Under the pieces are notes generated by a model, which was not told the origin of the DNA, did not search any database, and was given only the letters and a program-made list of their open reading frames with translations. Source: Gemmatimonas sp. (lineage in GTDB: Bacteria; Gemmatimonadota; Gemmatimonadetes; Gemmatimonadales; Gemmatimonadaceae). Taken from it: 64,000 bases of DNA. How positions within the stretch are numbered: the stretch's first letter is position 1; the number at the start of each line of letters is the position of its first letter. Shown here piece by piece: positions 1-64,000 of this stretch. Made by a program: the position numbers and the translations under genes. The stretch is taken from contig JANNVQ010000014.1 in the NCBI GenBank assembly GCA_031414535.1, positions 224,001 through 288,000 on the forward strand, in the 5' to 3' direction.

Positions 1-1046
1 ATACCGGCGAGGTAGCGCATCTTGGGATTGTCGGCACGTCCCGCGCCGCGTCTCGCCGTCGCATGGGCCAGATCAAGCACGCGAGCGCGCGGCACCGCGC
101 TGAGCGCCGAGGCCAAGCGCGCATTCAGCTCGCGAAGCACACTGCCGCGGCCATCGGGGGCCCAATCCAGTGGGCCAGTGCCGATGAACACCGAGTCCAA
201 GGAATGGACGAGTACCGTAGCCGAGCTGCGCTCGGCGAGCATCCGCACGTCCGCGGCGAGTTCATCCACGGCGCGTGCGCCCGCCTCACGAAGCGCATTC
301 CCTCGCTGGCCATCGGCGAGTTCCGGAAGCAAGTCGTCGGCTGCCACGGCTACGATCACGAGCTCCGCTCCCGAAGCGTACACGCCACTTGCTGAATTGC
401 GCACCTCGAGCGGAACGGTGTTGAACGGCGCCACATACACACGCGGCGCAAATCCAACCGCGCGCAACTCGGCGTCCGTATAAGCCGCAAGCACGTCCAC
501 CGTGAACGAGGCGAGGAATGCGATGGACAAGTCTCGCCCAGCGGCTGGTGCCAGCGCCTCGCGCGCGCGAAATGCGGACTGGACCGTGGCAGCCGTTCCG
601 TCGGCGAGCGCGAGTCGCGTCAAGAAGCTATGGGCTTCCTCGTCATGGCCCAACTCGCGTGCCCAATCTGCGGCCACACGCAAAAGATCACCGTCATCTG
701 GACTGTTCTGCAGCCACTGCAGCAGTAATTCATAGGCGCTGTGAGCACTCATACGCCGAATTAGATCTGTGCGCACTCGTCCGCGCAGCATTGATCCGTG
801 GCGCATTAGGAAAGCCAGAATCGGCTCGCGCGCCGCGTCCTCGCGCACCCAGCTGCTCGCGGCGAGTCTCGCGAGTGCAGGCCCGAGGACAGAGGCAGAC
901 GGGAGGGTCCCCAGCGCCGCCAGCCGCGCCACGAAGTCCGCGGGATCCAGGGCCGCAGCCACCTCCAACTGCAGCGCGTCGGGTAGCGACTGGACCATTT
1001 CCGAATTGGATTGACTCTTGAGCATTGTGGCGCGAGTGGTAGTCAT
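1..1046 (-). CDS. FkbH-like (HAD-IIIC) protein, N-terminal part; runs off the window edge
   Basis: Not in the ORF track. Manual minus-strand translation is open from ATG 1046 (or 998) to the edge: ...IAFLASFTVDVLAAY...VYVAPFNTVPLEV...LRELNARL...DNPKMRYLAG, which resembles the N-terminal domain of FkbH-like proteins. The catalytic DxD motif would lie outside the window. Confidence 0.6.
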   Translation of the reverse strand, partial: MTTTRATMLKSQSNSEMVQSLPDALQLEVAAALDPADFVARLAALGTLPSASVLGPALARLAASSWVREDAAREPILAFLMRHGSMLRGRVRTDLIRRMSAHSAYELLLQWLQNSPDDGDLLRVAADWARELGHDEEAHSFLTRLALADGTAATVQSAFRAREALAPAAGRDLSIAFLASFTVDVLAAYTDAELRAVGFAPRVYVAPFNTVPLEVRNSASGVYASGAELVIVAVAADDLLPELADGQRGNALREAGARAVDELAADVRMLAERSSATVLVHSLDSVFIGTGPLDWAPDGRGSVLRELNARLASALSAVPRARVLDLAHATARRGAGRADNPKMRYLAG

Positions 1047-1148
1047 CGGGTGCAGCGACAATCTATCGTCTGTTTACCACGATGTGCCGACCAATGCTTG
1101 CGGGGGACCCGCGCTCCTGCAAGGTTCCGCGCAACCTCTGAGGATCCA

Positions 1149-1586
1149 ATGACCCCACCCACGTCGCCCGCGCCCTTTGTCATGCCGGTCGTAGGCCATC
1201 AGGTCACGCTGCATCGCGTGCTTGCGGCCGTCGACGAGGACGCGTTCCTCACCCTCTCCGCCGACCCCAACCCTCTCCACCGGGACGACGACTTCGCGCG
1301 AAAGCACGGCCACAAGGCGCGGATTGCCCACGGCCTGCTGGTCACGTCCTTCTGCCTGCCGGCCATCGCGGCCGCTCTGGGCACGGACGGATTCCTTTGC
1401 CTCACACAGTCGGTGCGATTCAGTCGGCCCGTGAACCTAGGCGATACGCTCCAACTGCGTGCGTCCATCACCCACGTAACCCCGGCGCTTCGGCTGGCGG
1501 TTGTCTCATACGAGGCGCAGGTCGATGGCTCGACGGTGCTAACTGGTGAGGTTCATACCAAGATATTGGGAGCATCCGACAGCTAA
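1149..1586 (+). CDS. MaoC-family (hot-dog) dehydratase
   Basis: Hydratase motif SADPNPLH, IAHG, and SVRFSRPVNLGD; GAGGA precedes ATG 1149. Confidence 0.85.
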   Translation: MTPPTSPAPFVMPVVGHQVTLHRVLAAVDEDAFLTLSADPNPLHRDDDFARKHGHKARIAHGLLVTSFCLPAIAAALGTDGFLCLTQSVRFSRPVNLGDTLQLRASITHVTPALRLAVVSYEAQVDGSTVLTGEVHTKILGASDS

Positions 1587-1730
1587 CTGAATGTTGACGT
1601 ACCACCTGATGTGCTACTCACCTGCGCAACATATAGTGTTGCGTGCGCGACACAGGTGGTGCCGAGTGAAAAGTGCAGAGAAGTTTGCTAAGTCATTGCA
1701 GTATATGAGTTTGCTTAAAGTGCTGCATCA

Positions 1731-1747
1731 ATATCACACAGTGATAT
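1731..1747. promoter_or_regulatory. Perfect 7-3-7 palindrome ATATCAC-aca-GTGATAT, putative operator
   Basis: Seen directly in the low-GC intergenic region upstream of the 1875 gene. Confidence 0.4.
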
Positions 1748-1874
1748 AGGGCGGCATTAACGGCACGATTCTTCCCATGGATGTGGCAGATCGGGCGGTT
1801 CCTGAATCTTTTAGGCAGCGGACTCCACTCGGTCGGAAATCACCAACCCCTCCTTCTGCAGGATGCCGCTTTAC

Positions 1875-2720
1875 ATGAAGAATTTGCTTCGCACTGCCGC
1901 CCTTCTCGGCGTGATTATCACCGCAGCTTGCGCGCCCTCCGCGGAGGTCCTCGGGCCATCCGCCACCAGCGCAGATCTCGTCGGCGACCGGAACAATGAG
2001 TTCTCGTTGACCCCAGGCGTGGTGAATGTCTGCGCCTTCTTCGGCGATCAGGCCGTGCCGCCAGGTGGCAACTTCTCTGCCTCCGCTCCGGCTGGTGAGA
2101 ATGTGCTTGCTGGTACCTTCAACATCACGCCAGCTCCGCATTGTATCGAGGTCTGGAACGCGTCAAACGACAACACCGTCTCGGTGAGCGCTTCCGCCCT
2201 CTCTTCGACCGCTGGGTGGCAGCTCGACCGCATCTTCGTCTCCACCGGTGACAGCCTCACCATCGCCACAAGCCAGTGGCTATACGGCGTGAGCACGGCC
2301 ACAACGACAGTGAATCGCTCCGTCGGCGGTGTGATGTGGTTCAAGTTCGTGCCGGTGGTGCTGCCGCCCCGCGGCGGCCAAGGCTGCACGCCGGGCTACT
2401 GGAAGCAGTCGCAGCACTTCGATTCGTGGACCTCGCCGTACACCCCGAGCACGCTGTTCTCGGATGTGTTCGCCAACGCGTTCCCCGGCAAGACCCTGCT
2501 CCAAGTCGCTGGGCTGGGTGGCGGTGGCTTGAACGCCCTCGGCCGTCACACGGTCGCAGCGCTCCTGAACACCGCTTCGGCTGGTGTGAGCTACGACCTC
2601 ACCACTTCGCAGGTCATCACGAGCTTCAACACTGCTTTCGCGACCCGCAACAACAAGAAGTACACCGACCAAAAGGACGTCTTCGAGTTCCTGAACGAGC
2701 AGGGCTGCCCGCTCAACTAA
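1875..2720 (+). CDS. Secreted lipoprotein with a C-terminal GCTPGYWK-motif domain
   Basis: MKNLLRTAALLGVIITAAC lipobox-like signal; Ser/Thr-rich beta region; GCTPGYWK...AALLN...NEQGCPLN; followed by a terminator. Confidence 0.75.
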   Translation: MKNLLRTAALLGVIITAACAPSAEVLGPSATSADLVGDRNNEFSLTPGVVNVCAFFGDQAVPPGGNFSASAPAGENVLAGTFNITPAPHCIEVWNASNDNTVSVSASALSSTAGWQLDRIFVSTGDSLTIATSQWLYGVSTATTTVNRSVGGVMWFKFVPVVLPPRGGQGCTPGYWKQSQHFDSWTSPYTPSTLFSDVFANAFPGKTLLQVAGLGGGGLNALGRHTVAALLNTASAGVSYDLTTSQVITSFNTAFATRNNKKYTDQKDVFEFLNEQGCPLN

Positions 2721-2742
2721 TGCGAGGTACCTTAGCCCAGCG

Positions 2743-2786
2743 AACGGGGCCCGCCGGCAAATGCCGGCGGGCCCCGTTTCCTTTTT
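2743..2786 (+). terminator. Intrinsic terminator between convergent genes
   Basis: AACGGGGCCCGCCGGCA / TGCCGGCGGGCCCCGTT stem followed by TCCTTTTT. Confidence 0.85.
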
Positions 2787-2796
2787 GCTCCTCAGC

Positions 2797-3648
2797 TCAG
2801 CTTGGCTTCACTCCGTCGCGAATGCTGGTGAACTGAAACTGTTCAAACAGCTGCGTGATTCGGCCCAACACCCCCGCGAGTCCACCATAGTGCCGCACCC
2901 GCGTCAACGTCGGCACCGCGAGGCGGGGCTGGCCCGGATCCCACTCCCAGGGGTGCGTGTACACTGTGGCAGGCTGCCCCCGACTCTCCGCAGAGCGTAA
3001 TGCCGCACGCACCAGCCCCATCGGAAGAAGCCGCAGATAGGCGCCGCCCGCGGCCGGAAGCGTGGCACCGAGCACCGAGAGCGTAGCCGGAGGGTACTCC
3101 GCGAGCGCCCCCGCAGGACGAGAAATCACGTAGGGGTCCCGCTTACCGCCTGGGTATCCATAGCCGTTACGGCGCACGGGAAACAGAGAGGAGTCATAGC
3201 TGTGGCCCTCTTCTAAGAGGATGTCGAGGGCCCACTCTGTGCCCGGTACAATCGAGAATGACGGCGCGCGAAAGCCGCTCACGCGTTGGCCGGTTATGTC
3301 TTCGATAATCTGCTTGGTGCGCCGCACTGACAACCGAAAGGCGTCTGGGGTCTGATGCGTGATGCGCACATGGTCGTACGTATGCGATGCGACCTCATGG
3401 CCCGCATCGGCAATGCGGCGCAGCATCGCGGGGTGACGCTCGGCGACCCATCCCACCGTAAAGAAGGTGCCCGCATAGGAGAAGCGCGCCATCAACTCGA
3501 GCAGTTGATCCACACTGTTCTCCACTCGCGACTCGAAGTCGTTCCAGCGGCTCATCGGCGCGTAGGGCGCGAGCGCCACCACTTGGAAAAACTCTTCAAC
3601 ATCCACGGTGAAGTAGTGCCGCGGACGAGCTTTCGTTGCCTCAGCCAT
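2797..3648 (-). CDS. Polysaccharide deacetylase, PEP-CTERM/XrtA-locus subfamily
   Basis: FTVDVEEFFQV, HEVASHTYDH, FRAPSFS, YDSS, GGAYLRL and HPWE motifs. Confidence 0.9.
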   Translation of the reverse strand: MAEATKARPRHYFTVDVEEFFQVVALAPYAPMSRWNDFESRVENSVDQLLELMARFSYAGTFFTVGWVAERHPAMLRRIADAGHEVASHTYDHVRITHQTPDAFRLSVRRTKQIIEDITGQRVSGFRAPSFSIVPGTEWALDILLEEGHSYDSSLFPVRRNGYGYPGGKRDPYVISRPAGALAEYPPATLSVLGATLPAAGGAYLRLLPMGLVRAALRSAESRGQPATVYTHPWEWDPGQPRLAVPTLTRVRHYGGLAGVLGRITQLFEQFQFTSIRDGVKPS

Positions 3649-3654
3649 CAGCGA

Positions 3655-4644
3655 CTAGCGCGCAACGATGTCGAGGGTGGAGCGCGGTCGGAGCGCCCAT
3701 ACACCAATCGAAAGTGGCACGAGCACGCCGATGGCATCGTAGCGGCGCCCCGTATCCCACACGCCCACAACGAACGGCGGACGGAACCCGGGGTCGGCCC
3801 GCCTATCCAACAGCATCACGAGATTGCCACTGCCGTCAGTGACGGTTACGCGAAGGCTGCCGAGCACTGTCTGCGTGTCCACCACCGCGACATTGACGAG
3901 ACGCACCAGAGCGGCATCGCGCGCGCCTCCTGCCGCAGTGGCGGCGGCGGCGCTGCTGAGGACGGGGGCTGCGGGCACATTGAGCGCGGTGCCGAGGGCG
4001 AAGACCGTGACGTCGTCGAGGACGCGTTGGCCGTCTCGTACGGCGATGCGACCCCTCAGACGCACGTGGTCGCCATTCGCGACGGTCGAGGGACGCACGC
4101 GTACGGCGCGAAGCGCCGCCGCAGTGTCCACCATATGGAGGAGCGTGTCGCTGTAGGTCGCCAGCGAGTGCAAGGCGACCCCGCGCACGAACACGCGCGC
4201 ACCGAGTGTCGCCAGGCGCGCTTGGGTCGTGGTCAGCACCGGGAACGACAGCAGCGCATCGGATTGCACCGAGTCGGATGGCAACAGCGTCACGTTGCGC
4301 TCAGGAAAACCGGCAGCGTCAATGGAATCGCCGAGGCTCGCCGCATCAACGACCAGCTTATAGCTGCCCACTGGCACCGACGAGAAGCGGAAGCGGCCCG
4401 TCGCCGACGTCGTGGCGCGTAAGACGGTATCTCGCGAAACCGGCGTCAGCAGACGCACGCGCACTCCTTCCATCGGCGAATCCGCCAGCCCCACATCGCT
4501 CGAACCGTCAGCGTCGAAGGTCACCGTACCGAACACCGTGCCCGTCGCGCTGATGCCCAAGCTGCGGCCGCCCTCGCCGCCACAGGCACCCGCAGCGACG
4601 AGCAGCGACGCCGCGAGGATCCGCGCATTGCGAATCATCGTCAT
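3655..4644 (-). CDS. Lipoprotein with an N-terminal SdrD-B/prealbumin-like domain and probable OB-fold repeats
   Basis: Lipobox AAGAC; GTVTFDADG...GVRVRL...TTSATGRFRFSSVPVGSYKL; ATGA overlap with the receptor stop codon. Confidence 0.7.
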   Translation of the reverse strand: MTMIRNARILAASLLVAAGACGGEGGRSLGISATGTVFGTVTFDADGSSDVGLADSPMEGVRVRLLTPVSRDTVLRATTSATGRFRFSSVPVGSYKLVVDAASLGDSIDAAGFPERNVTLLPSDSVQSDALLSFPVLTTTQARLATLGARVFVRGVALHSLATYSDTLLHMVDTAAALRAVRVRPSTVANGDHVRLRGRIAVRDGQRVLDDVTVFALGTALNVPAAPVLSSAAAATAAGGARDAALVRLVNVAVVDTQTVLGSLRVTVTDGSGNLVMLLDRRADPGFRPPFVVGVWDTGRRYDAIGVLVPLSIGVWALRPRSTLDIVAR

Positions 4645-7490
4645 CGCGTCACCCGCAGGCCCACGCGCCATAGCACGCCAGGTGCGCGGCCATCCACCTT
4701 CTCACCGAACCCAGGATTCACCACGTAGGGAAGCGTAGTCACGCCGGTACCGGGGTTCACCGTCACAGAGCCCGTCGCATCAACCAACAACAGCGCCGCA
4801 TCTACCGGTGCGGTGTTGACGGCGAGCAGGTCCACGGCGTCCAGCACCAGATCCACGCGCCTCCCACCGATGTTCGCCACGCGGAACGCGGCGCGAACAT
4901 CCACGCTCTGCGCAAGCTCGCCGCGGCAGGCATTGCGCGCGGCAAACACACCGGACTTCAAGCAAGAATACTTGGCCAGTTGGGCGTCCATCCCCGGCAA
5001 TGCCGCATCCACGAACGCCGCGTCGTTGGTCCAATCGCCGTCGCCGTTGGCATCAACACCGCCGCGGAAGCCAGGCGTGAATGGAAGCCCCGAGCGCAGG
5101 CGATACAGACCGCCAATGCTGAACCAATCACTCAGACGCCACTCCAGCGCGACCATGGCACGGTGGGGTACATCAAGATCACTGCGGCCATCCGCCCAAT
5201 CGCGGCCGGCCAAACCATCAGGGAACGACGACTGCACGCGCCCAAGCTGCGGGAGATTGTCGTTCGTTTGGCTGTGTGTGTAGAATGCCGACAAGCTCAG
5301 GCCCGTCTCGCGCACGCGCTCCACGCCCACCGTGAGGCCCCAGTACTCGCTGCGGCCATCGTTCTCGAGCAGGTTCACGGCATCGAAGTCGGCGAAGCGT
5401 CGGTTGGACTGCGGCGTGACGACGAGCGCCGTACCGACCTGCTGCAGACTGCCAAACAGCGGCCGACCATCTTGATCTTCACCCGCCGCGAAGGCCGGCA
5501 GGTTCAGGTCGCGGCGGCGGCTCAATCCATCGGTCACGCGATACACACCAGATACCGACGCCCTCCAGTATCCGAGCGCGCGCGTGAGACCGAGCGAGAG
5601 GCGCTCGGTGCGCGTGCCACCGAACTGCGGCGACAGCATCGTGAGCGTCTGGCCCACCACTGGGGCCTGGCTCAGGCTGGGCACGGCATCCGTCGGCAGC
5701 GTGCCCACGCCGTACCGCACGCGGGCCGCACGGTCCAGCGCGAGTGCCTCGGCCATATCGCGCACGTCGGGCAGATCGCGGAAGGTGCCAGCGCCGCCCT
5801 CAAGGACCCACGCGGCCTTCTCGCCGAGCTCCCAGCGGAAGCCCAAGCGCGGCGACACCGCAGAGGTCCGCGGCGACACATCGGTGTTGTCGAGCCCGCT
5901 GAGGGCCAACCACTCTGCGTTCTCCTCGATGCGCGACACTGGCACGCCAAAGCTTTCCATCCGCAGGCCCATCGTCAGCTCTAGGCCCGACGCGAGTTGC
6001 CAATCGTCCTGCAGGATGAACGCCGTCTCGCGCAGTCGCAGCACGGCCCCTGCATCGGCGCTCTCGACGCCGCGCCACGCGGCGTTGGCCACGGGCAGCA
6101 AGCTCGGCGCTGTGCCAAACACATACTGCCCGTCACTGTCGCGCACGTACTCGGATTCAGCCCGCTGCGAGGAGGCAAGCACGCCCATCTTCAGCCGGTG
6201 GCGGCCGGCATCCATGTGCAGCAGCGCCGTCAGTCTCGGCGTGGCGCGCAACTCGCGGTGTGGCGTGCCCAGCGCGCCACCAAAGCGGGCGATGTCCGTG
6301 GTTGCGTACTCGCGTGCAAAGCCGCCCGCGCTGCCCTCGGTCCGGTTCACGTCCATCCCAAAGCGCCACTCGGCGGCCACGCGGTTCGAGAGGCGCGCCA
6401 ACACGTTCACGCTGCCCTGCCCCGCGATGCCGCTGTAGTCCGATCCGTAGTAGGAGGGAAAACCTGCGCGCTCGCCGTACCCGGTTGAGGTAAAGCGTCC
6501 GCCGCTCGCCTGCAGGCCAATCGCCAAGCGCTCGCTGCCGCGCCAATCAATGCGTCCAAACGCCGAGGCACGCTCGTCGGCGCGAGAATCCACGTTTATC
6601 GATTCGCTCCAGAAGTCGCGCTCGTTGCGCTGATAGTCGAACCCGACGATGCCCTGCGCGGTGTCGCCTTGCAGCGGGCCAGAGAGCAGGTAGCTGCCGC
6701 CGAGCGCGGCGGTGCCGCCTTCCGCGCCGACGACACTGCCCACGCGGCTGCCTCCTTGACGCGTCGAGGCGCGCACACCGACGCCTGTACCGCCGAGCTC
6801 AACGTCATAGCCCATCCCACCGACCGAAGCGGACGAGACCGCGCGCAGGGGCAGCGCGAGCCCAGCAGCATCGGCACCGCTGCCGGCCTGAGCCGCCGCG
6901 CCAGACGAACGGGCGCCATCAACGAGCATCGAAGTCATCCGCCACGGCAAACCTTCCACGCCGTACGCATCCGCGCCCACCGAGAACGCCGCAACGTCAC
7001 CACCGATGCGACGGGCTCCAGGAAGGTCGGCGTAGCCACGATCAAGCAACCACTGCCCGGGAGCGATGATGGCGCCGCGTGCTACGACGGTGTCTACGGT
7101 ACTCACCGGCGGAGTGGCCGGACGCAGCGTTGCCGCCAGGCGGACGGCCGCGCCCGCGACGACGCGCACGTCCAAGTGCACCACCGGACGGAAACCCACT
7201 TCCTCGACGGTCACGTCGTAGCGGCCACTGGGCAAAGCGTCAAAACGAAAGCGCCCGTCGTGCGACGTCAGGGTCCACTGTGTCGCTCCACCCTGACGGG
7301 ACACCACGCGCACTTCGGCCTCACCTAACGGTCGGCCATCGAGCGCGCGCACCTGCCCCTCGAATCGTCCCACGGCAAGACTCTGCGCTGGCAGCGCGAG
7401 TGGCGCGAACCAGGGCAAAAGCGTGAGAGTGGCGAGCCTAAGGCCGCGCGCAAGAACGTTCAAAACCTGCGGATGCTCGGATGGCGACAC
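4641..7490 (-). CDS. Oar-like TonB-dependent outer-membrane receptor with N-terminal carboxypeptidase-regulatory-like domain
   Basis: Signal peptide; GQVRALDGRPL...TSHDGRFRFDALPSGRYDV; barrel motifs ILQDDWQL, VSPRLGFRW, SGLPFT. Confidence 0.85.
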   Translation of the reverse strand: MSPSEHPQVLNVLARGLRLATLTLLPWFAPLALPAQSLAVGRFEGQVRALDGRPLGEAEVRVVSRQGGATQWTLTSHDGRFRFDALPSGRYDVTVEEVGFRPVVHLDVRVVAGAAVRLAATLRPATPPVSTVDTVVARGAIIAPGQWLLDRGYADLPGARRIGGDVAAFSVGADAYGVEGLPWRMTSMLVDGARSSGAAAQAGSGADAAGLALPLRAVSSASVGGMGYDVELGGTGVGVRASTRQGGSRVGSVVGAEGGTAALGGSYLLSGPLQGDTAQGIVGFDYQRNERDFWSESINVDSRADERASAFGRIDWRGSERLAIGLQASGGRFTSTGYGERAGFPSYYGSDYSGIAGQGSVNVLARLSNRVAAEWRFGMDVNRTEGSAGGFAREYATTDIARFGGALGTPHRELRATPRLTALLHMDAGRHRLKMGVLASSQRAESEYVRDSDGQYVFGTAPSLLPVANAAWRGVESADAGAVLRLRETAFILQDDWQLASGLELTMGLRMESFGVPVSRIEENAEWLALSGLDNTDVSPRTSAVSPRLGFRWELGEKAAWVLEGGAGTFRDLPDVRDMAEALALDRAARVRYGVGTLPTDAVPSLSQAPVVGQTLTMLSPQFGGTRTERLSLGLTRALGYWRASVSGVYRVTDGLSRRRDLNLPAFAAGEDQDGRPLFGSLQQVGTALVVTPQSNRRFADFDAVNLLENDGRSEYWGLTVGVERVRETGLSLSAFYTHSQTNDNLPQLGRVQSSFPDGLAGRDWADGRSDLDVPHRAMVALEWRLSDWFSIGGLYRLRSGLPFTPGFRGGVDANGDGDWTNDAAFVDAALPGMDAQLAKYSCLKSGVFAARNACRGELAQSVDVRAAFRVANIGGRRVDLVLDAVDLLAVNTAPVDAALLLVDATGSVTVNPGTGVTTLPYVVNPGFGEKVDGRAPGVLWRVGLRVTR

Positions 7491-7626
7491 GATGGCGAGA
7501 TGAGGACGGATCGAGAGGTACCGGCTCCAGTGCAGGAAACATACCGGCCAACAGACCTCTGTGTCATCCTGAAATCGCAGGAGCCGCCCACTGGCGATGC
7601 CTCCAAATCGGCACTAGCCTCCCCGT

Positions 7627-7926
7627 ATGCTCCCCCTTCCCTCCGCCACGGTGGTCTTCCAGCGCATTGATGACGGCGCCGTGCTCTTCGCGCCCGCCAC
7701 GGAGATCTACTTCGGCCTCAACGAAGTCGGCGCGCGCGTCTGGGAGTTGCTACCCCCCAAGAGCGACTCGCTCGACCAGCTTTGCGGCACGCTCGCTGCG
7801 GCGTACCCTGAGGTGCCCGCGACTGAGCTGAGGACAGACGTCGAGGAACTGCTCGCGCAACTCCTTCAGGAGGGACTCGTCACGCCGCCAAGCGGCGGGG
7901 CGTCTGATGGCCCGTCTGCGATCTAA
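7627..7926 (+). CDS. PqqD-family RiPP recognition element (lasso B1)
   Basis: YFGLNEVGARVWELL and DVEELLAQLLQEGLV; overlaps the B2 gene. Confidence 0.93.
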   Translation: MLPLPSATVVFQRIDDGAVLFAPATEIYFGLNEVGARVWELLPPKSDSLDQLCGTLAAAYPEVPATELRTDVEELLAQLLQEGLVTPPSGGASDGPSAI

Positions 7927-8356
7927 GATCGCGGACCGCCTCGCTGCACAGTTCGCGCTCCTGCGCGCCCGTCGGCTTCTGGCCACTGCGCCCATCGGCG
8001 CACTCACCACACGCCGAGTTGGAACGGCCCGAGTCGCAGACAGCGAGATTCAAGAGCCACCCCGCGCTGCACCTGAAGCGCAACTGCGCGCCGCGGCCTT
8101 GGGGGACGCGGTGCAATGGACCTCGACCCACGGACTGTTTCGTCCGTTTTGCCTCGTACAGGCGCTCGCACTGCAGGAACTCCTCTCCAAAGCGGGCATT
8201 CACGACAGTGAAATTCGCGTCGGGGTCCGGCGCGAGGGTAACTCGCTAAAAGCCCACGCTTGGGTGCGCTGGAACGGACAAGTCCTCGGCGACGACCCCA
8301 AGCACGTCAGCGAGTTCACCGAAGTGGACGACATTAGCGTCCTCGGTCTGCGATGA
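7907..8356 (+). CDS. Lasso peptide leader peptidase (B2, transglutaminase-like)
   Basis: Cys-His-Asp triad motifs CLVQALAL, AHAWV, LGDD. Confidence 0.92.
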   Translation: MARLRSKIADRLAAQFALLRARRLLATAPIGALTTRRVGTARVADSEIQEPPRAAPEAQLRAAALGDAVQWTSTHGLFRPFCLVQALALQELLSKAGIHDSEIRVGVRREGNSLKAHAWVRWNGQVLGDDPKHVSEFTEVDDISVLGLR

Positions 8357-8375
8357 TCACGCGGCAGCTCTCCTC

Positions 8376-10109
8376 ATGACCCGCATTTTCGTCCGTGCAG
8401 GCAGAGATACTCGGCCCGACGCTCCAGCAGACGCGGAGGCCTTGGGCTGGTGCGTGGTCGCAGACGCGACGCTGTACTACCAGACTGACTTGCGGTCGCG
8501 CATCGGCGGCACGGCAGGAAGTTCTGCCGAGCTCATCGCTCAAGCCATCGCGAAGGACTCACAACGTGCCCTCGACTGGCTCGAGGGTGATTTTGCGTTT
8601 GTCGCGTGGAAGCAAGACAGCGGCGAGATCATCGCCGCACGTGACTTCTCCGGCAAGCGTCCGCTCTTTTACGCCTCCGCGCCAGACGGTCTACTACTGG
8701 CAAGCGACGTCAGGGCACTACTCGCTGACCCAGCGGTCGACCGACGCATTGACCTCGCCCGGGTTGCCTCAGTGGCGGCCGGACTCTGGGCCCACGGTAG
8801 CGCCACGGGATACCAGGGTATTCACGAGCTCCCGGCCGGCTCCGTGTTGCGCTGGCGGCCCGGCAGCGCAGCGAGCATCACGCCGCACTGGAAGACACCC
8901 GAGCACATCGAAACGCGCCGCCAGCCACTCGACGAGGCCGCCGCAGAGCTGCGCGTCCTCCTCGATGCAGCTGTCCGCGAACGCCTCGCACCGAACGGGC
9001 GCACGGCAGTTTCGTTGAGCGGCGGATGGGACTCTACCGCCGTGTACGGAACCGCCAAAGCGCTCGGCGCGGACGTACACGGGGTAAGCGTCAGCTACCC
9101 TGAGGGCGATCCGGGCCGCGAAGACGAATTCATTCGCGAGGTCACGGCATTCTGGAAGACTTCGCCAGACTTTCTTGACGTTGACGACATCCCGCTCGCC
9201 AGTGATTGGAACGCTGAAGCCGTAGTGCGGCCGCTACCATTTGCACACGTGTATGAGCACTGGAACCGAGCCATCGCTACGCGTGCACGCGCCTCGGGAG
9301 CCACGGTTCTGCTCGACGGAGTCGGTGGCGACCAGCTGTTTCAGTGTGGCGACATCTTCCTCGCGGATTTGCTACGCGGCGGCCAATGGCTCGAGGCCGT
9401 ACATCAAGTGCGGCGACCAGACCGCACTCACGACTGGGCGCGTTTGAAGACTTGGGGCGTTGAGCCGCTGCTACCCGCGTGGTGGCGAGCACGGCGAGCG
9501 CGCCAGCAGAACCGCTTGTTCACTCAAGACTATCTCGAGCGCCTGCCGCCGCGATGGTTTCGGCACAGCTTTCTCCGCGAACATCAGCTCCTTGAACGTG
9601 AGCGCGCGGCACGGCCGCTGCGCCGCACGAGTTCTTTCGTGATGGCTGAAGCGCAGGCCTACATCGAGTTCGCGTACTTTCCCCGCGTGTTCGCGCTACT
9701 CAGCGGATTCGTGGCGGATGCCGGGCTAGAACTTCGCTCGCCCTTGCTCGATCAACGTCTGGTGCGGTTTGCGCTCCAGCGTCCGTGGAGCGACCGGGTG
9801 GATGGCGCTGAGACCAAGAACTTGCTCCGTCGCGCCATGCGCGGACGCCTGCCCGACAGCGTCCTCGCGCCGCGCCCACATCGCACTGGCACAACAAACG
9901 GCTATTTTCTACGCAGGCTTCGCGCGGACGCTTGGCCCGTGGCCCGCACACAGTTCAGTACGCTCCGCCTCGGCGAACTCGGGATCGTGGACCCACACGA
10001 ACTCGAGCGTGCGTGGCAGCACCTCCTCGAGCATGACGACGGCGAGCTCGCCGCACGGTTGTTCTTCACGTTCGCCACTGAACTCTGGCTTCGCTCACAT
10101 CATCCGTGA
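8376..10109 (+). CDS. Lasso cyclase (asparagine-synthetase-like C protein)
   Basis: GDFAFVAW, ARDFSGKRPLFY, ATP-binding SLSGGWDS, DGVGGDQLF, SPLLD; no N-terminal glutaminase Cys; adjacent to B1 and B2. Confidence 0.9.
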   Translation: MTRIFVRAGRDTRPDAPADAEALGWCVVADATLYYQTDLRSRIGGTAGSSAELIAQAIAKDSQRALDWLEGDFAFVAWKQDSGEIIAARDFSGKRPLFYASAPDGLLLASDVRALLADPAVDRRIDLARVASVAAGLWAHGSATGYQGIHELPAGSVLRWRPGSAASITPHWKTPEHIETRRQPLDEAAAELRVLLDAAVRERLAPNGRTAVSLSGGWDSTAVYGTAKALGADVHGVSVSYPEGDPGREDEFIREVTAFWKTSPDFLDVDDIPLASDWNAEAVVRPLPFAHVYEHWNRAIATRARASGATVLLDGVGGDQLFQCGDIFLADLLRGGQWLEAVHQVRRPDRTHDWARLKTWGVEPLLPAWWRARRARQQNRLFTQDYLERLPPRWFRHSFLREHQLLERERAARPLRRTSSFVMAEAQAYIEFAYFPRVFALLSGFVADAGLELRSPLLDQRLVRFALQRPWSDRVDGAETKNLLRRAMRGRLPDSVLAPRPHRTGTTNGYFLRRLRADAWPVARTQFSTLRLGELGIVDPHELERAWQHLLEHDDGELAARLFFTFATELWLRSHHP

Positions 10110-11041
10110 CCTCGCGTTATCTCGCCTTCGGCAGTCTGATGGAATCCGACATCGCCTTCCCCGACCTCGCGCTGGGTGGCGAGGGCGATGTACGCTGGCG
10201 AGTGTCGCACGTCGAGGCGCTCGCGCCGATGCACGAGCCGTGCGAACTTGGCCGCGAGACAATCTACGATGCCGTGGCCGCAACGCTCTACGCGCATCGT
10301 GACGGCCGTCGCATCGTGGTGGATGACACCGGCAGCTTCGACCTGCTGGCCGACGGCAGAATCCTCGTGGCTCCACTCGCCACGGCATCGGAAGCCTTCA
10401 TCAGGGCGCACATCCTTGGCCGCGTCCTTGCCACGGCTCTGCACACAGATGGCTGGTTGCCCTTGCACGCGAGCGCCGTGCTCACACGCGAGGGCGTGGT
10501 AGCGTTTCTTGGACCCAAGGGGATGGGAAAGTCCTCCTTGGCCGCGGCGATGGTCGAGGCAGGCGCACAGCTTGTCACGGATGACACGCTGCCCTGCCAA
10601 GCCAGCACGCCCCCCCGCGCTTGGCCAGGCATTCAGGCCTTGCGTGTACGAGACGATGTGCGCGAGGCCCTCCACCTACAGAACGGTAATCCGCTCGACG
10701 TCGACGCCCGACGCTTTTTGGTGTCGCTGGGCGCCGAGCGCCGCTCCCATAAGCCTGAGCCGCTGGCTGCTTTGTTTTTACTTGCGCCCGCCGAAGATGA
10801 ATTGCGTGCAGAGGCCGCCGTGCGCACGCCATTCGCACCCGTGCTTGGCGCGGCCGCCATCACCGCGCACGTGAAGTCCGGCGCAATGTTCGGCCCTGCC
10901 GCCGCTCCCGCGATGCTCGCACGCGCCGCGCAGATGGTGCACCTCGTGCCGGTGAATCAACTGTCCATCGTGCGCGACCTCGCGCGACTTCCCCAAGTCG
11001 CACAGACGGTCCTCGATTGGTACGGGGGTCCGCCGCGGTGA
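10106..11041 (+). CDS. HprK-related kinase (lasso peptide kinase-like), copy 1
   Basis: LHASAV, Walker A GPKGMGKS, TDD; GTGA overlap with the cyclase. Confidence 0.85.
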   Translation: MTSRYLAFGSLMESDIAFPDLALGGEGDVRWRVSHVEALAPMHEPCELGRETIYDAVAATLYAHRDGRRIVVDDTGSFDLLADGRILVAPLATASEAFIRAHILGRVLATALHTDGWLPLHASAVLTREGVVAFLGPKGMGKSSLAAAMVEAGAQLVTDDTLPCQASTPPRAWPGIQALRVRDDVREALHLQNGNPLDVDARRFLVSLGAERRSHKPEPLAALFLLAPAEDELRAEAAVRTPFAPVLGAAAITAHVKSGAMFGPAAAPAMLARAAQMVHLVPVNQLSIVRDLARLPQVAQTVLDWYGGPPR

Positions 11042-11925
11042 TTGTCCAAGTGGACGGCATCGGCAAATCTTTTGCCGTGACGCCAGGCTGGGCCGCGCTC
11101 GTGCGAGCGCGAGCGGAGCCACGCCGTGTACTCGATGCGGTCAGCTTCTCCGTGAAGGAAGGCGAGATCTTCGGCTTGCTCGGCCCCAATGGCGCCGGCA
11201 AAACCACACTGTTCAAGATTCTCGCAACCTTGTTGGCTTCGGACGAAGGTGAGGCGCACATCGGTGGCTTCTCGGTGAGCGACGACGCGGCAAGTGCGCG
11301 AGCCTTGATTGCGCCGGTGCTGGCGAATGAGCGCTCGCTCTACTGGCGATTGTCCGCGTACGAGAACCTGCGGCTGTACGCCGTGCTCCAAGGTTTGGCG
11401 GCGCATCAGGTGGATGCGGAGATCACGCGCGTGCTCGCGGCCACTGGGCTCAGCGATACCCCGCCTGCAATGGTTGGCACTTTTTCGTCGGGCATGCGCC
11501 AGCGACTGCTTATTGCGCGCGCGCTCCTAGGACGTCCACGCGTGTTGTTACTCGACGAACCCACGCGTAGTCTCGACCCCATCTCGGCGCGCGACTTCCG
11601 TCGCTTCCTCCGTGATTCAGTAGTCCGCGCGGAAGGCTGCACAGTACTGCTCGCCACGCACGATGCCGGTGATGCCTGGGAGCTGTGCGATCGCGTGGCC
11701 GTGCTGCATCGCGGTCAACTCCTCGCCGTTGATGAGACCACCAAGCTGCGCGCGCGATTCGGCGGGCCCCAGCATGCCTTGATTGTGAACTCCGCGGAGA
11801 GAGATCACGCTCGAGCACTCTTAGAAGCCGGCGGAGTGAGCGTCATGCAGGAAGCCCCGCACGCCGCATCGCTGGCCGAACTCATTGAGCGGGCCATCGC
11901 CGATGCAGGGGCTCCGCATGCGTAA
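11038..11925 (+). CDS. ABC transporter ATP-binding protein
   Basis: GPNGAGKTT, FSSGMRQ, LLLDEP and ATH motifs. Confidence 0.95.
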   Translation: MIVQVDGIGKSFAVTPGWAALVRARAEPRRVLDAVSFSVKEGEIFGLLGPNGAGKTTLFKILATLLASDEGEAHIGGFSVSDDAASARALIAPVLANERSLYWRLSAYENLRLYAVLQGLAAHQVDAEITRVLAATGLSDTPPAMVGTFSSGMRQRLLIARALLGRPRVLLLDEPTRSLDPISARDFRRFLRDSVVRAEGCTVLLATHDAGDAWELCDRVAVLHRGQLLAVDETTKLRARFGGPQHALIVNSAERDHARALLEAGGVSVMQEAPHAASLAELIERAIADAGAPHA

Positions 11926-12718
11926 AGCGCTCGCCCTCGCACGTGTTGGCTGGTTGAGTGCCACGAGTTATCGCGTGGCCACGTTGCTGCAGTTCGTGGG
12001 AGTACTCGCTACCATCGTGCCGGTGTATTTCGTCTCGCAAGCCATGCAGGAATTGGCTGCCTCGAGCATCCAACGAGAGGGTGGTGCGTACTTCGCGTTC
12101 ATCGTGGTCGGCATCGCGAGTACCTACATCGTCGCTGCGGCGACCACCGCCGTGTCGAGCGCGATTGCATCCAACCTCGGCTCCGGTACCTTCGAGGCCT
12201 TGCTTGGCACCCGCGCTTCTATCGTGTCTATCCTGTTTGGACTCTCGCTCCACGACTTGGCGATGTCGGCATTGCGTGCCCTCGCCTTGTTGGTAGGAGC
12301 AGCCGCGTTCGGCGCCGACATCCATTGGTTGGCACTGGTGAGCGTCCTACCAATCGTGGCGCTGGTAGTAGTTGCGTATGCTGGTGTCGGATTGGTAGCG
12401 GGGGCGCTGGTCCTCGCGTTCCGCACCGCCGGTCCGCTCGTCAGCATTACCATTGCACTCTCGGGATTGCTGGGCGGTGCGTACTACTCCACGACCGTCG
12501 TACCTGGCTGGCTGCATCCACTGACGGAGTTCGTACCGCTGACGCACGGACTGCGCGCCACGCGCGCCGTGTTGCTTGGTGGCGAAGGTCTCGCGACCAC
12601 CTGGCCAGATGTTCTGCGCTTGGCGAGTAACGCTCTGTTGCTCGTGACTGCGGGTGTGATTGCCTTCGCATTCGCCCTGCGTCGTGCGCGCGGCAACGGC
12701 TCGCTCTCTCAGTACTGA
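11918..12718 (+). CDS. ABC-2 type exporter permease
   Basis: About six hydrophobic segments; GTFEALL and PLTHGLRATR. Confidence 0.9.
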   Translation: MRKALALARVGWLSATSYRVATLLQFVGVLATIVPVYFVSQAMQELAASSIQREGGAYFAFIVVGIASTYIVAAATTAVSSAIASNLGSGTFEALLGTRASIVSILFGLSLHDLAMSALRALALLVGAAAFGADIHWLALVSVLPIVALVVVAYAGVGLVAGALVLAFRTAGPLVSITIALSGLLGGAYYSTTVVPGWLHPLTEFVPLTHGLRATRAVLLGGEGLATTWPDVLRLASNALLLVTAGVIAFAFALRRARGNGSLSQY

Positions 12719-13902
12719 TGAGCACGCTTTCGCCGTCGCCCGAGCTACGCTTCGTTTTCCGCGCCGCCGATCCTCGCTGCGAAGCGCAGGAGCTGCTCGG
12801 CATCGCCGCGCAGATTCAGGATTGGCAGCGAGTCGCGCGCTTGGCAGAATCGGAAGGTGCGACGGCCGTGCTCTGGCGTATGCTGCGGCCAGTTGCCGCA
12901 CAACTGCCCGCGGAGTTCGTGATTTTCCTGCAGGCACGCACGATGCTCGCGGATTTTCGCATGCAGCGCCTCGCGCAGCGCGCGCAGGAAACCGTGGCTG
13001 CGCTTCGGGCTGCCGGCATTGACGTGCTGCTCCTCAAGGGAGCCGCCGTAGGCGCGCTTTGCGACCCCACGTTTCGTCTGCGACCGATGACGGACGTTGA
13101 TTTGTTGATTGCCGAAGCGGACGCGGAGCGAGCCAAGGCCTGCGTGCTGGGTTTGGATTGGATGGAAATGCCGGAGCCGCGTCTGCGCGAGCTGTTAGTG
13201 GGGCATCAACATCTGCCGCCGTTTGTGGATCCCACGCTCGAGGGCCTGCGGCTCGAACTGCACACGCGTCTACTGCCAGCGGATAGTTCGTTTGCATTGG
13301 TGGCGTCTGATCTCTGGCAACACGCGAACCTGGCACCGCCGCAGTTTGCCGGCGCAAAGGTCCCGGATCTCGCAAGGCTGGCCGTGCACACCGCCGTGCA
13401 TTTCGCATGGCAACACGAGATGCGCTTCGGTCCCTGGCGAACGTTTCGCTCGTTTGCCCTGCTCACGCAGCACGAGAGCTGGGATTGGCAGGCCTTCGTT
13501 GCGATTGGCCGCGACGCGCGGGCCAGCACCTCCTGCTACTGGACGCTGCGGATGGCTCGTACACTCAGTGGTGTCGACGTCCCCCGCGCGGTGTTGGCAG
13601 CGCTCGCGGCACCATCGCCTGAGTTTGTGCGTCGCATCTTGGACCGCCACTTCACGGCCGTCTCCGATCCGCTCGAGCGTCCGCCGTCACCGTCGGATCG
13701 TCTGGCAAGGCTGTTGTGGCGCATGGCCCTGCGCCCGCGATGGAGCGGACACCGCACGGTGAGTCGGTTCGATCCCGAACGACGTTGGGAGCGTGCGTTC
13801 AGTGAGACGGCTGAGCCGGCGAGCATGTCGCGCGTCAGGCGCCACGTCGGAGTTCGTGGAGACTGGTGGGCTTTTCTCACGCGTACGATTGCGGGGCGAT
13901 AG
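12718..13902 (+). CDS. Nucleotidyltransferase family protein (NTP_transf_5-like, lasso-cluster type)
   Basis: LLKGAA...RPMTDVDLL and LELH motifs. Confidence 0.85.
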   Translation: MSTLSPSPELRFVFRAADPRCEAQELLGIAAQIQDWQRVARLAESEGATAVLWRMLRPVAAQLPAEFVIFLQARTMLADFRMQRLAQRAQETVAALRAAGIDVLLLKGAAVGALCDPTFRLRPMTDVDLLIAEADAERAKACVLGLDWMEMPEPRLRELLVGHQHLPPFVDPTLEGLRLELHTRLLPADSSFALVASDLWQHANLAPPQFAGAKVPDLARLAVHTAVHFAWQHEMRFGPWRTFRSFALLTQHESWDWQAFVAIGRDARASTSCYWTLRMARTLSGVDVPRAVLAALAAPSPEFVRRILDRHFTAVSDPLERPPSPSDRLARLLWRMALRPRWSGHRTVSRFDPERRWERAFSETAEPASMSRVRRHVGVRGDWWAFLTRTIAGR

Positions 13903-13913
13903 CGGCGCGAACT

Positions 13914-16262
13914 TTACGGACGGTCTACAAGACGTTCGAGTCGCTCAAGACGTGCCTTCAGGTCGTTCACTTCCGAGCGCAGTGTAGCGTTCTCGGCCTT
14001 CAAGGCATCAGAACGCAGAATGAGTTGCTGGACGGCAAAGAGATTGATGCCGTCAATGTCCACGAGCGTGATGGTGCGATCGCTGGTGCCGAGTCCGAAC
14101 GCCGCGCGAAAGTCCTGCGCGGTAGGTCCGACGTGACGCACGCTCGCGTTTTCCGTGGTGTAGCTCCACTCCTCGATTGGCATCGTGCGGATGCTTGAGA
14201 GCACCTGCTCGCCGTCGAGTGCAGTGAAGCTCTGCTTGCGATTGCGGTCGGAGAGGGAGGTCCATGAGCCGCTGCCTGGCGTGAGTTCGACACCGCTCGT
14301 CATGGCGCTGTTGGAATAGAGCGTATAGCCACCAGCTGCGCGCACGACGAACTGATTGTCTGCAGCGGCCGTCACGTTGGTGGTGGTCGAGTTGTCGCCG
14401 AAGACCAGTGCACCCTCTCGTCCGTTTGTTGAAGCCGCTGATCCGAGGGCGACGGATTGAATGCCGCTCGCGATTACATCCACGCCGATGGCCACCGCGC
14501 CAAGAGCAGATGCCTGAGGACCGAGCCCGATTGCGACGGATCCGACACCGGATGACTGGGAGGAGTTGCCGAGGGCGATGCTGCCGGTGTTAGATGCGGT
14601 GGTGAGGTATCCCACGGAGAAGGCAGCCAGTCCGCTCGCGACCGTAGTGCTTCCCATCGCAATCGAGTTTTCTCCGGTGGCCTGCGTTGAGAAGCCGAGC
14701 GAAACTGCCGACGCGGCCGTGGCGCGAGCGAGACTGCCAATCGCGAGGCTCGCCTCGCCACTGGCTAGCGTGTTGTTGCCGAACGCGGTGGAGTAGAGGC
14801 CGATGTTGGCATCGTTCCACTCGCTTAGAGTTCCAGCGTTATCGAGGCGTCCAGCGCGAATCGAGGCCTTGCGCGGATACCACAGGAAGCGCGAGCCCGT
14901 ACCAGCCGGCGCCAAATCGCCTGAGTTGATCGCGCCGCCCGTGGCCAAAATCGGGTTCGTGCCGATGGTGAGGCCGAGCGCTGAAATACGACCGGCCGCG
15001 AACGCACCATCCGCATCACGCTGCACGATTGCATCCGCGGTGTTCAGCGCCGTACCTGAGGCGTTTGTGCCGGCGGGCCCTTGTGGGCCGACGTCTCCCT
15101 GGAGTCCCTGAATTCCCTGAATCCCTTGAATTCCCTGCGGGCCAGCAGGGCCGGTTTCGCCCGTGGCTCCGGAATCACCTTGAACACCTTGAAGGCCCTG
15201 AAGGCCCTGCGGTCCCTGAGGACCTGCAGGGCCGGTGGCACCCGCTGCACCTGCAGGACCAGCGTCTCCTTGGATTCCTTGTGGGCCCTGAGGGCCGGTG
15301 GCACCGGTCAGGCCTTGAAGACCCTGAGCGCCCTGCGGGCCGGCTGGGCCCGTCGCGCCCGCGGCTCCGGAATCGCCTTGAACCCCCTGTAGGCCCTGTA
15401 GTCCTTGCGGACCCACAGGACCTGCCGGCCCTGTGGCACCTACGGCACCAGCAGGACCAGCATCTCCTTGGGCACCTTGTGGGCCCTGAGGGCCGGTAGC
15501 ACCGGTCAGGCCTTGAAGACCCTGAGCGCCCTGCGGGCCAGTCGCACCGGCAGCGCCAGCGGGACCAGCGTCGCCTTGAAGACCCTGAAGACCCTGGGGA
15601 CCAATAGCGCCAGCCGGCCCAGTCAGACCCTGCGGCCCGGCAGGACCAACCGCGCCGGCAGCTCCAGCTGGACCAACATCCCCTTGAAGACCCTGGAGAC
15701 CCTGCGGTCCCTGCGGGCCAGCGGCACCAGTCGCGCCGGCCGTGCCCGTGGGTCCGGTTAAACCCTGCGGCCCGGCAGGGCCAGCAGGACCAACTTCACC
15801 CTGCAATCCCTGCGCACCCGGAACGCCTGGAACACCCTGCGGTCCCTGCGGTCCCTGAGGTCCCTGAGGTCCAATCGCGCCCGCCGCGCCAGCCACACCC
15901 GCTGCACCAGCCACACCCTGCGGACCCGTTGCACCCTGCGCACCAGCCGGACCCTGCGGCCCCACCGGACCCTCAGACGTCCACGTAAACAGCACGTGCG
16001 TCGTCGCCACACAAGTCGTCGGCAGCCCCGCCGCGCCGACTCGATACACCGTGCCCGTCGTCGGCACGAAACACGCACGCAGAGTATCCGCCACGATCAA
16101 GGCGCCGGAGAACGCTGCACCGGCTCCTGCCATCGCAAACGAGGAGGAGGCGCTCAGGGAAACACCGAGCACCGCGGCAATTCCAAGCGCCGTGCCACGA
16201 AAGGTTGTGCGAAGTCGAGTAGACAACTGAAAGCTTCCTGCGAAAAGGGAGTTGAGCGACAT
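13914..16262 (-). CDS. Secreted collagen-like fibre protein with YadA-like head repeats and C-terminal peptidase S74 intramolecular chaperone domain
   Basis: Hydrophobic N-terminus; two-Cys cap; 101 Gly-X-Y triplets; 14-residue ASGxxSxAxG repeats; SDRNRK...HVGPTAQDF...coiled coil. Confidence 0.9.
15063..15971 (-). repeat. Uninterrupted collagen repeat, 101 Gly-X-Y triplets (909 bp)
   Basis: Counted from GPV to GTN; 909 nt = 303 aa. Confidence 0.95.
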
Positions 16263-16296
16263 CTCTTGGGAAACACGGCGCCACGGATCGCGAACT

Positions 16297-16689
16297 TCAG
16301 CCGTTCACAATCCAGGTCCGAGCGAACTGCAACGTGAGACGGAGCACTTCTACTTCGGGCGCCTTATCCGCGCTCGCGCCGCCAGCCAAAGTGTTGAAGG
16401 CCTGCACAGTCGCATTGAATGCCGTGCACGCAGCGGCGCGATCTGCCACGGCTACCGCCGACTCAAGCGCCGCGAGTTGGACGTCCACTGCGGGCGGCGC
16501 GGCCAGCGTCGGGAGCACACGGTCGCGCGCATCCTCTAACGCCGGACGTAGCGCCGCAGCGTTCGTGACCGTGTGCTGGAGAGGGGTGCCCAGTGCGAGA
16601 GCCGTACAATCAATTTGCGGCTCCGTTGGCGCTTCCGTACAGGCGGCGAGCCCGGCAAGCAACGCGAGGCCGAGCAGTCGACTTTTCAC
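16297..16689 (-). CDS. Small helical lipoprotein upstream of the collagen fibre gene
   Basis: [17 protein letters not shown] lipobox; GTG start; two further Cys residues. Confidence 0.75.
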
Positions 16690-16861
16690 TTAGATTTTTC
16701 TGTGATGGATTGCGGGAGAGAACCGTCTTGCTGTCCAGTATGCAATCTCCGTGCTGGAACCTAGCCGAGCCGTATCGGCCAGCACACCACGGGCTTGGGC
16801 AATCGGCAACCCATTCCTGGGCGCCAACGGGCCTCGACTTGTTGATGCGTGTGCACATAGT

Positions 16862-16879
16862 TGTTGCGAGAAAGCAACA
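16862..16879. promoter_or_regulatory. Inverted repeat TGTTGC-N6-GCAACA (TGT-N12-ACA), candidate enhancer-binding-protein site
   Basis: Perfect 6-bp arms about 115 bp upstream of a sigma54-like promoter. Confidence 0.45.
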
Positions 16880-16992
16880 GTCCCGTGCGTGATGTGGGTC
16901 ACGCGGGGGATCCTGGAGCCGTCACTGTCGCTTAAACTATTGTACAGCAAAGCTTTAAATATCACCGCTATAATTTCTCATCCGTGCTTGAG

Positions 16993-17009
16993 TCGGCATC
17001 AGTATTGCA
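16993..17009 (+). promoter_or_regulatory. Sigma54-type -24/-12 promoter for the lasso precursor
   Basis: TCGGCATCAGTATTGCA gives GG-N10-GC, about 50 bp before the start codon. Confidence 0.6.
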
Positions 17010-17057
17010 CTAGTCGTGTCCTGACTGGCCCCCTACTCAGAATTCCAGAGGATGTTG

Positions 17058-17234
17058 ATGTATCAGAAGCCCCAGCTCCAGAAGTTCGGTACCTTCCGCG
17101 AGCTCACACTCCTCGGTCTCAATAGCTCCACCGATGGCGCCGTCATTTTCGGCATCGGATCCCCAGGTTGCTCCACCACCATCGGGAAATGGACTTGGGA
17201 AATTGGCTGCCCTTCCGGGCCGCGCTCCTCCTGA
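17058..17234 (+). CDS. Lasso peptide precursor (58 aa)
   Basis: Leader YQKPQL (YxxPxL) and GxxxELT; Asp at core position 7/8; RBS AGAGGA; own terminator. Confidence 0.9.
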   Translation: MYQKPQLQKFGTFRELTLLGLNSSTDGAVIFGIGSPGCSTTIGKWTWEIGCPSGPRSS

Positions 17235-17272
17235 ACCAGCGGCACATCGCGTAAACCTCAGTTTGCGCCACC

Positions 17273-17311
17273 ACGAGCCCCGAGCCTCTCGCTCCGGGCT
17301 CGTTTTTCTTT
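17273..17311 (+). terminator. Intrinsic terminator after the precursor gene
   Basis: ACGAGCCCCGAGC / GCTCCGGGCTCGT stem (one mismatch) followed by TTTTCTTT. Confidence 0.8.
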
Positions 17312-17373
17312 CCCCGCCGCGACAGCATACTTCCCCAGTCGCGTTGCGCCCATAATTCCCCCGCTCCACCACG

Positions 17374-18303
17374 ATGCCGCTCTACTCGGCCTACGGCACA
17401 CGGCTCGAATCTGCCATCGAGTTTCCAGAGCTACCGCTCGCCAGCCGCGGACCGGCACGTTGGCGCTTCCGCATTGACGCCGAGCTTCCGGCAATGCGGG
17501 ATCCCGAAGAGCGCGGGTCGGAACTCATCCACGGCGACGTCTACGCGAGACTCTTCGCGCACCGCCGTGGCCTGCGTGTCTGCGTGGACGACACCGGCGA
17601 CTTCGATATCGCGCCCAACGGCAACATCGTCGCTACCACGCGCCCAGACGCGTGGGACGACTTCGTCCGGAATCATCTATTGGGCCGCGTCCTCGCCGTC
17701 GCGATGTTCGAAGCCGGCTGGCTACCGCTGCACGCGTCCGCCGTCGATACACCCGAGGGCGTCATCGCGCTCCTCGGACCCAACTCCGTAGGAAAATCTG
17801 CGCTCGCGATTGCACTCACTAATGCCGGCGCCACGCCAGTCGCTGACGATACGCTTCCCGTGGAATCGGGCACGCCACCCTGCGCTTGGCCGGGGTTACC
17901 CAACGTCCGCATTCGTGAAGACGTACGGGCTGCCCTAGACTTGCCCCGCAGCGGACTAGACACGCACGAAGGCAAGACCATCCTCGCGCCGGCGCCTAAT
18001 CACCATCCGAGCATGTCGCCTCGCCCGCTTGCTGGCATCTATTTGCTCGCGCCCAACGAGAACCTCGCGCGTAAAGCCGCCGTGGTGCGCACGCCCTTCG
18101 CACCCGTGCTCGCAGCACCGGCCATCGTTGCGCACGTTCGCGCCGGCGCGATGCTCGGCCGCGGCGCAGTCGCCACCATACTCCAGAGAGTGTCGCCAGT
18201 CGTGAGTATGGTGCCCGTGCACCAACTCTCGGTCTCCCGCGATCTGTCGCGGCTGGAGGACGCCGCCCGAGAGATCATGAGTTGGTACGCGGTCACCACC
18301 TAG
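17374..18303 (+). CDS. HprK-related kinase, copy 2 (paralog of 10106-11041)
   Basis: LHASAV, GPNSVGKS, ADD; shares VRTPFAPVL, DDTG and HQL/NQL blocks with copy 1. Confidence 0.85.
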   Translation: MPLYSAYGTRLESAIEFPELPLASRGPARWRFRIDAELPAMRDPEERGSELIHGDVYARLFAHRRGLRVCVDDTGDFDIAPNGNIVATTRPDAWDDFVRNHLLGRVLAVAMFEAGWLPLHASAVDTPEGVIALLGPNSVGKSALAIALTNAGATPVADDTLPVESGTPPCAWPGLPNVRIREDVRAALDLPRSGLDTHEGKTILAPAPNHHPSMSPRPLAGIYLLAPNENLARKAAVVRTPFAPVLAAPAIVAHVRAGAMLGRGAVATILQRVSPVVSMVPVHQLSVSRDLSRLEDAAREIMSWYAVTT

Positions 18304-18325
18304 TAGCCCTAGCACATTCATATAG

Positions 18326-18970
18326 ATGCCAGTCCCGCTTCTCGCCGCTCTCTCCGCCGCCGGATGGCTCACGGTCGGCACGCAGTTCATCCTCTCCATC
18401 CGGACCAGCCTTCTGAACGGCGGCTCGGCTTGGCACGGCATCGTGTCGTACTTCGGGTACTTCACCCTGCTCACCAACATCCTCTGTGCCGCCATCCTCA
18501 CGGCGCACGCCTTGGGTGGCAACAGCAGCCTTCAGCGGTTCCTGCGGCGGCCGGGCGTGACCACCACAGCCGCGACCTCCATCATCGTGGTCGGAGTGGT
18601 CTACCATCTCTTGCTCGCGGCACAGTGGAATCCCACGGGGATTGATCTCGTGGTGGACACCATGCTCCACACGGTGATGCCCATCCTCTTCGTGCTCGCG
18701 TGGACGCGTCTGGTACCGCGCGGCGCGGTTGCACTGGGCCACACACCGATGTGGAGCAGCTACATCTTGGCCTACGCGGTCTACATCCTCATCCGCGGCG
18801 CCATCATTGGCGTCTACCCGTATCCATTCATTGATGTCACCACCCTCGGCTACAGCATTGCCCTTCGCAATGCGGCCCTCTTGGGCGTAGCTTTTGTTGC
18901 GTTATCCGCTGGCATGGTCGGAGTGAATCGCGTGCTCGGCGCCCCCCGCAAAGAAACTTTGGAGAGCTGA
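18326..18970 (+). CDS. Pr6Pr/FAR-17a-like membrane protein
   Basis: YFTLLTN, VYHLLL, LHTVMP, RG...YPYPFID motifs. Confidence 0.8.
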   Translation: MPVPLLAALSAAGWLTVGTQFILSIRTSLLNGGSAWHGIVSYFGYFTLLTNILCAAILTAHALGGNSSLQRFLRRPGVTTTAATSIIVVGVVYHLLLAAQWNPTGIDLVVDTMLHTVMPILFVLAWTRLVPRGAVALGHTPMWSSYILAYAVYILIRGAIIGVYPYPFIDVTTLGYSIALRNAALLGVAFVALSAGMVGVNRVLGAPRKETLES

Positions 18971-20415
18971 TGTCGCTCGTCCCCGCAGCGTTGTTCCTGC
19001 AGGCTCAAACGGCCGCCGAGCGCCTCGCGGCGGCCCGCAATGGCCTCGACATTCCACTGGCCGAGCGCGCGATGGGACTCGTGGGCATCGCCGTCCTCAT
19101 CGGCATCGCGGTGCTGATCTCGTACGACCGCAAGAAGATTGACTGGCGCTTGGTGTTCACGGGATTCGGACTGCAAGCAGTGTTCGGCATCGTGGTGTTA
19201 AAGACGGAGATTGGGCGCACCGTCTTCCAGAAAATTGGCAATCTCATCACCTCGCTGCTCGGCTTTCAGGAGCAGGGCGCGCGTTTCGTCTTCGGCAACT
19301 TGGTGCAGTCCTCCGTACCGGTGACGAGCGCTGACGGCGTGCCAATCGAAGGCGTCTCGATGGTGGCCAACACCGGCGCGTACTTCGCCTTCAACGTGCT
19401 GCCCACCATCATCTTCTTCTCGGCGTTGATGTCGGTGCTGTACTACCTCGGCTTCATGCAGATGATTGTGAAGTCGCTGGCCTACGTGATGCAGAAGACG
19501 CTCAAGACCTCCGGTCCCGAGACGTTAAGTGCGTCCGGCAACATCTTCCTTGGCCAGACCGAAGCGCCCTTGCTCATCAAGCCCTTCGTCGGCTCAATGT
19601 CGCGCTCCGAGTTGAACACGGTGATGGTCGGCGGTTTCGCGACGGTCGCCGGCGGTGTGCTCGCCGCCTACGTCGGCATGCTGTCCGGCATGTTCCCAGG
19701 CATCGCCGCGCACTTGCTCGCCGCTAGCGTGATGAATGCGCCAGCTGGCCTCGCACTCTCGAAGATCATCCTGCCGGAGACTCCCGAGGCTCGCGCAAAG
19801 GCCACTGGCCTGCGCGAAGCAGAAGCGGCCATGAAGGCCGCCGAGCCGGTGCCGGCACGCAAGCGCCTCTTCCAGATCGGCGGGCACAGCGGCGAGAGCG
19901 GCATGATTGAAGCCGCCGCCAATGGCGCCGCACAGGGTGTGCAACTCGCCATCAACGTCGCCGCGATGCTGATGGCATTTGTCGCGCTCGTCGCGCTCAT
20001 CAACGCGATGCTCGGCTGGGGCGGCGGCGTGATTGGCGTGGAAGGCCTCTCACTGCAGAGCATCCTCGGCACGTTGCTACGTCCCCTCGCCTGGGTGATG
20101 GGTGTGCCGTGGCAGGACACCTCATATGTGGGTTCGCTGATTGGATTGAAGGCCACGCTGAACGAATTCGTGGCTTACGCGCAGTTCGGCGCGGACTTGG
20201 GTGCGGGCCAGGTGCTGGAGCCGCGTTCGGCGATCATCCTCACGTACGCGCTGTTAGGCTTCGCGAACTTCAGCTCGATTGCCATTCAGATCGGCGGCAT
20301 CGGTGGATTGGCGCCAGAGCGGCGTGGTGAAATTGCGCAGCTGGGCGTGCGCGCGATGATTGGCGGAAACTTGGCGGCGTTCATCTCGGCGTGTATTGCG
20401 GGGATGCTCGTGTAG
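18970..20415 (+). CDS. Concentrative nucleoside transporter (NupC/CNT family)
   Basis: VLPTIIFFSAL, NIFLGQTEAP, GFATVAG, NEFVAY, GFANFSSIAI. Confidence 0.95.
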   Translation: MSLVPAALFLQAQTAAERLAAARNGLDIPLAERAMGLVGIAVLIGIAVLISYDRKKIDWRLVFTGFGLQAVFGIVVLKTEIGRTVFQKIGNLITSLLGFQEQGARFVFGNLVQSSVPVTSADGVPIEGVSMVANTGAYFAFNVLPTIIFFSALMSVLYYLGFMQMIVKSLAYVMQKTLKTSGPETLSASGNIFLGQTEAPLLIKPFVGSMSRSELNTVMVGGFATVAGGVLAAYVGMLSGMFPGIAAHLLAASVMNAPAGLALSKIILPETPEARAKATGLREAEAAMKAAEPVPARKRLFQIGGHSGESGMIEAAANGAAQGVQLAINVAAMLMAFVALVALINAMLGWGGGVIGVEGLSLQSILGTLLRPLAWVMGVPWQDTSYVGSLIGLKATLNEFVAYAQFGADLGAGQVLEPRSAIILTYALLGFANFSSIAIQIGGIGGLAPERRGEIAQLGVRAMIGGNLAAFISACIAGMLV

Positions 20416-20436
20416 GACGGATGACGGAAGACGGAT
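20416..20436. repeat. Heptamer tandem repeat GACGGA(T/A) x3 (left arm only)
   Basis: GACGGAT GACGGAA GACGGAT directly after the stop codon. Confidence 0.8.
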
Positions 20437-20446
20437 GATGAAAGGC

Positions 20447-20489
20447 GCGCGGGGGACAGGCCAAGTGTCTGTCCCCCGTGCTATTTTTT
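20447..20489 (+). terminator. Intrinsic terminator
   Basis: GCGCGGGGGACAGGC / GTCTGTCCCCCGTGC stem followed by TATTTTTT. Confidence 0.85.
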
Positions 20490-20493
20490 GCCG

Positions 20494-22173
20494 ATGCCAG
20501 CCATTGGACCCGCGTTGACCCCTGCTGAAGCATCCCAACGTCTGCGCGAAATGGCGGAGCGCTGGGCTGCCAATATCGATGCCACCGAGCGCGGAGCGTT
20601 TCAGCCGTGGTTCATCGAACTGTGCGAGGCGCTCGGCGTACCCAAGCCTTCCCAGACCTCAGACTATCAGTTCGAGCTCCCCGTGCGCGTGGTGGACCGC
20701 GAGGGTGAACTCGCCACGAACTTCATTGATGCTTGGCACACGGGGCACTTTGCGATGGAAGCGAAAATGTCCGAGCCGGGGCGGCAGAACGATGCGCTGC
20801 TCCGCAAGGCATTCGGCCAGGTGCGCACCTACGTCTCGCACGTTCCCGGTACGCCGCCGCCGTATTTGATGGTGGTGGACGTGCCGCGCACGCTCATCGT
20901 CTGGGACAAGTGGTCGGGCAGCTACGGTGACTTCGGCGCAGGGCGCCGCATCGCCCTCAGCAGCCTGCACGAGCGTGCAGACGACATCGCGCTCTTGCAG
21001 GACATCTTCGCTCGGCCCGAGGCTCGCGACCCGCGCGGGAGGGCTCAGGCGGTGACGAAGGAGATTGCTTCGCGGCTCGCCGCGCTTTCCGCGGCGCTGG
21101 AAGGTCGTGGATTAGACCAGGAGCGCGTCGCGCGCTTCCTGATGCGCTGCGTGTTCTCCTGTTTTGCTGAAGATGTTGGACTTCTGCCTGAACAGTTGTT
21201 CCGCAAGACGCTTGAGGCCGCGCGCAGTTCCGGCGATGCCACACGCCTCAAGGCCGCGCTCGAGCTACTGTGGAAGACAATGGACGAGGGCGGAATGTTT
21301 GGCGCAGAGATGCTGCATCGGTTCAATGGACATTTTTTCAAGACGCGTGAGGCACTGCCGCTTGAGCCTGCCGATGTCGCGCTGCTGATCGAGGCTACGT
21401 CATATGATTGGTCTCGTGTAGAGCCGAGCATTTTTGGCACGCTGCTCGTGCGCGCGCTCGACCCAGCCGAGCGGCACAGGCTGGGCGCCGAGTACACGCC
21501 GCGCGAGTACATCGAGCGACTCGTTGAGCCAACTGTGGTGGAGCCCATCCGCGAGCGCTGGGTGGCGGTGCAGGCCAGCGTCGTGCAACTCGAGGAGAGC
21601 GGCAAGAAGAAGGACACTGAGGCCGCCGTGAAGGCGCTGCTCGAGTTTCGCGGCTGGATGCGGACGCTGCGCTTTCTCGACCCCGCCTGTGGCAGCGGCA
21701 ACTTTTTGTATGTGACGATGGCGGCGGTGAAGCGCATCGAGCACGAAGTGTTGAACGAGTTGCAGCGCTTGAGTGGGGGCCAGGGTGGACTCGTGCTCGA
21801 CGAGGTGCATCCGCGGCAGTTCTTCGGCATCGAGATTAAGCCTTGGGCGCGCGAGATTGCTGAGCTCACGCTGTGGATCGGGTATCACCAGTTCTGGCGC
21901 GAGACGCACGGCGGGCGCACGCCACCGGATCCGATTCTTGAGGATACCGGCACGATTGAGTGCCGGGATGCGATTCTCGCGTATGATGAGATTGTGCATC
22001 GGCCGGAGAAGGACCGGCCGGATCCGACGCCGCGGATTGTGCATCCGGTGACGGGAGAGTTGGTGCCGGATCCTTCGGCGAAGTTGCCGTACTATGAGTA
22101 TGTGAATGCGCGGCCGGCGGAGTGGCCCGAGGCGGATTTTATTGTGGGGAATCCGCCGTACTTGGGGTCCTAG
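20494..22173 (+). CDS. MmeI-like type IIG restriction-modification enzyme, N-terminal part (nuclease, helical region and MTase up to NPPY); ends at an in-frame TAG
   Basis: FID...EAK nuclease motif; FNGHFF; GAEYTP; FLDPACGSGNFL; GNPPY followed by TAG. Confidence 0.85.
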   Translation: MPAIGPALTPAEASQRLREMAERWAANIDATERGAFQPWFIELCEALGVPKPSQTSDYQFELPVRVVDREGELATNFIDAWHTGHFAMEAKMSEPGRQNDALLRKAFGQVRTYVSHVPGTPPPYLMVVDVPRTLIVWDKWSGSYGDFGAGRRIALSSLHERADDIALLQDIFARPEARDPRGRAQAVTKEIASRLAALSAALEGRGLDQERVARFLMRCVFSCFAEDVGLLPEQLFRKTLEAARSSGDATRLKAALELLWKTMDEGGMFGAEMLHRFNGHFFKTREALPLEPADVALLIEATSYDWSRVEPSIFGTLLVRALDPAERHRLGAEYTPREYIERLVEPTVVEPIRERWVAVQASVVQLEESGKKKDTEAAVKALLEFRGWMRTLRFLDPACGSGNFLYVTMAAVKRIEHEVLNELQRLSGGQGGLVLDEVHPRQFFGIEIKPWAREIAELTLWIGYHQFWRETHGGRTPPDPILEDTGTIECRDAILAYDEIVHRPEKDRPDPTPRIVHPVTGELVPDPSAKLPYYEYVNARPAEWPEADFIVGNPPYLGS

Positions 22174-22176
22174 CGG

Positions 22177-23871
22177 ATGCGGGGCGCCTTAGGCGACGGG
22201 TACGTTGAGTCACTGCGCTCGGCTTGGTCGCCGCTGCCTGCTGCTCTCGATCTCGTCTCTTACTGGTGGCATCGGGCCGCGTCTTGTGTGGCGGCGGGCA
22301 GGACTATTCGTGCGGGACTCATCACAACGAACTCGATTACCCAAGGGCATAATCGAACGGTCATTGCCAGTGCTCGCAAGGATGGTGCGGGAGTTGTTTG
22401 GGCGGCAAAGAATCATCCATGGTCAGACGCTGCCGACTCCGCCGCGGTCGCAGTGAGCATGACTGTCGTTTCGAAAGAGAATTTGCCTCCGCGGCTTGTT
22501 TTTGTCAGTGATACCACAAGCACACCTGTTTCGAGAGTTGTCACGCATGTCAATGACGACCTGACGGCAGGAGCAGACGTGGCGGCGGCTGTTCGTGTGC
22601 GGCTACGCTCCAATGAAGGACTCACGGCTTTTGGGTTCGCCCTCCACGGCGATGGATTCTTGCTGCGTAGAGATGAGGCCGATCTGCTGCTTGCTCGCTC
22701 GGCGCAAGAAAGAGCGGTTGTAAAGCCTTACCGAGGCGGCCGCGACCTTACAGATCGCGCTCGAGACCTCTTCGTAATCGACTTTGGTTACATGACTGAG
22801 GACGAGGCACGGCGCTTCCCGCTCGCATTCCAGCGCGTCGCGGACCTTGTCAAGCCGGAGCGAGATGCGAACGCGCGCCAGTCCATCCGGGAGTTCTGGT
22901 GGAGGTTTGGGTGGCCACGTCGTGAACTTCGAGACGCACTACTGGGCATCAGCACTTACATCGCAACTACCGAGACCGCGAAGCACCGAACGTTCTCCAT
23001 GATCGATGCAGCCGTCGCACCGGATCATATGGTGGTTTCGATTGCGACCGACAGCCACTTCGTTCTGGGAATCCTGTCGTCCGAAGCTCACCGCACTTGG
23101 TCGTTGGCCGTAGGCGGCACGCTCGAGGATCGTCCACGCTACAACAAGTCCCTCTGCTTCGACCCCTTCCCATTCCCCGACCCCGCTCCGGCCCTCCGCA
23201 CCAAGATCGCCGAAGTAGCCAATCACCTCGACACCCACCGAAAAGCCGCCCTCGCCCGCGACGAACGCGTCACGATGACCGGCATGTACAACGTCGTCGA
23301 GAAACTCCGTAGCGACGAAGCGCTCACGACTAAAGAACGCGCCATCCACGAGATCGCCGCCTGCGGCATCCTCCGCGATCTCCACGACGAGCTCGACAAG
23401 CTCGTCGCCGAGGCCTACGGCTGGCCCTGGCCCATGGAGCGCGAAGAGATCCTCGAGCGCCTCGTCGCCCTTCACGACGAACGAGTCGAAGAAGAAAAGC
23501 GCGGCATCATCCGCTGGCTTCGCCCCGAATATCAGATTCCGCGCTTCGCGCCTGAGCAGGCCGAGGCCATCCTCGCGCTCGACGAGTCGGAGAAGCCCGC
23601 CAAGAAGCGCAGCAAGAAGTCGAAGGCCGCGGATTCTTCGGATGAAGCGCCAAAGCCGACCGCCACGCCCTGGCCGGCCACCGCTGTTGAGCAGATTTCC
23701 GCGATCAGTGCCCTCATCGCGCAGCAGTCACGCTCGGCGGCCGAGGTCGCGGCGGCGTTCGCAGGGGCACGGACTGAGCTCGTGACGCGACACCTCGACA
23801 CGCTGGCGCTCATGGGCGAGGTCACCCTTGGACCCGACGCGCGGTATCAGGCCTCGAGAAAGGCCGCGTAG
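22177..23871 (+). CDS. MmeI-like type IIG enzyme, C-terminal part (MTase C-half, target-recognition domain, C-terminal domain); same frame as the N-part
   Basis: DLVSYWW, GLITTNSITQG, VKPERDAN, TETAKHR, RYNKSLCFDPFPFP, LDKLVAEAYGW. Confidence 0.85.
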   Translation: MRGALGDGYVESLRSAWSPLPAALDLVSYWWHRAASCVAAGRTIRAGLITTNSITQGHNRTVIASARKDGAGVVWAAKNHPWSDAADSAAVAVSMTVVSKENLPPRLVFVSDTTSTPVSRVVTHVNDDLTAGADVAAAVRVRLRSNEGLTAFGFALHGDGFLLRRDEADLLLARSAQERAVVKPYRGGRDLTDRARDLFVIDFGYMTEDEARRFPLAFQRVADLVKPERDANARQSIREFWWRFGWPRRELRDALLGISTYIATTETAKHRTFSMIDAAVAPDHMVVSIATDSHFVLGILSSEAHRTWSLAVGGTLEDRPRYNKSLCFDPFPFPDPAPALRTKIAEVANHLDTHRKAALARDERVTMTGMYNVVEKLRSDEALTTKERAIHEIAACGILRDLHDELDKLVAEAYGWPWPMEREEILERLVALHDERVEEEKRGIIRWLRPEYQIPRFAPEQAEAILALDESEKPAKKRSKKSKAADSSDEAPKPTATPWPATAVEQISAISALIAQQSRSAAEVAAAFAGARTELVTRHLDTLALMGEVTLGPDARYQASRKAA

Positions 23872-23877
23872 GCGCAG

Positions 23878-23921
23878 TTTGTCGATATTTTGTCGATAAA
23901 ATCTTGATTTGTCGATAAATC
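23878..23921. promoter_or_regulatory. Three copies of TTTGTCGATA (quasi-palindromic), putative operator in an AT-rich promoter region
   Basis: Copies at 23878, 23889 and 23908; TTGACA at 23958 and TATAAT at 23947 nearby. Confidence 0.55.
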
Positions 23922-24019
23922 AGCAACGCAGGCAAATAGTTAATATTATAATGTCTATTGACATATATTATATTATCTAATAGATAGTACTGTACTGCTC
24001 GATCAAAGGCACCGCTGGA

Positions 24020-24604
24020 ATGCTCAATAGCAACGACATCGGACGCGCCCTCGGCGCCGTTGGAGAACTCCTCGAAGCCAACGATGCCCGCTTCAGCATC
24101 GTGGTCATCGGAGGAGCCGCGCTCAACCTGCTCGGCATCGTCGAGCGCACGACACGAGACGTCGACATCGTTGCGGTCACCCGCGAACCCGGCGAGCTGG
24201 CCGTGCTTGCCCGCCCGCCCGAACCATTGCCGCCGGCACTCGAGCGCGCCATCGCGCAGGTCGCCGAAGACTTCGCGCTGCCGGAGCACTGGCTGAATCG
24301 CGGCCCAGCCGGACAGTGGGATATTGGGCTCCCGCCCGGCTTCGCGGAGCGGGTGCAATGGCGGCGCTATTTCGCGCTCGACGTAGGCATCTGCGCGCGC
24401 ATCGACCTCATCTTCTTCAAGCTCGAAGCTGCGGCCGATCAACCGGATTCCAACAACCGGCATTTCCGCGATCTCGTCGCGCTCGCCCCGAGCGACGAAG
24501 AGCTCGCACAGGCGGAAGACTGGGTCCTGTCAAAGAATGCAGGCCCAGATTATCACGAAATCCTTGACCGAGTGATTGACCATGTCACACGCAATCGTCA
24601 GTAG
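24020..24604 (+). CDS. Nucleotidyltransferase, DUF6036/AbiEii-like
   Basis: VVIGGAAL...RTTRDVD, HWLNRG, DLIFFKL, HFRDL. Confidence 0.75.
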   Translation: MLNSNDIGRALGAVGELLEANDARFSIVVIGGAALNLLGIVERTTRDVDIVAVTREPGELAVLARPPEPLPPALERAIAQVAEDFALPEHWLNRGPAGQWDIGLPPGFAERVQWRRYFALDVGICARIDLIFFKLEAAADQPDSNNRHFRDLVALAPSDEELAQAEDWVLSKNAGPDYHEILDRVIDHVTRNRQ

Positions 24605-25511
24605 ATCGCTGTCTGAGCTACGCGACGTCGCTGTCGACGTGCTCTGGCGCCAGTGGCAGGCCGTGGGCGGATCTGCGGCCTCACGAGAGGATTGGCACTC
24701 GATCGTCGACCCAGAATCAATCGTGCTCGCCACATTGTTCCTCGCACCGCGTGAGCCACGGCTGACCGACATCCTATTCAGCTGGGTGAATCTGCACGCC
24801 CCCCTCCTGAGCGCGCAGCGACTCAAGAACCTACAGCGGGATTATCCGCCGGAAGTCGCCGAGCGCGTGGCGACGTTTGTTGCACAGGCTCGCACGCTAC
24901 AGAAGAATCCGCGTTGGCGCTCAATGTCTCCGCTTCAGCGCGTGCACGAGACGCGTCCCGAACCTGCCGTGCGTCGCGCGGCGGCAGAGATTCCGCACGG
25001 CAATGCGACGCTGATGCTCCGTCTGCGCACGGCACTCGGCGTGGGAGTGAAGGCAGATGTGCTCGCCGTGCTGCTGGGATGCGCGCGCCCACATACCGTC
25101 GCGGAACTCGCCGAGACGCTGGGTTACACCAAGGTCGGCGTTCGTGCCGCAGTCGAGGATCTGGACCGTGCGGCCTTCATCTTTAGTAATGAAGGGAGGC
25201 CTACCGCTTACTCGGCACCAAGCGACGCTTGGCAGACTCTGCTGCAATTCGATCGCCGCGTGGACTGGGCGCCGTGGCATCATTGGTATGCCTTGGTAGT
25301 CGACCTGGCAGTTTGGTACGGCAACGCCGAAAGAAAGAACATCAGTGACTACGCGCTCGATGTCGGGCTTCGCGACTGCCTGAAGAAACACCCGGCGTTC
25401 TTCGAGTTGACCTCACACGAACAGATTCGACTGGCACCACGTCCGGCTGTTGGATCTTGGGAGGCAACCATTACGTCCATCGTTGATTGGGCGAGACGTC
25501 ATTCGCAATAG
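24582..25511 (+). CDS. Uncharacterised protein with a winged-HTH segment, coupled to the nucleotidyltransferase
   Basis: Overlaps the upstream gene; TVAELAETLGYTKVGVRAAVEDL HTH-like segment. Confidence 0.7.
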   Translation: MSHAIVSRSLSELRDVAVDVLWRQWQAVGGSAASREDWHSIVDPESIVLATLFLAPREPRLTDILFSWVNLHAPLLSAQRLKNLQRDYPPEVAERVATFVAQARTLQKNPRWRSMSPLQRVHETRPEPAVRRAAAEIPHGNATLMLRLRTALGVGVKADVLAVLLGCARPHTVAELAETLGYTKVGVRAAVEDLDRAAFIFSNEGRPTAYSAPSDAWQTLLQFDRRVDWAPWHHWYALVVDLAVWYGNAERKNISDYALDVGLRDCLKKHPAFFELTSHEQIRLAPRPAVGSWEATITSIVDWARRHSQ

Positions 25512-25637
25512 TGTCCGACGTCACATACTCGAGTCGCTAGCCTCTTGTCATGCAGATGTAATCCTCGCGTAATGGAACAGTCGAACCAGCCTAATCTCTC
25601 CCGTGTACCCTCTCTCAAGACCCACACGGAGAGGGAA

Positions 25638-26348
25638 ATGTTCTCGACACTGATTGCGTCAGGAGCTACCCGCACCACGGAAGAGCGCGGCACCGTACCC
25701 AGCGTGCTACTGCACCTCGGCGTCATCGTTGCGATGATTGTGGCCACACAGGCCACCGACCCGTCGCTTGATGCGCCGCGCGAAACCCGCGTCGTGCCAC
25801 TGTTCGCGCCAAGCAATCCCTCAGCCCAGCCCGCAGCACCGTCGCGTCCGCGCCCCGCACCGAGGACGCCAACCGCGGCACCGCAGGTGCCAGCCATTCC
25901 CACCGAAGCGCCCGCCGTACCAGTAGAAGTGCCCACGGGCATTCCGACTTCCGCAGCGGCCACACCCATGAGCGGCGAAGGCACGGTTGATCCGAACGCG
26001 CTGCCGAGCACTAACGCCGGCACGCCAATAGGCTCGCCGATCGGCAACGGCGTGCTCGACGCCGACGGCGTAGACGTCCCGGCGCGATTGCTGCCGAACT
26101 CGCCACTGCCGCGCTATCCGGACTTCCTGCGTCAGTCGCGCTTGGAGGGCGGCGTGCGCGTGCGCTTCATCGTGAACGAGAACGGCCGCGCGGAACTCGC
26201 GTCACTCGTAATACTCGAGAGCACGCACCCGGCTTTCGTAGAAAGCGTACGCGCCGTGCTCGGGCGCTTGCGGTTCACGCCCGCACGTGTGGGCCGCGAA
26301 CGCGTGCGGCAGATGGTGGAGATTCCGTTCGGGTTTGAGCTTCGATAA
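25638..26348 (+). CDS. TonB-family energy transducer
   Basis: TM anchor SVLLH; Pro-rich linker; C-domain PRYP...EGGVRVRFIVNENG...RFTPA. Confidence 0.88.
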   Translation: MFSTLIASGATRTTEERGTVPSVLLHLGVIVAMIVATQATDPSLDAPRETRVVPLFAPSNPSAQPAAPSRPRPAPRTPTAAPQVPAIPTEAPAVPVEVPTGIPTSAAATPMSGEGTVDPNALPSTNAGTPIGSPIGNGVLDADGVDVPARLLPNSPLPRYPDFLRQSRLEGGVRVRFIVNENGRAELASLVILESTHPAFVESVRAVLGRLRFTPARVGRERVRQMVEIPFGFELR

Positions 26349-26349
26349 A

Positions 26350-26452
26350 GGACGGAAGACGGATGACGGATGCTACGAGCAACGACAACGGCGGCACGAT
26401 CTTCGAGATCGCGCCGCCGTTGCACTTTGCATCCGTCATCCGTCTCCCGTCC
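26350..26452. repeat. Intergenic inverted element: GACGGA(T/A) heptamer arms around a central hairpin
   Basis: GGACGGAAGACGGATGACGGATGC ... GCATCCGTCATCCGTCTCCCGTCC with inner stem CAACGGCGGCACGATCT / AGATCGCGCCGCCGTTG; lies between convergent stop codons. Confidence 0.85.
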
Positions 26453-26455
26453 AGT

Positions 26456-27694
26456 TTACTTATTCGCAGCGTGGAATTCAGCTCTGAGCCGATCCATGAG
26501 AGCGCCACGCTTATCGTATAGCCTCTTAAGCTTCCGCGGCTTCTTCTTGCCCAGCGCATAGCTCGTCAACACCGGCAGCGCGATGGTTGTATCCAGATAG
26601 CACACCACCGCATCCGGCAGCTTGTCTGGGTCAATCTTGCCCCAGCTCACGGCCTCGGCCGGCGTCGCGCCGCTGAGTCCGCCCGTATCCGGACGCGCGT
26701 CTGTCACCTGCAGGAAGTAGTCGTGCCCACGCTCATCAATGCCGAGCACTTCCTGAATCTGCGGTTCGGTCTGCAGCGCGAAGTTCTTCGGTGAGCCGCC
26801 ACCCATGATGCAGATGGCGCTCTCGCCGTTCCGCTTGGCGTTGAGCACAATGCTCGCCGTTTCGTTCACATCTTGGTTGGGATCGATGACACAGGTGCCA
26901 CCTTCGAGCGCAAGCGCCGCCACGTTCATGCCGATGCTCGAGTCACCGGGGCTCGACGTATAAATCGGCACGCCGCAGCGATACGCCGCCGCGAGCAAGG
27001 ACTTCTGCGGAATACCCAGCGCCTTCTCGCGCTCCACTAAGTACTTCCCACAGAGGTAATGGAACTCGGCGCTCGACATCGACTTCTGGAATTCCGGCGC
27101 GCGAATCACCTTGCGGAAAAACGCGTCAGTGGAGAGCAGTACGTCGTAGTCGAAGAACACATCATAGATGCGCACCACGCCTTCTTCGCGCAGCACGGTG
27201 TCCGACGTGGTCGGATCTCCTCGATGCATCGAGAGCCCGAGCCCGAAGTGCGTGTCGTGATAGAGATTCGCACCAGTGGAGATAATCCAGTCCACGAAGC
27301 CCGCTTCGATGAGCGGAATGATGGAGCTCATGCCCAAGCCAGCAGGCGTCAGCGCGCCGGTGAGCGTGAGCCCCACGGTGCACTTGGGCGTCAGCATCTT
27401 GTCGGTAAAGAGCTGGCAGGCTTCGCGCAGGCGACCAGAGTTGTAGCTCTGGAAGCACTGCTCCACGAGCTGCACCACCGTCTCGGTGCCATCAATCTTG
27501 CGCGGAGCAATCTTGCGACCGCGCAGGAATGGGCTCGCCGCCTTGGTCATCACCTTGGCACTCTTGGACTCGCGCTTCTCGGCGGCCCTTTTCTGCTCAG
27601 CTTTGTTGCCGGACGCAGAAGCGCGCTTCGCCTTCCCATCGCCGTGACGCGATGCCTTGAATCCACCGCGCTTGCTCTCTTCAGCCTTCGCCAT
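26456..27694 (-). CDS. Deoxyhypusine-synthase-like protein (probable homospermidine synthase type)
   Basis: [45 protein letters not shown]. Confidence 0.88.
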
Positions 27695-28700
27695 TGCTTT
27701 CCCTGGCCCGCTTGTGGGCCGTCTTGAGCTGCAGTTGATACGCCTCTTCCACGACTCTCGCGGCTTCGGCAGGATCGTCGGTCACCACCATCAAATCCAT
27801 ATCACCAATCGAAATCTTTCGCTCGGCCAACACCCGCGACTGAATCCAGCGCACTAGTCCGGCCCAGTAGTGCGTGCCAAACAACACCACGGGGAACTGC
27901 GAAATCTTGCCCGTCTGAATCAGCGTCAGCGCCTCGAACATTTCATCGAAAGTGCCGAAGCCGCCGGGGAAGATGATGAAGGCGCTCGAGTACTTGATGA
28001 ACATCGTCTTGCGCACCGCGAAATAGCGGAAGCTCACCAAGGTATCCACGTAGGGGTTGGCACCTTGTTCAAACGGCAACTCGATATTGCAGCCGTAGCT
28101 TGGTGCCTCGGCGAGGCGCGCGCCCTTGTTGGCCGCTTCCATAATACCGGGCCCAGCGCCCGTGATAATGCTGAACCCCTGCTTGCCGAGCAAACGCGCG
28201 ACCTCCACGGCCGCGAGATACTGCGGATCGTCAGGGTGCGTACGCGCCGAGCCGAAGATGCTCACGCCCTTCTCGATGCCGGCGAGCTTGTCGAAGCCTT
28301 CCACGAACTCCGAGGTAATGCGCATCACGCGCCAAGGGTCGCTTGAGCGAAAATCGTTCTTCGTTCCACCCGACTGCAGCAGGCGAGCGTCTTCCGTGAG
28401 CGACCAAGAGAAGTCACCGATGGCGTCGTCGTTGGCGGAGCGCGGAAGCACTTCGTCCTTCATCTCGGGGAATTTCCCGCTCGCGCGCATTCCCTCCTGT
28501 AGGCGCTCCTGAAGGCCAGCCACGGAATCGTGTTCCGCCGCTTTCATGCTCGCTGCGTCAACCCGCTTGCCCGAAGCGGTACGCGCCGCCGTTGGCTTCT
28601 TGGCAGGCGTGTTGGAGCGCGCCTTTTTGGCGGGCGTGTTGCTCCGCGCCTTCTTGGCGGGGGCTGACTTCTTGATGGGTGCTTTTTTCTTGGCGGCCAT
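27681..28700 (-). CDS. LOG-family (TIGR00730-type) protein with a Lys/Ala-rich N-terminal extension
   Basis: [30 protein letters not shown]. Confidence 0.9.
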
Positions 28701-28725
28701 GGCTCCGTGAAGTTTACGTTGAAGC

Positions 28726-30129
28726 GTGACCCTCGTCATCCTCGTCGCGGACGGAGCCCGCCCTGATACCTTATTCGGGGCAATGGACGCCGGACAGCTC
28801 CCAGCCCTTTCTGCACTACGGGCCAGCGGGATGTCTACGACGCTGAGCAGCGTGTTTCCCTCCGTGACGGGCTCGGCGTACACGCCATTCTTGACCGGTT
28901 TGCACCCCGGCCGAGCGGGCCTGCCGGGCCTCAGATGGTACGACCGTGACCGTAGCGCCACACTTTGGCCGGCCAACGCGCGCAGCTACGTGGGCCTAGG
29001 CGGAATGCGCGCGGATAAAGATCTGAGCCGCGACTTCCGCACCCTGTTTGAGATTGAGCCGCGCTCTATTGGCGGCTTCACCTACGTCGGCCGCGGACTC
29101 AGCACGGCCAGACGCATCGGCACGGGCTGGGGGTTCGGCGCACGGCTCGCCTGGACGCACTTTCGTGGTGATGTCGACGGCTGGATGCGCTTTGATCGTT
29201 GGCTGGGCGAGGAGTTCGTCCGTCGCATCGTGGCGCAGAATCCTCGTGTGGCATTTCTCGCGCACCCGGGCATAGACAAGCTCTCGCATCAGTTTGGCCA
29301 GGATTCCCCGCGCATTCTCTCGGCGATGCAAACGGTGGATCACACGGTCTCGCTGCTGCACGAGGCCTTCGCCAAACAGGGCCGCAGCAATGAACTCGAG
29401 ATTTGGATCGTGAGCGACCACGGCCATGCCGATGTCTCCCAGCATGAAGATCTCGCAGGACGCATCGCCGGTTGGGGCCACAGCGTGCGTGCGCACCCAT
29501 GGGTGATTGGCGGGAGCGACGTCGCCGTGATGGTGAGCGGTAATGCGATGGCGCACTTGTACCTCGAGCTCAATCGTAAGCGCCGCCCCATTTGGCCTGC
29601 TTTGCGTGATCGCTGGCAGTCGCTATTGAATCGCTTGCTTGAGTTGCCCGCCGTGGATCTTGCCATAATTCCGATGGCTGATGGCCACACGGCCGTGCAC
29701 TCACGAGAGCGCGGCAGCGCAGAGATCTTCACGGCTGGTGATGGCAGCTACTCGTACCGTCGTAGCAATGGAGATCCGCTCGGCCTCGGCGAGGATCTTC
29801 TAGGCTTGAACGCCACCGCCGCTTGGGAGCGCACGCAGGCGGGTGAGTATCCGGATGCACTGGTGCAACTCTCCGCCATCGCTGCCGCCCCACGCGCCGG
29901 CGACATCATCATCTCGGCTGCAGCAGGCTGGGACCTGCGCTCACGTTGGGAGCCAATCAATCACGTCTCGGGCCACGGGGCCTTGCTGCGTGGGCAGATG
30001 CTGGTGCCGTTTATCGCATCGAAGCCACTGCGCGAGACGCCGCTGCGCACGACGGACATTTTTCCGACCGCGCTGCAGCGGCTCGGACTAGCTCTGCCGC
30101 GCGGACTCGACGGGGTGGGACGCGCGTAG
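28726..30129 (+). CDS. Alkaline-phosphatase superfamily / nucleotide pyrophosphatase-phosphodiesterase
   Basis: ADG, FPSVT, DKLSH, SDHGH, GHG motifs. Confidence 0.85.
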   Translation: MTLVILVADGARPDTLFGAMDAGQLPALSALRASGMSTTLSSVFPSVTGSAYTPFLTGLHPGRAGLPGLRWYDRDRSATLWPANARSYVGLGGMRADKDLSRDFRTLFEIEPRSIGGFTYVGRGLSTARRIGTGWGFGARLAWTHFRGDVDGWMRFDRWLGEEFVRRIVAQNPRVAFLAHPGIDKLSHQFGQDSPRILSAMQTVDHTVSLLHEAFAKQGRSNELEIWIVSDHGHADVSQHEDLAGRIAGWGHSVRAHPWVIGGSDVAVMVSGNAMAHLYLELNRKRRPIWPALRDRWQSLLNRLLELPAVDLAIIPMADGHTAVHSRERGSAEIFTAGDGSYSYRRSNGDPLGLGEDLLGLNATAAWERTQAGEYPDALVQLSAIAAAPRAGDIIISAAAGWDLRSRWEPINHVSGHGALLRGQMLVPFIASKPLRETPLRTTDIFPTALQRLGLALPRGLDGVGRA

Positions 30130-30161
30130 CATCAGCAACGAAGGAAGTTGCAGATCTCTTG

Positions 30162-32795
30162 TCATCGCGGCGACTTGGCTTTCAGTTCGGCCGCGAAGTT
30201 TTGCACCAGCACCAGTTCGTCGGCATTTTCACCCGGCGCGCTCCCCACATACCGCACAAGGAGGAAGCGGCGAGCATCCGGGCTCACATCAAAGAGAAAC
30301 ACGGATACTGGTAGACCCGTGACCGAGAACAGCGGCTTCGGAATCCCCGAGCGGAACGCGGCGCCGGTGCTCACATCGGCCACGTACAGCGAGTCCGGAG
30401 TGACGAAGAAGAGCTCTCGACCCGAGCGGGACCAGAGGGGAGCATATCCCACCCTCACGGAGACTTGCCGCTTCGCTGTGGCGGTCTCGGGGAAAGGTCG
30501 GACAATCACGTGCCAGCTGCCCGTCTCGTCGGAGGAGTACGCGAGCCACTTCCCATCGGGCGAAAGCGCCGGAAGTGTCTGTTGGCCGGCATCATTCACA
30601 ATCCGCCGCGGCAGGGAGTCCTCCCCGGGTCGGATGGCCCAGATGTCGCCCCGTTTCGCGTACACAATCCATCGGCCATCGGAGGAGATGGTCGGTGCGA
30701 AGGCTTCTTCTTCGCCGACAATCTCGGTGGCAGGCGTGCTGCCGTCGGCAGGAACTTGAAATAATGATCTTCCGGTGGAGAAGGCGATGCGCCGTCCGTC
30801 CGGGTACCAGGTCGGAAAAGCACCCAGGTCTGAGACACGAGACGCGGGACCAGCGTCCAGCTGCTTCACCCACACCTGCCGCGCACCAACGGTACCGATG
30901 GCAACGGCCACTGAGCCGCCGTCCGGCGAGATTTGCGGGCGGCCCGCGAGGGACGCCGAGTACGATGGATCAACAGCCGTCTTTCCTCCCGTTCGGTCAA
31001 TCCAGATTAACTCGCGTGCCCCCGACGCGGTTGCGCCGGCCGTGTACAAGGCGGAGCCGCTCCGCGAGATGACGAGGTCCACGCGCTGGTTCCCTCGCAC
31101 GAGCAGCCCCTCGGCCATCGGCACGGCCTCGCCCTTGAGTTCGAGCTTCTCGAGGTCCATTGGCGTGGCGAAGAGGGTGCCATCGTCAGTGACCACGAGC
31201 AGATGGCCACTTGGCGAATAACGCCCCACGAATCCGCGCGCCAACACACGTTTGGTTCCCGTCCGCGCGTCCATCACGCCGATGTCCGATTCCGAACCCG
31301 AACGCCGAATCGTGAAGAGAAACCCGCGGCCATCTGGGAGCGCCGAAGGAAGAAAGTGGTAGCTCTCCCCGGAGTCGGGGCGGGACGCAATCTCCGGAGG
31401 CGCTCCCCCGTTCTCTCGGATGCGGGCCACGCCGTCGCCCTCAAGCTTCCCGTCATAGTAGATGTAGCCGTCGTCGCCCCACGCGAGTCCGCCCAGATCA
31501 ACCAGCGAGTCGGTCAAGGTCACTGCGGGGCCACCAGCCACCGGCATCACCTTTACTGCACGAGGTTCGCGGATTGTGATGAAGGCGATGCGCTTGCCGT
31601 CGGGGGAGAATGACGGGTTGATGGCCCCCTCGCTCCCCGACAGCACACGCGGGCGTAGTTCGTCGAGCGATCGCACCAGCAGTTGCGTTGTGGGGGCATT
31701 TCCCGTGACGTAGGCGATGGTGCGGCCATCCGGGGAGATGGCCACCAGCGTCCCGTTCGCTGTGGAGAGCCCCTGACTGTCGGGAAGGAAGAGACTGTGT
31801 CGCGAGACCTCGGGTGCCGGCTCGGGGCGAAACCAGCCGGCCAGCGCGGCAACCGATGCCACTGCTGCTACCGCCAGCGCCACGTAGTAACGGCGCCGCA
31901 AACCCTGAGTGCCCACGCCAGAAGTACCGGCGGCGAATCCGATGCCATGCGTAGTAGCAAACGCCGGATTGCGCAGCGCGTCGCGGAACTCCGCCGCACT
32001 CGCAAAGCGGTCGGCCGGCAACTTCTCCAATGCCGTGGCCAGCGCCGCCGCCACGTGCGGTGGCACGGTCTTCCGGAACTGCGTCACCATCGCCACCGGT
32101 TCGGCGATGATCTTCATAATGATTTGCTGCGCGCTACCGCCGAGGTGCGGGGGCTGGCCGGCGAGCATCTCGTAGAGCACGCTCGCGATGCTGTACACAT
32201 CGGAGCGCGCGGTAATCTCCTTCTCGGCTGTCGCCTGCTCGGGGCTCATGTAGTGCGGCGTGCCGAGCGAAAGCCCCGTCTCCGTCATGCGCCCGCCTGC
32301 GGCCGCCGACACCGCGAGCGCGATGCCGAAGTCGGCCACCATCGGCCGCCCATCGTGCAGCAGAATATTCTCGGGCTTGATGTCGCGGTGAATCACGCCG
32401 TGGCGATGCGCGTAGTCGAGCGCGTCGGCAACTTCGGTGGCGATCTGGATGGACTCTTCGATGCCAAACTGCGTTTCGCGGTTCAGCTTGTCACGGATCG
32501 TCTCGCCCTGGATGTAGGGCATCACGTAGTAGAGGAATCCGCCGGCCTGACCCGAATCGAAGAGTGGCAGGATGTGCGGATGGCTCAGGGCCGCCGTCGT
32601 CTTGATCTCTTGCACGAAGCGCTCGGCGCCGAGGACGGCGGCCAGTTCCGGCTTCAATACTTTGATGGCGACGTGGCGATCGTGCTTGAGGTCTTCGGCG
32701 AGATAGACCGTGGCCATACCGCCGACGCCGAGTTGGCGCTCGATTCGATAACGATCGGCGAGGGCTGCAGCGAGCGCCTCAGGAGCGGGAATCAT
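30162..32795 (-). CDS. Hanks-type Ser/Thr protein kinase with TM segment and TolB/PD40-like beta-propeller
   Basis: GVGGMATV, AIK, HRDIKPEN, DFG, YMSPE, then SPDG repeats. Confidence 0.95.
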   Translation of the reverse strand: MIPAPEALAAALADRYRIERQLGVGGMATVYLAEDLKHDRHVAIKVLKPELAAVLGAERFVQEIKTTAALSHPHILPLFDSGQAGGFLYYVMPYIQGETIRDKLNRETQFGIEESIQIATEVADALDYAHRHGVIHRDIKPENILLHDGRPMVADFGIALAVSAAAGGRMTETGLSLGTPHYMSPEQATAEKEITARSDVYSIASVLYEMLAGQPPHLGGSAQQIIMKIIAEPVAMVTQFRKTVPPHVAAALATALEKLPADRFASAAEFRDALRNPAFATTHGIGFAAGTSGVGTQGLRRRYYVALAVAAVASVAALAGWFRPEPAPEVSRHSLFLPDSQGLSTANGTLVAISPDGRTIAYVTGNAPTTQLLVRSLDELRPRVLSGSEGAINPSFSPDGKRIAFITIREPRAVKVMPVAGGPAVTLTDSLVDLGGLAWGDDGYIYYDGKLEGDGVARIRENGGAPPEIASRPDSGESYHFLPSALPDGRGFLFTIRRSGSESDIGVMDARTGTKRVLARGFVGRYSPSGHLLVVTDDGTLFATPMDLEKLELKGEAVPMAEGLLVRGNQRVDLVISRSGSALYTAGATASGARELIWIDRTGGKTAVDPSYSASLAGRPQISPDGGSVAVAIGTVGARQVWVKQLDAGPASRVSDLGAFPTWYPDGRRIAFSTGRSLFQVPADGSTPATEIVGEEEAFAPTISSDGRWIVYAKRGDIWAIRPGEDSLPRRIVNDAGQQTLPALSPDGKWLAYSSDETGSWHVIVRPFPETATAKRQVSVRVGYAPLWSRSGRELFFVTPDSLYVADVSTGAAFRSGIPKPLFSVTGLPVSVFLFDVSPDARRFLLVRYVGSAPGENADELVLVQNFAAELKAKSPR

Positions 32796-32843
32796 CGGGG
32801 AGAATGTCCGCCTTTCGCTTGATCGCCACAAGGGGCAGTGGCT

Positions 32844-34166
32844 CTACGACGGCGTCACCACCGTGCGCGCGAGCAGTACACGAAGCTTCTCGGCGAGCTC
32901 ACGCTGTCGCACCCGCATCGGTTCCAGTCGGTCTGCCACGAATCGCCGCAGGGCATAGCGGCGAACAGCAGTCCACATGGCCTGACGGCGCTCGCCCACC
33001 GCAAGCGCAGCAAAGGCCCACAGCGGCTGTAGCAAGAGCGAGAGCAGCCCCGCTTTCCAATCGAACACCAGCGCCACGATTACTGATGTGAGAGCAATCC
33101 AGAGCGGGAAAGCCACAGCCCCCACCAGCACGCGATGCGTGACAATGGTGTCGTCACCCTCGAGCTTGGCCGTGTGCGCGGCTGCTCGCACGGTGATCAG
33201 CTTCGGGGGCCAGAAGAAGACTGCGCCCAAAAAGGAAATTGGCAGCAAGGGCAGCAGCGGCAACTTCCGCAGCGTCCAGCGCAATGCTTCGCCGGCCGAC
33301 ACCGTGACCTTCAGCGAGCCCGGTTCCAGACCCAGCTTCGCGAGCGCACGCCCGTGCGCCCGGATTTCAGCGGCGGTCTCCCGCCATTCCGTGGAACCGC
33401 CCTCGCGTAAAGCCTGCAGCGCTTCGATCGTGACGCGCAGCCGCTCAACCTCTGCCGCAGCCGTCTGTTCCGCGCCGAACTCCGCCCTCCACACCTGCTC
33501 GGCCATCCGCACGAGCGGCTCGTCTTCCCACTGCGCCAGATTCACCGACACGGCACGCATTGCCACTTGAATGCGCTCCGTGAGCTCGCGCACACCGCCG
33601 CGGTTGTTGATGTCTCCCACCAAGTCGTTCCAACGGAACGACTCTCCGATGATGACGTGCGCTTCGGAGCGGAACTCATCGCGATCGCGGAACACAAGAC
33701 CCATCGCCACGATTGGAAAATCCGTCCCCAACTGCTGCGCCGCACCCAGCGCGATACGCGCAGCACCGGTCTTCAAGGGCGCGAGCCGCGACATCGAATG
33801 CGAGATGCCTTCCGGGAAGATGCCCACCACGTCGCCCTCGGCGAGCACTTTGTGCACGTCACGGAAGGAGTCGAGGTTCTGCGAAATCTTGGTCGGGTCA
33901 TCCTGCTGCCGGTAGACCGGTACCGAGCCCACGCCCGTGATGAGCCAGCCAATGAGCGGATGCGTGAACAGTGGCGACTTAGCCATGAAGCGCACGTTTC
34001 GCCCCGCCATCGCCGCCACAAGCGCCGGATCAATCAGCGAGTTGTTGTGATTGGCCACCACCAGTACCGGCCCGCTCACAGGGAGCCGCGCGCCCGCCAC
34101 CGTCACTCGGTAGTACGAGCGGACGGCAAGTTCTGAGATGAGGGGCATTGCCCGATAGAGCCACAT
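32844..34166 (-). CDS. PlsC-family lysophospholipid acyltransferase
   Basis: NHNNSLID, AKSPLF, FPEG; C-terminal TM helices. Confidence 0.88.
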   Translation of the reverse strand: MWLYRAMPLISELAVRSYYRVTVAGARLPVSGPVLVVANHNNSLIDPALVAAMAGRNVRFMAKSPLFTHPLIGWLITGVGSVPVYRQQDDPTKISQNLDSFRDVHKVLAEGDVVGIFPEGISHSMSRLAPLKTGAARIALGAAQQLGTDFPIVAMGLVFRDRDEFRSEAHVIIGESFRWNDLVGDINNRGGVRELTERIQVAMRAVSVNLAQWEDEPLVRMAEQVWRAEFGAEQTAAAEVERLRVTIEALQALREGGSTEWRETAAEIRAHGRALAKLGLEPGSLKVTVSAGEALRWTLRKLPLLPLLPISFLGAVFFWPPKLITVRAAAHTAKLEGDDTIVTHRVLVGAVAFPLWIALTSVIVALVFDWKAGLLSLLLQPLWAFAALAVGERRQAMWTAVRRYALRRFVADRLEPMRVRQRELAEKLRVLLARTVVTPS

Positions 34167-34237
34167 CGAGCGGGAATGTATGGCCTCGCGGGCGGCGGCG
34201 GCACCGCCGCAGCAGAGGGAGCACTAGATTCCGACCT

Positions 34238-34315
34238 ATGGACAGCGCCGCTCACTGGGAAAGGGTGTATCGCACGCAGGCCTTCACGTTCTTGATCAGA
34301 CGCAAGGAGTCTTAA
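34238..34315 (+). pseudogene. 25-codon remnant, probably an internally deleted SAM-dependent methyltransferase
   Basis: MDSAAHWERVYRT|QAFTFLIRRKES joins the typical N-terminal HWExVY motif to a C-terminal QxFxxxxxR-like motif. Confidence 0.45.
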
Positions 34316-34318
34316 CGC

Positions 34319-34561
34319 GTGCTCTCGCTCGTCTTTGCCTTGCTGCCCCGCGCACTCGTGAGTCCCTCAACAGCTCGCGCGCTGCTCATCGTGGGTTGGC
34401 GCTTTCGTCGCAACCACTGGTACGCACGCTTCCCCTTCCTGCCCATCCCCGCGCGCGACTACGTGCGCTGGCGCATGTACACGGCCTACGGCGACCACGA
34501 CGCCATACCTCCCGTTGACGACGTGATCCGCTACGCGCGCTGGGCCGCGCGCTACCCCTAA
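34319..34561 (+). CDS. Small hypothetical protein
   Basis: 80-aa ORF with normal codon usage (PFLP...WRMYTAYG), upstream of queG. Confidence 0.7.
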   Translation: MLSLVFALLPRALVSPSTARALLIVGWRFRRNHWYARFPFLPIPARDYVRWRMYTAYGDHDAIPPVDDVIRYARWAARYP

Positions 34562-34579
34562 CGCGCTCGGCGCGGCAGC

Positions 34580-35518
34580 GTGTTGGCCTCCTTTGAATCA
34601 AAACTCAAAGCCCAAGCCCTCGGGCTTGGCTTTGACTTGTGTGGCATCACGACGCTCGGGCCCGCAGAAACGGCCGGCGCATTCGACGATTGGCTCGCGC
34701 AGGATTTTAACGGCGAGATGCACTACCTCCGCCGCGGTGCCGAGTTGCGCGCCGACACCACGCGTCCCGAACCGGGCATGCTCTCTGCGCTCGTCGTGGC
34801 ACTCGACTACGGGGGCAAGCAAGCCGATGGCCCCGTGGCGCGCTACGCCCGAGGCGAGGACTACCATCGCGTGATGTGGGATCGGCTTGAGGAGCTACTC
34901 GCTTGGGCGCGCACCGAGCGCGGTGCGGATCTGCGTGGGCGCGCCTACGTGGACACCGGCCCAATCCTCGAGCGTGATTTGGCACGCAAAGCCGGACTCG
35001 GCTGGTTCGGCAAGAACACCATGCTCATCAATCCGCAGCGCGGCTCGTTCTTCTTCCTCGGCGCCTTGTTTTTGGATTGCCTGCTCGAGCCCGATGCGCC
35101 CTTCGCCGAAGAGCACTGCGGCAGTTGCACCCGCTGCTTGGATGCCTGCCCCACTGGAGCCTTCGTAGCGCCCGGCGTGATGGACGCGCGGCGATGCATC
35201 TCGTATCTCACGATCGAATCGCGAAGTGAGATTCCCGCTGAGTTTCATAGGGCGATTGGCGAGCACGTGTATGGATGCGATATCTGCCAAGATGTGTGCC
35301 CTTGGAACGTGAAGTTCGCGCGGGAGGAGGGTGACGCGGCACTGGCCGCTCGCGCTCCAATCGCGGGTCGTGATGCGGCCGCACTCGCCGACTGGCTACT
35401 GGAGATTGACGAACCATCGTACAGAGACGCCTTTCGCGGATCTGCAATGAAGCGCGCCAAGCTCGAAGGCTTGAAGCGGAATGCGGCAATTGTGAAGGGT
35501 AATCTCGCGCGGGACTGA
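34580..35518 (+). CDS. queG: Epoxyqueuosine reductase
   Basis: ARYARGEDYH, VDTGPILER, GKN, CGSCTRCLDACP, CISY, GCDICQDVCPWN. Confidence 0.96.
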   Translation: MLASFESKLKAQALGLGFDLCGITTLGPAETAGAFDDWLAQDFNGEMHYLRRGAELRADTTRPEPGMLSALVVALDYGGKQADGPVARYARGEDYHRVMWDRLEELLAWARTERGADLRGRAYVDTGPILERDLARKAGLGWFGKNTMLINPQRGSFFFLGALFLDCLLEPDAPFAEEHCGSCTRCLDACPTGAFVAPGVMDARRCISYLTIESRSEIPAEFHRAIGEHVYGCDICQDVCPWNVKFAREEGDAALAARAPIAGRDAAALADWLLEIDEPSYRDAFRGSAMKRAKLEGLKRNAAIVKGNLARD

Positions 35519-35541
35519 AGCTCCGGCCCCGCAGGCTTCAG

Positions 35542-36376
35542 TTAACTCGCATCCTCTCGCACCCAGCGCTTCAGCACACTCCAGTACCGCACCGGCATCA
35601 ACCGCGTGAGGATAGAAAGCGCCACAGCGTCCCATCCCACGAGCACACGCAACTTCCGTCTCTCGACGCCTCGCACGATGATCTCGCCCGCTTTCTCCGG
35701 CGGCATCCGAAGACGCTTGCGCGAGAACTCCAGCTTGCGCTTCCGCTCAACTTCGTCCACGGCATCGGGCATCCGCGCATCGTTCGCGATGTTCGTCGCC
35801 ACGCCACCAGGATGCACCACCGTGACGCCCACCGTGCTGCCTTCGAGCTCCCAGCGCAGCGCTTCGGAAAACCCGCGCACCGCAAACTTGCTCGCCGAGT
35901 AGGCCACGTTGCCCGCCGGCGCGACGATGCCGAATACGCTGGAGATGTTCACCAGCCGCGCATCATCGCTCTTGTGCAACAAGGGCAGAAACGCGCGCGT
36001 CATCCACACCACGCCCCAGAAGTTGATGCCCATGAGCCACGCCACATCGTCGTCGCTGACTTGCTCGTAGGTGCCCGCGAGGCCAACGCCCGCATTGTTG
36101 AAGAGCAGGTCTACCCCAGAATGCTTGGCCAGCACCAAGCTCGGAAACTCCAGCACCGCGGTACGGTTCGACACATCCAGTTGGTGCGCGCTCACGCGCA
36201 AACCTTCACGCCCCGGCGCGCGCTTGATGTCGCGCGCCGTCGTCTCCGCGCGCGCGTGGTCAATGTCCGCTAAGGCCAGATGACAACCCCGCGCCGCAAG
36301 CGCCAGCGCCGTTGCCCTTCCGATGCCCGAGCCCGCACCCGTAATGACCGCCGTGCGGCCAGCCAAACGCATTGAC

Positions 36377-36384
<8 letters not shown>
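35542..36384 (-). CDS. Short-chain dehydrogenase/reductase
   Basis: TGAGSGIG, NNAG, YSASK. Confidence 0.95.
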
Positions 36385-37855
<1,471 letters not shown>

Positions 37856-37937
37856 GCGTGGAGTGTAGTGCGCCCCGCACGGGGTCGCCAACCCAGACGA
37901 ACGGAACTGTCGGTGCAGCGCAGGGCTTTGTTTTGCT

Positions 37938-38633
37938 ATGACCGCACCTAAGAAGATGCTCATCGAGGTCTGGAGCGATATCGCCTGTCCCTTCTGCTAT
38001 ATCGGCAAGCGCCGCTTGAACGCCGCACTTGATGGGTTTGCCAACCGTGAGGACATCGAAGTGCTCTGGCGTAGCTTTCAGCTACAGCCGGGACTCGTCA
38101 CCAATCCTTCCATCAGCATCGCCGAGTATCTCGCGAGCAGCAAGCGCCTGCACCCCGATCAAGTCGCGCAGATGAATCAGCGCGTGCAGCAGATGGGTGC
38201 GGCCGACGGCATCGCCTTTGACTTCGCAAAGGTGGTGGTGGCCAACACCTTCAACGCGCATCGTCTGCTGCAGTTTGCTCAGGCCCAAAGCCTCGGCGAT
38301 GCAATGAAAGAGCGCCTCTTGCAGGCGAACTTTACGGAAGGCGCAAATGTGGATGATGCCGCGACGCTGCAGACGCTCGGCGAAGAAGCAGGGCTGAACG
38401 CAGAGGCTGTGCGCGAGCTCCTAGCCGACGACGGCTACGCCGATGAAGTGCGCCGCGATATGGCGGAGGCACGCGAGTTGCAAATCAGCGGAGTGCCCTT
38501 CTTTTTGTTGGATCGTGCCTACGCCATCTCAGGCGCGCAGGAAGGCGCCTTGTTTGCTCAAGCCATCGAGCGCGCACACAGTGAGTGGCGCGCGACAATG
38601 ACTGCGAGCGCTACGCCTCTCGCAGAGTCTTAA
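37938..38633 (+). CDS. DsbA/FrnE-family oxidoreductase
   Basis: SDIACPFCYIGKRRL, GVPFF, SGAQ. Confidence 0.93.
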   Translation: MTAPKKMLIEVWSDIACPFCYIGKRRLNAALDGFANREDIEVLWRSFQLQPGLVTNPSISIAEYLASSKRLHPDQVAQMNQRVQQMGAADGIAFDFAKVVVANTFNAHRLLQFAQAQSLGDAMKERLLQANFTEGANVDDAATLQTLGEEAGLNAEAVRELLADDGYADEVRRDMAEARELQISGVPFFLLDRAYAISGAQEGALFAQAIERAHSEWRATMTASATPLAES

Positions 38634-39174
38634 GCGCGGACTCCCAGCGGGCCAAGTGGCCCACGAGCGCTGTAGCGGCCTTGTCCTGAATCTCGCCCGG
38701 TACAAAGCGCTCGCCGTCCACGAGCTTGCCAGCCAATGGAATGGACACCGCTTGGGGCAAGGGCATCATGCTCAAAGCTGTGGTGTAGATGCGCAGCTGA
38801 TTCGCCGCACGCAGACCCGCCGAAACGCCGCCGTAGGAAAGCAAGCCAACCGGCTTGTACGCCCACTCCTTATGCAGGTACTGCAGCGCGTTCACGAGCG
38901 ATGCTGGTGGCCCAAAGTCATACTCCGGCGTCACAAACACAAACGCATCGGCGCGAGTAACGATGGCACTCCAGCGCTTGGTATGCTCGTGCTCGTACTT
39001 CTGCATGCTCGGGTGCGCCGGCTCGTCCATCATGGGGAGGTTCAGTTCCTTCAGGTCCACGCGCTCCACGGCAAAGCCACCCTGGGCCTCGGCGAGCGGA
39101 ATGAACCAATCGGCAATCTTCGCGCCAATGCGCGAGGGACGGACGGACGCGATGATGACTTGGAGTGTGGGCAT
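38611..39174 (-). CDS. NADPH-dependent FMN reductase
   Basis: SVRPSRIG, TPEY, WAYKP, SYGG. Confidence 0.92.
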   Translation of the reverse strand: MPTLQVIIASVRPSRIGAKIADWFIPLAEAQGGFAVERVDLKELNLPMMDEPAHPSMQKYEHEHTKRWSAIVTRADAFVFVTPEYDFGPPASLVNALQYLHKEWAYKPVGLLSYGGVSAGLRAANQLRIYTTALSMMPLPQAVSIPLAGKLVDGERFVPGEIQDKAATALVGHLARWESALKTLREA

Positions 39175-39228
39175 GGTCAACTAAGCATGCCACGTGTCGT
39201 CAAGTTCCGAAGCGCGCGCGTCGCCAGG

Positions 39229-39840
39229 CTACTGGCCCCGCTGCGCCCACCAGTCCATGACAAATCGCTCCGCTACATACCCGCCAAACCCGATACTCAG
39301 TCGCGTGGCGACAAGTCCCCACACCTTGTTGCGATCCCGACCTTCAGGGCGCCAGAGCAGGGACGCGCCCGTGCCCGCCATGATACTCGTAATCATCGGC
39401 CAATTAGCCCGTCGCTGGCCTTCGCGGTTGAAGGCCGTGAACGTGGAGACGACTGAACAACTCAGCAGCCGACTCTTCGGGCAGAGCACAGCGTCGGGGC
39501 GGTAATCGATGAGCGATTCCACGCCACGAAACGTGAGTGTCTGTACCACATAGAATCCTGTCTGGTCAGCGACGCGTTTACCGAGTCCGCCAACGGTGCG
39601 CGGCCAGTCGTCGGGCGTCTTGATAATCTGTGCGCCGCTCGCGCCCGCGAGAATCATCGCTGCTGTGAGCGCGACCTTGGTGGCCGGTGCCGACTCAACT
39701 GCCGTCACCAACATTCTGTCGATGTCCTGCGCAGCGAGCGTAGCCGAGTCCGGATGCACAGGTGCCGTCGCCAGCAGGGCGACGGCACCGAGGGTCAGCT
39801 TGGGATTTCGAAGAGTCAACACGACGGAAATATCACACAC
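39229..39840 (-). CDS. Hypothetical protein
   Basis: 203-aa ORF overlapping the LLM gene stop; no motif recognised. Confidence 0.6.
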
Positions 39841-40882
39841 CCGCAGGCACTGCGCTTCCCACGGCCTTTCGCACCGCTGGAGCTACCACCGTGCCATACA
39901 GTTCAATGGCGCGCAGCAACTCTCGGTGTGGCAGGGAGCCCACACTCATCTGCAAGGTGAAGCGCGTCATCCCAAAGAGCTCGTGCTCCCAGAGAATCTT
40001 GTCAATCACCGCCTGCGGATCGCCGATGAGCACAGCGCCCTTCGCTGAGCGCTCGGCGTCAAACTGATGCTTGGTTGGCGGAGGCCAGCCACGCTCACGA
40101 CCGATCTTTCCCATCTGTAGCATGTAGGGATGAAACGCAATTTCCGCCGCCTGCGCCGTCGTGTCGGCGATGAATCCGTGCGAGTTGATGCTCAATTGCA
40201 GCTTGGCCATATCGTGCCCCGCCTTCGCCCACGCTTCACGGTAGAGATCGGTGTAACCAACGAAGCGTTCCGGCGATCCGCCGATAATGGCGAGCGCCAT
40301 TGGTATGCCAAGTGTTGCCGCGCGCACAACAGACTGCGGCGTGCCACCCACCGCAATCCACACCGGGAGCTGGGCCTGCACGGGCCGCGGGAACACCGCT
40401 TGGTCGCGCAGCGGCGCGCGGAACTTGCCTTGCCATGTGACGCGCTCTTCGCGCGTCAACTTGAGTAGCAGCTCAAGCTTCTCGGTGAAGAGTGCGTCGT
40501 AGTCGTTCAGGTCATAGCCAAAAAGCGGAAAGCTCTCGATGAAGCTTCCCCGCCCAGCAATGATTTCGGCGCGACCATTGGAGATGAGGTCCAGCATCGC
40601 AAACTCTTGGAACACGCGCACAGGGTCGTCCGAGCTGAGCACGGTGACCGCGGACGAAATCTTGATGCGCTTGGTGCGAGCCGCCACGGCGGCGAGCAGC
40701 ACCGCTGGAGTCGAGGCGAGGTAATCCGCCCGGTGATGCTCGCCGATACCGAAGTTGTCGAGCCCTACCTCGTCGGCGAGCGCGGCTTCTTCCAAGAGAT
40801 TCGCAATCCGCTGTTCGCGCGGCAGGAGCGTGCCGTGTCGGTCCGGCGTGTGCTCCACGAAGGTGTAGAGTCCCAGTTCCAT
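39833..40882 (-). CDS. LLM-class flavin-dependent oxidoreductase
   Basis: [31 protein letters not shown]. Confidence 0.94.
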
Positions 40883-40895
40883 GGTCTTCTCGAGG

Positions 40896-41267
40896 TTAGC
40901 GGCTGCTCTTGTAGATCATATCTACGAGCTCGTCGTACATCTCCTCAGCCTCAGCGTCAGAGCTCTTGATGGCGTGCGAGGCACAGTGCTTGAGATGGTT
41001 GCGCATCAACTCGCGGCTCACCGAGCGCAGCGCTTCCTGCACCGAAGAGATCTGCGTGAGGATATCTGCACAGTAGCGGTCCTCCTCGATCATCTTCTGC
41101 AGGCCGCGCACCTGGCCCTCCACACGGCGCAGGCGCTTGGTGTTGCTCTCCTTGATGCTCGGGTCTACGGCAACGGCCTTTCGGCCGCCATCTTCGTGCA
41201 CCGCACAGGAACAATTGGCCCCGTGCGCGGCGGCCTGCTGCGGAAGAGATTTCTTGGTCGTGGCCAT
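40896..41267 (-). CDS. csoR: CsoR-family copper-sensing repressor
   Basis: [22 protein letters not shown] and HLKHC Cu ligands; last gene of the cop operon. Confidence 0.9.
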
Positions 41268-41281
41268 GTGCTTTACGGCTC

Positions 41282-43513
41282 CTAGGCGATGCGTGCCCGC
41301 CGGAGGCGGAGCGAGTTAGTCACCACGCTTACCGAGCTAAACGCCATCGCAGCGCTCGCCAGCACGGGTGTAAGAAGCAATCCGAAAGTTGGGAAAAGTA
41401 CTCCCGCCGCCACTGGAATGCCGATCACGTTGTAAATGAATGCCCAAAACAGATTCTGCTTTATGGTGATCATCGTGCGCCGCGAAAGCTCAATGGCCTG
41501 TGCCGCAGAGCCAAGATCGCCACGCATGAGCACCACATCTGCCGCTTCGGCCGCAATGTCCGTGCCGGTACCAATCGCCATTCCGACATCGGCCTGCGCC
41601 AGCGCGGGCGCGTCATTGATGCCATCACCAACCATTGCCACCACCTGGCCCGTCGCCTGCAAGCGCTTCACCTCGGCCACCTTCCCGTCCGGCAGCACGC
41701 CAGCCACAACAGTCTCGATGCCGGCTTCGCGCGCAATCGCCTTTGCCGTGCGTTCCGTGTCGCCAGTGAGCATGACCACGTTCAAACCCAGCGTCTTCAT
41801 GCGCTGAATCGCCACACGCGAGGTCTCCTTGATGGGATCAGCCACAGCCACGAGCCCAGCGAGCTTGCCGTCCATCGCCACGTACATCGGCGTACGGCCT
41901 GCATCGGAGAGTCGCGCTACATCATTGGCGAGCGCCGCGACATCAATGGCGTAGTCCGCCATCAGCGCCGCATTTCCTACGGACATCGCCGTGCCGTCCA
42001 CAATTCCAACGATCCCCTTCCCCGTCACGGACTCAAAGCCTTCCACCTGACCCTGCTTGAGGCCGCGCGATTTAGCTGACTGCACGATGGCCTCGGCGAG
42101 CGGATGCTCGGAGAGCGACTCGAGTGCGGCAGTCTTTGCGAGCACTGTCGCTTCGTCGTGGCCCGCGGTGAGCACGATGTCCGTCACCGTCGGACGGCCT
42201 TCCGTGACCGTGCCCGTTTTGTCGAGGATGATGGTCTGCACGTCACCCGCACGCTGCAGCGCTTCGCCGCCCTTGATGAGCACGCCAAGCTCGGCGCCCT
42301 TGCCTGTTGCCACCATCACAGCGGTAGGCACCGCGAGTCCCATCGCGCAGGGGCAGGCGATAATCAGGACCGTGACGGCTGCCGCAAATCCCTTCACGAA
42401 GGCCGCGTCGCTCGCAAGAATTGCCCAGGCAGCGAACGTTACGATAGCGATTGAAATCACCACGGGCACGAACACGCTCGAGATGCGATCAGCCAGCGCC
42501 TGAATCGGCGCACGTGAGCCCTGCGCATCGCGCATCAGCTTCACGATCTGCGCGAGCATTGAGGTCTCGCCCAGCGTGGTTGCCGTCAATCGGAAGCTGC
42601 CCGTGCGGTTGATTGTGCCGCCGATGACGCGGTCCCCAACCTTCTTCGCCACAGGCAGTGACTCACCCGTGAGCATGGACTCGTCTACGGCGCTCTCACC
42701 CTTTTGCACCACACCGTCTACTGGAATGCGCTCGCCCGGTCGGACAACGACGATGTCGTTGGCCTCCACAAGCTCCACCGGAATGTCCTGTTCCACCAAG
42801 TTGCGCAGCACACGCGCCGTCTTTGGCTGCAGTTGCACCAGCGCCCGCAGTGCCGCCGCGGTGTTGCGCTTGGCGCGCGCCTCAAAGGCGTTGCCCGTCA
42901 GAATGAACGCGATAATGAGAATCACCGCTTCGTAGTACACGTCCGCATTCACACCACGAGCAAGGAAGAAGGCCGGCGCGACTGTCGCGATGACCGAGTA
43001 CACGAAGGCCGCGCCTGTTCCTAGGGCGACGAGCGTGTTCATGTCTGCGGAGTGATGCGTGAACGCCTTCCAGGCACGCACGTAGAAATGCCGGCCAGCG
43101 GTCGCCATCAGCACGGCGGTCGCCACCAACAGCACCCACGTGATCCACATCATGCTGTGCATAAACGGCATCACCGCCATCGCTACCGCACCCACCACGC
43201 CGCTCACAATCGCCTTCCACTTGAGTTCTTGGAATTCCTCGGCCGTCGCTTTGTCGCGCGCTTCCTGTTCCTCGAAGGCGCTGCGTTCTGGCTTCGGAAG
43301 CTCTGCGCCGTAGCCCGTGGCCTCGATGGCCGCGACGAGCGCCTCAGGCTTCGTCGTCGCGGGATCGTAGGTCACGGTCGCCGTGCCCATCATCAGGTTC
43401 ACGGACGCATCGCTCACGCCGTCTTGCTTCTGCAGCGTTTTCTGCACGCGCGACTGGCAGGCCGCGCAGGTCATCCCCGTCACGGGGATTCGAGCCACCG
43501 TGTGATTAGTCAT
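41282..43513 (-). CDS. copA: Copper-translocating P1B-type ATPase
   Basis: [39 protein letters not shown]. Confidence 0.95.
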
Positions 43514-43889
43514 TGACGATGATGCTCCCGCGCAGCATCGACATGCCGCAAGTGAAGGGGAAGCGCCCGGCTTCCTGCGGCACGATGTCCACCACCGTCC
43601 GCGCACCGCTAGGCAAGAAAGTGCGGACATTGAAGTCCGGAATCACGACTTCTTCCGAGCAGGACGAGCTGTCCTTGCGGTCGAACACGAGGCGCAACTT
43701 CTCCCCGCGCTTCGCCTGCACCACGGCTGGGCTGTAACCACCATCCACCGTGATCACGACCTCGGCGGGCGCGCCGCTGGCCGAGGCCGCTGCCGTGGCG
43801 GGGGCCTGCCCCGCCACGAAGAACCACCAGTTCACGGCTGCGATTGCCGTGAAGGCCGCCATCAGAACCATCAAATCGCTACCGGACAT
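43506..43889 (-). CDS. Cupredoxin-domain protein
   Basis: GGYSP...C...[11 protein letters not shown]-terminal TM segment. Confidence 0.9.
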
Positions 43890-43898
43890 GGCGGCCCC

Positions 43899-44108
43899 CT
43901 ACTTGGTCGCTAGGACGTCGTACCCGGCGTCCCGCACTGCTTCGGCCACCGCGTCGCCAGAGATCTTCGTCTCGTCGAAGCTCACCGTCGCTTTGCCGAT
44001 GCGTAGGTCGTCGAGCTTAACGCCATCAAGGCTCGTCAGCGCCTTCTTGACCATCTGCAGGCAGTGCCCGCAGGTCATCCCACCAATCTCCATCGTCTGC
44101 GTCGTCAT
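43899..44108 (-). CDS. copZ: Heavy-metal-associated copper chaperone
   Basis: GMTCGHC...AGY; RBS AAGGAG. Confidence 0.9.
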   Translation of the reverse strand: MTTQTMEIGGMTCGHCLQMVKKALTSLDGVKLDDLRIGKATVSFDETKISGDAVAEAVRDAGYDVLATK

Positions 44109-44153
44109 ACTCCCACTCCTTCGTTTGCGGCGCCTTCGCGCCGGGAGGGCTAC

Positions 44154-44201
44154 ATACCCTCCGTGGGTATAAGGTTAGTATACCCCCCACCCCTATGTCA
44201 A
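44154..44201 (-). promoter_or_regulatory. cop operon promoter (TTGACA-N18-TAACCT) with tandem CsoR-type operators
   Basis: ATACCC-tccgt-GGGTAT at 44154-44170 and ATACCCCCCACCCCTAT at 44180-44196; TGTCAA at 44196-44201. Confidence 0.8.
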
Positions 44202-45448
44202 GGCTCGGGTGTCCCGACCCAGCTCAACTGGCTCCGGCCCGCCCCACCGCTCGTCCGGCGCACCAAATGCGAGCCATCCGCACGCACCGTGTACACCTGC
44301 CAGTCGTGGCCATTGGCCGCGTCGTGCGACGACGAGAACGCCACGAAGCGGCCGTCCGGCGACCAGGCCGGCGAGCTCTGCCCACCACCAAGCGTGTACG
44401 GCAAGAAGCGCCGCACAACTCCAGTGCTCGCGTCGAGCGCCATGACCTCGGGCTGACCCTCCAACGGCGTGCGCGTGAACAGCAGTGCACGGCCATTCGG
44501 TGACCATGCCGGTGTGCCATCCCGATGCGCGCCGGGCTCCGTCTCATTGCGACGGTCGGTGCCGTTGGGGCGAACCGATGCCAACCAACTACGCTGCACG
44601 TTCCCCTCAATCCTCTCCTCTACGAAGGTGACACGGTGCACGCCGTCGACACCCGCAGTCTTCCACGTCGGCTGGTGCTGCGACGCCGCATCAGCGGTGA
44701 GGTTCACCTGCCGATCGCCGCTCACGCTCATCATCCAGATATCGGTGGGCAGCGTCCAACCTGGCCACCCGAACTCCGCCGACCAGCGGCGAAATACGAG
44801 ATGCGTGCCATCCGGACTCCACGCTGGCTCGTCCTCGTAGAATGCGTCGCCAGCCGTCAACATCCGGAGGCCAGTGCCGTCTTCATTCGCAATACAAATG
44901 GCCCAACCACGCGTCGTGTTGGGCTCGGGGCAACTGAACACCACCATTTGACTATTCGGTGAGACGCGCGGATGCCTCCCCTGCCCGGTCGCCAGCCACG
45001 GGCGAACCGAACCAGCATCACCCTCGAGGTCCGAACGGAACACACGAGGTCCGCCCAGCGAAACATCAGTAGATACAAGCAAAAGCGAACCACTCACTTC
45101 ACGCGTCACCGTCACCTGCACCGAGGCTGAGAGCGTGCCGCTCATCACCCGCACGTTCGTGATACCGGCGCGCAAGGCGCGCACCCAGCCGCTTTGCGTG
45201 GATGCCACAGCTCCATTCGCCACGGCCCATACGAAACTGCGACCCGGTACCGGCGCACCATCGGCGTCCTGGACCTCAGCCGTCACCAACAGCGAGTCGC
45301 CTTCAAGCATCGCGATGGTGCTTGCATTGACCACGAGACGCTCCACGCTGGGCTGCGGCTCCAACGGACCTGCTGAAGATTCGCTACAGCCCGCGAGCGC
45401 GATGATGGCGAAAAACGCCAACCGCATGCCAAAGCTCTGAGTTGACAT
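44198..45448 (-). CDS. Lipoprotein with an Ig-like (Big_2) domain and PD40/TolB-like propeller
   Basis: Lipobox LAGC; Ig-like segment; repeated PAWSPDG motifs. Confidence 0.85.
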   Translation of the reverse strand: MSTQSFGMRLAFFAIIALAGCSESSAGPLEPQPSVERLVVNASTIAMLEGDSLLVTAEVQDADGAPVPGRSFVWAVANGAVASTQSGWVRALRAGITNVRVMSGTLSASVQVTVTREVSGSLLLVSTDVSLGGPRVFRSDLEGDAGSVRPWLATGQGRHPRVSPNSQMVVFSCPEPNTTRGWAICIANEDGTGLRMLTAGDAFYEDEPAWSPDGTHLVFRRWSAEFGWPGWTLPTDIWMMSVSGDRQVNLTADAASQHQPTWKTAGVDGVHRVTFVEERIEGNVQRSWLASVRPNGTDRRNETEPGAHRDGTPAWSPNGRALLFTRTPLEGQPEVMALDASTGVVRRFLPYTLGGGQSSPAWSPDGRFVAFSSSHDAANGHDWQVYTVRADGSHLVRRTSGGAGRSQLSWVGTPEP

Positions 45449-46365
45449 CACCGTGTGAGCTCCTTCACCAGCGTGCGCAGCGCTTCCTGCCAAGCCAACG
45501 GCTGCCCAGGCAGGTCCTCGCGGCGACGCGTGCGCAGCGCCTCTACGTCCGAGTCCTCCAACAGCGCCGTCGCGCCCACGCCGCTCACGATGATATTCGT
45601 GCGCTTGGCATAAATGCCTTCCGCGCCAATCCGGCGCGCGCGGCCGTCGCGCCCCATCAATGCACCTGTTAGCTGAATCACCTGCACTGGCTGCTCCAGC
45701 GACGTCACCCACGGCAACGCCTGCACGTGGTTGCTGCCCAAATCCACGGACTTGTTGCCCCGCAGTCCGGTCTGGCGGATGAGATACTCGCCGGTCTCGA
45801 TGGTGATCACTAGCCCCAGTTCGACTCCGCTGTTCTCCGTCTCTTCGGCGAACCAACTGGTCCACTCTGCCGACGGACGGCCGACTTCAAGCTTCATCTG
45901 ATTCAAATTCGGATTGCGGCCGAGCACGCTATCGCCGCGCTCCTCGCAGTCCTCGCCGGGGAGATTCCCGACGCGCAGACAGCCGAAGCGCACATCGGGA
46001 GCGATGCCGCGCATTGCGGGACGCGCGCCGGCCGGGCCACCCTCGAGCAGGCGCACCGGCGCCGTGCCATTAGCTGTCGTGATCGAATCGAGATACACAT
46101 TCATCTCGGCGAGCAGTACCGCCATCGGCGAGTTTGCGTCGCCGCTGGGATCGAACATCGCCTCGGTGCCGGCGCGCTTTTGGTACATGATGGGCGCAAT
46201 GCCCACCCGCTGGCCGGCGGGGAGATTCGGGGTTCGGCGCGCCGCGGCGTACCACGGCGAGCGCGAGAGCATGGCATCACCGACGCCGGCACCGTAGGTG
46301 GCGCCGGTCGTGGCGCAGGCGGTCGTGAGCAAGAAGAGCGAGAAAACAGCAAAGTGGCGTAGCAT
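45448..46365 (-). CDS. Hypothetical lipoprotein
   Basis: Signal peptide ending LTTAC; RBS GGAG; stop overlaps the next start codon. Confidence 0.75.
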   Translation of the reverse strand: MLRHFAVFSLFLLTTACATTGATYGAGVGDAMLSRSPWYAAARRTPNLPAGQRVGIAPIMYQKRAGTEAMFDPSGDANSPMAVLLAEMNVYLDSITTANGTAPVRLLEGGPAGARPAMRGIAPDVRFGCLRVGNLPGEDCEERGDSVLGRNPNLNQMKLEVGRPSAEWTSWFAEETENSGVELGLVITIETGEYLIRQTGLRGNKSVDLGSNHVQALPWVTSLEQPVQVIQLTGALMGRDGRARRIGAEGIYAKRTNIIVSGVGATALLEDSDVEALRTRRREDLPGQPLAWQEALRTLVKELTR

Positions 46366-46425
46366 CTGAACTCCGTCTGGTTGATGTGACGGGAGAACGA
46401 TGCCAGAGCCCGCTTAGGAGCTCGC

Positions 46426-49332
46426 TTAAACGGCCTGCCCGGCGCGAATAGCCCCTGCCAAGTTGCGCATGTTCATCGAGGGCATCGCCCCGACTTGGTC
46501 GCGCAACGACTCAGTCAGCTTCTCGTAGACGCGCAACGCCTCGGTACGGCGGTCGTCTCGCGCGAGCGTGAGCATCAGCAGCCGCGCGGCCTCCTCGTGC
46601 GCGGGATCCATCGCGACTAAGCGCCTCAGCAAATCCGCCGCCTCGGCGTTCCGTCCCTCCACACTCAGCGCCTCGGCGAGCGCTACCAGCGCGTCTTCGT
46701 GCAAGCGCGCGAGCTGGTCGCGCATCTCCAGGTGCCAGTCGCCCGCGTCTTCTTCCTCGAGGAAGGGGCCATCGTAACGCGCGAGCGCTGCGCGCAGCAA
46801 TTCCACCGCGCGCGCGTCATCGGGATCCTTGCGCAGCAGCTTGAGGCCACGCTCGGCGTCGGCCGTGAAGCTCGCCACATCGAATGCCACAAGATCCGCC
46901 GCCGCGAGATAGCGCCCCTTCTCGTAGCGCACCCAGTTGCCATCGCCCAGCGTCTTCCGTAGGTGATGCAGCGTGACGTGGAAGTTGTTCTTCACCTGCG
47001 CGGCAGAGACTTCAGGCCAGAACGCCAAACCAATTTGGTCGCGCGTTCTGCCTTCTGGATGCGAGAGCAAGTACAGCAGTAACTCTCGCGGCTTCGCGTA
47101 CGGCCACTCCTCGGCACCGAGCTCCACGCCCGCGCGCAGGATACGCAGGCGCCCGAGCGCCCGCACGTCGAGCGGCGCCGCCGACTCCGCCCCGGCTTGC
47201 ACATCCGAGACCGGCGCTGACACCACATCGTGCATCTCCGGCACTGCAGCCGTCTCCAGCGCGTAACGCATTGCCTGCATGCAGGTCATCGGCCGGCCAA
47301 GTTCCACTGCCGCGGCGTATGCCGCCGGCGACATCCGCGCGCGGAGTCGTGCGGGAATCTCATTCACTACCGCACGCTCGCCGGAAAGTGACGAGGCACC
47401 CACGGCCTCGTACCACGCTTCGGTGATGCTAAAAAGCGTCGCCGCGCGCGCGAGATCTCCTTGCTCCTCCGCCACCGCCGCGAGGATGCGAAGGTTGCGA
47501 CCCGCCAACCAACGATTCTCGCGGTCCCACTCGTGCTGTAACGACTGCACAGCCAGCCACGCCGCGCGCGCGTTATTGCCTAGCCGTAACGAGACAAACG
47601 CCTGCGCATCCAACGCGTACGAAATTCCCGTGTGATACTCGCGCGCGCGGAACGCAGCGATGGCCTCGTCGAGCAGCTGCATCGAGCGTGACCACTCCCC
47701 GCGCCAGTTGAGCACCGGCACCATCCCGTGCGCCTTGGCGAGCGCCGCGTCCCAGGGATCTGGCTGCCGCTCGGCGAGCTGCAGCATGCGCTCCGCGAAG
47801 CCTTGCGCCGCGTCCACATCGGCGCGAATGCTGGCCGCCACTACACGCACCAAGAGCGTGAACGCCAGCCAACGCTCTTCGCCGGCCGCAATCCAGGCCT
47901 GCTCCGCCTCGGCCAACCGTTCTTCAGATCCGGGCTGCATCACGTGCAGTCCAAACACGCCGAGTCCATGCAACCCAGCAGCTCGGTGCGCGTCGCTGGG
48001 ACTCACGGACGAGTCCAGCGCGAGTTGGCTCTGCGTCAATCCCTCGCGCCACAGCTGGCGATGGTACCAGTACCACTGCAGGCTCCACACCATCGGCAGG
48101 CCAATGTCATCGCCACGACGCTCGGACGCGCTCCACGCCAGCGCCGCGAGAATGTTGCCATGCTCGAGGTCCAACTCCTGTAAGCGATTGGCCCGAGCGA
48201 GAATCACTTCATCACGACGCTGTCGGAGAAAGCGCTCGAAGTAGCGCGCGTGCCGCTCGCTCAACTCCGGCTCGGCATCACGTGCGGCACGGCGCTCGCC
48301 CGCGTACTCGCGGATGGTCTCCAACAGGCGATACCGCGGCAGGCCGCCATCGTCCTGCATTGCGACCAACGACTTCGCCGCGATGGACGCGAGCACATCG
48401 AGCACGCGCGACGGCGAGATCGGCGCAAATCCGCAGACGTCTTCAGCGGCCTCAAGCGTGAAGCCACCCACAAACGTCGATAGCCGCTCGAGCAGCCGCC
48501 GCTCATCCGCCTCCAGCAGCTCATAGCTCCAGTCCACAGCGGCGCGCAGCGTGCGCTGACGCGGCGGCGCATTGCGCGAACCTGCAGTGAGCAACGCAAA
48601 GCGATCTGTCAGACGCTCGGCAACTTGAGCCGGTGTGAGTACCGCCGTGCGAGCGGCCGCAAGTTCAATCGCCAACGGCAGCCCGTCGAGCCGACGTACG
48701 ATGCGCACAATGGCATCCACGTTGGCCGCGCTGAGCACGAAGTCCGGCTTCACGTCCGCCGCGCGCTCCACGAAGAGCCGGCCAGCACCGCTCGCCATCA
48801 CGTCGGCCACGGTGGCCGCAGCCTCTGACGGCAATGTGAGCGTCGGCACCAACCACGAGCGCTCACCAGTCACACCCAAAGCCTCGCGACTGGTGGTGAG
48901 CACGCGGAGCGAGGGCACCACGCTCAACAGTCGCTCCACAAGTGTCGCGCAGGACTCGACCAAGTGCTCGCAATTGTCGAGCACGAGCAGCACGCGTCGC
49001 TCCGTCAGCACGGCCTGCATCGCCTGAATCGCAGAACCACCACCCTCGGCGCGGACCCCGAGGGCCACGGCCACGTGCACAACCACGCTCGCAGGGTCAT
49101 CCACGCCCTGCAACTCAATCCATGCAACGTCGAGCGCAGGGTCACGCTCCGCTTCTGCACGCGCCGCTGCGATGGCGAGACGCGTCTTGCCACTGCCGCC
49201 AGCGCCCGTGAGCGTGAGCAGGCGCGACTCGGCCAGCAACGCGGAGACCGCGGCGAGATCCCGCTCACGTCCGATAAACTCGGTGAGCGGAGCAGGGATG
49301 GCGGCGCTGGGAGAGGCAGCTTGGTTGAGCAT
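46426..49332 (-). CDS. STAND (NB-ARC-like) ATPase-TPR transcriptional regulator with C-terminal wHTH+BTAD (SARP) module
   Basis: GAGGSGKTRLA, LVLDNCEH, TSRE, GLPLAIELAAAR; C-terminal LGRLRI...LLLYLL...LRKTLG...LARYDGPFL...HEEAARLLM. Confidence 0.88.
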   Translation of the reverse strand: MLNQAASPSAAIPAPLTEFIGRERDLAAVSALLAESRLLTLTGAGGSGKTRLAIAAARAEAERDPALDVAWIELQGVDDPASVVVHVAVALGVRAEGGGSAIQAMQAVLTERRVLLVLDNCEHLVESCATLVERLLSVVPSLRVLTTSREALGVTGERSWLVPTLTLPSEAAATVADVMASGAGRLFVERAADVKPDFVLSAANVDAIVRIVRRLDGLPLAIELAAARTAVLTPAQVAERLTDRFALLTAGSRNAPPRQRTLRAAVDWSYELLEADERRLLERLSTFVGGFTLEAAEDVCGFAPISPSRVLDVLASIAAKSLVAMQDDGGLPRYRLLETIREYAGERRAARDAEPELSERHARYFERFLRQRRDEVILARANRLQELDLEHGNILAALAWSASERRGDDIGLPMVWSLQWYWYHRQLWREGLTQSQLALDSSVSPSDAHRAAGLHGLGVFGLHVMQPGSEERLAEAEQAWIAAGEERWLAFTLLVRVVAASIRADVDAAQGFAERMLQLAERQPDPWDAALAKAHGMVPVLNWRGEWSRSMQLLDEAIAAFRAREYHTGISYALDAQAFVSLRLGNNARAAWLAVQSLQHEWDRENRWLAGRNLRILAAVAEEQGDLARAATLFSITEAWYEAVGASSLSGERAVVNEIPARLRARMSPAAYAAAVELGRPMTCMQAMRYALETAAVPEMHDVVSAPVSDVQAGAESAAPLDVRALGRLRILRAGVELGAEEWPYAKPRELLLYLLSHPEGRTRDQIGLAFWPEVSAAQVKNNFHVTLHHLRKTLGDGNWVRYEKGRYLAAADLVAFDVASFTADAERGLKLLRKDPDDARAVELLRAALARYDGPFLEEEDAGDWHLEMRDQLARLHEDALVALAEALSVEGRNAEAADLLRRLVAMDPAHEEAARLLMLTLARDDRRTEALRVYEKLTESLRDQVGAMPSMNMRNLAGAIRAGQAV

Positions 49333-49367
49333 ACTGCGCGACAGAATCTCCCGCGGAGCGCGCGATG

Positions 49368-49760
49368 TCAACCGGTGGTGATACGCCCCGCCAACTCCAT
49401 CCAATCCACAGGCGGCTCGCTCACCCACACCAGGCGACGGACGTGGTCGGGATGCGCCGCGGCAAAGCGCCGAAGCTCCGTCTCCAACGCCATCGTCGCC
49501 ACGATGGTCACGTTGTACAGGCCCAGGCCATCCAAGAAGCCGCACAGCCAGCGCCCGAACGCTTCGGCATCCCCAAGCACCGGCAACGCAAGAATGGAGA
49601 TGCTGTCGGGAATCACCACCCGAAGCTGGTTCGCCAATGGCGCAAGCTGCGCAGCGTCACGAGGTGGCAGGAGCACCAGCACGGCGTCGCCTCGACCGCC
49701 GCGCTGGTAACTCGTTTCTACCTCGCCGACCATGACGGAGGCGCGATGGAGATCACTCAC
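49368..49760 (-). CDS. Short alpha/beta-hydrolase-like protein, apparently non-catalytic
   Basis: GRGDAVLVL, RVVIPD, FLDGLGL...HPDHVRRLV; no GxSxG motif. Confidence 0.6.
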   Translation of the reverse strand: MSDLHRASVMVGEVETSYQRGGRGDAVLVLLPPRDAAQLAPLANQLRVVIPDSISILALPVLGDAEAFGRWLCGFLDGLGLYNVTIVATMALETELRRFAAAHPDHVRRLVWVSEPPVDWMELAGRITTG

Positions 49761-51253
49761 GGGTTGGGCACCCACGTGAACTCACCCTTGCCGAATCCAC
49801 CCGTAGAACGCAGACGCACATCCGTGCCATCAATGCGCGCCGTGTAAATCTGCGGCACCCAGCCGCCATCCACCTCCGCGTGCTGCGACGCGAACACCAC
49901 GTAGCGACCGTTCGGCGACACCACCGGATGGAACTGCCCGCCCGGCGGCAGCGACGCGGCGAGGAACGACCGCACTGCACCAGTCGCCACGTTCAGCGAG
50001 AGAATCTCGTTGTTCGAGCCGCCCCCGATTCTCGTGAACAGGAGCGTCGTCGCATCGGGCGTCCACTGCGGACGGATCTCCACATGATTGAGGCCCTGCG
50101 TGATATAGCGACGGTCGCTGCCATCGGCCCGCATCGTGGCAAGTCGCGACGTCTCGTAACCATTGATCACGCTGTCCTGCACGAAGGCGATGCGATACGC
50201 GCCATCTACCGGCACTGGCGACCACGTCGGCCAATGCTGCGAGCGCGCGTCAGATGTCAGGTTCACGGCGTTCGCACCATTCGCATCCATCACCCAGATG
50301 TCCGTCGGATTCCACGGACCCGGTGAGGCGAACTGGGTCCAACGGCGGAAGACAATCTTCTGCCCGTCTGGGCTCCAGCTCGGCTGGTCTTCGTAGTTCA
50401 TATCGCTGTCAGTGAGGCGCGCGTAGTTGCCACCGTCCAAATCCGAGACGCAGATGCCAGGCCCAGCCGCCACACAGGTCCACACGATGCGCTGGCCGTT
50501 GGGCGAGATGGATGGATGCCAGTTGCCGTTGTCGTCGAACACCGGACGCTTCGTGGCGTGGTTGCGCGGATCCACCCGATACATCCGCTGCGCACCGAAC
50601 GGACCATCTGCGGACACAAACACGAGTTCACCACCGAAGGTCGGACGCACCTGCACCAACGCCTGCACGAACAGATTACCGAGGCTCGCGCGAATGACGG
50701 CGCTACCTTCGGTCCTCGCCGTGACGGTACCCCCCGACACCGAGGCAATGTCGTCCGAGAGCGAGGCCCAAGCCACCGCAGCCGCGCTGATGTCTTCGCC
50801 AAGCGCATTGCGCAGCGTGACGGAGAGCTGCGCCTGGCCGCCTTCGTCGAGGCTGAGCTGCGTCGTGTTGAGGGTGAGGCTGGCAGGCGCCGGCGGACCG
50901 ACGGCAATCTCTAGCTGACGGGTGAGGCCGCCCGCTGTGACCTGCAGTCTGGCCCCTGCCTCGAGGTGCGCCGTGGCCAAGCCCTGCGCCGTGACGGACA
51001 CGACCGTGGGGTCGAGACTCACCCAAAGAACCGGGCGATCATTCAGCGCCTGCCCAGAAGCAGACTTGGGAATCGCCGCGAGTTGCAGCTGCTGGCCGCG
51101 CGCCATCACGGGAGCGGCGGGCTCAAGGTCGATGCTCGCCACCGGCGTGATGACCGGCGTGGGCTCGACGGGCGAGTCCTTGCAGCCCACCAGGCCCACG
51201 GCCTGCGCGATGAACATCAGTTGGATGAGACGTACATAGAAGCGGGATGGCAT
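49757..51253 (-). CDS. Lipoprotein with two Ig-like (Big_2) domains and PD40/TolB-like propeller; paralog of 44198-45448
   Basis: LVGC lipobox; shares YED.P.WSPDG, FRRW, PTDIW.M and NLT.DA.SQH.PTW blocks with the paralog. Confidence 0.85.
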   Translation of the reverse strand: MPSRFYVRLIQLMFIAQAVGLVGCKDSPVEPTPVITPVASIDLEPAAPVMARGQQLQLAAIPKSASGQALNDRPVLWVSLDPTVVSVTAQGLATAHLEAGARLQVTAGGLTRQLEIAVGPPAPASLTLNTTQLSLDEGGQAQLSVTLRNALGEDISAAAVAWASLSDDIASVSGGTVTARTEGSAVIRASLGNLFVQALVQVRPTFGGELVFVSADGPFGAQRMYRVDPRNHATKRPVFDDNGNWHPSISPNGQRIVWTCVAAGPGICVSDLDGGNYARLTDSDMNYEDQPSWSPDGQKIVFRRWTQFASPGPWNPTDIWVMDANGANAVNLTSDARSQHWPTWSPVPVDGAYRIAFVQDSVINGYETSRLATMRADGSDRRYITQGLNHVEIRPQWTPDATTLLFTRIGGGSNNEILSLNVATGAVRSFLAASLPPGGQFHPVVSPNGRYVVFASQHAEVDGGWVPQIYTARIDGTDVRLRSTGGFGKGEFTWVPNP

Positions 51254-51368
51254 TGGCACACTCAGCGGTTTGGCGTTTGATCGAGGGATGGATCCCCCCG
51301 ACGCGCCAAAAGCTCTTCCGCTCCGATTAGGGAGCCGCTTAAGCGGTGTCCGCGCTAGCTTAAGGGCC

Positions 51369-52286
51369 GTGCACGACCCCTCTGCCAAGGACCGCCTCGC
51401 CGCCTGGCGCCGCTCGCGCCCGCGCACGCCGCCACTCGAGCGACGCACCCTGCGCGTGCGGGGACTCGACTTCGCCGTGCGTAGCTCACCGCCCGTCCCC
51501 GGCGAAGTCCCGCTCGTCGCCATCAACGGCGGTCTGATCTACGGCCACGAACTGCTCTGGCCCACCCTCGCGCCCTTCGCCGAATACCGGCAGGTCATCC
51601 TTTACGATCAGCGCGGCCGCGGCGGCACCACTACCCCGCCCGGTGCACGCGCCGCGCGCATCGAACACGATGCGCTCGACCTGCAAGCTTTGCGCGAAGC
51701 GCTCAACATTCCGCTCTGGGACATCGCTGCGCACTCTTGGGGCTGCGGTATCGGCCTTCTCGGTGCCGCCCACGATGTGGACGGCGTACGCCGCGTCGTC
51801 ACCTTCGGAAGCGTCGGCCCCACCTCACGCTGGCTGCCCGGATTGCACGCGCGCGCCCTCGCGATGCTGCTCTCGCGTGACCGCCGCCGCGAGTACGAGG
51901 CACTGGCCGTACTCGACCCCGACACACTCACGCGTGACGATCCGGAAACGTACGCACACTACAGTCGCGCCCTGTACCCAGCGTATTTCCACGACGACAC
52001 AGCCATCCTCGGACCCCCGCCGCTCTCCATTTCCGCCACCGGCGCCGCCATCGCCGCCCGTCTACGCCGCGAAGGCTACGATTGGCGCGATACGCTCGCG
52101 CGCATCAAGGCACCCGTCCTACTCATTCACGGCGAGCAGGACTGCGTCCCCGTCGAAGAGTCGGCGGCGCATGCGCAGGTCATCGCGCGCGCCCACGTCA
52201 TGCGCGTGCCCCACTGCGGACACATGCCATTCTTCGAGTGGCCGGGACTGGTATTCGAAGCGGCACTGCGATTCATCTCGGCATGA
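51369..52286 (+). CDS. Alpha/beta hydrolase (proline-iminopeptidase-like)
   Basis: NGG, YDQRGRG, AHSWG, HGEQD, GHMPFFE. Confidence 0.85.
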   Translation: MHDPSAKDRLAAWRRSRPRTPPLERRTLRVRGLDFAVRSSPPVPGEVPLVAINGGLIYGHELLWPTLAPFAEYRQVILYDQRGRGGTTTPPGARAARIEHDALDLQALREALNIPLWDIAAHSWGCGIGLLGAAHDVDGVRRVVTFGSVGPTSRWLPGLHARALAMLLSRDRRREYEALAVLDPDTLTRDDPETYAHYSRALYPAYFHDDTAILGPPPLSISATGAAIAARLRREGYDWRDTLARIKAPVLLIHGEQDCVPVEESAAHAQVIARAHVMRVPHCGHMPFFEWPGLVFEAALRFISA

Positions 52287-53017
52287 AGCGTTCCATCAAT
52301 GCCTTGCTCATCACGGCGGGGCTCGCCCTCCTCGCCTGCACACCCAACGATCCGCCTGCCTCGCGCAGCAAGCACATCGTGGTCGAAGACGACCCATCTG
52401 GCCTTAACAGCGAGCTCGACAGCTCCGCAATCGCTGCACCGGAGCGTGATGCTATCGCTATCGCCACGGCGCTCGAGACACGTCTCGATGGCACATACCT
52501 CGCCGAGCTCCTCGAGATGCGCGATGGCTGGAACTATCGCTGGCCGGATCGCCGCCTCGAACCGATGCGCGTGTGGATTCAACCCTCGCAGCTAGAGGGC
52601 TACCAGCCAGACTTCGCACGCGCTGTTGAATCGAGCTTCAACGACTGGGCGCTCATCGGCCTGCCGTTTCTCTTCACCTTCGTGCGCGATTCCGCACGCG
52701 CGGAAGTGCACGTGACTTGGGTCAGTCGCTTTGAGGCACGCATGACCGGACGCACGCTCTGGCGTCACGATCAGCACGGCTGGATCACCGGCGGTTCGCT
52801 CGAGCTAGCACTCAAGTTGCCCGATGGTCGCCCTGTCGTGATGGACGGCGTCCGCGCCATCGCGCTGCACGAAGTTGGGCACTTGGTGGGCCTTGATCAT
52901 CCCTCCGACCAAACCAGCGTGATGGCCGCGCAAGTATTCGTCACGCAAATGAACGAGGCGGACCGACGCACGGCCCGCCTCATCTACGATCTTCCGCCCG
53001 GACGACTGCGCCCCTAG
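52283..53017 (+). CDS. Matrixin/M10-family zinc metalloprotease lipoprotein
   Basis: LLAC lipobox; HEVGHLVGLDH and Met-turn SVM. Confidence 0.88.
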   Translation: MKRSINALLITAGLALLACTPNDPPASRSKHIVVEDDPSGLNSELDSSAIAAPERDAIAIATALETRLDGTYLAELLEMRDGWNYRWPDRRLEPMRVWIQPSQLEGYQPDFARAVESSFNDWALIGLPFLFTFVRDSARAEVHVTWVSRFEARMTGRTLWRHDQHGWITGGSLELALKLPDGRPVVMDGVRAIALHEVGHLVGLDHPSDQTSVMAAQVFVTQMNEADRRTARLIYDLPPGRLRP

Positions 53018-53034
53018 TCCCCGCGCTTTTGCAC

Positions 53035-54258
53035 TTAGGGCCGCGGCGCCCGCTCGGCGTTCCGCCGGATGGTCACCGTGCGCGTATCACGCGCACGCCA
53101 CACACGCAGCGTGGACTGATTTGCGTCCGTAAGGCTGAGCAGCCGCGCCAGCACAAGCGGCGAGGTCGCATTGGTGCCATCTACCGAGAGCACCACGTCG
53201 CCGGACTTGAGTCCAGCCGCAGCAGCAGCGGAGCCGGCCGCCACTTCGTTCACCAACACGCCATCGGTACCTGCGCGCACGCCTAGCACCGAACGCCAGT
53301 CCTCATCGAGAGAGCGGAACTGCGCGCCGTTGAAGTACGCAATCTCGCTCGTGGCGCCGTTTGTCACTCCGTAGAGAAAGACCATTGGCGCAACGGCGGC
53401 CGGTGGAGTCGGCGGCGTGGGTGGTGTTGGTGCCGTCGCCGCTGAGCCGCGTACCATTGGCGCACGAGCCGTCGGTGGCGTGGGCGGTTTCGGTGGCGTG
53501 CCAGGCATGGGCGATGCTCCCTGCACACTCGGCATTGGCAGCATAGTCACGACGCGATTCCCGTTCTCGTCGGCCGAATCTCGCACCCACACGCGCGCCA
53601 CGCTGCCCATCCGTAGTGGCTGCATCACGCGCTCAAACTCCGGGCAGGCCGTGCGCATCCGCTGCGGGCGCGGCGCAACCGTCACCACGAACTCCATCGC
53701 TTTGCCATCGCGCTCCACCACCACCGGTAGGCGACGACCGGGTTCCAGCAAGTCGGCCAAGCGCGGCACTGCCGTGCGTGCATCGCGCCCGCCTACGCTG
53801 ACCAAGCGATCTTCCGCATGAATGCCAGCAGCTTCGGCCGGCGAACCCGGCTCAACGCTCGTAATCATCGTGCGCTCCACCACCGCCACGTTGCGATCGC
53901 GCACTTCCAGTTCGTTGGTGATGGTCACGCCAAGGTAGCCGTTACTCACGGCCGCCTGCTGTTCCATGCAGCGCGACTCAATCACGCTCATCACGCTGAA
54001 GGCTTCGCGCGACACCCGCGCCAGCTGTTGCTCAAGATTGCGCCGCGCCACCACATCGTCGGCGGGTGTGTTGGCCAGCTCACGCAGCAAGCGCGCCTCA
54101 CGCGAGCGCAACTCATTCACGAGACGAATAATCTCATCTTCATTGAACTGCGTGGCCCGAGTACGCACAGGGCCCGACGCCGACGTCTGTTGCATCGCGG
54201 CCAGCGGCAGCGCGGTCGTGAACGCAAAGAGCGCAACGAGACTCAGCTTCACCTTCAT
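53035..54258 (-). CDS. Secreted protein with two PDZ domains
   Basis: Signal peptide; GYLGV...VEPGSPAEAAGI and VAAGSAAAAAGLKSGDVV; Pro-rich linker. Confidence 0.85.
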   Translation of the reverse strand: MKVKLSLVALFAFTTALPLAAMQQTSASGPVRTRATQFNEDEIIRLVNELRSREARLLRELANTPADDVVARRNLEQQLARVSREAFSVMSVIESRCMEQQAAVSNGYLGVTITNELEVRDRNVAVVERTMITSVEPGSPAEAAGIHAEDRLVSVGGRDARTAVPRLADLLEPGRRLPVVVERDGKAMEFVVTVAPRPQRMRTACPEFERVMQPLRMGSVARVWVRDSADENGNRVVTMLPMPSVQGASPMPGTPPKPPTPPTARAPMVRGSAATAPTPPTPPTPPAAVAPMVFLYGVTNGATSEIAYFNGAQFRSLDEDWRSVLGVRAGTDGVLVNEVAAGSAAAAAGLKSGDVVLSVDGTNATSPLVLARLLSLTDANQSTLRVWRARDTRTVTIRRNAERAPRP

Positions 54259-54259
54259 A

Positions 54260-54988
54260 TCAGTACCGCTCCAAGCGACGCGTCGTCGGCATCGCCGCAC
54301 CAATCTCACGCAGCGTGGCCTCGCGTGCGCCGAGCGTGGTCAGATAGTACTGATTGAGCAGCGGATCCTGAGGCGCGCGGTAGAGCGCGGCACGCGTGGT
54401 CGCGGCGATTTCATCGAGCGCCGCGAGTCGGGCTTCGTACGAGTCCTGATTCATCCCCACAAAGCGAGAGAGCGTGTCGCGCGAGGCCAAGAACGCCGCC
54501 GCGGACTGATACTGCTGCTGCGCTACGTTGAGCGCGCGCACGGCTTCATCCGGCGAGCCGTACTGCGCAATTGGTGCAGCGGCCATTTCGAAGTTCGGAT
54601 TGGCTGCATCAGACGGTGCCGTGGCGCGGCCGAGCAATCCGCCGCCGACCACCAACGCGAGTCCAGCCGCGATGCGCATTGCCCACACGTTGAGCGACGA
54701 TTGACGCTCAGGCTTCATCAAGGGCCGCACATCAGCGCCACCAAAACTCGGCGACAGCGCGCGCTGCGAATCCACGATGATGCCTTCAGCTCGCAGCTGC
54801 GGCGCGAGCTGCGACCACGCGGTCAGAGGCTCAGACTGAGCCGGCGCCATCGCCGCCATCCGAGCCAAGCGACGGTACGCCGCAACCTCGGCGCGGCAAT
54901 CCCAGCAGCCGGCCAAGTGCGTGGCTTCTTCGGGAGTAGGCGTCTCATCCGCAAACGCGGCGAGACGGTCAATCGAGAGGTGTGACAT
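54260..54988 (-). CDS. Zinc-finger (HxxxCxxC) anti-sigma factor
   Basis: HLAGCWDC and a TM helix; directly downstream of the ECF sigma gene. Confidence 0.8.
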   Translation of the reverse strand: MSHLSIDRLAAFADETPTPEEATHLAGCWDCRAEVAAYRRLARMAAMAPAQSEPLTAWSQLAPQLRAEGIIVDSQRALSPSFGGADVRPLMKPERQSSLNVWAMRIAAGLALVVGGGLLGRATAPSDAANPNFEMAAAPIAQYGSPDEAVRALNVAQQQYQSAAAFLASRDTLSRFVGMNQDSYEARLAALDEIAATTRAALYRAPQDPLLNQYYLTTLGAREATLREIGAAMPTTRRLERY

Positions 54989-55559
54989 AATCCGAGTCCT
55001 GCGCTTGCGAGGAAACATCGACCGAAACATCCACTAGGTGCGCGAGCAATCGCCGGAGCTTGGCCCGCGCTTTGAACAGTTGAGACTTCGACCCGCCCGA
55101 GGTGATGCCGAGTTCCTTGGCAATCTCCTCGTGCGTGTATCCCTCCACGTCGTGGAGCACAAATACCGTGCGCGCGCCGGGAGAGAGCTTCTGCACCGCT
55201 TCATCAATGGACTGCGCGAGGAATGTGCGATCCATATCCTCGTCCACCGACACCGTGTCGTCTTCCATCACCGTCTCGAGCTTGGCGAGCCGTCGCACCG
55301 AGCGCAGCGCGTTGAGCGTGCGATTCACTGCAATGCGATGCGCCCAAGTTGAGAACTGCGAATCGCCACGCCACGTGGGCAAGGCGCGGAAGATTTGAAT
55401 CCACACTTCCTGCGCGATGTCCGCCGCTTGATCAGGATCTCCCACCAATCGGCGGACCACGGCGTCGATGCGCGGCGCGTGCGCCACCCACAGGGCGCGC
55501 AACGCCGATTCATCGCCGTTGATGGCGCGTCGGATGGTGAGGGGGTCGGAAGAAGCCAT
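54969..55559 (-). CDS. ECF RNA polymerase sigma factor
   Basis: DIAQEVW, FSTWAHRIAVN, EGYTHEEIA...SKSQLFKAR. Confidence 0.95.
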   Translation of the reverse strand: MASSDPLTIRRAINGDESALRALWVAHAPRIDAVVRRLVGDPDQAADIAQEVWIQIFRALPTWRGDSQFSTWAHRIAVNRTLNALRSVRRLAKLETVMEDDTVSVDEDMDRTFLAQSIDEAVQKLSPGARTVFVLHDVEGYTHEEIAKELGITSGGSKSQLFKARAKLRRLLAHLVDVSVDVSSQAQDSDYVTPLD

Positions 55560-55642
55560 GGGTCTACGCTAATTGAGTCACGGATTGGGGCGGGATGGTT
55601 GCTCTCTTTGAGTACGGGGGTATGCTGTAGGAGGTGACATAC

Positions 55643-55751
55643 TGGACGGATGACGGATGACGGATGCTACTGCACCCAGATTCGTGTCTTCTGAAGTTTG
55701 CTAACTCCAAGCCGCCGTTGCGTTTATCAGCCGTCATCCGTCTTCCGTCCA
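55643..55751. repeat. Intergenic inverted element with GACGGAT heptamer arms
   Basis: TGGACGGATGACGGATGACGGATG ... CAGCCGTCATCCGTCTTCCGTCCA. Confidence 0.8.
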
Positions 55752-55753
55752 CA

Positions 55754-57052
55754 ATGCTGCTTCCGCTCATCACCCTCGTATCAAGCCTGGCCCTGCCCGA
55801 AGCCGTCCCGCTTCGAGCGCCGAGCTCCGTACGCATGTCCGCCGAGCGCCTCGTCGAGGTGGACCGCATCGTCGAGGCGGGCATCAGAGCGGGAGCCTTC
55901 CCTGGCGCCGCCGTGGTGATTGGACGTCGCGGGGTCGCGGTGCACCAAAAGGGCTACGGCCGGCTCACATGGTCCAACACCAGCGCTCGTGTTGATCCCA
56001 CTACGAGCATCTACGATCTCGCCTCACTTACCAAAGCCGTTTGCCTCACCAGCGCGGCCATGGTGCTCTACGACCAAGGCAAGCTGCCGCTCGATGCGCG
56101 CGTGCAGACCATCCTCCCCGAGTTCACCGGGCGTTGGAAGGAGCGCGTGACCATCGCGCACCTGCTCACGCATCGCTCAGGCATGCCGCCGGGCCGCCGC
56201 ATTTGGCTCACGGCCAAAAATCCCGCCCAAGGCCGCGAGCAGGTGCTCACCACGCGCATGAACTCCATGCCCGGCGGAGTCACGGACTACTCCGACCTCG
56301 GTGCCATGGTACTCGGCTTCGCCATCGAGCGTGTGTCCGGAATGCCGCTCGACCAGTTCTGCGAAACGCGCATCTTCAGGCCACTGGGGATGACCAGCAC
56401 CGTCTACACGCCGGACCCCGCGCTGGTCCAGAGCATCGCACCCACAGAGATGTACCCACCGCGCGGCTACGGCCTACGCGGCGAGGTGCACGACGAAAGT
56501 GCATTTACGATTGGAAAGGTGAGCGGCAACGCCGGGCTCTTCGGCACCGCCACCGACCTCGCCATCTTTGCGCAGATGATGCTGAACCGCGGCGTCTATG
56601 GTGGGGTTCGGGTCTTTGCGGATTCGACGGTGCGGCGCTTCACCGCGCTGCAGACGGACACGCGCACCTATGGCTGGATGATCAACAACGGCGAACAGGG
56701 CAGCGGTGAGTTCCTGAGCACCAAGGCCTACGGTCACGCCGGCTACACGGGCACCTCGCTCTGGATTGACCCCGAGCGCGAGCTCTTCATCATCATTCTG
56801 GCAAATCGCGTCCATAATCCGCGGGCGCGTCGCCCGGGCATCATCATCGCGGACGTGCGGCACGACGTCGCGGACGCGGCAGCACTCGCCATCACCGATG
56901 AGCGGAGCCTCGCCGGGGTCAGTTGGCCGCGCGACTTCCGCGTGGATCAGCGCCCTGACTGGAACCCGCCCACGCGCTCGCTGGTTCGTCGTCCAACGAC
57001 TCTCCCGCGCGCAGCGGCCGCGTCGAGTCCCAACACCAATACGCAGCAGTGA
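55754..57052 (+). CDS. Beta-lactamase-family serine hydrolase
   Basis: ASLTK (SxxK), LLTHRSG, YSD, GHAGYTG. Confidence 0.9.
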   Translation: MLLPLITLVSSLALPEAVPLRAPSSVRMSAERLVEVDRIVEAGIRAGAFPGAAVVIGRRGVAVHQKGYGRLTWSNTSARVDPTTSIYDLASLTKAVCLTSAAMVLYDQGKLPLDARVQTILPEFTGRWKERVTIAHLLTHRSGMPPGRRIWLTAKNPAQGREQVLTTRMNSMPGGVTDYSDLGAMVLGFAIERVSGMPLDQFCETRIFRPLGMTSTVYTPDPALVQSIAPTEMYPPRGYGLRGEVHDESAFTIGKVSGNAGLFGTATDLAIFAQMMLNRGVYGGVRVFADSTVRRFTALQTDTRTYGWMINNGEQGSGEFLSTKAYGHAGYTGTSLWIDPERELFIIILANRVHNPRARRPGIIIADVRHDVADAAALAITDERSLAGVSWPRDFRVDQRPDWNPPTRSLVRRPTTLPRAAAASSPNTNTQQ

Positions 57053-57411
57053 GCGATTCCGAAGCCGAAGTTCCAGCCCCCGCGAGTGACGACGCGGCCC
57101 CCGCAGCCAGCACCGGCATCACCGAAGACAAGGTGAAGCTCGCGCTCAGGCGCGTGAAGGATCCTGAGCTCAACCTCAACATCCTCGACCTCGGCCTCAT
57201 CTACGGCATCGCGGTGGAAGGGAATGACATCAAAATTGACATGTCACTCACCTCACCCGGTTGCCCCTCGGGCCCCGAGATCATGACCGACGCCGAGAAC
57301 CAGTTGAAGGCCCTCGACGGCGTCGGCACCGTGTCCATGAACCTCGTCTGGTCGCCGCCCTGGACTCCCGATCGCATCGAGCCTCGCGTCCGCGCGTATC
57401 TCGGGTTCTGA
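57049..57411 (+). CDS. DUF59/SufT-like Fe-S cluster assembly protein
   Basis: DPEL.LNI.DLGLIY, TSPGCP, WSPPW. Confidence 0.92.
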   Translation: MSDSEAEVPAPASDDAAPAASTGITEDKVKLALRRVKDPELNLNILDLGLIYGIAVEGNDIKIDMSLTSPGCPSGPEIMTDAENQLKALDGVGTVSMNLVWSPPWTPDRIEPRVRAYLGF

Positions 57412-57424
57412 CACCTAACGGCGG

Positions 57425-57552
57425 TCACCACGGAGACACAGAGGCTCGGAGACTGCAACAGCATGACAAAGGGGGCTCGTACCGAATCATCGGTGCGAGC
57501 CCCCCATTTTCATCCTCTGTGCACCCTCTGTGTCTCCGTGCCTCCGTGGTGA
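57425..57552. repeat. Intergenic inverted element with octamer CAC(G/A)GAG(A/G) arms around a central hairpin (likely bidirectional terminator)
   Basis: TCACCACGGAGACACAGAGG ... CTCTGTGTCTCCGTGCCTCCGTGGTGA; inner stem 57471-57504. Confidence 0.8.
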
Positions 57553-57564
57553 AGCAGTTCGCCC

Positions 57565-58770
57565 TTACAGTTCGAGGTACGGCGAATCCTTCTTCTTAAA
57601 CGGCGCCAGCGCCTTCACAAAACCATCGCCGAGCTCGGCAACCTGCCAGCGCCTGAACTCTGGAATCTGCAAAATCTCCGCCGGCTCGCCCGGCAGCATC
57701 CGCGCCACCGCTTCCATACGCTCGCGTGAGCAGAGCACGCCGGGATCCAGTTCCAGCCGCGTCGCCGCCGCATCGCGCACCGCCTTCAGCCCACCAACCT
57801 TGTGATCGAAGTCCGGATCCCGATCCCAACGCGCAGACTTTGGGAACTTCGGCAGATCCGCCTCAGCCACCGCCAGCCCACGATCAATTGCCGCGACCAT
57901 GTCGCTCGACGCGCGCTCGAGGATGCCACGCGGCATGCCCTTGATGTTGCCGAGTGATTCCTTGCTTGCCGGATGTCCCTTCGCGGCTTCGAGCAGCACT
58001 TCGTTGCTCACCACCCGGAAGGTCGCGCGGTCAAGCTTGAGCGCCGCGGAATCGCGCCACAGCACGAGTTCCTTGAACACCGCCAACTCACGCCGCGTGA
58101 GATCGCGCGCGCCCTTCACTTTCAGGAATCCATTGCCGCTGTCATCCGAGGCCCAGCGCACACTTTCGAGACGCTCGAACTCTTCCTTCGCCCAAGCCAA
58201 CCGCTCCTTCTTTACCAACTGCTCGTGCAGAAGATCGCGCAGGCCAAGCAGGTGGATGGTGTCCTGCGCCGCGTAGTCGAGCATGTCGGCTGTGAGCGGG
58301 CGCATGGACCAATCCGCGCGCTGATGCTTTTTATCCAGCTTGATTTCGAAGTAGGCCTCGAGCAAGGCCGCGAGCCCAAACGCCTTCAAGCCCAACAACT
58401 GCGCCGCCACGCGAGTGTCAAACACGTTGCGCACATTCCACCCATAGTCCTGGTGCAACAACCGCAGGTCGTAATCGGCATCGTGGAACACAATCTCGAC
58501 CTTCGGGTCTTCAATCAGCGCGCCAAGTAGTGCGGGCGGCTTGATGGCCAGCGGATCAATCACCGCGTGCGCGCTGTCCGTGCTTAGTTGCAGCAGGTAG
58601 ATGCGGTCAATGAAACGATGGAAGCTCGCCCCTTCGGTATCGAGCGCCAGCCGGCGCGCGCCTTTGGCCGCCGCCAGCCAGTCAGTGACGGCGGCATCGG
58701 TGTCCAGATAGACGGCAGAAGGCTTCTTGTCGGCTCGAGGCAAAGGTAGTACGGGTTCGGGTTTCTCCAA
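57565..58770 (-). CDS. rnd: Ribonuclease D
   Basis: LDTE, LLQL, FHDADYD, DTRVAAQLLG, DWSMRPL, YAAQD and HRDC domain. Confidence 0.92.
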   Translation of the reverse strand: MEKPEPVLPLPRADKKPSAVYLDTDAAVTDWLAAAKGARRLALDTEGASFHRFIDRIYLLQLSTDSAHAVIDPLAIKPPALLGALIEDPKVEIVFHDADYDLRLLHQDYGWNVRNVFDTRVAAQLLGLKAFGLAALLEAYFEIKLDKKHQRADWSMRPLTADMLDYAAQDTIHLLGLRDLLHEQLVKKERLAWAKEEFERLESVRWASDDSGNGFLKVKGARDLTRRELAVFKELVLWRDSAALKLDRATFRVVSNEVLLEAAKGHPASKESLGNIKGMPRGILERASSDMVAAIDRGLAVAEADLPKFPKSARWDRDPDFDHKVGGLKAVRDAAATRLELDPGVLCSRERMEAVARMLPGEPAEILQIPEFRRWQVAELGDGFVKALAPFKKKDSPYLEL

Positions 58771-58853
58771 TCTAGCCGCTCGGCACTCGGCGGGCCGCCC
58801 TTGCCCTGCGACGGTGGCGGGAGTTGTGTTCTCCTTGGTCCCTCATACCTGCA

Positions 58854-59981
58854 ATGAAACTGACCTCTTCGTTCTCTAGCTTCGACAAGCACGACCCGCT
58901 GACCGCGGGTTCGATCTACCGGGTGGCCCTCGCCATCCTGGGAACCCTGCTGCTGGCACAGTTGCTGTGGTCCGCGCGGGTTTTAGTGCTCACCGCCTTC
59001 TTAGGCATCCTTTTTGGCCTTTCGGCGGCCCGGGCCACTGATCGAGTCGTCGCCCGCATCAAGATCAACCGCAACATCGCAGCGGCACTGGTTGTGATCG
59101 GTACCGTCGCCCTTTTGGTGGGCATTTTCGCTTGGACCGGTCCGACGCTGCTCGAGCAGTCGCAAACCCTGCGCACCAAGCTCCCGGAGGCCGTCGGCAA
59201 GCTCGAGGACTGGTTGCTACTCAAGCAGCCTCAGCTGCTCGAAGCCGTCGCCCCACCCACGGAGGACGGCGGAAGCCGACTGCTGGCGGCCATCACCAAA
59301 AACGCACCTGCGGTCACAGGCTTTGCCCTCGGTGTCGTGCAGTCCACACTCGTGGCGGCCGCTGGCCTAGTGATGGTGATTTTCCTCGCCCTCTACATAG
59401 CAATCGATCCCGGCGTCTACCGCCGCGGGATGTTGCTGCTGGTGCCGACGCCGCATCGCGAGCGCTTTGGCGGTCTCCTCTCTGCGCTCAGCACCACGTT
59501 GCGCACCTGGTTCGCCACGCAGCTCATTGCGATGGTGGTCATCGGCGTCGTAACCACGATTCTGCTCTTCGTCCTCGATATTCGCGCCGCGCTGCCGCTC
59601 GGCGTCATCGCTGGCATATTCGAGTTCGTGCCCAACATCGGGCCGCTGCTCAGCGCCATTCCCGCTGTGTTGATGGGCTTCGTCGATTCGCCACAGAAGG
59701 CCCTCGTGGTGGTCGGTTTGTATTGGGGCATCCAGTTCCTCGAGAACAACCTCCTCATCCCATACTTGATGAAGGAGCAACTTGACCTGCCGCCGGCTCT
59801 GACCCTGCTGGCCCAAGTGACGATGGCCTTCGTGTTCGGCTTCCTCGGCTTGTTCGTCGCGATTCCGCTGCTTGCAACGGTTGTCGTGGCCATACGCACA
59901 TTCTGGGTGGAAGAACAGCCGGCCGCCCAGATCACTGCGTCGTCCACAGCCACGGGCGGCCCGCCGCCGACCAGCGCGTGA
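58854..59981 (+). CDS. AI-2E family transporter
   Basis: Multiple TM segments; FVPNIGP, QFLENNLLIP, GLFVAIP. Confidence 0.92.
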   Translation: MKLTSSFSSFDKHDPLTAGSIYRVALAILGTLLLAQLLWSARVLVLTAFLGILFGLSAARATDRVVARIKINRNIAAALVVIGTVALLVGIFAWTGPTLLEQSQTLRTKLPEAVGKLEDWLLLKQPQLLEAVAPPTEDGGSRLLAAITKNAPAVTGFALGVVQSTLVAAAGLVMVIFLALYIAIDPGVYRRGMLLLVPTPHRERFGGLLSALSTTLRTWFATQLIAMVVIGVVTTILLFVLDIRAALPLGVIAGIFEFVPNIGPLLSAIPAVLMGFVDSPQKALVVVGLYWGIQFLENNLLIPYLMKEQLDLPPALTLLAQVTMAFVFGFLGLFVAIPLLATVVVAIRTFWVEEQPAAQITASSTATGGPPPTSA

Positions 59982-60769
59982 TTGCCGAATCTGCGCGCGG
60001 CCAGTTCGGCTACGATGAAGCCGGTGCGGGTATCCCTGTGGTCCTGCTGCACGGCTTTCCGCACGATCGGCAATTGTGGGAGGCTCAGCTTGCCTCACCT
60101 CCAACAAATGCACGTCTCCTTGCGATTGATCTTCCGGCGTTTGGCGAGAGTGAGAGCGCGGCCGTGCCATCACTCAACGCCTGGGCCGATTGGGTCATCG
60201 CGGCGCTCGATGCACTCAAGATTGAACGCGCCGTGTTCTGCGGACTCTCCATGGGCGGCTATCTCTGCTTCGCAATTTGGCGCCGTCATCCTTCGCGCGT
60301 GATGGGCTTCGTGCTCGCCGACACAAAGGCTGGTGCCGACACGCTCGAGGCCCAAGACAAGCGCGTGGCCATGCAAGCCAAGGTCGTCACCGACGGCGTG
60401 GGCCCAATCGCCGAGGCGATGATGCCTGGGATGATCGGCAAGACCACGCGGGACTCCCGACCGCGTGCGGTCGAGTTTGTGGACGCCATGCTGCGCCGCG
60501 CGAGTGTGGGCGCGGTGCACGATGCCCTCGACGCGCTGCGCACGCGGCCCGATTCCACGCCAACGCTCGCCACCATCACTGTGCCCACACTCATCATCTG
60601 CGGCGACGAAGATGCGCTGACGCCGGTGAAGGAGTCCGAGGCCATGCACGCCGCCATCCCCGAGGCACAGTTGGCCATCATTCCCGGCGCGGGTCACGTG
60701 AGCAACGTCGAGCATCCGGCGGCCTTCAATGCCGTGCTTTTTGGCTTCATTCAGGCCAGATTTGGGTGA
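59978..60769 (+). CDS. Alpha/beta fold hydrolase
   Basis: LHGFP, GLSMGG, GDED, GHVSNVE. Confidence 0.92.
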   Translation: MIAESARGQFGYDEAGAGIPVVLLHGFPHDRQLWEAQLASPPTNARLLAIDLPAFGESESAAVPSLNAWADWVIAALDALKIERAVFCGLSMGGYLCFAIWRRHPSRVMGFVLADTKAGADTLEAQDKRVAMQAKVVTDGVGPIAEAMMPGMIGKTTRDSRPRAVEFVDAMLRRASVGAVHDALDALRTRPDSTPTLATITVPTLIICGDEDALTPVKESEAMHAAIPEAQLAIIPGAGHVSNVEHPAAFNAVLFGFIQARFG

Positions 60770-60802
60770 GTCAGTAGCACACTCATCACACCGGACTTTG
60801 AT

Positions 60803-61447
60803 GTGACCAAGGCCGCACCCAAAGCAACACCGGCAGCAACTCCCAATCACGACAACGTCAGCGCCGCCGAGCAGACGTCAGCCGCCAAGATTGGCGGCAT
60901 CCTGTTTCGCAATCGCGGCTGGCTGCCGGTGCCGTTTCTTGTGGTGCCTGTGGTGGCGATGCAAACGCTCACCACGCGCAACCTCATCATCGGCGTCATC
61001 GTAATGGTGATTGGCGAATGGTGGCGCATGTGGGGCGTCGCCACCGCCGGCACCGTGACCCGCCGCCGCTCGCGCAACGTGCAGAAATTGGTGGCCCACG
61101 GCCCCTTCGCATGGAGCCGCAACCCACTCTACAACGGCAACTTCTTGCTGTGGATGGGCATCATCACCATCAGCGGCGTGTTCTGGTTCATCCCCGTGGC
61201 CGCCGTAATCTTCGCCATCGAGTACTACTACATCGTGCGCTACGAAGAGGGCGTTCTCGAGAGCACCTTCGGCCAAGTGTACTTGGACTACAAGCAGAAG
61301 ACGTCGCGCTGGTTCCCGAGCGCACCAAAGAAGGAAGACGCGGAGGGAGAGTTCTTCTGGGCCGAGGCGTGGAAGTCGGAGATATCCACGTTTATGCAGT
61401 TTGCAGCGATTATCGCGATCTTCTGGGCCAAGGATCGGTGGATGTAA
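60803..61447 (+). CDS. Isoprenylcysteine carboxyl methyltransferase / PEMT-family membrane protein
   Basis: GPFAWSRNPLY, EE...FG..Y..Y, RWFP. Confidence 0.88.
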   Translation: MTKAAPKATPAATPNHDNVSAAEQTSAAKIGGILFRNRGWLPVPFLVVPVVAMQTLTTRNLIIGVIVMVIGEWWRMWGVATAGTVTRRRSRNVQKLVAHGPFAWSRNPLYNGNFLLWMGIITISGVFWFIPVAAVIFAIEYYYIVRYEEGVLESTFGQVYLDYKQKTSRWFPSAPKKEDAEGEFFWAEAWKSEISTFMQFAAIIAIFWAKDRWM

Positions 61448-61451
61448 GTAA

Positions 61452-61578
61452 TGGACGGATGACGGATGCGTTTTTGACGGATGACGGATGACGGATGCTA
61501 AGAGCGGGCCCGCACCAATTCTCGGTGCGGGCCCGCTGTTGTAGTAGCATCCGTCTTCCGTCTTCCGTCTTCCGTCCA
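61452..61578. repeat. Intergenic inverted element with GACGGA(T/A) heptamer arms around a GC hairpin
   Basis: Five left-arm heptamers; AGCGGGCCCGCACC / GGTGCGGGCCCGCT stem; four inverted right-arm heptamers; lies between convergent genes. Confidence 0.88.
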
Positions 61579-61579
61579 G

Positions 61580-61843
61580 TTACCTAGTCGGGCGCCCCGG
61601 CTTCGGCTCCTTCGTAAACGCCTCTCGATTGATCTGTACGTAAGCCTTTTGCGCAGCCGGCACGTCCTCTTCCGGGAAGATCGCCGTCACCGGGCACTCC
61701 GGCTCACACGCGCCGCAGTCAATGCACTCGTCCGGATGGATGTACAGCATGTCCGGACCTTCGTAGATGCAGTCCACCGGGCAAACGTCCACGCAGGACT
61801 TGTCCTTGGTGTTGATGCAGGCTTCGGTGATCACGTACGGCAT
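61580..61843 (-). CDS. Dicluster (7Fe-type) ferredoxin
   Basis: C-x7-C-x3-CP and [12 protein letters not shown]. Confidence 0.95.
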
Positions 61844-61910
61844 TGTGGCGACGTCCTCGGTGGGGTGGCGGCTGGTGCTAACGTGCGGAAGATAACAACT
61901 TCAAGGCAAC

Positions 61911-62396
61911 GTGCACATCTCCCTGAATGGCCGCCCGGTTGATGCTGTTCCCGCCGGCCACGCCACCCTGCTCGACCTCCTCCGCGACGAACTCGCCCTC
62001 ACTGGCACAAAGCGGGTCTGCGACCGCGGCGCCTGTGGGGCCTGCACCGTCTTGGTGGACGGCAAACCCGTCTACTCCTGCCTCACCCTCGCCCACGGCT
62101 GCGACGGGCACGAAGTCCGCACCATCGAGGGGCTCGGCGCTCCGGGCGCCCCGCACCCGCTGCAACAGGCCTTCGCCCTCGAGGACGCCGCCCAGTGCGG
62201 CTTCTGCACGCCTGGGCAACTGATGGCCGCATCGGCGCTTCTCGCCGAGAAGCCCGATCCATCGGACGCCGAAATCATCGCGGCCATGAGTGGCAATCTC
62301 TGCCGCTGCGGCACCTATCCAAAAATTGTGCGCGCCATTCGCCGCGCCGCCTCGATGATTCGCGAGACAAAGTCCGAGACAACCTCTAATGTCTGA
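61911..62396 (+). CDS. (2Fe-2S)-binding subunit, CoxS/CutS family
   Basis: CDRGACGAC, QCGFCTPG, CRCGTY. Confidence 0.95.
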   Translation: MHISLNGRPVDAVPAGHATLLDLLRDELALTGTKRVCDRGACGACTVLVDGKPVYSCLTLAHGCDGHEVRTIEGLGAPGAPHPLQQAFALEDAAQCGFCTPGQLMAASALLAEKPDPSDAEIIAAMSGNLCRCGTYPKIVRAIRRAASMIRETKSETTSNV

Positions 62397-64000
62397 GTCC
62401 AAGTCGCGCTTTATCTCGACGACGGTAGAGGTCGAAGGCCGCACCGAGCAGCGTGTGGTGGAAATGCCCGCATTCGAGCTCGAGCCCTGGGGCGAAGACG
62501 CCCAGCTCACGCACGTCGGCGCCCGCGCCACGCGCGTGGATGCCGGCACCAAGGCCACGGGCAATCCGGGCTACACCACCGATCTCCGACGCCAGCATCA
62601 GGCCTACGCGGCCATCGTGCGCGCGCAGATTCCGCGCGGCAAGCTGGTGCGCATTGATGTCAGCGCCGCACGCGCACTCCCTGGCGTGCTCGATGTATTG
62701 CTGCACGAAGATGCACCCGCCAAGACGCGACTCTTCTTGCCGGAGATCACCTACCACGGCCAGCCACTCGCCGCCGTCTGCGCGGTTTCTCAAGAGATCG
62801 CCGAGCGCGCTGTAAAGCTCATCACGGTTGAAGTCGAGAAGTCACGCCACAGCGTCACCGTCGCTCAAGCCACCGCGCCGGATGCGCTACCTGTACGACC
62901 CGGCCTGCCCAACAATCTCCTCTTCAAAGAGCCGCGCGTGAACTCGCGTGGTGACATCGTCGCGGGCTTCGCCGCCGCCGATGTCATCATCGAGCGCGAA
63001 GTGCACACGCCCTGCGTGCTCCACACGGCACTCGAGCCACACTCCGCCGTCTGCGAATGGGATGGTGACAAACTCACCGTCTGGGAAAGCACGCAGGGCA
63101 TCTTCCGCGTGCGCGATAACGTCGCCAAGGCACTGGGCATTCCGCTCACCAACGTGCGCGTCATCTGCGAGGCCATGGGCGGCGGCTTCGGCGCCAAGAA
63201 CTACGCCGCTGCGCACACCTACATCGCCGCACTCTTCGCGAAGCGAAATGGAAGGCCCGTGATGTGCGCCGTTGATCGAACCGGTGAGCAAGTAGACACC
63301 GGCAATCGGCCCTCTAGCGTGCAGCGCATCAAGATGGGCGCCAAGAACGACGGCACCATCACCGCCATCGAGCTGGTCGCAGAGGTTCCACTCGGCATCG
63401 GTGGATGGGAAGGCGGCCCAGGTGAGATCTATCACGAGCTCTACGCCTGCCCCAATGTGCGCACGCACGAGACTTTCGCATTCGTGAACACCGCGGCCAT
63501 GGCAGCGTTTCGCGCGCCTGGGCACGCTGAAGGTGCCGTTGGACTCGAAGCCGGAATCAACGCGCTCGCAGCGGCACTCGACATGGACGCGCTCGAGCTC
63601 CGCCGCCGCAACATCGCGACCTTCGACCAAAAGAAGAATCGCCCCTACACCGGCAATCGCCTCGACGAGTGCTACGACGAGGGCGCGCGCCGATTTGGAT
63701 GGAACGAATGGATGCGCGAACGCGGCGTCGGCCGCGGAAATGCCGCGCGTCGAGTGAAGGGCAAGCCACATCTACGTCGCGGTGTTGGCCTGAGTGCGCA
63801 GATCTGGTCCACCGGCGGTGGCCCACCGAGCTACGCCACCGTGCGCCTCAACAACGATGGCAGCGCCGACGTGCTCGCCGGCTCACAAGACTTGGGCACC
63901 GGCACACGCACCATTCTCGCACAGGTCGCCGCCGAAGCACTCGGCCACGATCTCTCGCAGGTGCGCGCTATCATCGGTGACACAGGCGCCACGCCATACG
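62389..64000 (+). CDS. Xanthine dehydrogenase family molybdopterin-binding subunit (partial; runs off the window)
   Basis: Manual translation from ATG 62389: RVDAGTKATG, ALEPH, STQG, GGGFGAK, FRAPG, QDLGTGTRT. Confidence 0.93.
   Translation, partial: MSESKSRFISTTVEVEGRTEQRVVEMPAFELEPWGEDAQLTHVGARATRVDAGTKATGNPGYTTDLRRQHQAYAAIVRAQIPRGKLVRIDVSAARALPGVLDVLLHEDAPAKTRLFLPEITYHGQPLAAVCAVSQEIAERAVKLITVEVEKSRHSVTVAQATAPDALPVRPGLPNNLLFKEPRVNSRGDIVAGFAAADVIIEREVHTPCVLHTALEPHSAVCEWDGDKLTVWESTQGIFRVRDNVAKALGIPLTNVRVICEAMGGGFGAKNYAAAHTYIAALFAKRNGRPVMCAVDRTGEQVDTGNRPSSVQRIKMGAKNDGTITAIELVAEVPLGIGGWEGGPGEIYHELYACPNVRTHETFAFVNTAAMAAFRAPGHAEGAVGLEAGINALAAALDMDALELRRRNIATFDQKKNRPYTGNRLDECYDEGARRFGWNEWMRERGVGRGNAARRVKGKPHLRRGVGLSAQIWSTGGGPPSYATVRLNNDGSADVLAGSQDLGTGTRTILAQVAAEALGHDLSQVRAIIGDTGATPY

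Follow-up and report, generated by a model that had tools for sequence, protein, structure and literature searches.

The locus at positions 7627-18303 of the window (the whole 64,000-nucleotide stretch of Gemmatimonas sp. DNA that was analysed) is very probably a lasso peptide cluster of the paeninodin/pseudomycoidin type, divided into two units and predicted to yield a phosphorylated product that is likely decorated further. Judged by its sequence, it is a real and complete lasso gene set whose core genes are intact and carry their catalytic residues. Pfam and NCBIfam matches, these residues and the cyclase tree uphold the preliminary description, which had reported a complete cluster of the kinase and nucleotidyltransferase type and all of whose named genes were found again at the same coordinates. 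Clusters of this type have been described before (PMC9266682, PMC6993621) and are common in Gemmatimonadota. The present locus is an ordinary member of the type, with a peptide predicted to be phosphorylated and likely sugar-decorated on its last Ser; it stands out by the separation of its precursor gene, accompanied by another kinase gene, from the other genes and by the very long predicted peptide.

The maturation operon (7627-13902, plus strand), assigned using Pfam and NCBIfam, encodes the RRE/B1, B2, the cyclase C, the kinase K1, a two-gene ABC-2 exporter and an NTP_transf_5 enzyme (N), which are closely spaced, with overlaps of 1 to 41 nt or a gap of 19 nt when ORF coordinates are set by the first possible start codon. 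The second unit consists of the 58-aa precursor A (17058-17234) followed by a paralogous kinase, K2 (17374-18303). The distance from the end of N (13902) to the start of the precursor (17058) is 3,155 bp, in agreement with the earlier figure of about 3.1 kb, and is occupied by a collagen-like gene and a lipoprotein gene on the minus strand. The features are as follows.

7627-7926, plus strand: B1, PqqD-like RiPP recognition element, 99 aa (Pfam PqqD 65.5 bits, cut-off 23.4)
7907-8356, plus strand: B2, transglutaminase-like leader peptidase, 149 aa (Transglut_core3 68.1 bits, cut-off 26)
8376-10109, plus strand: C, Asn-synthetase-like macrolactam cyclase, 577 aa (Asn_synthase 124.9 bits, GATase_7 51.1 bits)
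10106-11041, plus strand: K1, HprK-like peptide kinase, 311 aa (sub-threshold Hpr_kinase_C and HprK_rel_B)
11017-11925, plus strand: ABC transporter ATPase, DrrA-like, start codon uncertain (Pfam ABC_tran 105.6 bits)
11885-12718, plus strand: ABC-2 type permease, start codon uncertain (ABC2_membrane 45.6 bits, cut-off 26.9)
12718-13902, plus strand: N, NTP_transf_5 nucleotidyltransferase-fold enzyme, 394 aa (PF14907 102.4 bits, cut-off 31.2)
13914-16262, minus strand: collagen-like fibre protein, 782 aa (Pfam Collagen, YadA_head, Peptidase_S74)
16297-16689, minus strand: lipoprotein-like ORF 5' of the collagen-like gene, 130 aa (signal-like N-terminus, then ...LAGLAAC)
17058-17234, plus strand: A, lasso precursor, 58 aa (lasso_leader_L3; leader MYQKPQLQKFGTFRELT-L)
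17273-17312, plus strand: terminator-like hairpin and T-run between A and K2, predicted attenuator (terminator scan)
17374-18303, plus strand: K2, second HprK-like kinase and K1 paralogue, 309 aa (sub-threshold Hpr_kinase_C)

The assembly is supported by Logan contigs of run X1 (possibly the source sample), which cover 7000-15269 and 15510-18072, and by a contig of run X2 covering 16124-16992 with zero differences. A promoter scan found no sigma-70-like promoter 5' of B1 or 5' of A. Since B1, B2, the cyclase and the precursor each occur just once in the whole genome, these four must cooperate. No isopeptidase-like protein was found among the 41 ORFs scanned (1 to 51.5 kb), as the preliminary description had also noted.

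The profile searches that had been proposed as a check placed PqqD, Transglut_core3, Asn_synthase and NTP_transf_5 each above cut-off, and likewise lasso_biosyn_B2 (B2, 73.6 bits, cut-off 33) and lasso_leader_L3. B1 scored under the cut-offs of the NCBIfam lasso_PqqD models, and its residues G17, E26, Y28, W39, D71 and L84 are invariant in 22 homologues; the C-H-D triad attributed to B2 was confirmed as C82, H117 and D129, invariant in 21/21 homologues. Among the NCBIfam models, the cyclase fits the lasso cyclase NF033535 best, with 173.5 bits, far below the cut-off of 525, and its loop S215-G216-G217-x-D219-S220 is conserved in 22/23 rows. A scarcely credible reading would make this gene an EPS/PEP-CTERM-type amidotransferase in a locus that modifies a surface polymer and not a peptide, as suggested by weak matches to the XrtA/PEP-CTERM amidotransferase model (105.8 bits, NCBIfam cut-off 816.9) and the polysaccharide deacetylase/DUF3473 gene upstream. 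However, the cyclase lacks the N-terminal MCG start with its Cys nucleophile, which both AsnB-like paralogues of the genome possess, and it falls, with an SH-aLRT of 100, in a clade of cluster-linked cyclases apart from the AsnB-like genes, as sister to the cyclase of the same-genus genome G010. The missing MCG start and the position in the tree argue that it is not an AsnB, and the gene is flanked by B1, B2 and a kinase, with a matching precursor in the same locus.

Neither kinase reached a curated-family cut-off in Pfam (Hpr_kinase_C, cut-off 33.3: K1 19.4 bits, K2 17.6 bits) or NCBIfam (HprK_rel_B, cut-off 200: K1 29.2 bits, K2 21.7 bits). Residues H121, K142, D159 and D160 of K1 are nevertheless invariant in 25/25 homologues, and K2, which is 49% identical to K1 over 302 aa, keeps the catalytic H120, K141, D158 and D159. 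This His-Lys-Asp-Asp motif is reported to be essential in lasso kinases, which, where characterised, phosphorylate the C-terminal Ser of the precursor (PMC9266682), and a D158A/D159A variant of PsmK was inactive (PMC6993621). In the tree, K1 is sister to the G010 kinase (support 100/99) and K2 branches outside of this pair, as its sister. K2 is an old paralogue and is under purifying selection, with a dN/dS of 0.17 against the L061 lineage.

The exporter described previously as a single ABC exporter is present and comprises two genes, the DrrA-like ATPase (201.8 bits against the NCBIfam drrA subfamily, below cut-off) and the ABC-2 permease; an ABC ATPase occupies the equivalent position in 16/24 related loci (G010/L035 and 23 more). 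For N, residues D126 and D128 of a D126-x-D128 motif are invariant in 18/18 homologues. Its AlphaFold model (pLDDT 88.4) has a predicted Pol-beta-type nucleotidyltransferase core, and model comparison aligned residues ~81-285 with MenT1 (Z 12.1) and ANT(2'')-Ia (Z 10.8-11.9), including entries 4xje and 5cfs, which the authors of PsmN named as structures for their enzyme (PMC6993621).

The precursor was recognised in a 60-aa ORF (17052-17234) with a lasso_leader_L3 score of 26.6 bits (cut-off 19), which agrees with the YxxPxL-leader precursor of the preliminary description. By comparison with relatives, the ATG at 17058 (MYQKP...) is the most likely start codon, and an AGAGGA motif lies 6 nt 5' of it. 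A set of 21 homologues shares 13 invariant positions (Y2, P5, F10, G11, F13, R14, L16, T17, G20, D26, G27, C51 and S58) and a precursor-like ORF is present in 22/24 related loci, the remaining two being cut contigs, which argues that the precursor is not a chance ORF. The C-terminal Ser is found in all 21 close homologues and in 20/23 precursor-like ORFs of the related loci. The predicted core, with two conserved Cys and a Ser-Ser C-terminal end, comprises 40 aa from L19 or 39 aa from G20. The leader cleavage site is ambiguous on sequence comparison, because Thr17 would stand at -2 only with a core starting at variable residue 19 (L, W or V in the 21 homologues, and also I, A, Y, G, M, T or Q in ORFs of related loci), and the next residue, Gly20, is invariant. 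As either core exceeds the 33 aa of the longest lasso peptide cited in the available text of a 2026 review (PMC13352647), further trimming is possible. The hairpin between A and K2 folds with z = -5.98, and 0/200 shuffles folded equally well. A GC-rich hairpin and U-run follow A in 6/8 folded sequences (the window, L061, L035, L036, L001 and L003), with stems of differing sequence; the exceptions are L038, with a weak run after the hairpin, and L037, with none.

The collagen-like gene probably lies outside the lasso pathway. Its GC3 is 0.62, compared with 0.71-0.83 for its neighbours, and its C-terminal part occurs in just 6/101 family genomes, not including G010, and is not adjacent to lasso genes in the genomes checked. 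The lipoprotein-like ORF gave no Pfam or NCBIfam match and has homologues of 65-69% identity at the equivalent place in two metagenome contigs (L061 and L062). The order collagen-like gene (minus), lipoprotein gene (minus), A, K2 is found only in these contigs, in which A is 88% identical and the K2 orthologue, directly after A, 76% identical to those of the window, and in the window genome itself; as far as the compared sequences indicate, the layout is lineage-specific. The wider setting had been called a surface/EPS locus, which holds weakly: the upstream flank carries the polysaccharide deacetylase/DUF3473 gene and CarboxypepD_reg outer-membrane proteins, but the downstream flank a nucleoside transporter and a restriction enzyme.

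The precursor had been described as displaced by a collagen-fibre operon. However, in the nearest relatives (L035, L036, L037, L001 and L003) A lies directly 5' of B1 and not downstream of N, so its place in the window cannot be the outcome of an insertion that parted it from N; nor did a simple insertion displace it, given that K2 is an old paralogue under purifying selection with its catalytic residues kept. On this comparison, A and K2, the latter being the old kinase paralogue, make up a conserved module of their own. It is unlikely that this pair is instead the leftover of a second, decayed lasso cluster, the B1-N operon having lost its own precursor and the locus being degenerate and without a product, or K2 redundant. 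The site directly 5' of B1 is empty of a precursor in the window, the branching of K2 outside the K1/G010 pair would fit an old duplicate cluster minus B1-B2-C, and one relative MAG carries two such clusters (L002 and L003). Against this, A and K2 are intact (dN/dS 0.11 and 0.17, respectively, against the L061 lineage), all four catalytic residues are kept in K2, gene order and sequence are retained in L061 and L062, the hairpin after A is kept, and the genome has no other precursor for its intact B1, B2 and C.

A K1 relative was found in 76/401 Gemmatimonadota genomes and the precursor of one relative already bears the NCBI name 'lasso RiPP family leader peptide-containing protein', so that the novelty suggested earlier was overstated. 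The companion statement, that no product of this kind has been characterised from such a host, stands as far as the literature found goes, in which the available part of PMC11316326 is a survey. Near relatives have the order A-B1-B2-C-K and most others B1-B2-C-A-K, A lying between C and K in 12/24 related loci. The window locus shares its precursor family with other Gemmatimonadota loci, and like them it is bordered by an outer-membrane protein gene at one end and a nucleoside transporter gene at the other. Compared with G010/L035, the identity of the orthologous genes is 55-57% for C, 61-62% for K1, 80% for A and 65% for B1. In G010, A immediately precedes B1, there is a single kinase, and the collagen-like and lipoprotein genes are missing.

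The pathway proposed here takes its steps from characterised relatives, and its gene content and residues from sequence and comparison. The 58-aa precursor would be transcribed from its own unit, and K2 and/or K1 would phosphorylate its C-terminal Ser hydroxyl with the leader still attached. B1 would dock onto the YxxPxL motif of the leader and hand the peptide to B2, which would cut after Thr17-Leu18; C would then activate Asp26 by adenylation and couple it to the freed N-terminus, giving a ring of 8 residues (Leu1-Asp8), or of 7 (Gly1-Asp7) if the cut falls one residue later. The two conserved Cys may form a bridge within the tail, N may extend the phosphate by another group, in the way that PsmN attaches hexoses, and the ABC-2 pair would export the product. 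Threading is not guaranteed, as pseudomycoidin produced in the absence of K and N lacked the threaded lasso fold according to the available text of PMC6993621. This point also speaks for a very unlikely alternative, in which the mature product is a linear polyphosphorylated peptide, unthreaded or uncyclised, with B1, B2, K and N acting as in cyclase-less relatives and Bacillota LPPs, whose clusters have a kinase, an RRE and an NTP transferase in common with those of the paeninodin type (PMC13381572). Two related loci, L038 and L048, have the order A-B1-B2-K...N, in which K follows B2 without an intervening cyclase, and the L038 precursor is very similar, Gly and Asp included. However, in the genome of L038 (G308) two other contigs end in cyclase pieces of 50% identity, so that absence of a cyclase there is not established. 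The window operon holds an intact, co-evolved cyclase with a conserved ATP-binding loop, sister to that of G010, Asp26 and Gly20 are invariant, and none of the ORFs scanned looked like an SpI-type peptidase.

Among known systems, the lpp clusters of Bacillota resemble the window locus in their HprK-like kinase, discrete RRE, NTP transferase and YxxP-type leader motif, and are often found next to lasso clusters of the paeninodin type and within polysaccharide loci; they have, in the available description, an SpI-type signal peptidase, no cyclase and a kinase that targets core Ser3 (PMC13381572), whereas the window locus has B2, a cyclase and a single RRE. Pandonodin has a long tail with a Cys-Cys bridge inside it, the class predicted by the two conserved Cys of the window peptide, in which a disulfide is predicted; pandonodin has 33 residues and the review passage names no phosphorylation, in contrast to the predicted 39-40 residues and phosphorylated end of the window peptide. 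In paeninodin (padeCAKB1B2D, Paenibacillus dendritiformis), the kinase modifies the precursor before cleavage, on its C-terminal Ser, and the same goes for ThcoK and SyanK, which can attach as many as four phosphates; these kinases have the His-Lys-Asp-Asp motif in common with K1 and K2, and the 99-residue B1 resembles the paeninodin RRE, which binds the leader and presents it to B2 (PMC9266682, PMC5067487). Unlike the window locus, the pade cluster as described there has one kinase, no NTP transferase and a precursor adjoining cyclase and kinase. K1, K2 and N were likened to PadeK, PsmK and PsmN through published descriptions. The pseudomycoidin cluster (psmCAKB1B2ND) belongs to a host of the Bacillota, Bacillus pseudomycoides, and the window locus to one of the Gemmatimonadota, with the order B1-B2-C-K1-ABC-ABC2-N, two unrelated genes and A-K2, two paralogous kinases, a two-gene ABC-2 exporter in place of the single ABC-type gene psmD, and a predicted core of 39-40 residues with two conserved Cys, unlike pseudomycoidin. 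In the available text of PMC6993621 the Ser of pseudomycoidin receives as many as three phosphates, and PsmN decorates the phosphate with one or two hexoses; the parts list matches that of the window locus, the two having in common a Ser-ending precursor, an HprK-like kinase with an Asp-Asp pair, split B1 and B2, an Asn-synthetase-like cyclase, an ABC exporter and an NTP transferase with the D-x-D motif that is essential in the psm enzyme.

The locus comprises a maturation operon and, beyond two genes on the opposite strand, a detached pair formed by the candidate precursor and a second kinase gene, as follows.

7627-13902, + strand, maturation operon of seven tightly packed genes in the order B1-B2-C-K1-ABC ATPase-ABC-2 permease-N
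Within 7627-13902, + strand, B1, a PqqD-like RRE (PF05402, 65.5 bits, cut-off 23.4)
Within 7627-13902, + strand, B2, a transglutaminase-like protease, the putative leader peptidase (NF033537 lasso_biosyn_B2, 73.6 bits, cut-off 33)
Within 7627-13902, + strand, C, an Asn-synthetase-like protein, the putative cyclase (PF00733, 124.9 bits)
Within 7627-13902, + strand, K1, an HprK-like protein (Pfam and NCBIfam HprK matches, sub-cut-off only)
Within 7627-13902, + strand, a DrrA-like ABC ATPase
Within 7627-13902, + strand, an ABC-2 permease
Within 7627-13902, + strand, N, an NTP_transf_5 protein (PF14907, 102.4 bits)
13914-16262, - strand, a collagen/YadA-head/Peptidase_S74 protein of 782 aa
16297-16689, - strand, a lipoprotein-like ORF of 130 aa
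17052/17058-17234, + strand, A, a small ORF, the putative lasso precursor (NF033521 lasso_leader_L3, 26.6 bits, cut-off 19)
17273-17312, a GC-rich hairpin with a T-run 3' of A (fold z = -5.98; 0 of 200 shuffles fold as well)
17374-18303, + strand, K2, a second HprK-like gene (HprK family matches sub-cut-off only)

Neighbouring genes of the operon overlap by 1-41 nt or lie 19 nt apart when ORF coordinates are taken from the first possible start codons. The complete lasso gene set claimed in the preliminary description was recovered by matches to the PqqD, lasso_biosyn_B2, Asn_synthase, NTP_transf_5 and lasso_leader_L3 models, and the Cys-His-Asp triad described there for B2 was confirmed: all 21 homologues have C82, H117 and D129. 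Against the lasso-specific NCBIfam PqqD models B1 scored 40.5 and 31.8 bits, under the cut-offs of 70 and 80, and C scored 173.5 bits against the lasso cyclase model NF033535, under the cut-off of 525. The genome (3.70 Mb in 58 contigs) holds a single precursor, B1, B2 and cyclase. Logan contigs of sequencing run X1, possibly the source sample, cover 7000-15269 and 15510-18072, and one of run X2, from the same study, covers 16124-16992 with zero differences to the window; coverage breaks only in the collagen repeat region. The locus is a genuine and complete split-B lasso cluster of the described kinase-tailored (paeninodin/pseudomycoidin) kind, the whole chemistry of which is predicted.

An AsnB-type identity of C, the alternative raised in the preliminary description, was not supported. 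In a tree built without characterised cyclases, in which one AsnB-like row was present twice and the row of one related locus (L001) was left out, C falls with the cluster-linked cyclases of its relatives, apart from the AsnB-like genes (SH-aLRT of 100 for the branch to them). C begins MTRIFVRAG and has no MCG glutaminase nucleophile; the genome's two other Asn-synthetase homologues (26% identity) begin MCGI and MCGF and do carry it. The S215-G-G-x-D-S220 loop of C is kept in 22 of 23 rows, and a PDB sequence search with C returned distant Asn-synthetase-family enzymes only. The genome's two AsnB-like amidotransferase genes, which begin with MCG, lie 30-50 kb upstream, outside the window (G000:C14:191966-193423 and 174301-175944), and possibly belong to an EPS locus.

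The precursor A reads MYQKPQLQKFGTFRELTLLGLNSSTDG...PRSS. The YxxPxL leader previously claimed for it is upheld by a lasso_leader_L3 match above cut-off and by Y2 and P5, which are invariant in 21 of 21 database homologues, as are F10, G11, F13, R14, L16, T17, G20, D26, G27, C51 and the C-terminal S58; C38 is almost invariant, and one homologue carries the NCBI name 'lasso RiPP family leader peptide-containing protein'. Precursor-like ORFs of the related loci end in Ser in 20 of 23 cases, the exceptions being L043 (V), L049 (F) and L050 (T). A combines the YxxPxL...G...T leader motif with an Asp at predicted core position 8 or 7, split-B lasso precursors having an Asp or Glu at position 7-9. 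Thr at position -2 is reported to be conserved and critical in lasso leaders (PMC10368454); with Thr so placed, the core LGLNSSTD...RSS would have 40 residues, an invariant Gly2 and an eight-residue Leu1-Asp8 ring, Asp26 being core position 8. Alternatively, the invariant Gly20 would be residue 1 and Asp26 position 7, giving a Gly1-Asp7 ring of the kind known from huascopeptin (reference title in PMC13352647). In the tail, the two conserved Cys would form a bridge, like that of class IV peptides. The mature product is predicted to be a threaded macrolactam, probably bearing by analogy a phosphate, with or without hexose, on its C-terminal Ser, and we infer that B1 binds the leader of A.

A GC-rich hairpin with a U-run was found 3' of the precursor gene in six of eight folded sequences, namely the window, the metagenome contig L061, the lasso locus of the same-genus relative G010 (L035) and the related loci L036, L001 and L003; the run is weak in L038, the locus of genome G308, and L037 has no hairpin. 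The stem sequences differ among relatives. The hairpin may act as an attenuator that keeps precursor RNA above the downstream enzyme message. A sigma-70 scan gave no site before A or B1 (two sites in total, 1.2 expected), and the region 5' of A aligned poorly with the metagenome contigs L061 and L062, with no common promoter motif apparent.

K1 and K2 share 49% identity over 302 residues. Lasso kinases are described as having a conserved and essential His-Lys-Asp-Asp motif (PMC9266682), and the corresponding residues, H121, K142, D159 and D160 of K1 and H120, K141, D158 and D159 of K2, are kept by all 25 homologues. Both kinases look active. In the kinase tree K1 is sister to the G010 kinase (support 100/99), and K2 with its L061 orthologue is sister to this pair (support 98/96). 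A grouping of K1, K2 and the L061 K2 without G010 was rejected by the AU test (p = 0.012), the tested group having been chosen after the first tree had been viewed. Because K2 branches outside the K1/G010 pair, the second kinase predates the split between this species and G010. A PDB sequence search with K1 gave nothing informative (best E 0.14), and ESM Atlas clusters for K1, which serve as a lead only, were unnamed or named 'HPr kinase' and came from several phyla.

Gene order was compared across 24 related loci. The precursor lies between C and K in 12 of them (B1-B2-C-A-K-ABC-ABC2-N) and directly 5' of B1 in eight, including those of the other kinase-carrying same-genus genomes G010, G294 and G395; three of the eight A-first loci (L038, L044 and L048) have no cyclase straight after B2. 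A lies about 3.2 kb downstream of N in one locus (L053), and three were not judgeable for order, L002 and L004 being cut and L042 being complex, with the kinase and the B1 gene each present twice. G010 has the same flanks as the window, an outer-membrane protein gene bordering the cluster at one end and a nucleoside transporter following N directly at the other; between its outer-membrane gene and A lie an acyltransferase and a He_PIG/LRR surface protein, and it has a single kinase and no collagen-like gene. The order collagen(-)-lipoprotein(-)-A-K2 recurs in L061 and L062, which are separate records of nearly identical contigs and therefore represent one further lineage. Compared with the window, their A is 88% identical, their K2 76% and their lipoprotein 65-69%; their precursor likewise ends PRSS, and beyond K2 of L061 a Pr6Pr membrane protein and a nucleoside transporter match the window. 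Between the window and L061, A has a dN/dS of 0.11 and K2 one of 0.17, dS being close to saturation. The split arrangement is conserved and not unique to this genome.

The preliminary description had the precursor displaced by a collagen-fibre operon. This was not borne out: because K2 predates the species/G010 split, the collagen-like pair did not simply push A away. A duplication followed by reciprocal loss may have produced the order, or A may have been transposed. No remnant of A was found 5' of B1 and no second A match in the genome, and the 139-bp spacer between A and K2 is too small for B1, B2 or C. As to rearrangement breakpoints, blastn of the surroundings of A and B1 against six relatives matched only coding sequence and a stretch of some 36 bp ahead of B1.

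Several of the related loci have peculiarities of their own. L053 (G356:C1, from another family) has A at 16667-16852 and no second kinase. L038 (G308:C55, same family) reads A-B1-B2-K-ABC-ABC2-N, the cyclase being absent between B2 and K; its precursor retains the ring Gly and Asp, and cyclase pieces of 50% identity stand at the ends of two other G308 contigs (C40:25949-27028 and C104:100583-101161). In L042 (G029:C5:220000-239999), where the HprK-like kinase and B1 each occur twice and B2, N and the cyclase once, a lasso cluster may have been linked to a cassette that lacks a cyclase. In the MAG CAYPYY01, the contigs L002 and L003 each carry a lasso cluster; the two kinases hardly differ, a nucleoside transporter gene lies close to either cluster (79% and 86% identity to that of the window), and a recent duplication or the binning of two strains together could explain the pair.

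The collagen-like protein starts with a signal-like/TM segment, continues with some 350 residues of GXY repeats and with YadA-head-like repeats, and ends in a Peptidase_S74 intramolecular chaperone domain and a coiled coil; by its predicted domains it is built like a phage-fibre-like or adhesin-like protein. Its gene has a GC3 of 0.62, below that of its neighbours, and its C-terminal part occurs sporadically, in six of 101 genomes of the family. A functional link between collagen and lasso genes was unsupported, as five loci around fibre matches (1.5-kb flanks) held no lasso gene or lipoprotein homologue. The claimed embedding in a surface/EPS locus holds only weakly: upstream of the operon lie genes for CarboxypepD_reg outer-membrane proteins and for a polysaccharide deacetylase/DUF3473 protein, and the surface context is weak. 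Paeninodin-like clusters have been observed within capsular polysaccharide loci of Bacilli (PMC13381572). Downstream of K2 follow the Pr6Pr membrane protein, the nucleoside transporter and an MmeI-family restriction-modification gene. The latter (20488-23871, + strand) is split by one in-frame TAG at 22171-22173 into halves that share a reading frame (20488-22173 and 22177-23871) and has N-terminal, helicase-spacer, methyltransferase and TRD domains.

The D126-x-D128 motif of N is invariant in 18 of 18 homologues. An AlphaFold model from 18 sequences (pLDDT 88.4) suggests a Pol-beta-type nucleotidyltransferase core, which aligned in VIA-align with MenT1 (Z 12.1, rmsd 3.3 over 174 residues), ANT(2'')-Ia (Z 10.8-11.9, including entries 4xje and 5cfs) and FKRP (Z 9.6). 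Foldseek of the model against the PDB gave zero matches at E <= 0.001, a PDB sequence search with N nothing informative (best E 0.48), and a literature search pairing PF14907 with lasso found nothing.

The locus is an expected member of a known cluster type that is common in the phylum. Relatives of K1 (E <= 1e-10) occur in 76 of 401 sampled Gemmatimonadota genomes (about one fifth; the tally counts the source genome and the unpublished G157) and in 43 of 147 genera, and lasso BGCs were reported from 29 MAGs of the phylum in a marine survey (PMC11316326). Within the genome collection, the cyclases nearest to C (51-54% identity) belong to uncultured Gemmatimonas sp. MAGs. In keeping with the preliminary description, a literature search mostly at title and abstract level found no characterised Gemmatimonadota lasso product. 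What sets the locus apart is the conserved detached A-K2 pair, two kinases that look active, an exporter of the ABC-2 type and a predicted core that contains Cys and is very long. It is doubtful, though conceivable, that all of the following hold together: that A-K2 is a conserved module of a precursor plus its own priming kinase; that K1 and K2 split the work, for example as chain start and extension or with one terminal Ser each; and that the product, with 39-40 residues, a disulfide in its tail and a doubly modified phospho-glycosyl end, exceeds all lasso peptides so far in length. As a candidate for heterologous expression, the locus is clean and complete.

Linear polyphosphorylated peptide (lpp) clusters are described as lacking a cyclase and as relying on a signal peptidase of the SpI type to remove the leader (PMC13381572), whereas the window has a cyclase, and no signal-peptidase family was found among the 41 ORFs scanned; lpp membership was rejected. 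The pseudomycoidin (psm) cluster has the C-A-K order (PMC6993621), in common with the 12 loci in which A lies between C and K. PadeK of the paeninodin system phosphorylates the C-terminal Ser on the uncleaved precursor, ThcoK and SyanK add up to four phosphates (PMC9266682), and PsmK D158A/D159A is inactive (PMC6993621); by the published description of the motif, lasso kinases have His-Lys-Asp-Asp in common with K1 and K2, and the locus bears on whether two paralogous kinases treat one precursor differently. PsmN is described as an uncharacterised NTP transferase with essential D134 and D136 that is required for one or two hexoses on the phosphate, and its authors named for it the entries 4xje and 5cfs (PMC6993621), which the model of N also matches; N may be an enzyme of the PsmN kind. 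The locus also bears on which group the NTP_transf_5 enzyme would put on the phosphate, a question shared with PsmN and LppN (PMC6993621, PMC13381572). Pandonodin, at 33 residues the longest tail according to a 2026 review, is shorter than the 39-40 residues predicted here, so that the locus bears on the threading of a core beyond the record cited there (PMC13352647).

Follow-up and report, generated by a model that had tools for sequence, protein, structure and literature searches.

Characterized lasso peptides have cores of 13–33 amino acids, the longest described being pandonodin (2026 review PMC13352647; bioRxiv 2023.06.21.545946). Pandonodin is a class IV lasso of 33 amino acids with an 18-residue tail (PDB 6Q1X; PMC13352647, PMC9266682), and no kinase is given where PMC9266682 lists class IV clusters. 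For paeninodin (pade), a kinase acts on the linear precursor, at its terminal Ser, and requires His, Lys and Asp-Asp residues (PMC9266682), and for pseudomycoidin (psm, Bacillus pseudomycoides) the presence of a hexose on the phosphate requires an NTP-transferase-like gene (PMC6993621).

The locus examined here lies in a 64,000-nucleotide stretch of a Gemmatimonas sp. contig (the window, to which coordinates without a locus label refer). Like pandonodin, its predicted product has a long core with a single disulfide wholly after the ring, and its cluster contains no disulfide enzyme. It differs in its core of 40 amino acids, in having 12 inter-Cys residues with a hairpin pattern, where the pandonodin tail is described as flexible, in its kinase and nucleotidyltransferase genes, where the pandonodin cluster has A–D only, and in the lack of any PDB sequence match for the precursor. 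With the pseudomycoidin (PMC6993621) and paeninodin (PMC9266682) systems, as these sources present them, it shares split B1/B2 proteins, a terminal Ser, an ABC exporter, an HprK-family kinase with His, Lys and Asp-Asp, and an NTP-transferase gene with a DxD motif. Those products are class II lassos of about 2.6 kDa that start with Ala1, whereas a 4-kDa product with Leu1 and a tail disulfide is predicted here; the Gemmatimonas locus also has two kinases, its ABC-2 pump is encoded by two genes, its precursor is displaced, and it belongs to a Gram-negative phylum. Precedent for a Leu1 start and an eight-residue ring comes from the citrulassins (Leu1–Asp8, e.g. citrulassin N; PMC12971885) and leepeptin (Leu1–Glu8; PMC6856326), although the likeness is one of ring chemistry only, these being described as actinobacterial peptides of 15–18 amino acids with no Cys pair.

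Each ingredient has precedent; the combination and the size are new relative to the literature searched, in which a tail disulfide was not found together with terminal phosphorylation or glycosylation. The precursors themselves appear undescribed there, with lasso-cluster counts alone given for Gemmatimonadota (29 MAGs, PMC11316326), and the RODEO and LassoPred supplementary tables may list them.

The precursor gene and its biosynthetic cluster

The open reading frame at 17058..17234 (+) encodes 58 amino acids plus a stop, exactly matching the translation given in the initial annotation, and a purine-rich AGAGGA ends 5 nt before its ATG. Its 18-residue leader (17058..17111, +) carries a YxxPxL motif and a Thr at −2, and the Tyr, Pro and Thr are invariant in all 21 proteins, query included, returned by a protein search at E ≤ 1e-6. 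One of these, from a Gemmatimonadaceae bacterium, was already labelled a lasso-leader protein in one source database. When proteins from this search and a profile search were pooled, 168 of 168 fitted the leader pattern with Thr at −2. The precursor scored 26.7 bits against the NCBIfam lasso-leader model NF033521 (cut-off 19); a Pfam search gave no match, and a PDB sequence search found no relative at E ≤ 0.001, the MS-271 precursor chain being a weak match at E 0.07. An ESM Atlas query returned three unnamed clusters at 0.91–0.92, and Foldseek with a low-confidence model gave nothing usable.

Comparison with 12 related genes gave uncorrected pN and pS values of 0.26 and 0.64 for the whole precursor, and of 0.33 and 0.63 for the segment from Cys20 to the end. 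As pN is well below pS in both, the precursor is under selection as a protein, and so is its tail. Open reading frames overlap it on the opposite strand and in other frames, and the codon-level selection fits the precursor frame. Judged from its sequence, 17058–17234 is a real gene for a lasso precursor, in agreement with its first reading as such, and it is the only precursor of this type in a genome that holds a lasso enzyme set.

This enzyme set lies upstream on the same strand, 3–9 kb from the precursor, in the order B1-B2-C-kinase-ABC-nucleotidyltransferase. B1 (7627..7926) is a RiPP recognition element of the PqqD family (PF05402, E 5e-18) and the sole PqqD match in the genome. The B2 leader peptidase (7907..8356) scores above the NF033537 cut-off and contains Cys82 and His117. 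The lasso cyclase C (8376..10109) has an asparagine-synthetase fold (PF00733) with an SGGWDS ATP loop and without an N-terminal Cys; its top NCBIfam match is NF033535, yet under that model's curated cut-off. These are followed by the HprK-like kinase K1 (10106..11041; weak matches to PF07475, TIGR04355 and TIGR04352, all below cut-off), the ATPase and permease of an ABC-2-type exporter (11017..12718; PF00005, PF01061), and a nucleotidyltransferase of the NTP_transf_5 family (12718..13902; PF14907, E 4e-29; DxD at 126–128), which is PsmN-like by family name and DxD motif rather than by alignment to PsmN. Domain and NCBIfam searches of the cluster revealed no isopeptidase-like or other peptidase gene.

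The precursor sits 3.2 kb beyond the end of this cluster, behind two opposite-strand genes, and is followed by a second HprK-like kinase, K2 (17374..18303, +), a paralogue 49% identical to K1. The His, Lys and Asp-Asp motif residues are present in both. A terminator-like stem-loop lies between precursor and K2 (17281..17302, +), one being found against a mean of 0.9 in shuffled sequence, which taken alone is not above chance. The genome is 98.4% complete and contains one NF033521 match and one PqqD/RRE match, so the precursor is the only evident substrate of the cluster. No second precursor was found near B1, where the interval from the beta-barrel gene to B1 was read in all three forward frames, or genome-wide.

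This arrangement was compared with related loci. Among the 12 closest, the precursor lies directly before B1 in 10, one contig ends too soon, and in the remaining one, L001, it is displaced as here. None of the 50 loci with a strong kinase match has two kinase copies. A tree built from 23 kinases, K1 and K2 together with 21 chosen locus rows, shows K1 and K2 as weakly supported sisters (82/76) inside a well-supported group of four. The simplest reading of the displaced precursor and the two kinases would be a local duplication followed by gene loss.

The two genes beside the displaced precursor encode a collagen-repeat/YadA-head/S74-chaperone protein (13914–16262, −) and a small lipoprotein-like protein of no known family (16297–16689, −), for which an ESM Atlas search gave nothing useful; homologues of both (46% and 66%) surround the L001 precursor. 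A polysaccharide locus of about 60 kb abuts the lasso cluster (L081–L083, G000:C14:165001-225000, and window positions 2797–7490) and comprises glycosyltransferases, Wzy, a flippase, NeuB, amidotransferases, a PKS/NRPS-like block with a luciferase-like domain, and an XrtA-system deacetylase. Here and in 7 of 80 loci, a gene for a beta-barrel outer-membrane protein is oriented divergently from B1. Further downstream, two consecutive open reading frames (20488–23871, +) resemble the halves of a type IIG restriction-methylase, split at about 22173–22177, with CGSGNF and NPPY motifs read by eye.

The precursor family in Gemmatimonadota

A genome scan gave 113 related stretches, of which 80 were kept, 79 labelled Gemmatimonadota and one Thermomicrobiales, and a profile search at E ≤ 0.001 gave 303 representatives, 150 of which were listed and used. 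Precursor matches were found in 14 of 61 genomes of relatives and, besides the source genome, in 11 of 36 of the same genus. Cores from the protein search, the genome scan, the relatives' genomes and the listed profile matches were pooled to give 245 distinct cores, a length filter having dropped one core of 124 residues and one of 3. In this pool, for which the query's relatives supplied the search profile, so that matching columns are somewhat favoured, and whose rows are not independent because of kinship, Gly2 is found in 240 cores, Asp8 in 227, and Asp or Glu at positions 7–9 in 241. The median length is 38 amino acids, with 184 cores longer than 33 and 88 of 40 or more. From these comparisons, the precursor is a member of a large Gemmatimonadota family of long lasso cores, in which its length is normal. 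The earlier description of it as well beyond typical lasso cores is correct against characterized lassos and does not apply within the family. At its predicted 40 residues, the product would exceed in length every lasso peptide in the reviews checked.

All seven enzyme and export genes are present in 32 of the 80 loci. Among the 55 loci with a cyclase, 49 have a kinase and 41 both a kinase and the nucleotidyltransferase. No lasso enzyme was seen in 22 of the 80 loci, for which flanks were at most 10 kb and many contigs short. Stand-alone precursors with no lasso enzyme nearby include L064:10004-10168, which lies between a DcuC-family transporter gene and a YegS/DAGK gene, and those of L016, L023, L032, L035, L046, L059–L061, L072, L075, L076 and L079, where the layout of open reading frames is similar. 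A copy that is linked to a cluster and differs slightly in its core is present as well in several of these genomes, which suggests that the stand-alone precursors are processed in trans.

In another subfamily the lasso cluster comes right after rpoC or rpsG (L013, L021, L029, L037, L058), and fusA lies downstream of it in L013, L037 and L062, the cluster apparently being inserted in the rpoBC-str region. The placement may reflect an insertion site, or it may hint at an RNA polymerase or ribosome target. Lasso isopeptidases belong to family S9, and an S9-family peptidase gene adjoins the lasso cluster in L029 (4239–6575, −), a single occurrence.

The cores also differ in their Cys content. Three Cys are found in 52 of the 245, 49 of them with a Cys at position 13, a probable plug site; such cores occur in many loci (L013–L079), and their last residue is often Gly, Thr, Ala or Val. 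Their odd Cys may serve in a dimer, a metal site or another modification. Of the 158 two-Cys cores, 25 carry one Cys at positions 1–8 (class III-like), and Cys is absent from 31 of the 245 (class II-like). One leader family thus seems, from these sequences, to span three lasso classes. In short cores of 16–23 amino acids, the N-terminal part and the last Ser are kept and the Cys module is absent.

Predicted ring, plug and disulfide-closed segment

Numbered from Leu1 (17112), the core comprises 40 residues and includes Asp8, Cys20, Cys33 and Ser39-Ser40. All 21 close homologues retain Thr at −2, Gly2, Asp8 and Gly9. This Thr is followed by Gln, Leu, Arg or Lys and then, at position 1, by a hydrophobic residue in 80%, mostly Val, Leu, Ile, Trp or Phe, after which comes a near-invariant Gly. 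Because of the variable residue after Thr, the hydrophobic position 1 and the invariant Thr, Gly2 and Asp8, cleavage after Thr-Leu and closure of a Leu1–Asp8 macrolactam (17112..17135, +), as first proposed, are favoured and can be predicted with high confidence. A Gly1–Asp7 ring was rejected, as a Gly1 start would shift the invariant Thr to −3. The computed monoisotopic mass with the predicted lactam and disulfide is about 3974.89 Da, with 79.97 to be added per phosphate; that of the Gly1-ring form would be about 3861.81 Da.

For the threading, the columns that follow the ring are informative. Of the 227 cores with Asp8, 91% have a hydrophobic residue at position 12 and 180 have a Gly at position 14, both at a fixed distance from Asp8. 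By comparison, in a hairpin subfamily of 44 cores, chosen by the motif before the first Cys, between 1 and 16 residues follow the last Cys, and a large residue is found there in 7 of 44. As the former columns are fixed relative to Asp8 and the latter stretch is variable, the loop is predicted to be short, with Ile12/Phe13 as the plug, within Gly9–Gly14 (17136..17153, +), which would place both Cys below the ring, the class IV topology defined in PMC9266682. The threaded tail would then be about 27–28 residues; the 32 residues originally counted as tail are loop plus tail, the core length of 40 being correct.

The precursor has exactly two Cys, none in the ring, and two Cys are likewise found in all 21 close homologues, so that the pair noted in the initial annotation is conserved after the ring. 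In the 245-core pool, single-Cys cores number 3 against 67 expected by composition, and two-Cys cores 158 against 66. This depletion and enrichment point to Cys pairing, with the 52 three-Cys cores going beyond pairing alone. For the proposed class IV-like topology, the position of both Cys outside the ring was confirmed, and a disulfide below the ring is favoured by Cys parity and the predicted plug position.

The segment from Cys20 to Cys33 (17169..17210, +) was then considered as a disulfide-closed beta-hairpin. The inter-Cys loop in the 44 subfamily cores is 12 residues in 31, 8 in 6, 16 in 1, and 9, 13 or 15 in 6; lengths of 8, 12 and 16 are expected when a disulfide spans a hairpin with a two-residue turn. 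Among the 31 twelve-residue loops, Thr22 is found in 30 and Thr28 in 29, positions 24, 29 and 31 are hydrophobic in 30, 31 and 30, respectively, and Gly is at 25 or 26 in 28, which together give an alternating, two-faced pattern. Two AlphaFold models place strands at core residues 22–24/27–29 and 21–24/27–30, with low mean pLDDT (54 and 55; 67 over residues 21–30 in the second) and a turn at Gly25-Lys26 that is one residue off the register placing both Cys face to face. For residues 1–9 pLDDT is under 50 in the second model. AlphaFold is unable to model lasso topology. Based on the sequence pattern, the loop sizes and these two low-confidence models, a folded hairpin between Cys20 and Cys33, as had been suggested, is moderately probable. 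In the wider family there is no common fold, and the Cys are spaced by anything between 3 and 35 residues.

The hairpin had also been termed trpzip-like, on the basis of a five-residue stretch that presumably resembles the designed sequence. This part of the proposal does not hold. Trp27 and Trp29 occur together in 2 of the 31 twelve-residue loops, those of the precursor and its 98% twin, and 12 of the 31 have no Trp at all. A tryptophan zipper is described as a designed beta-hairpin resting on cross-strand aromatic pairs (PMC12291216). Both Trp of the precursor are C-terminal to the turn, so no cross-strand Trp/Trp pair would form, and mimicry was rejected; a Trp at 22/24 facing one at 27/29 is found in 1 of 31 relatives, not in the present precursor. 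What the two share is a probable short beta-hairpin with a hydrophobic face, the precursor hairpin differing in that it would be held by a disulfide and by Thr, Ile and aromatic pairs. Across the aligned loops, the trpzip likeness is incidental and strain-specific.

The last residue, Ser40 (17229..17231, +), is the predicted phosphorylation site, with precedent in PMC9266682 and PMC6993621. A terminal Ser is present in 21 of 21 close homologues, 44 of 44 hairpin-subfamily cores and 181 of the 245 pooled, and in 17 of the 52 three-Cys cores, though many of their loci still carry a kinase. The initial annotation had spoken of kinase-target serines. The last Ser as a probable target is supported by its conservation and by the presence of K1 and K2, both with the His, Lys and Asp-Asp residues; the plural is not supported, and Ser-Ser as a double target was rejected, this ending occurring in 4 of 44 subfamily cores.

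Proposed maturation, alternatives and meaning

Taken together, the best reading of the locus would be a pandonodin-like class IV lasso with terminal phosphorylation of the paeninodin/pseudomycoidin type, perhaps sugar-capped. As a whole, a 40-residue Leu1–Asp8 lasso with a Cys20–Cys33 hairpin tail and a phosphorylated, perhaps sugar-capped last Ser is the explanation we favour, with reasonable though not high confidence. Several points weigh against it: the kinase and cyclase matches stay below curated cut-offs, the precursor is displaced from the cluster, a terminal Ser is not shared by all family cores, the AlphaFold models are of low confidence, and host carboxypeptidases are reported to truncate lasso tails (PMC13352647). 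As the same gene pair is present in the cluster, the same kinase and transferase chemistry can be proposed. By analogy with paeninodin and pseudomycoidin, K1 and/or K2 would likely phosphorylate Ser40 on the linear precursor. The nucleotidyltransferase may then place a hexose or a nucleotide on this phosphate, a step modelled on PsmN for which the chances seem nearly even. The leader would very probably be bound by B1 and cut by B2 after Thr-Leu, and C would likely join Leu1 to Asp8 around the chain near Ile12-Phe13-Gly14, given the predicted short loop. With closure around the chain, the tail need not thread a finished ring. Export by the ABC-2 pump, with the disulfide forming without a dedicated enzyme, seems quite probable.

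A lasso with a giant loop would have the ring near the C-terminus, the disulfide hairpin inside a loop of about 25 residues and a phospho-sugar on Ser40 as the lock; a disulfide wholly in the loop would fall outside classes I–IV. Large loops do exist, with 20 amino acids in achromonodin-1 (bioRxiv 2023.06.21.545946), a phospho-hexose lock was proposed by the pseudomycoidin authors (PMC6993621), and the terminal Ser is fixed throughout the 44 subfamily members. Yet just 1–4 residues follow the last Cys in 4 of these 44, with up to 16 in others, no conserved plug is found near the end whereas the hydrophobic residue 12 and Gly14 keep a constant distance from Asp8, and the 16–23-residue cores retain the N-terminal part and the last Ser without the Cys module, making this topology distinctly improbable. 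It is also rather improbable that the product is a lasso of ordinary length, its tail trimmed after knotting, or that the Cys segment is an unstructured disulfide loop without a hairpin. Selection on the Cys20-to-end segment and the strict alternation within it speak against both, since a disposable tail needs neither, and the searches of the cluster revealed no peptidase gene, isopeptidase-like or other; on the other side stand the variable Cys spacing of the wider family, the low model confidence, the tail truncation by host carboxypeptidases that is reported as common in expression (PMC13352647), and the flexibility described for the long pandonodin tail (bioRxiv 2023.06.21.545946).

Very improbable, in our view, is a non-threaded product, a branched-cyclic phosphorylated peptide that would act as carrier or primer for the adjacent surface-polysaccharide pathway. 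ABC-2 pumps also export glycans, the cluster borders the long polysaccharide locus, and the same upstream deacetylase and beta-barrel genes are found in 7–8 of the 80 loci. Most other loci have no polysaccharide neighbours, however, the six examined adjoining rpoC/rpsG or fusA, and the locus has the canonical lasso leader, ring size and B/C set; a universal tie to exopolysaccharide genes is unsupported outside near relatives. For the class IV lasso preferred here, a surface-glycan role is likewise a minority view, because polysaccharide neighbours are present here and in a few near relatives and absent in others. Since the knot is conserved across the family and the Cys module exchanged or absent, we tentatively propose, as the likeliest role, that the lasso is exported to bind some target, the conserved knot providing stability and the variable hairpin a recognition face.

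A more far-reaching and unlikely reading is that the knot serves in Gemmatimonadota as the constant handle of a natural display library, composed of a 14-residue knot, an exchangeable disulfide-closed module and a terminal phospho-sugar. The beta-hairpin module would grow or shrink by whole strand pairs, and the phospho-sugar would tag or tether the peptide at the cell surface. If true, this would mean a two-domain knotted miniprotein and a cyclase naturally tolerating tails of 25–40 residues.

If made at full length, the product would stretch the range of characterized lasso cores, given as 13–33 amino acids in PMC13352647, to 40 and beyond, and would combine a tail disulfide with terminal phosphorylation or glycosylation. 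A cyclase that knots a constant N-terminus bearing very different tails would be useful for grafting and display, and the family would offer many natural substrates for asking what PsmN-like enzymes do.
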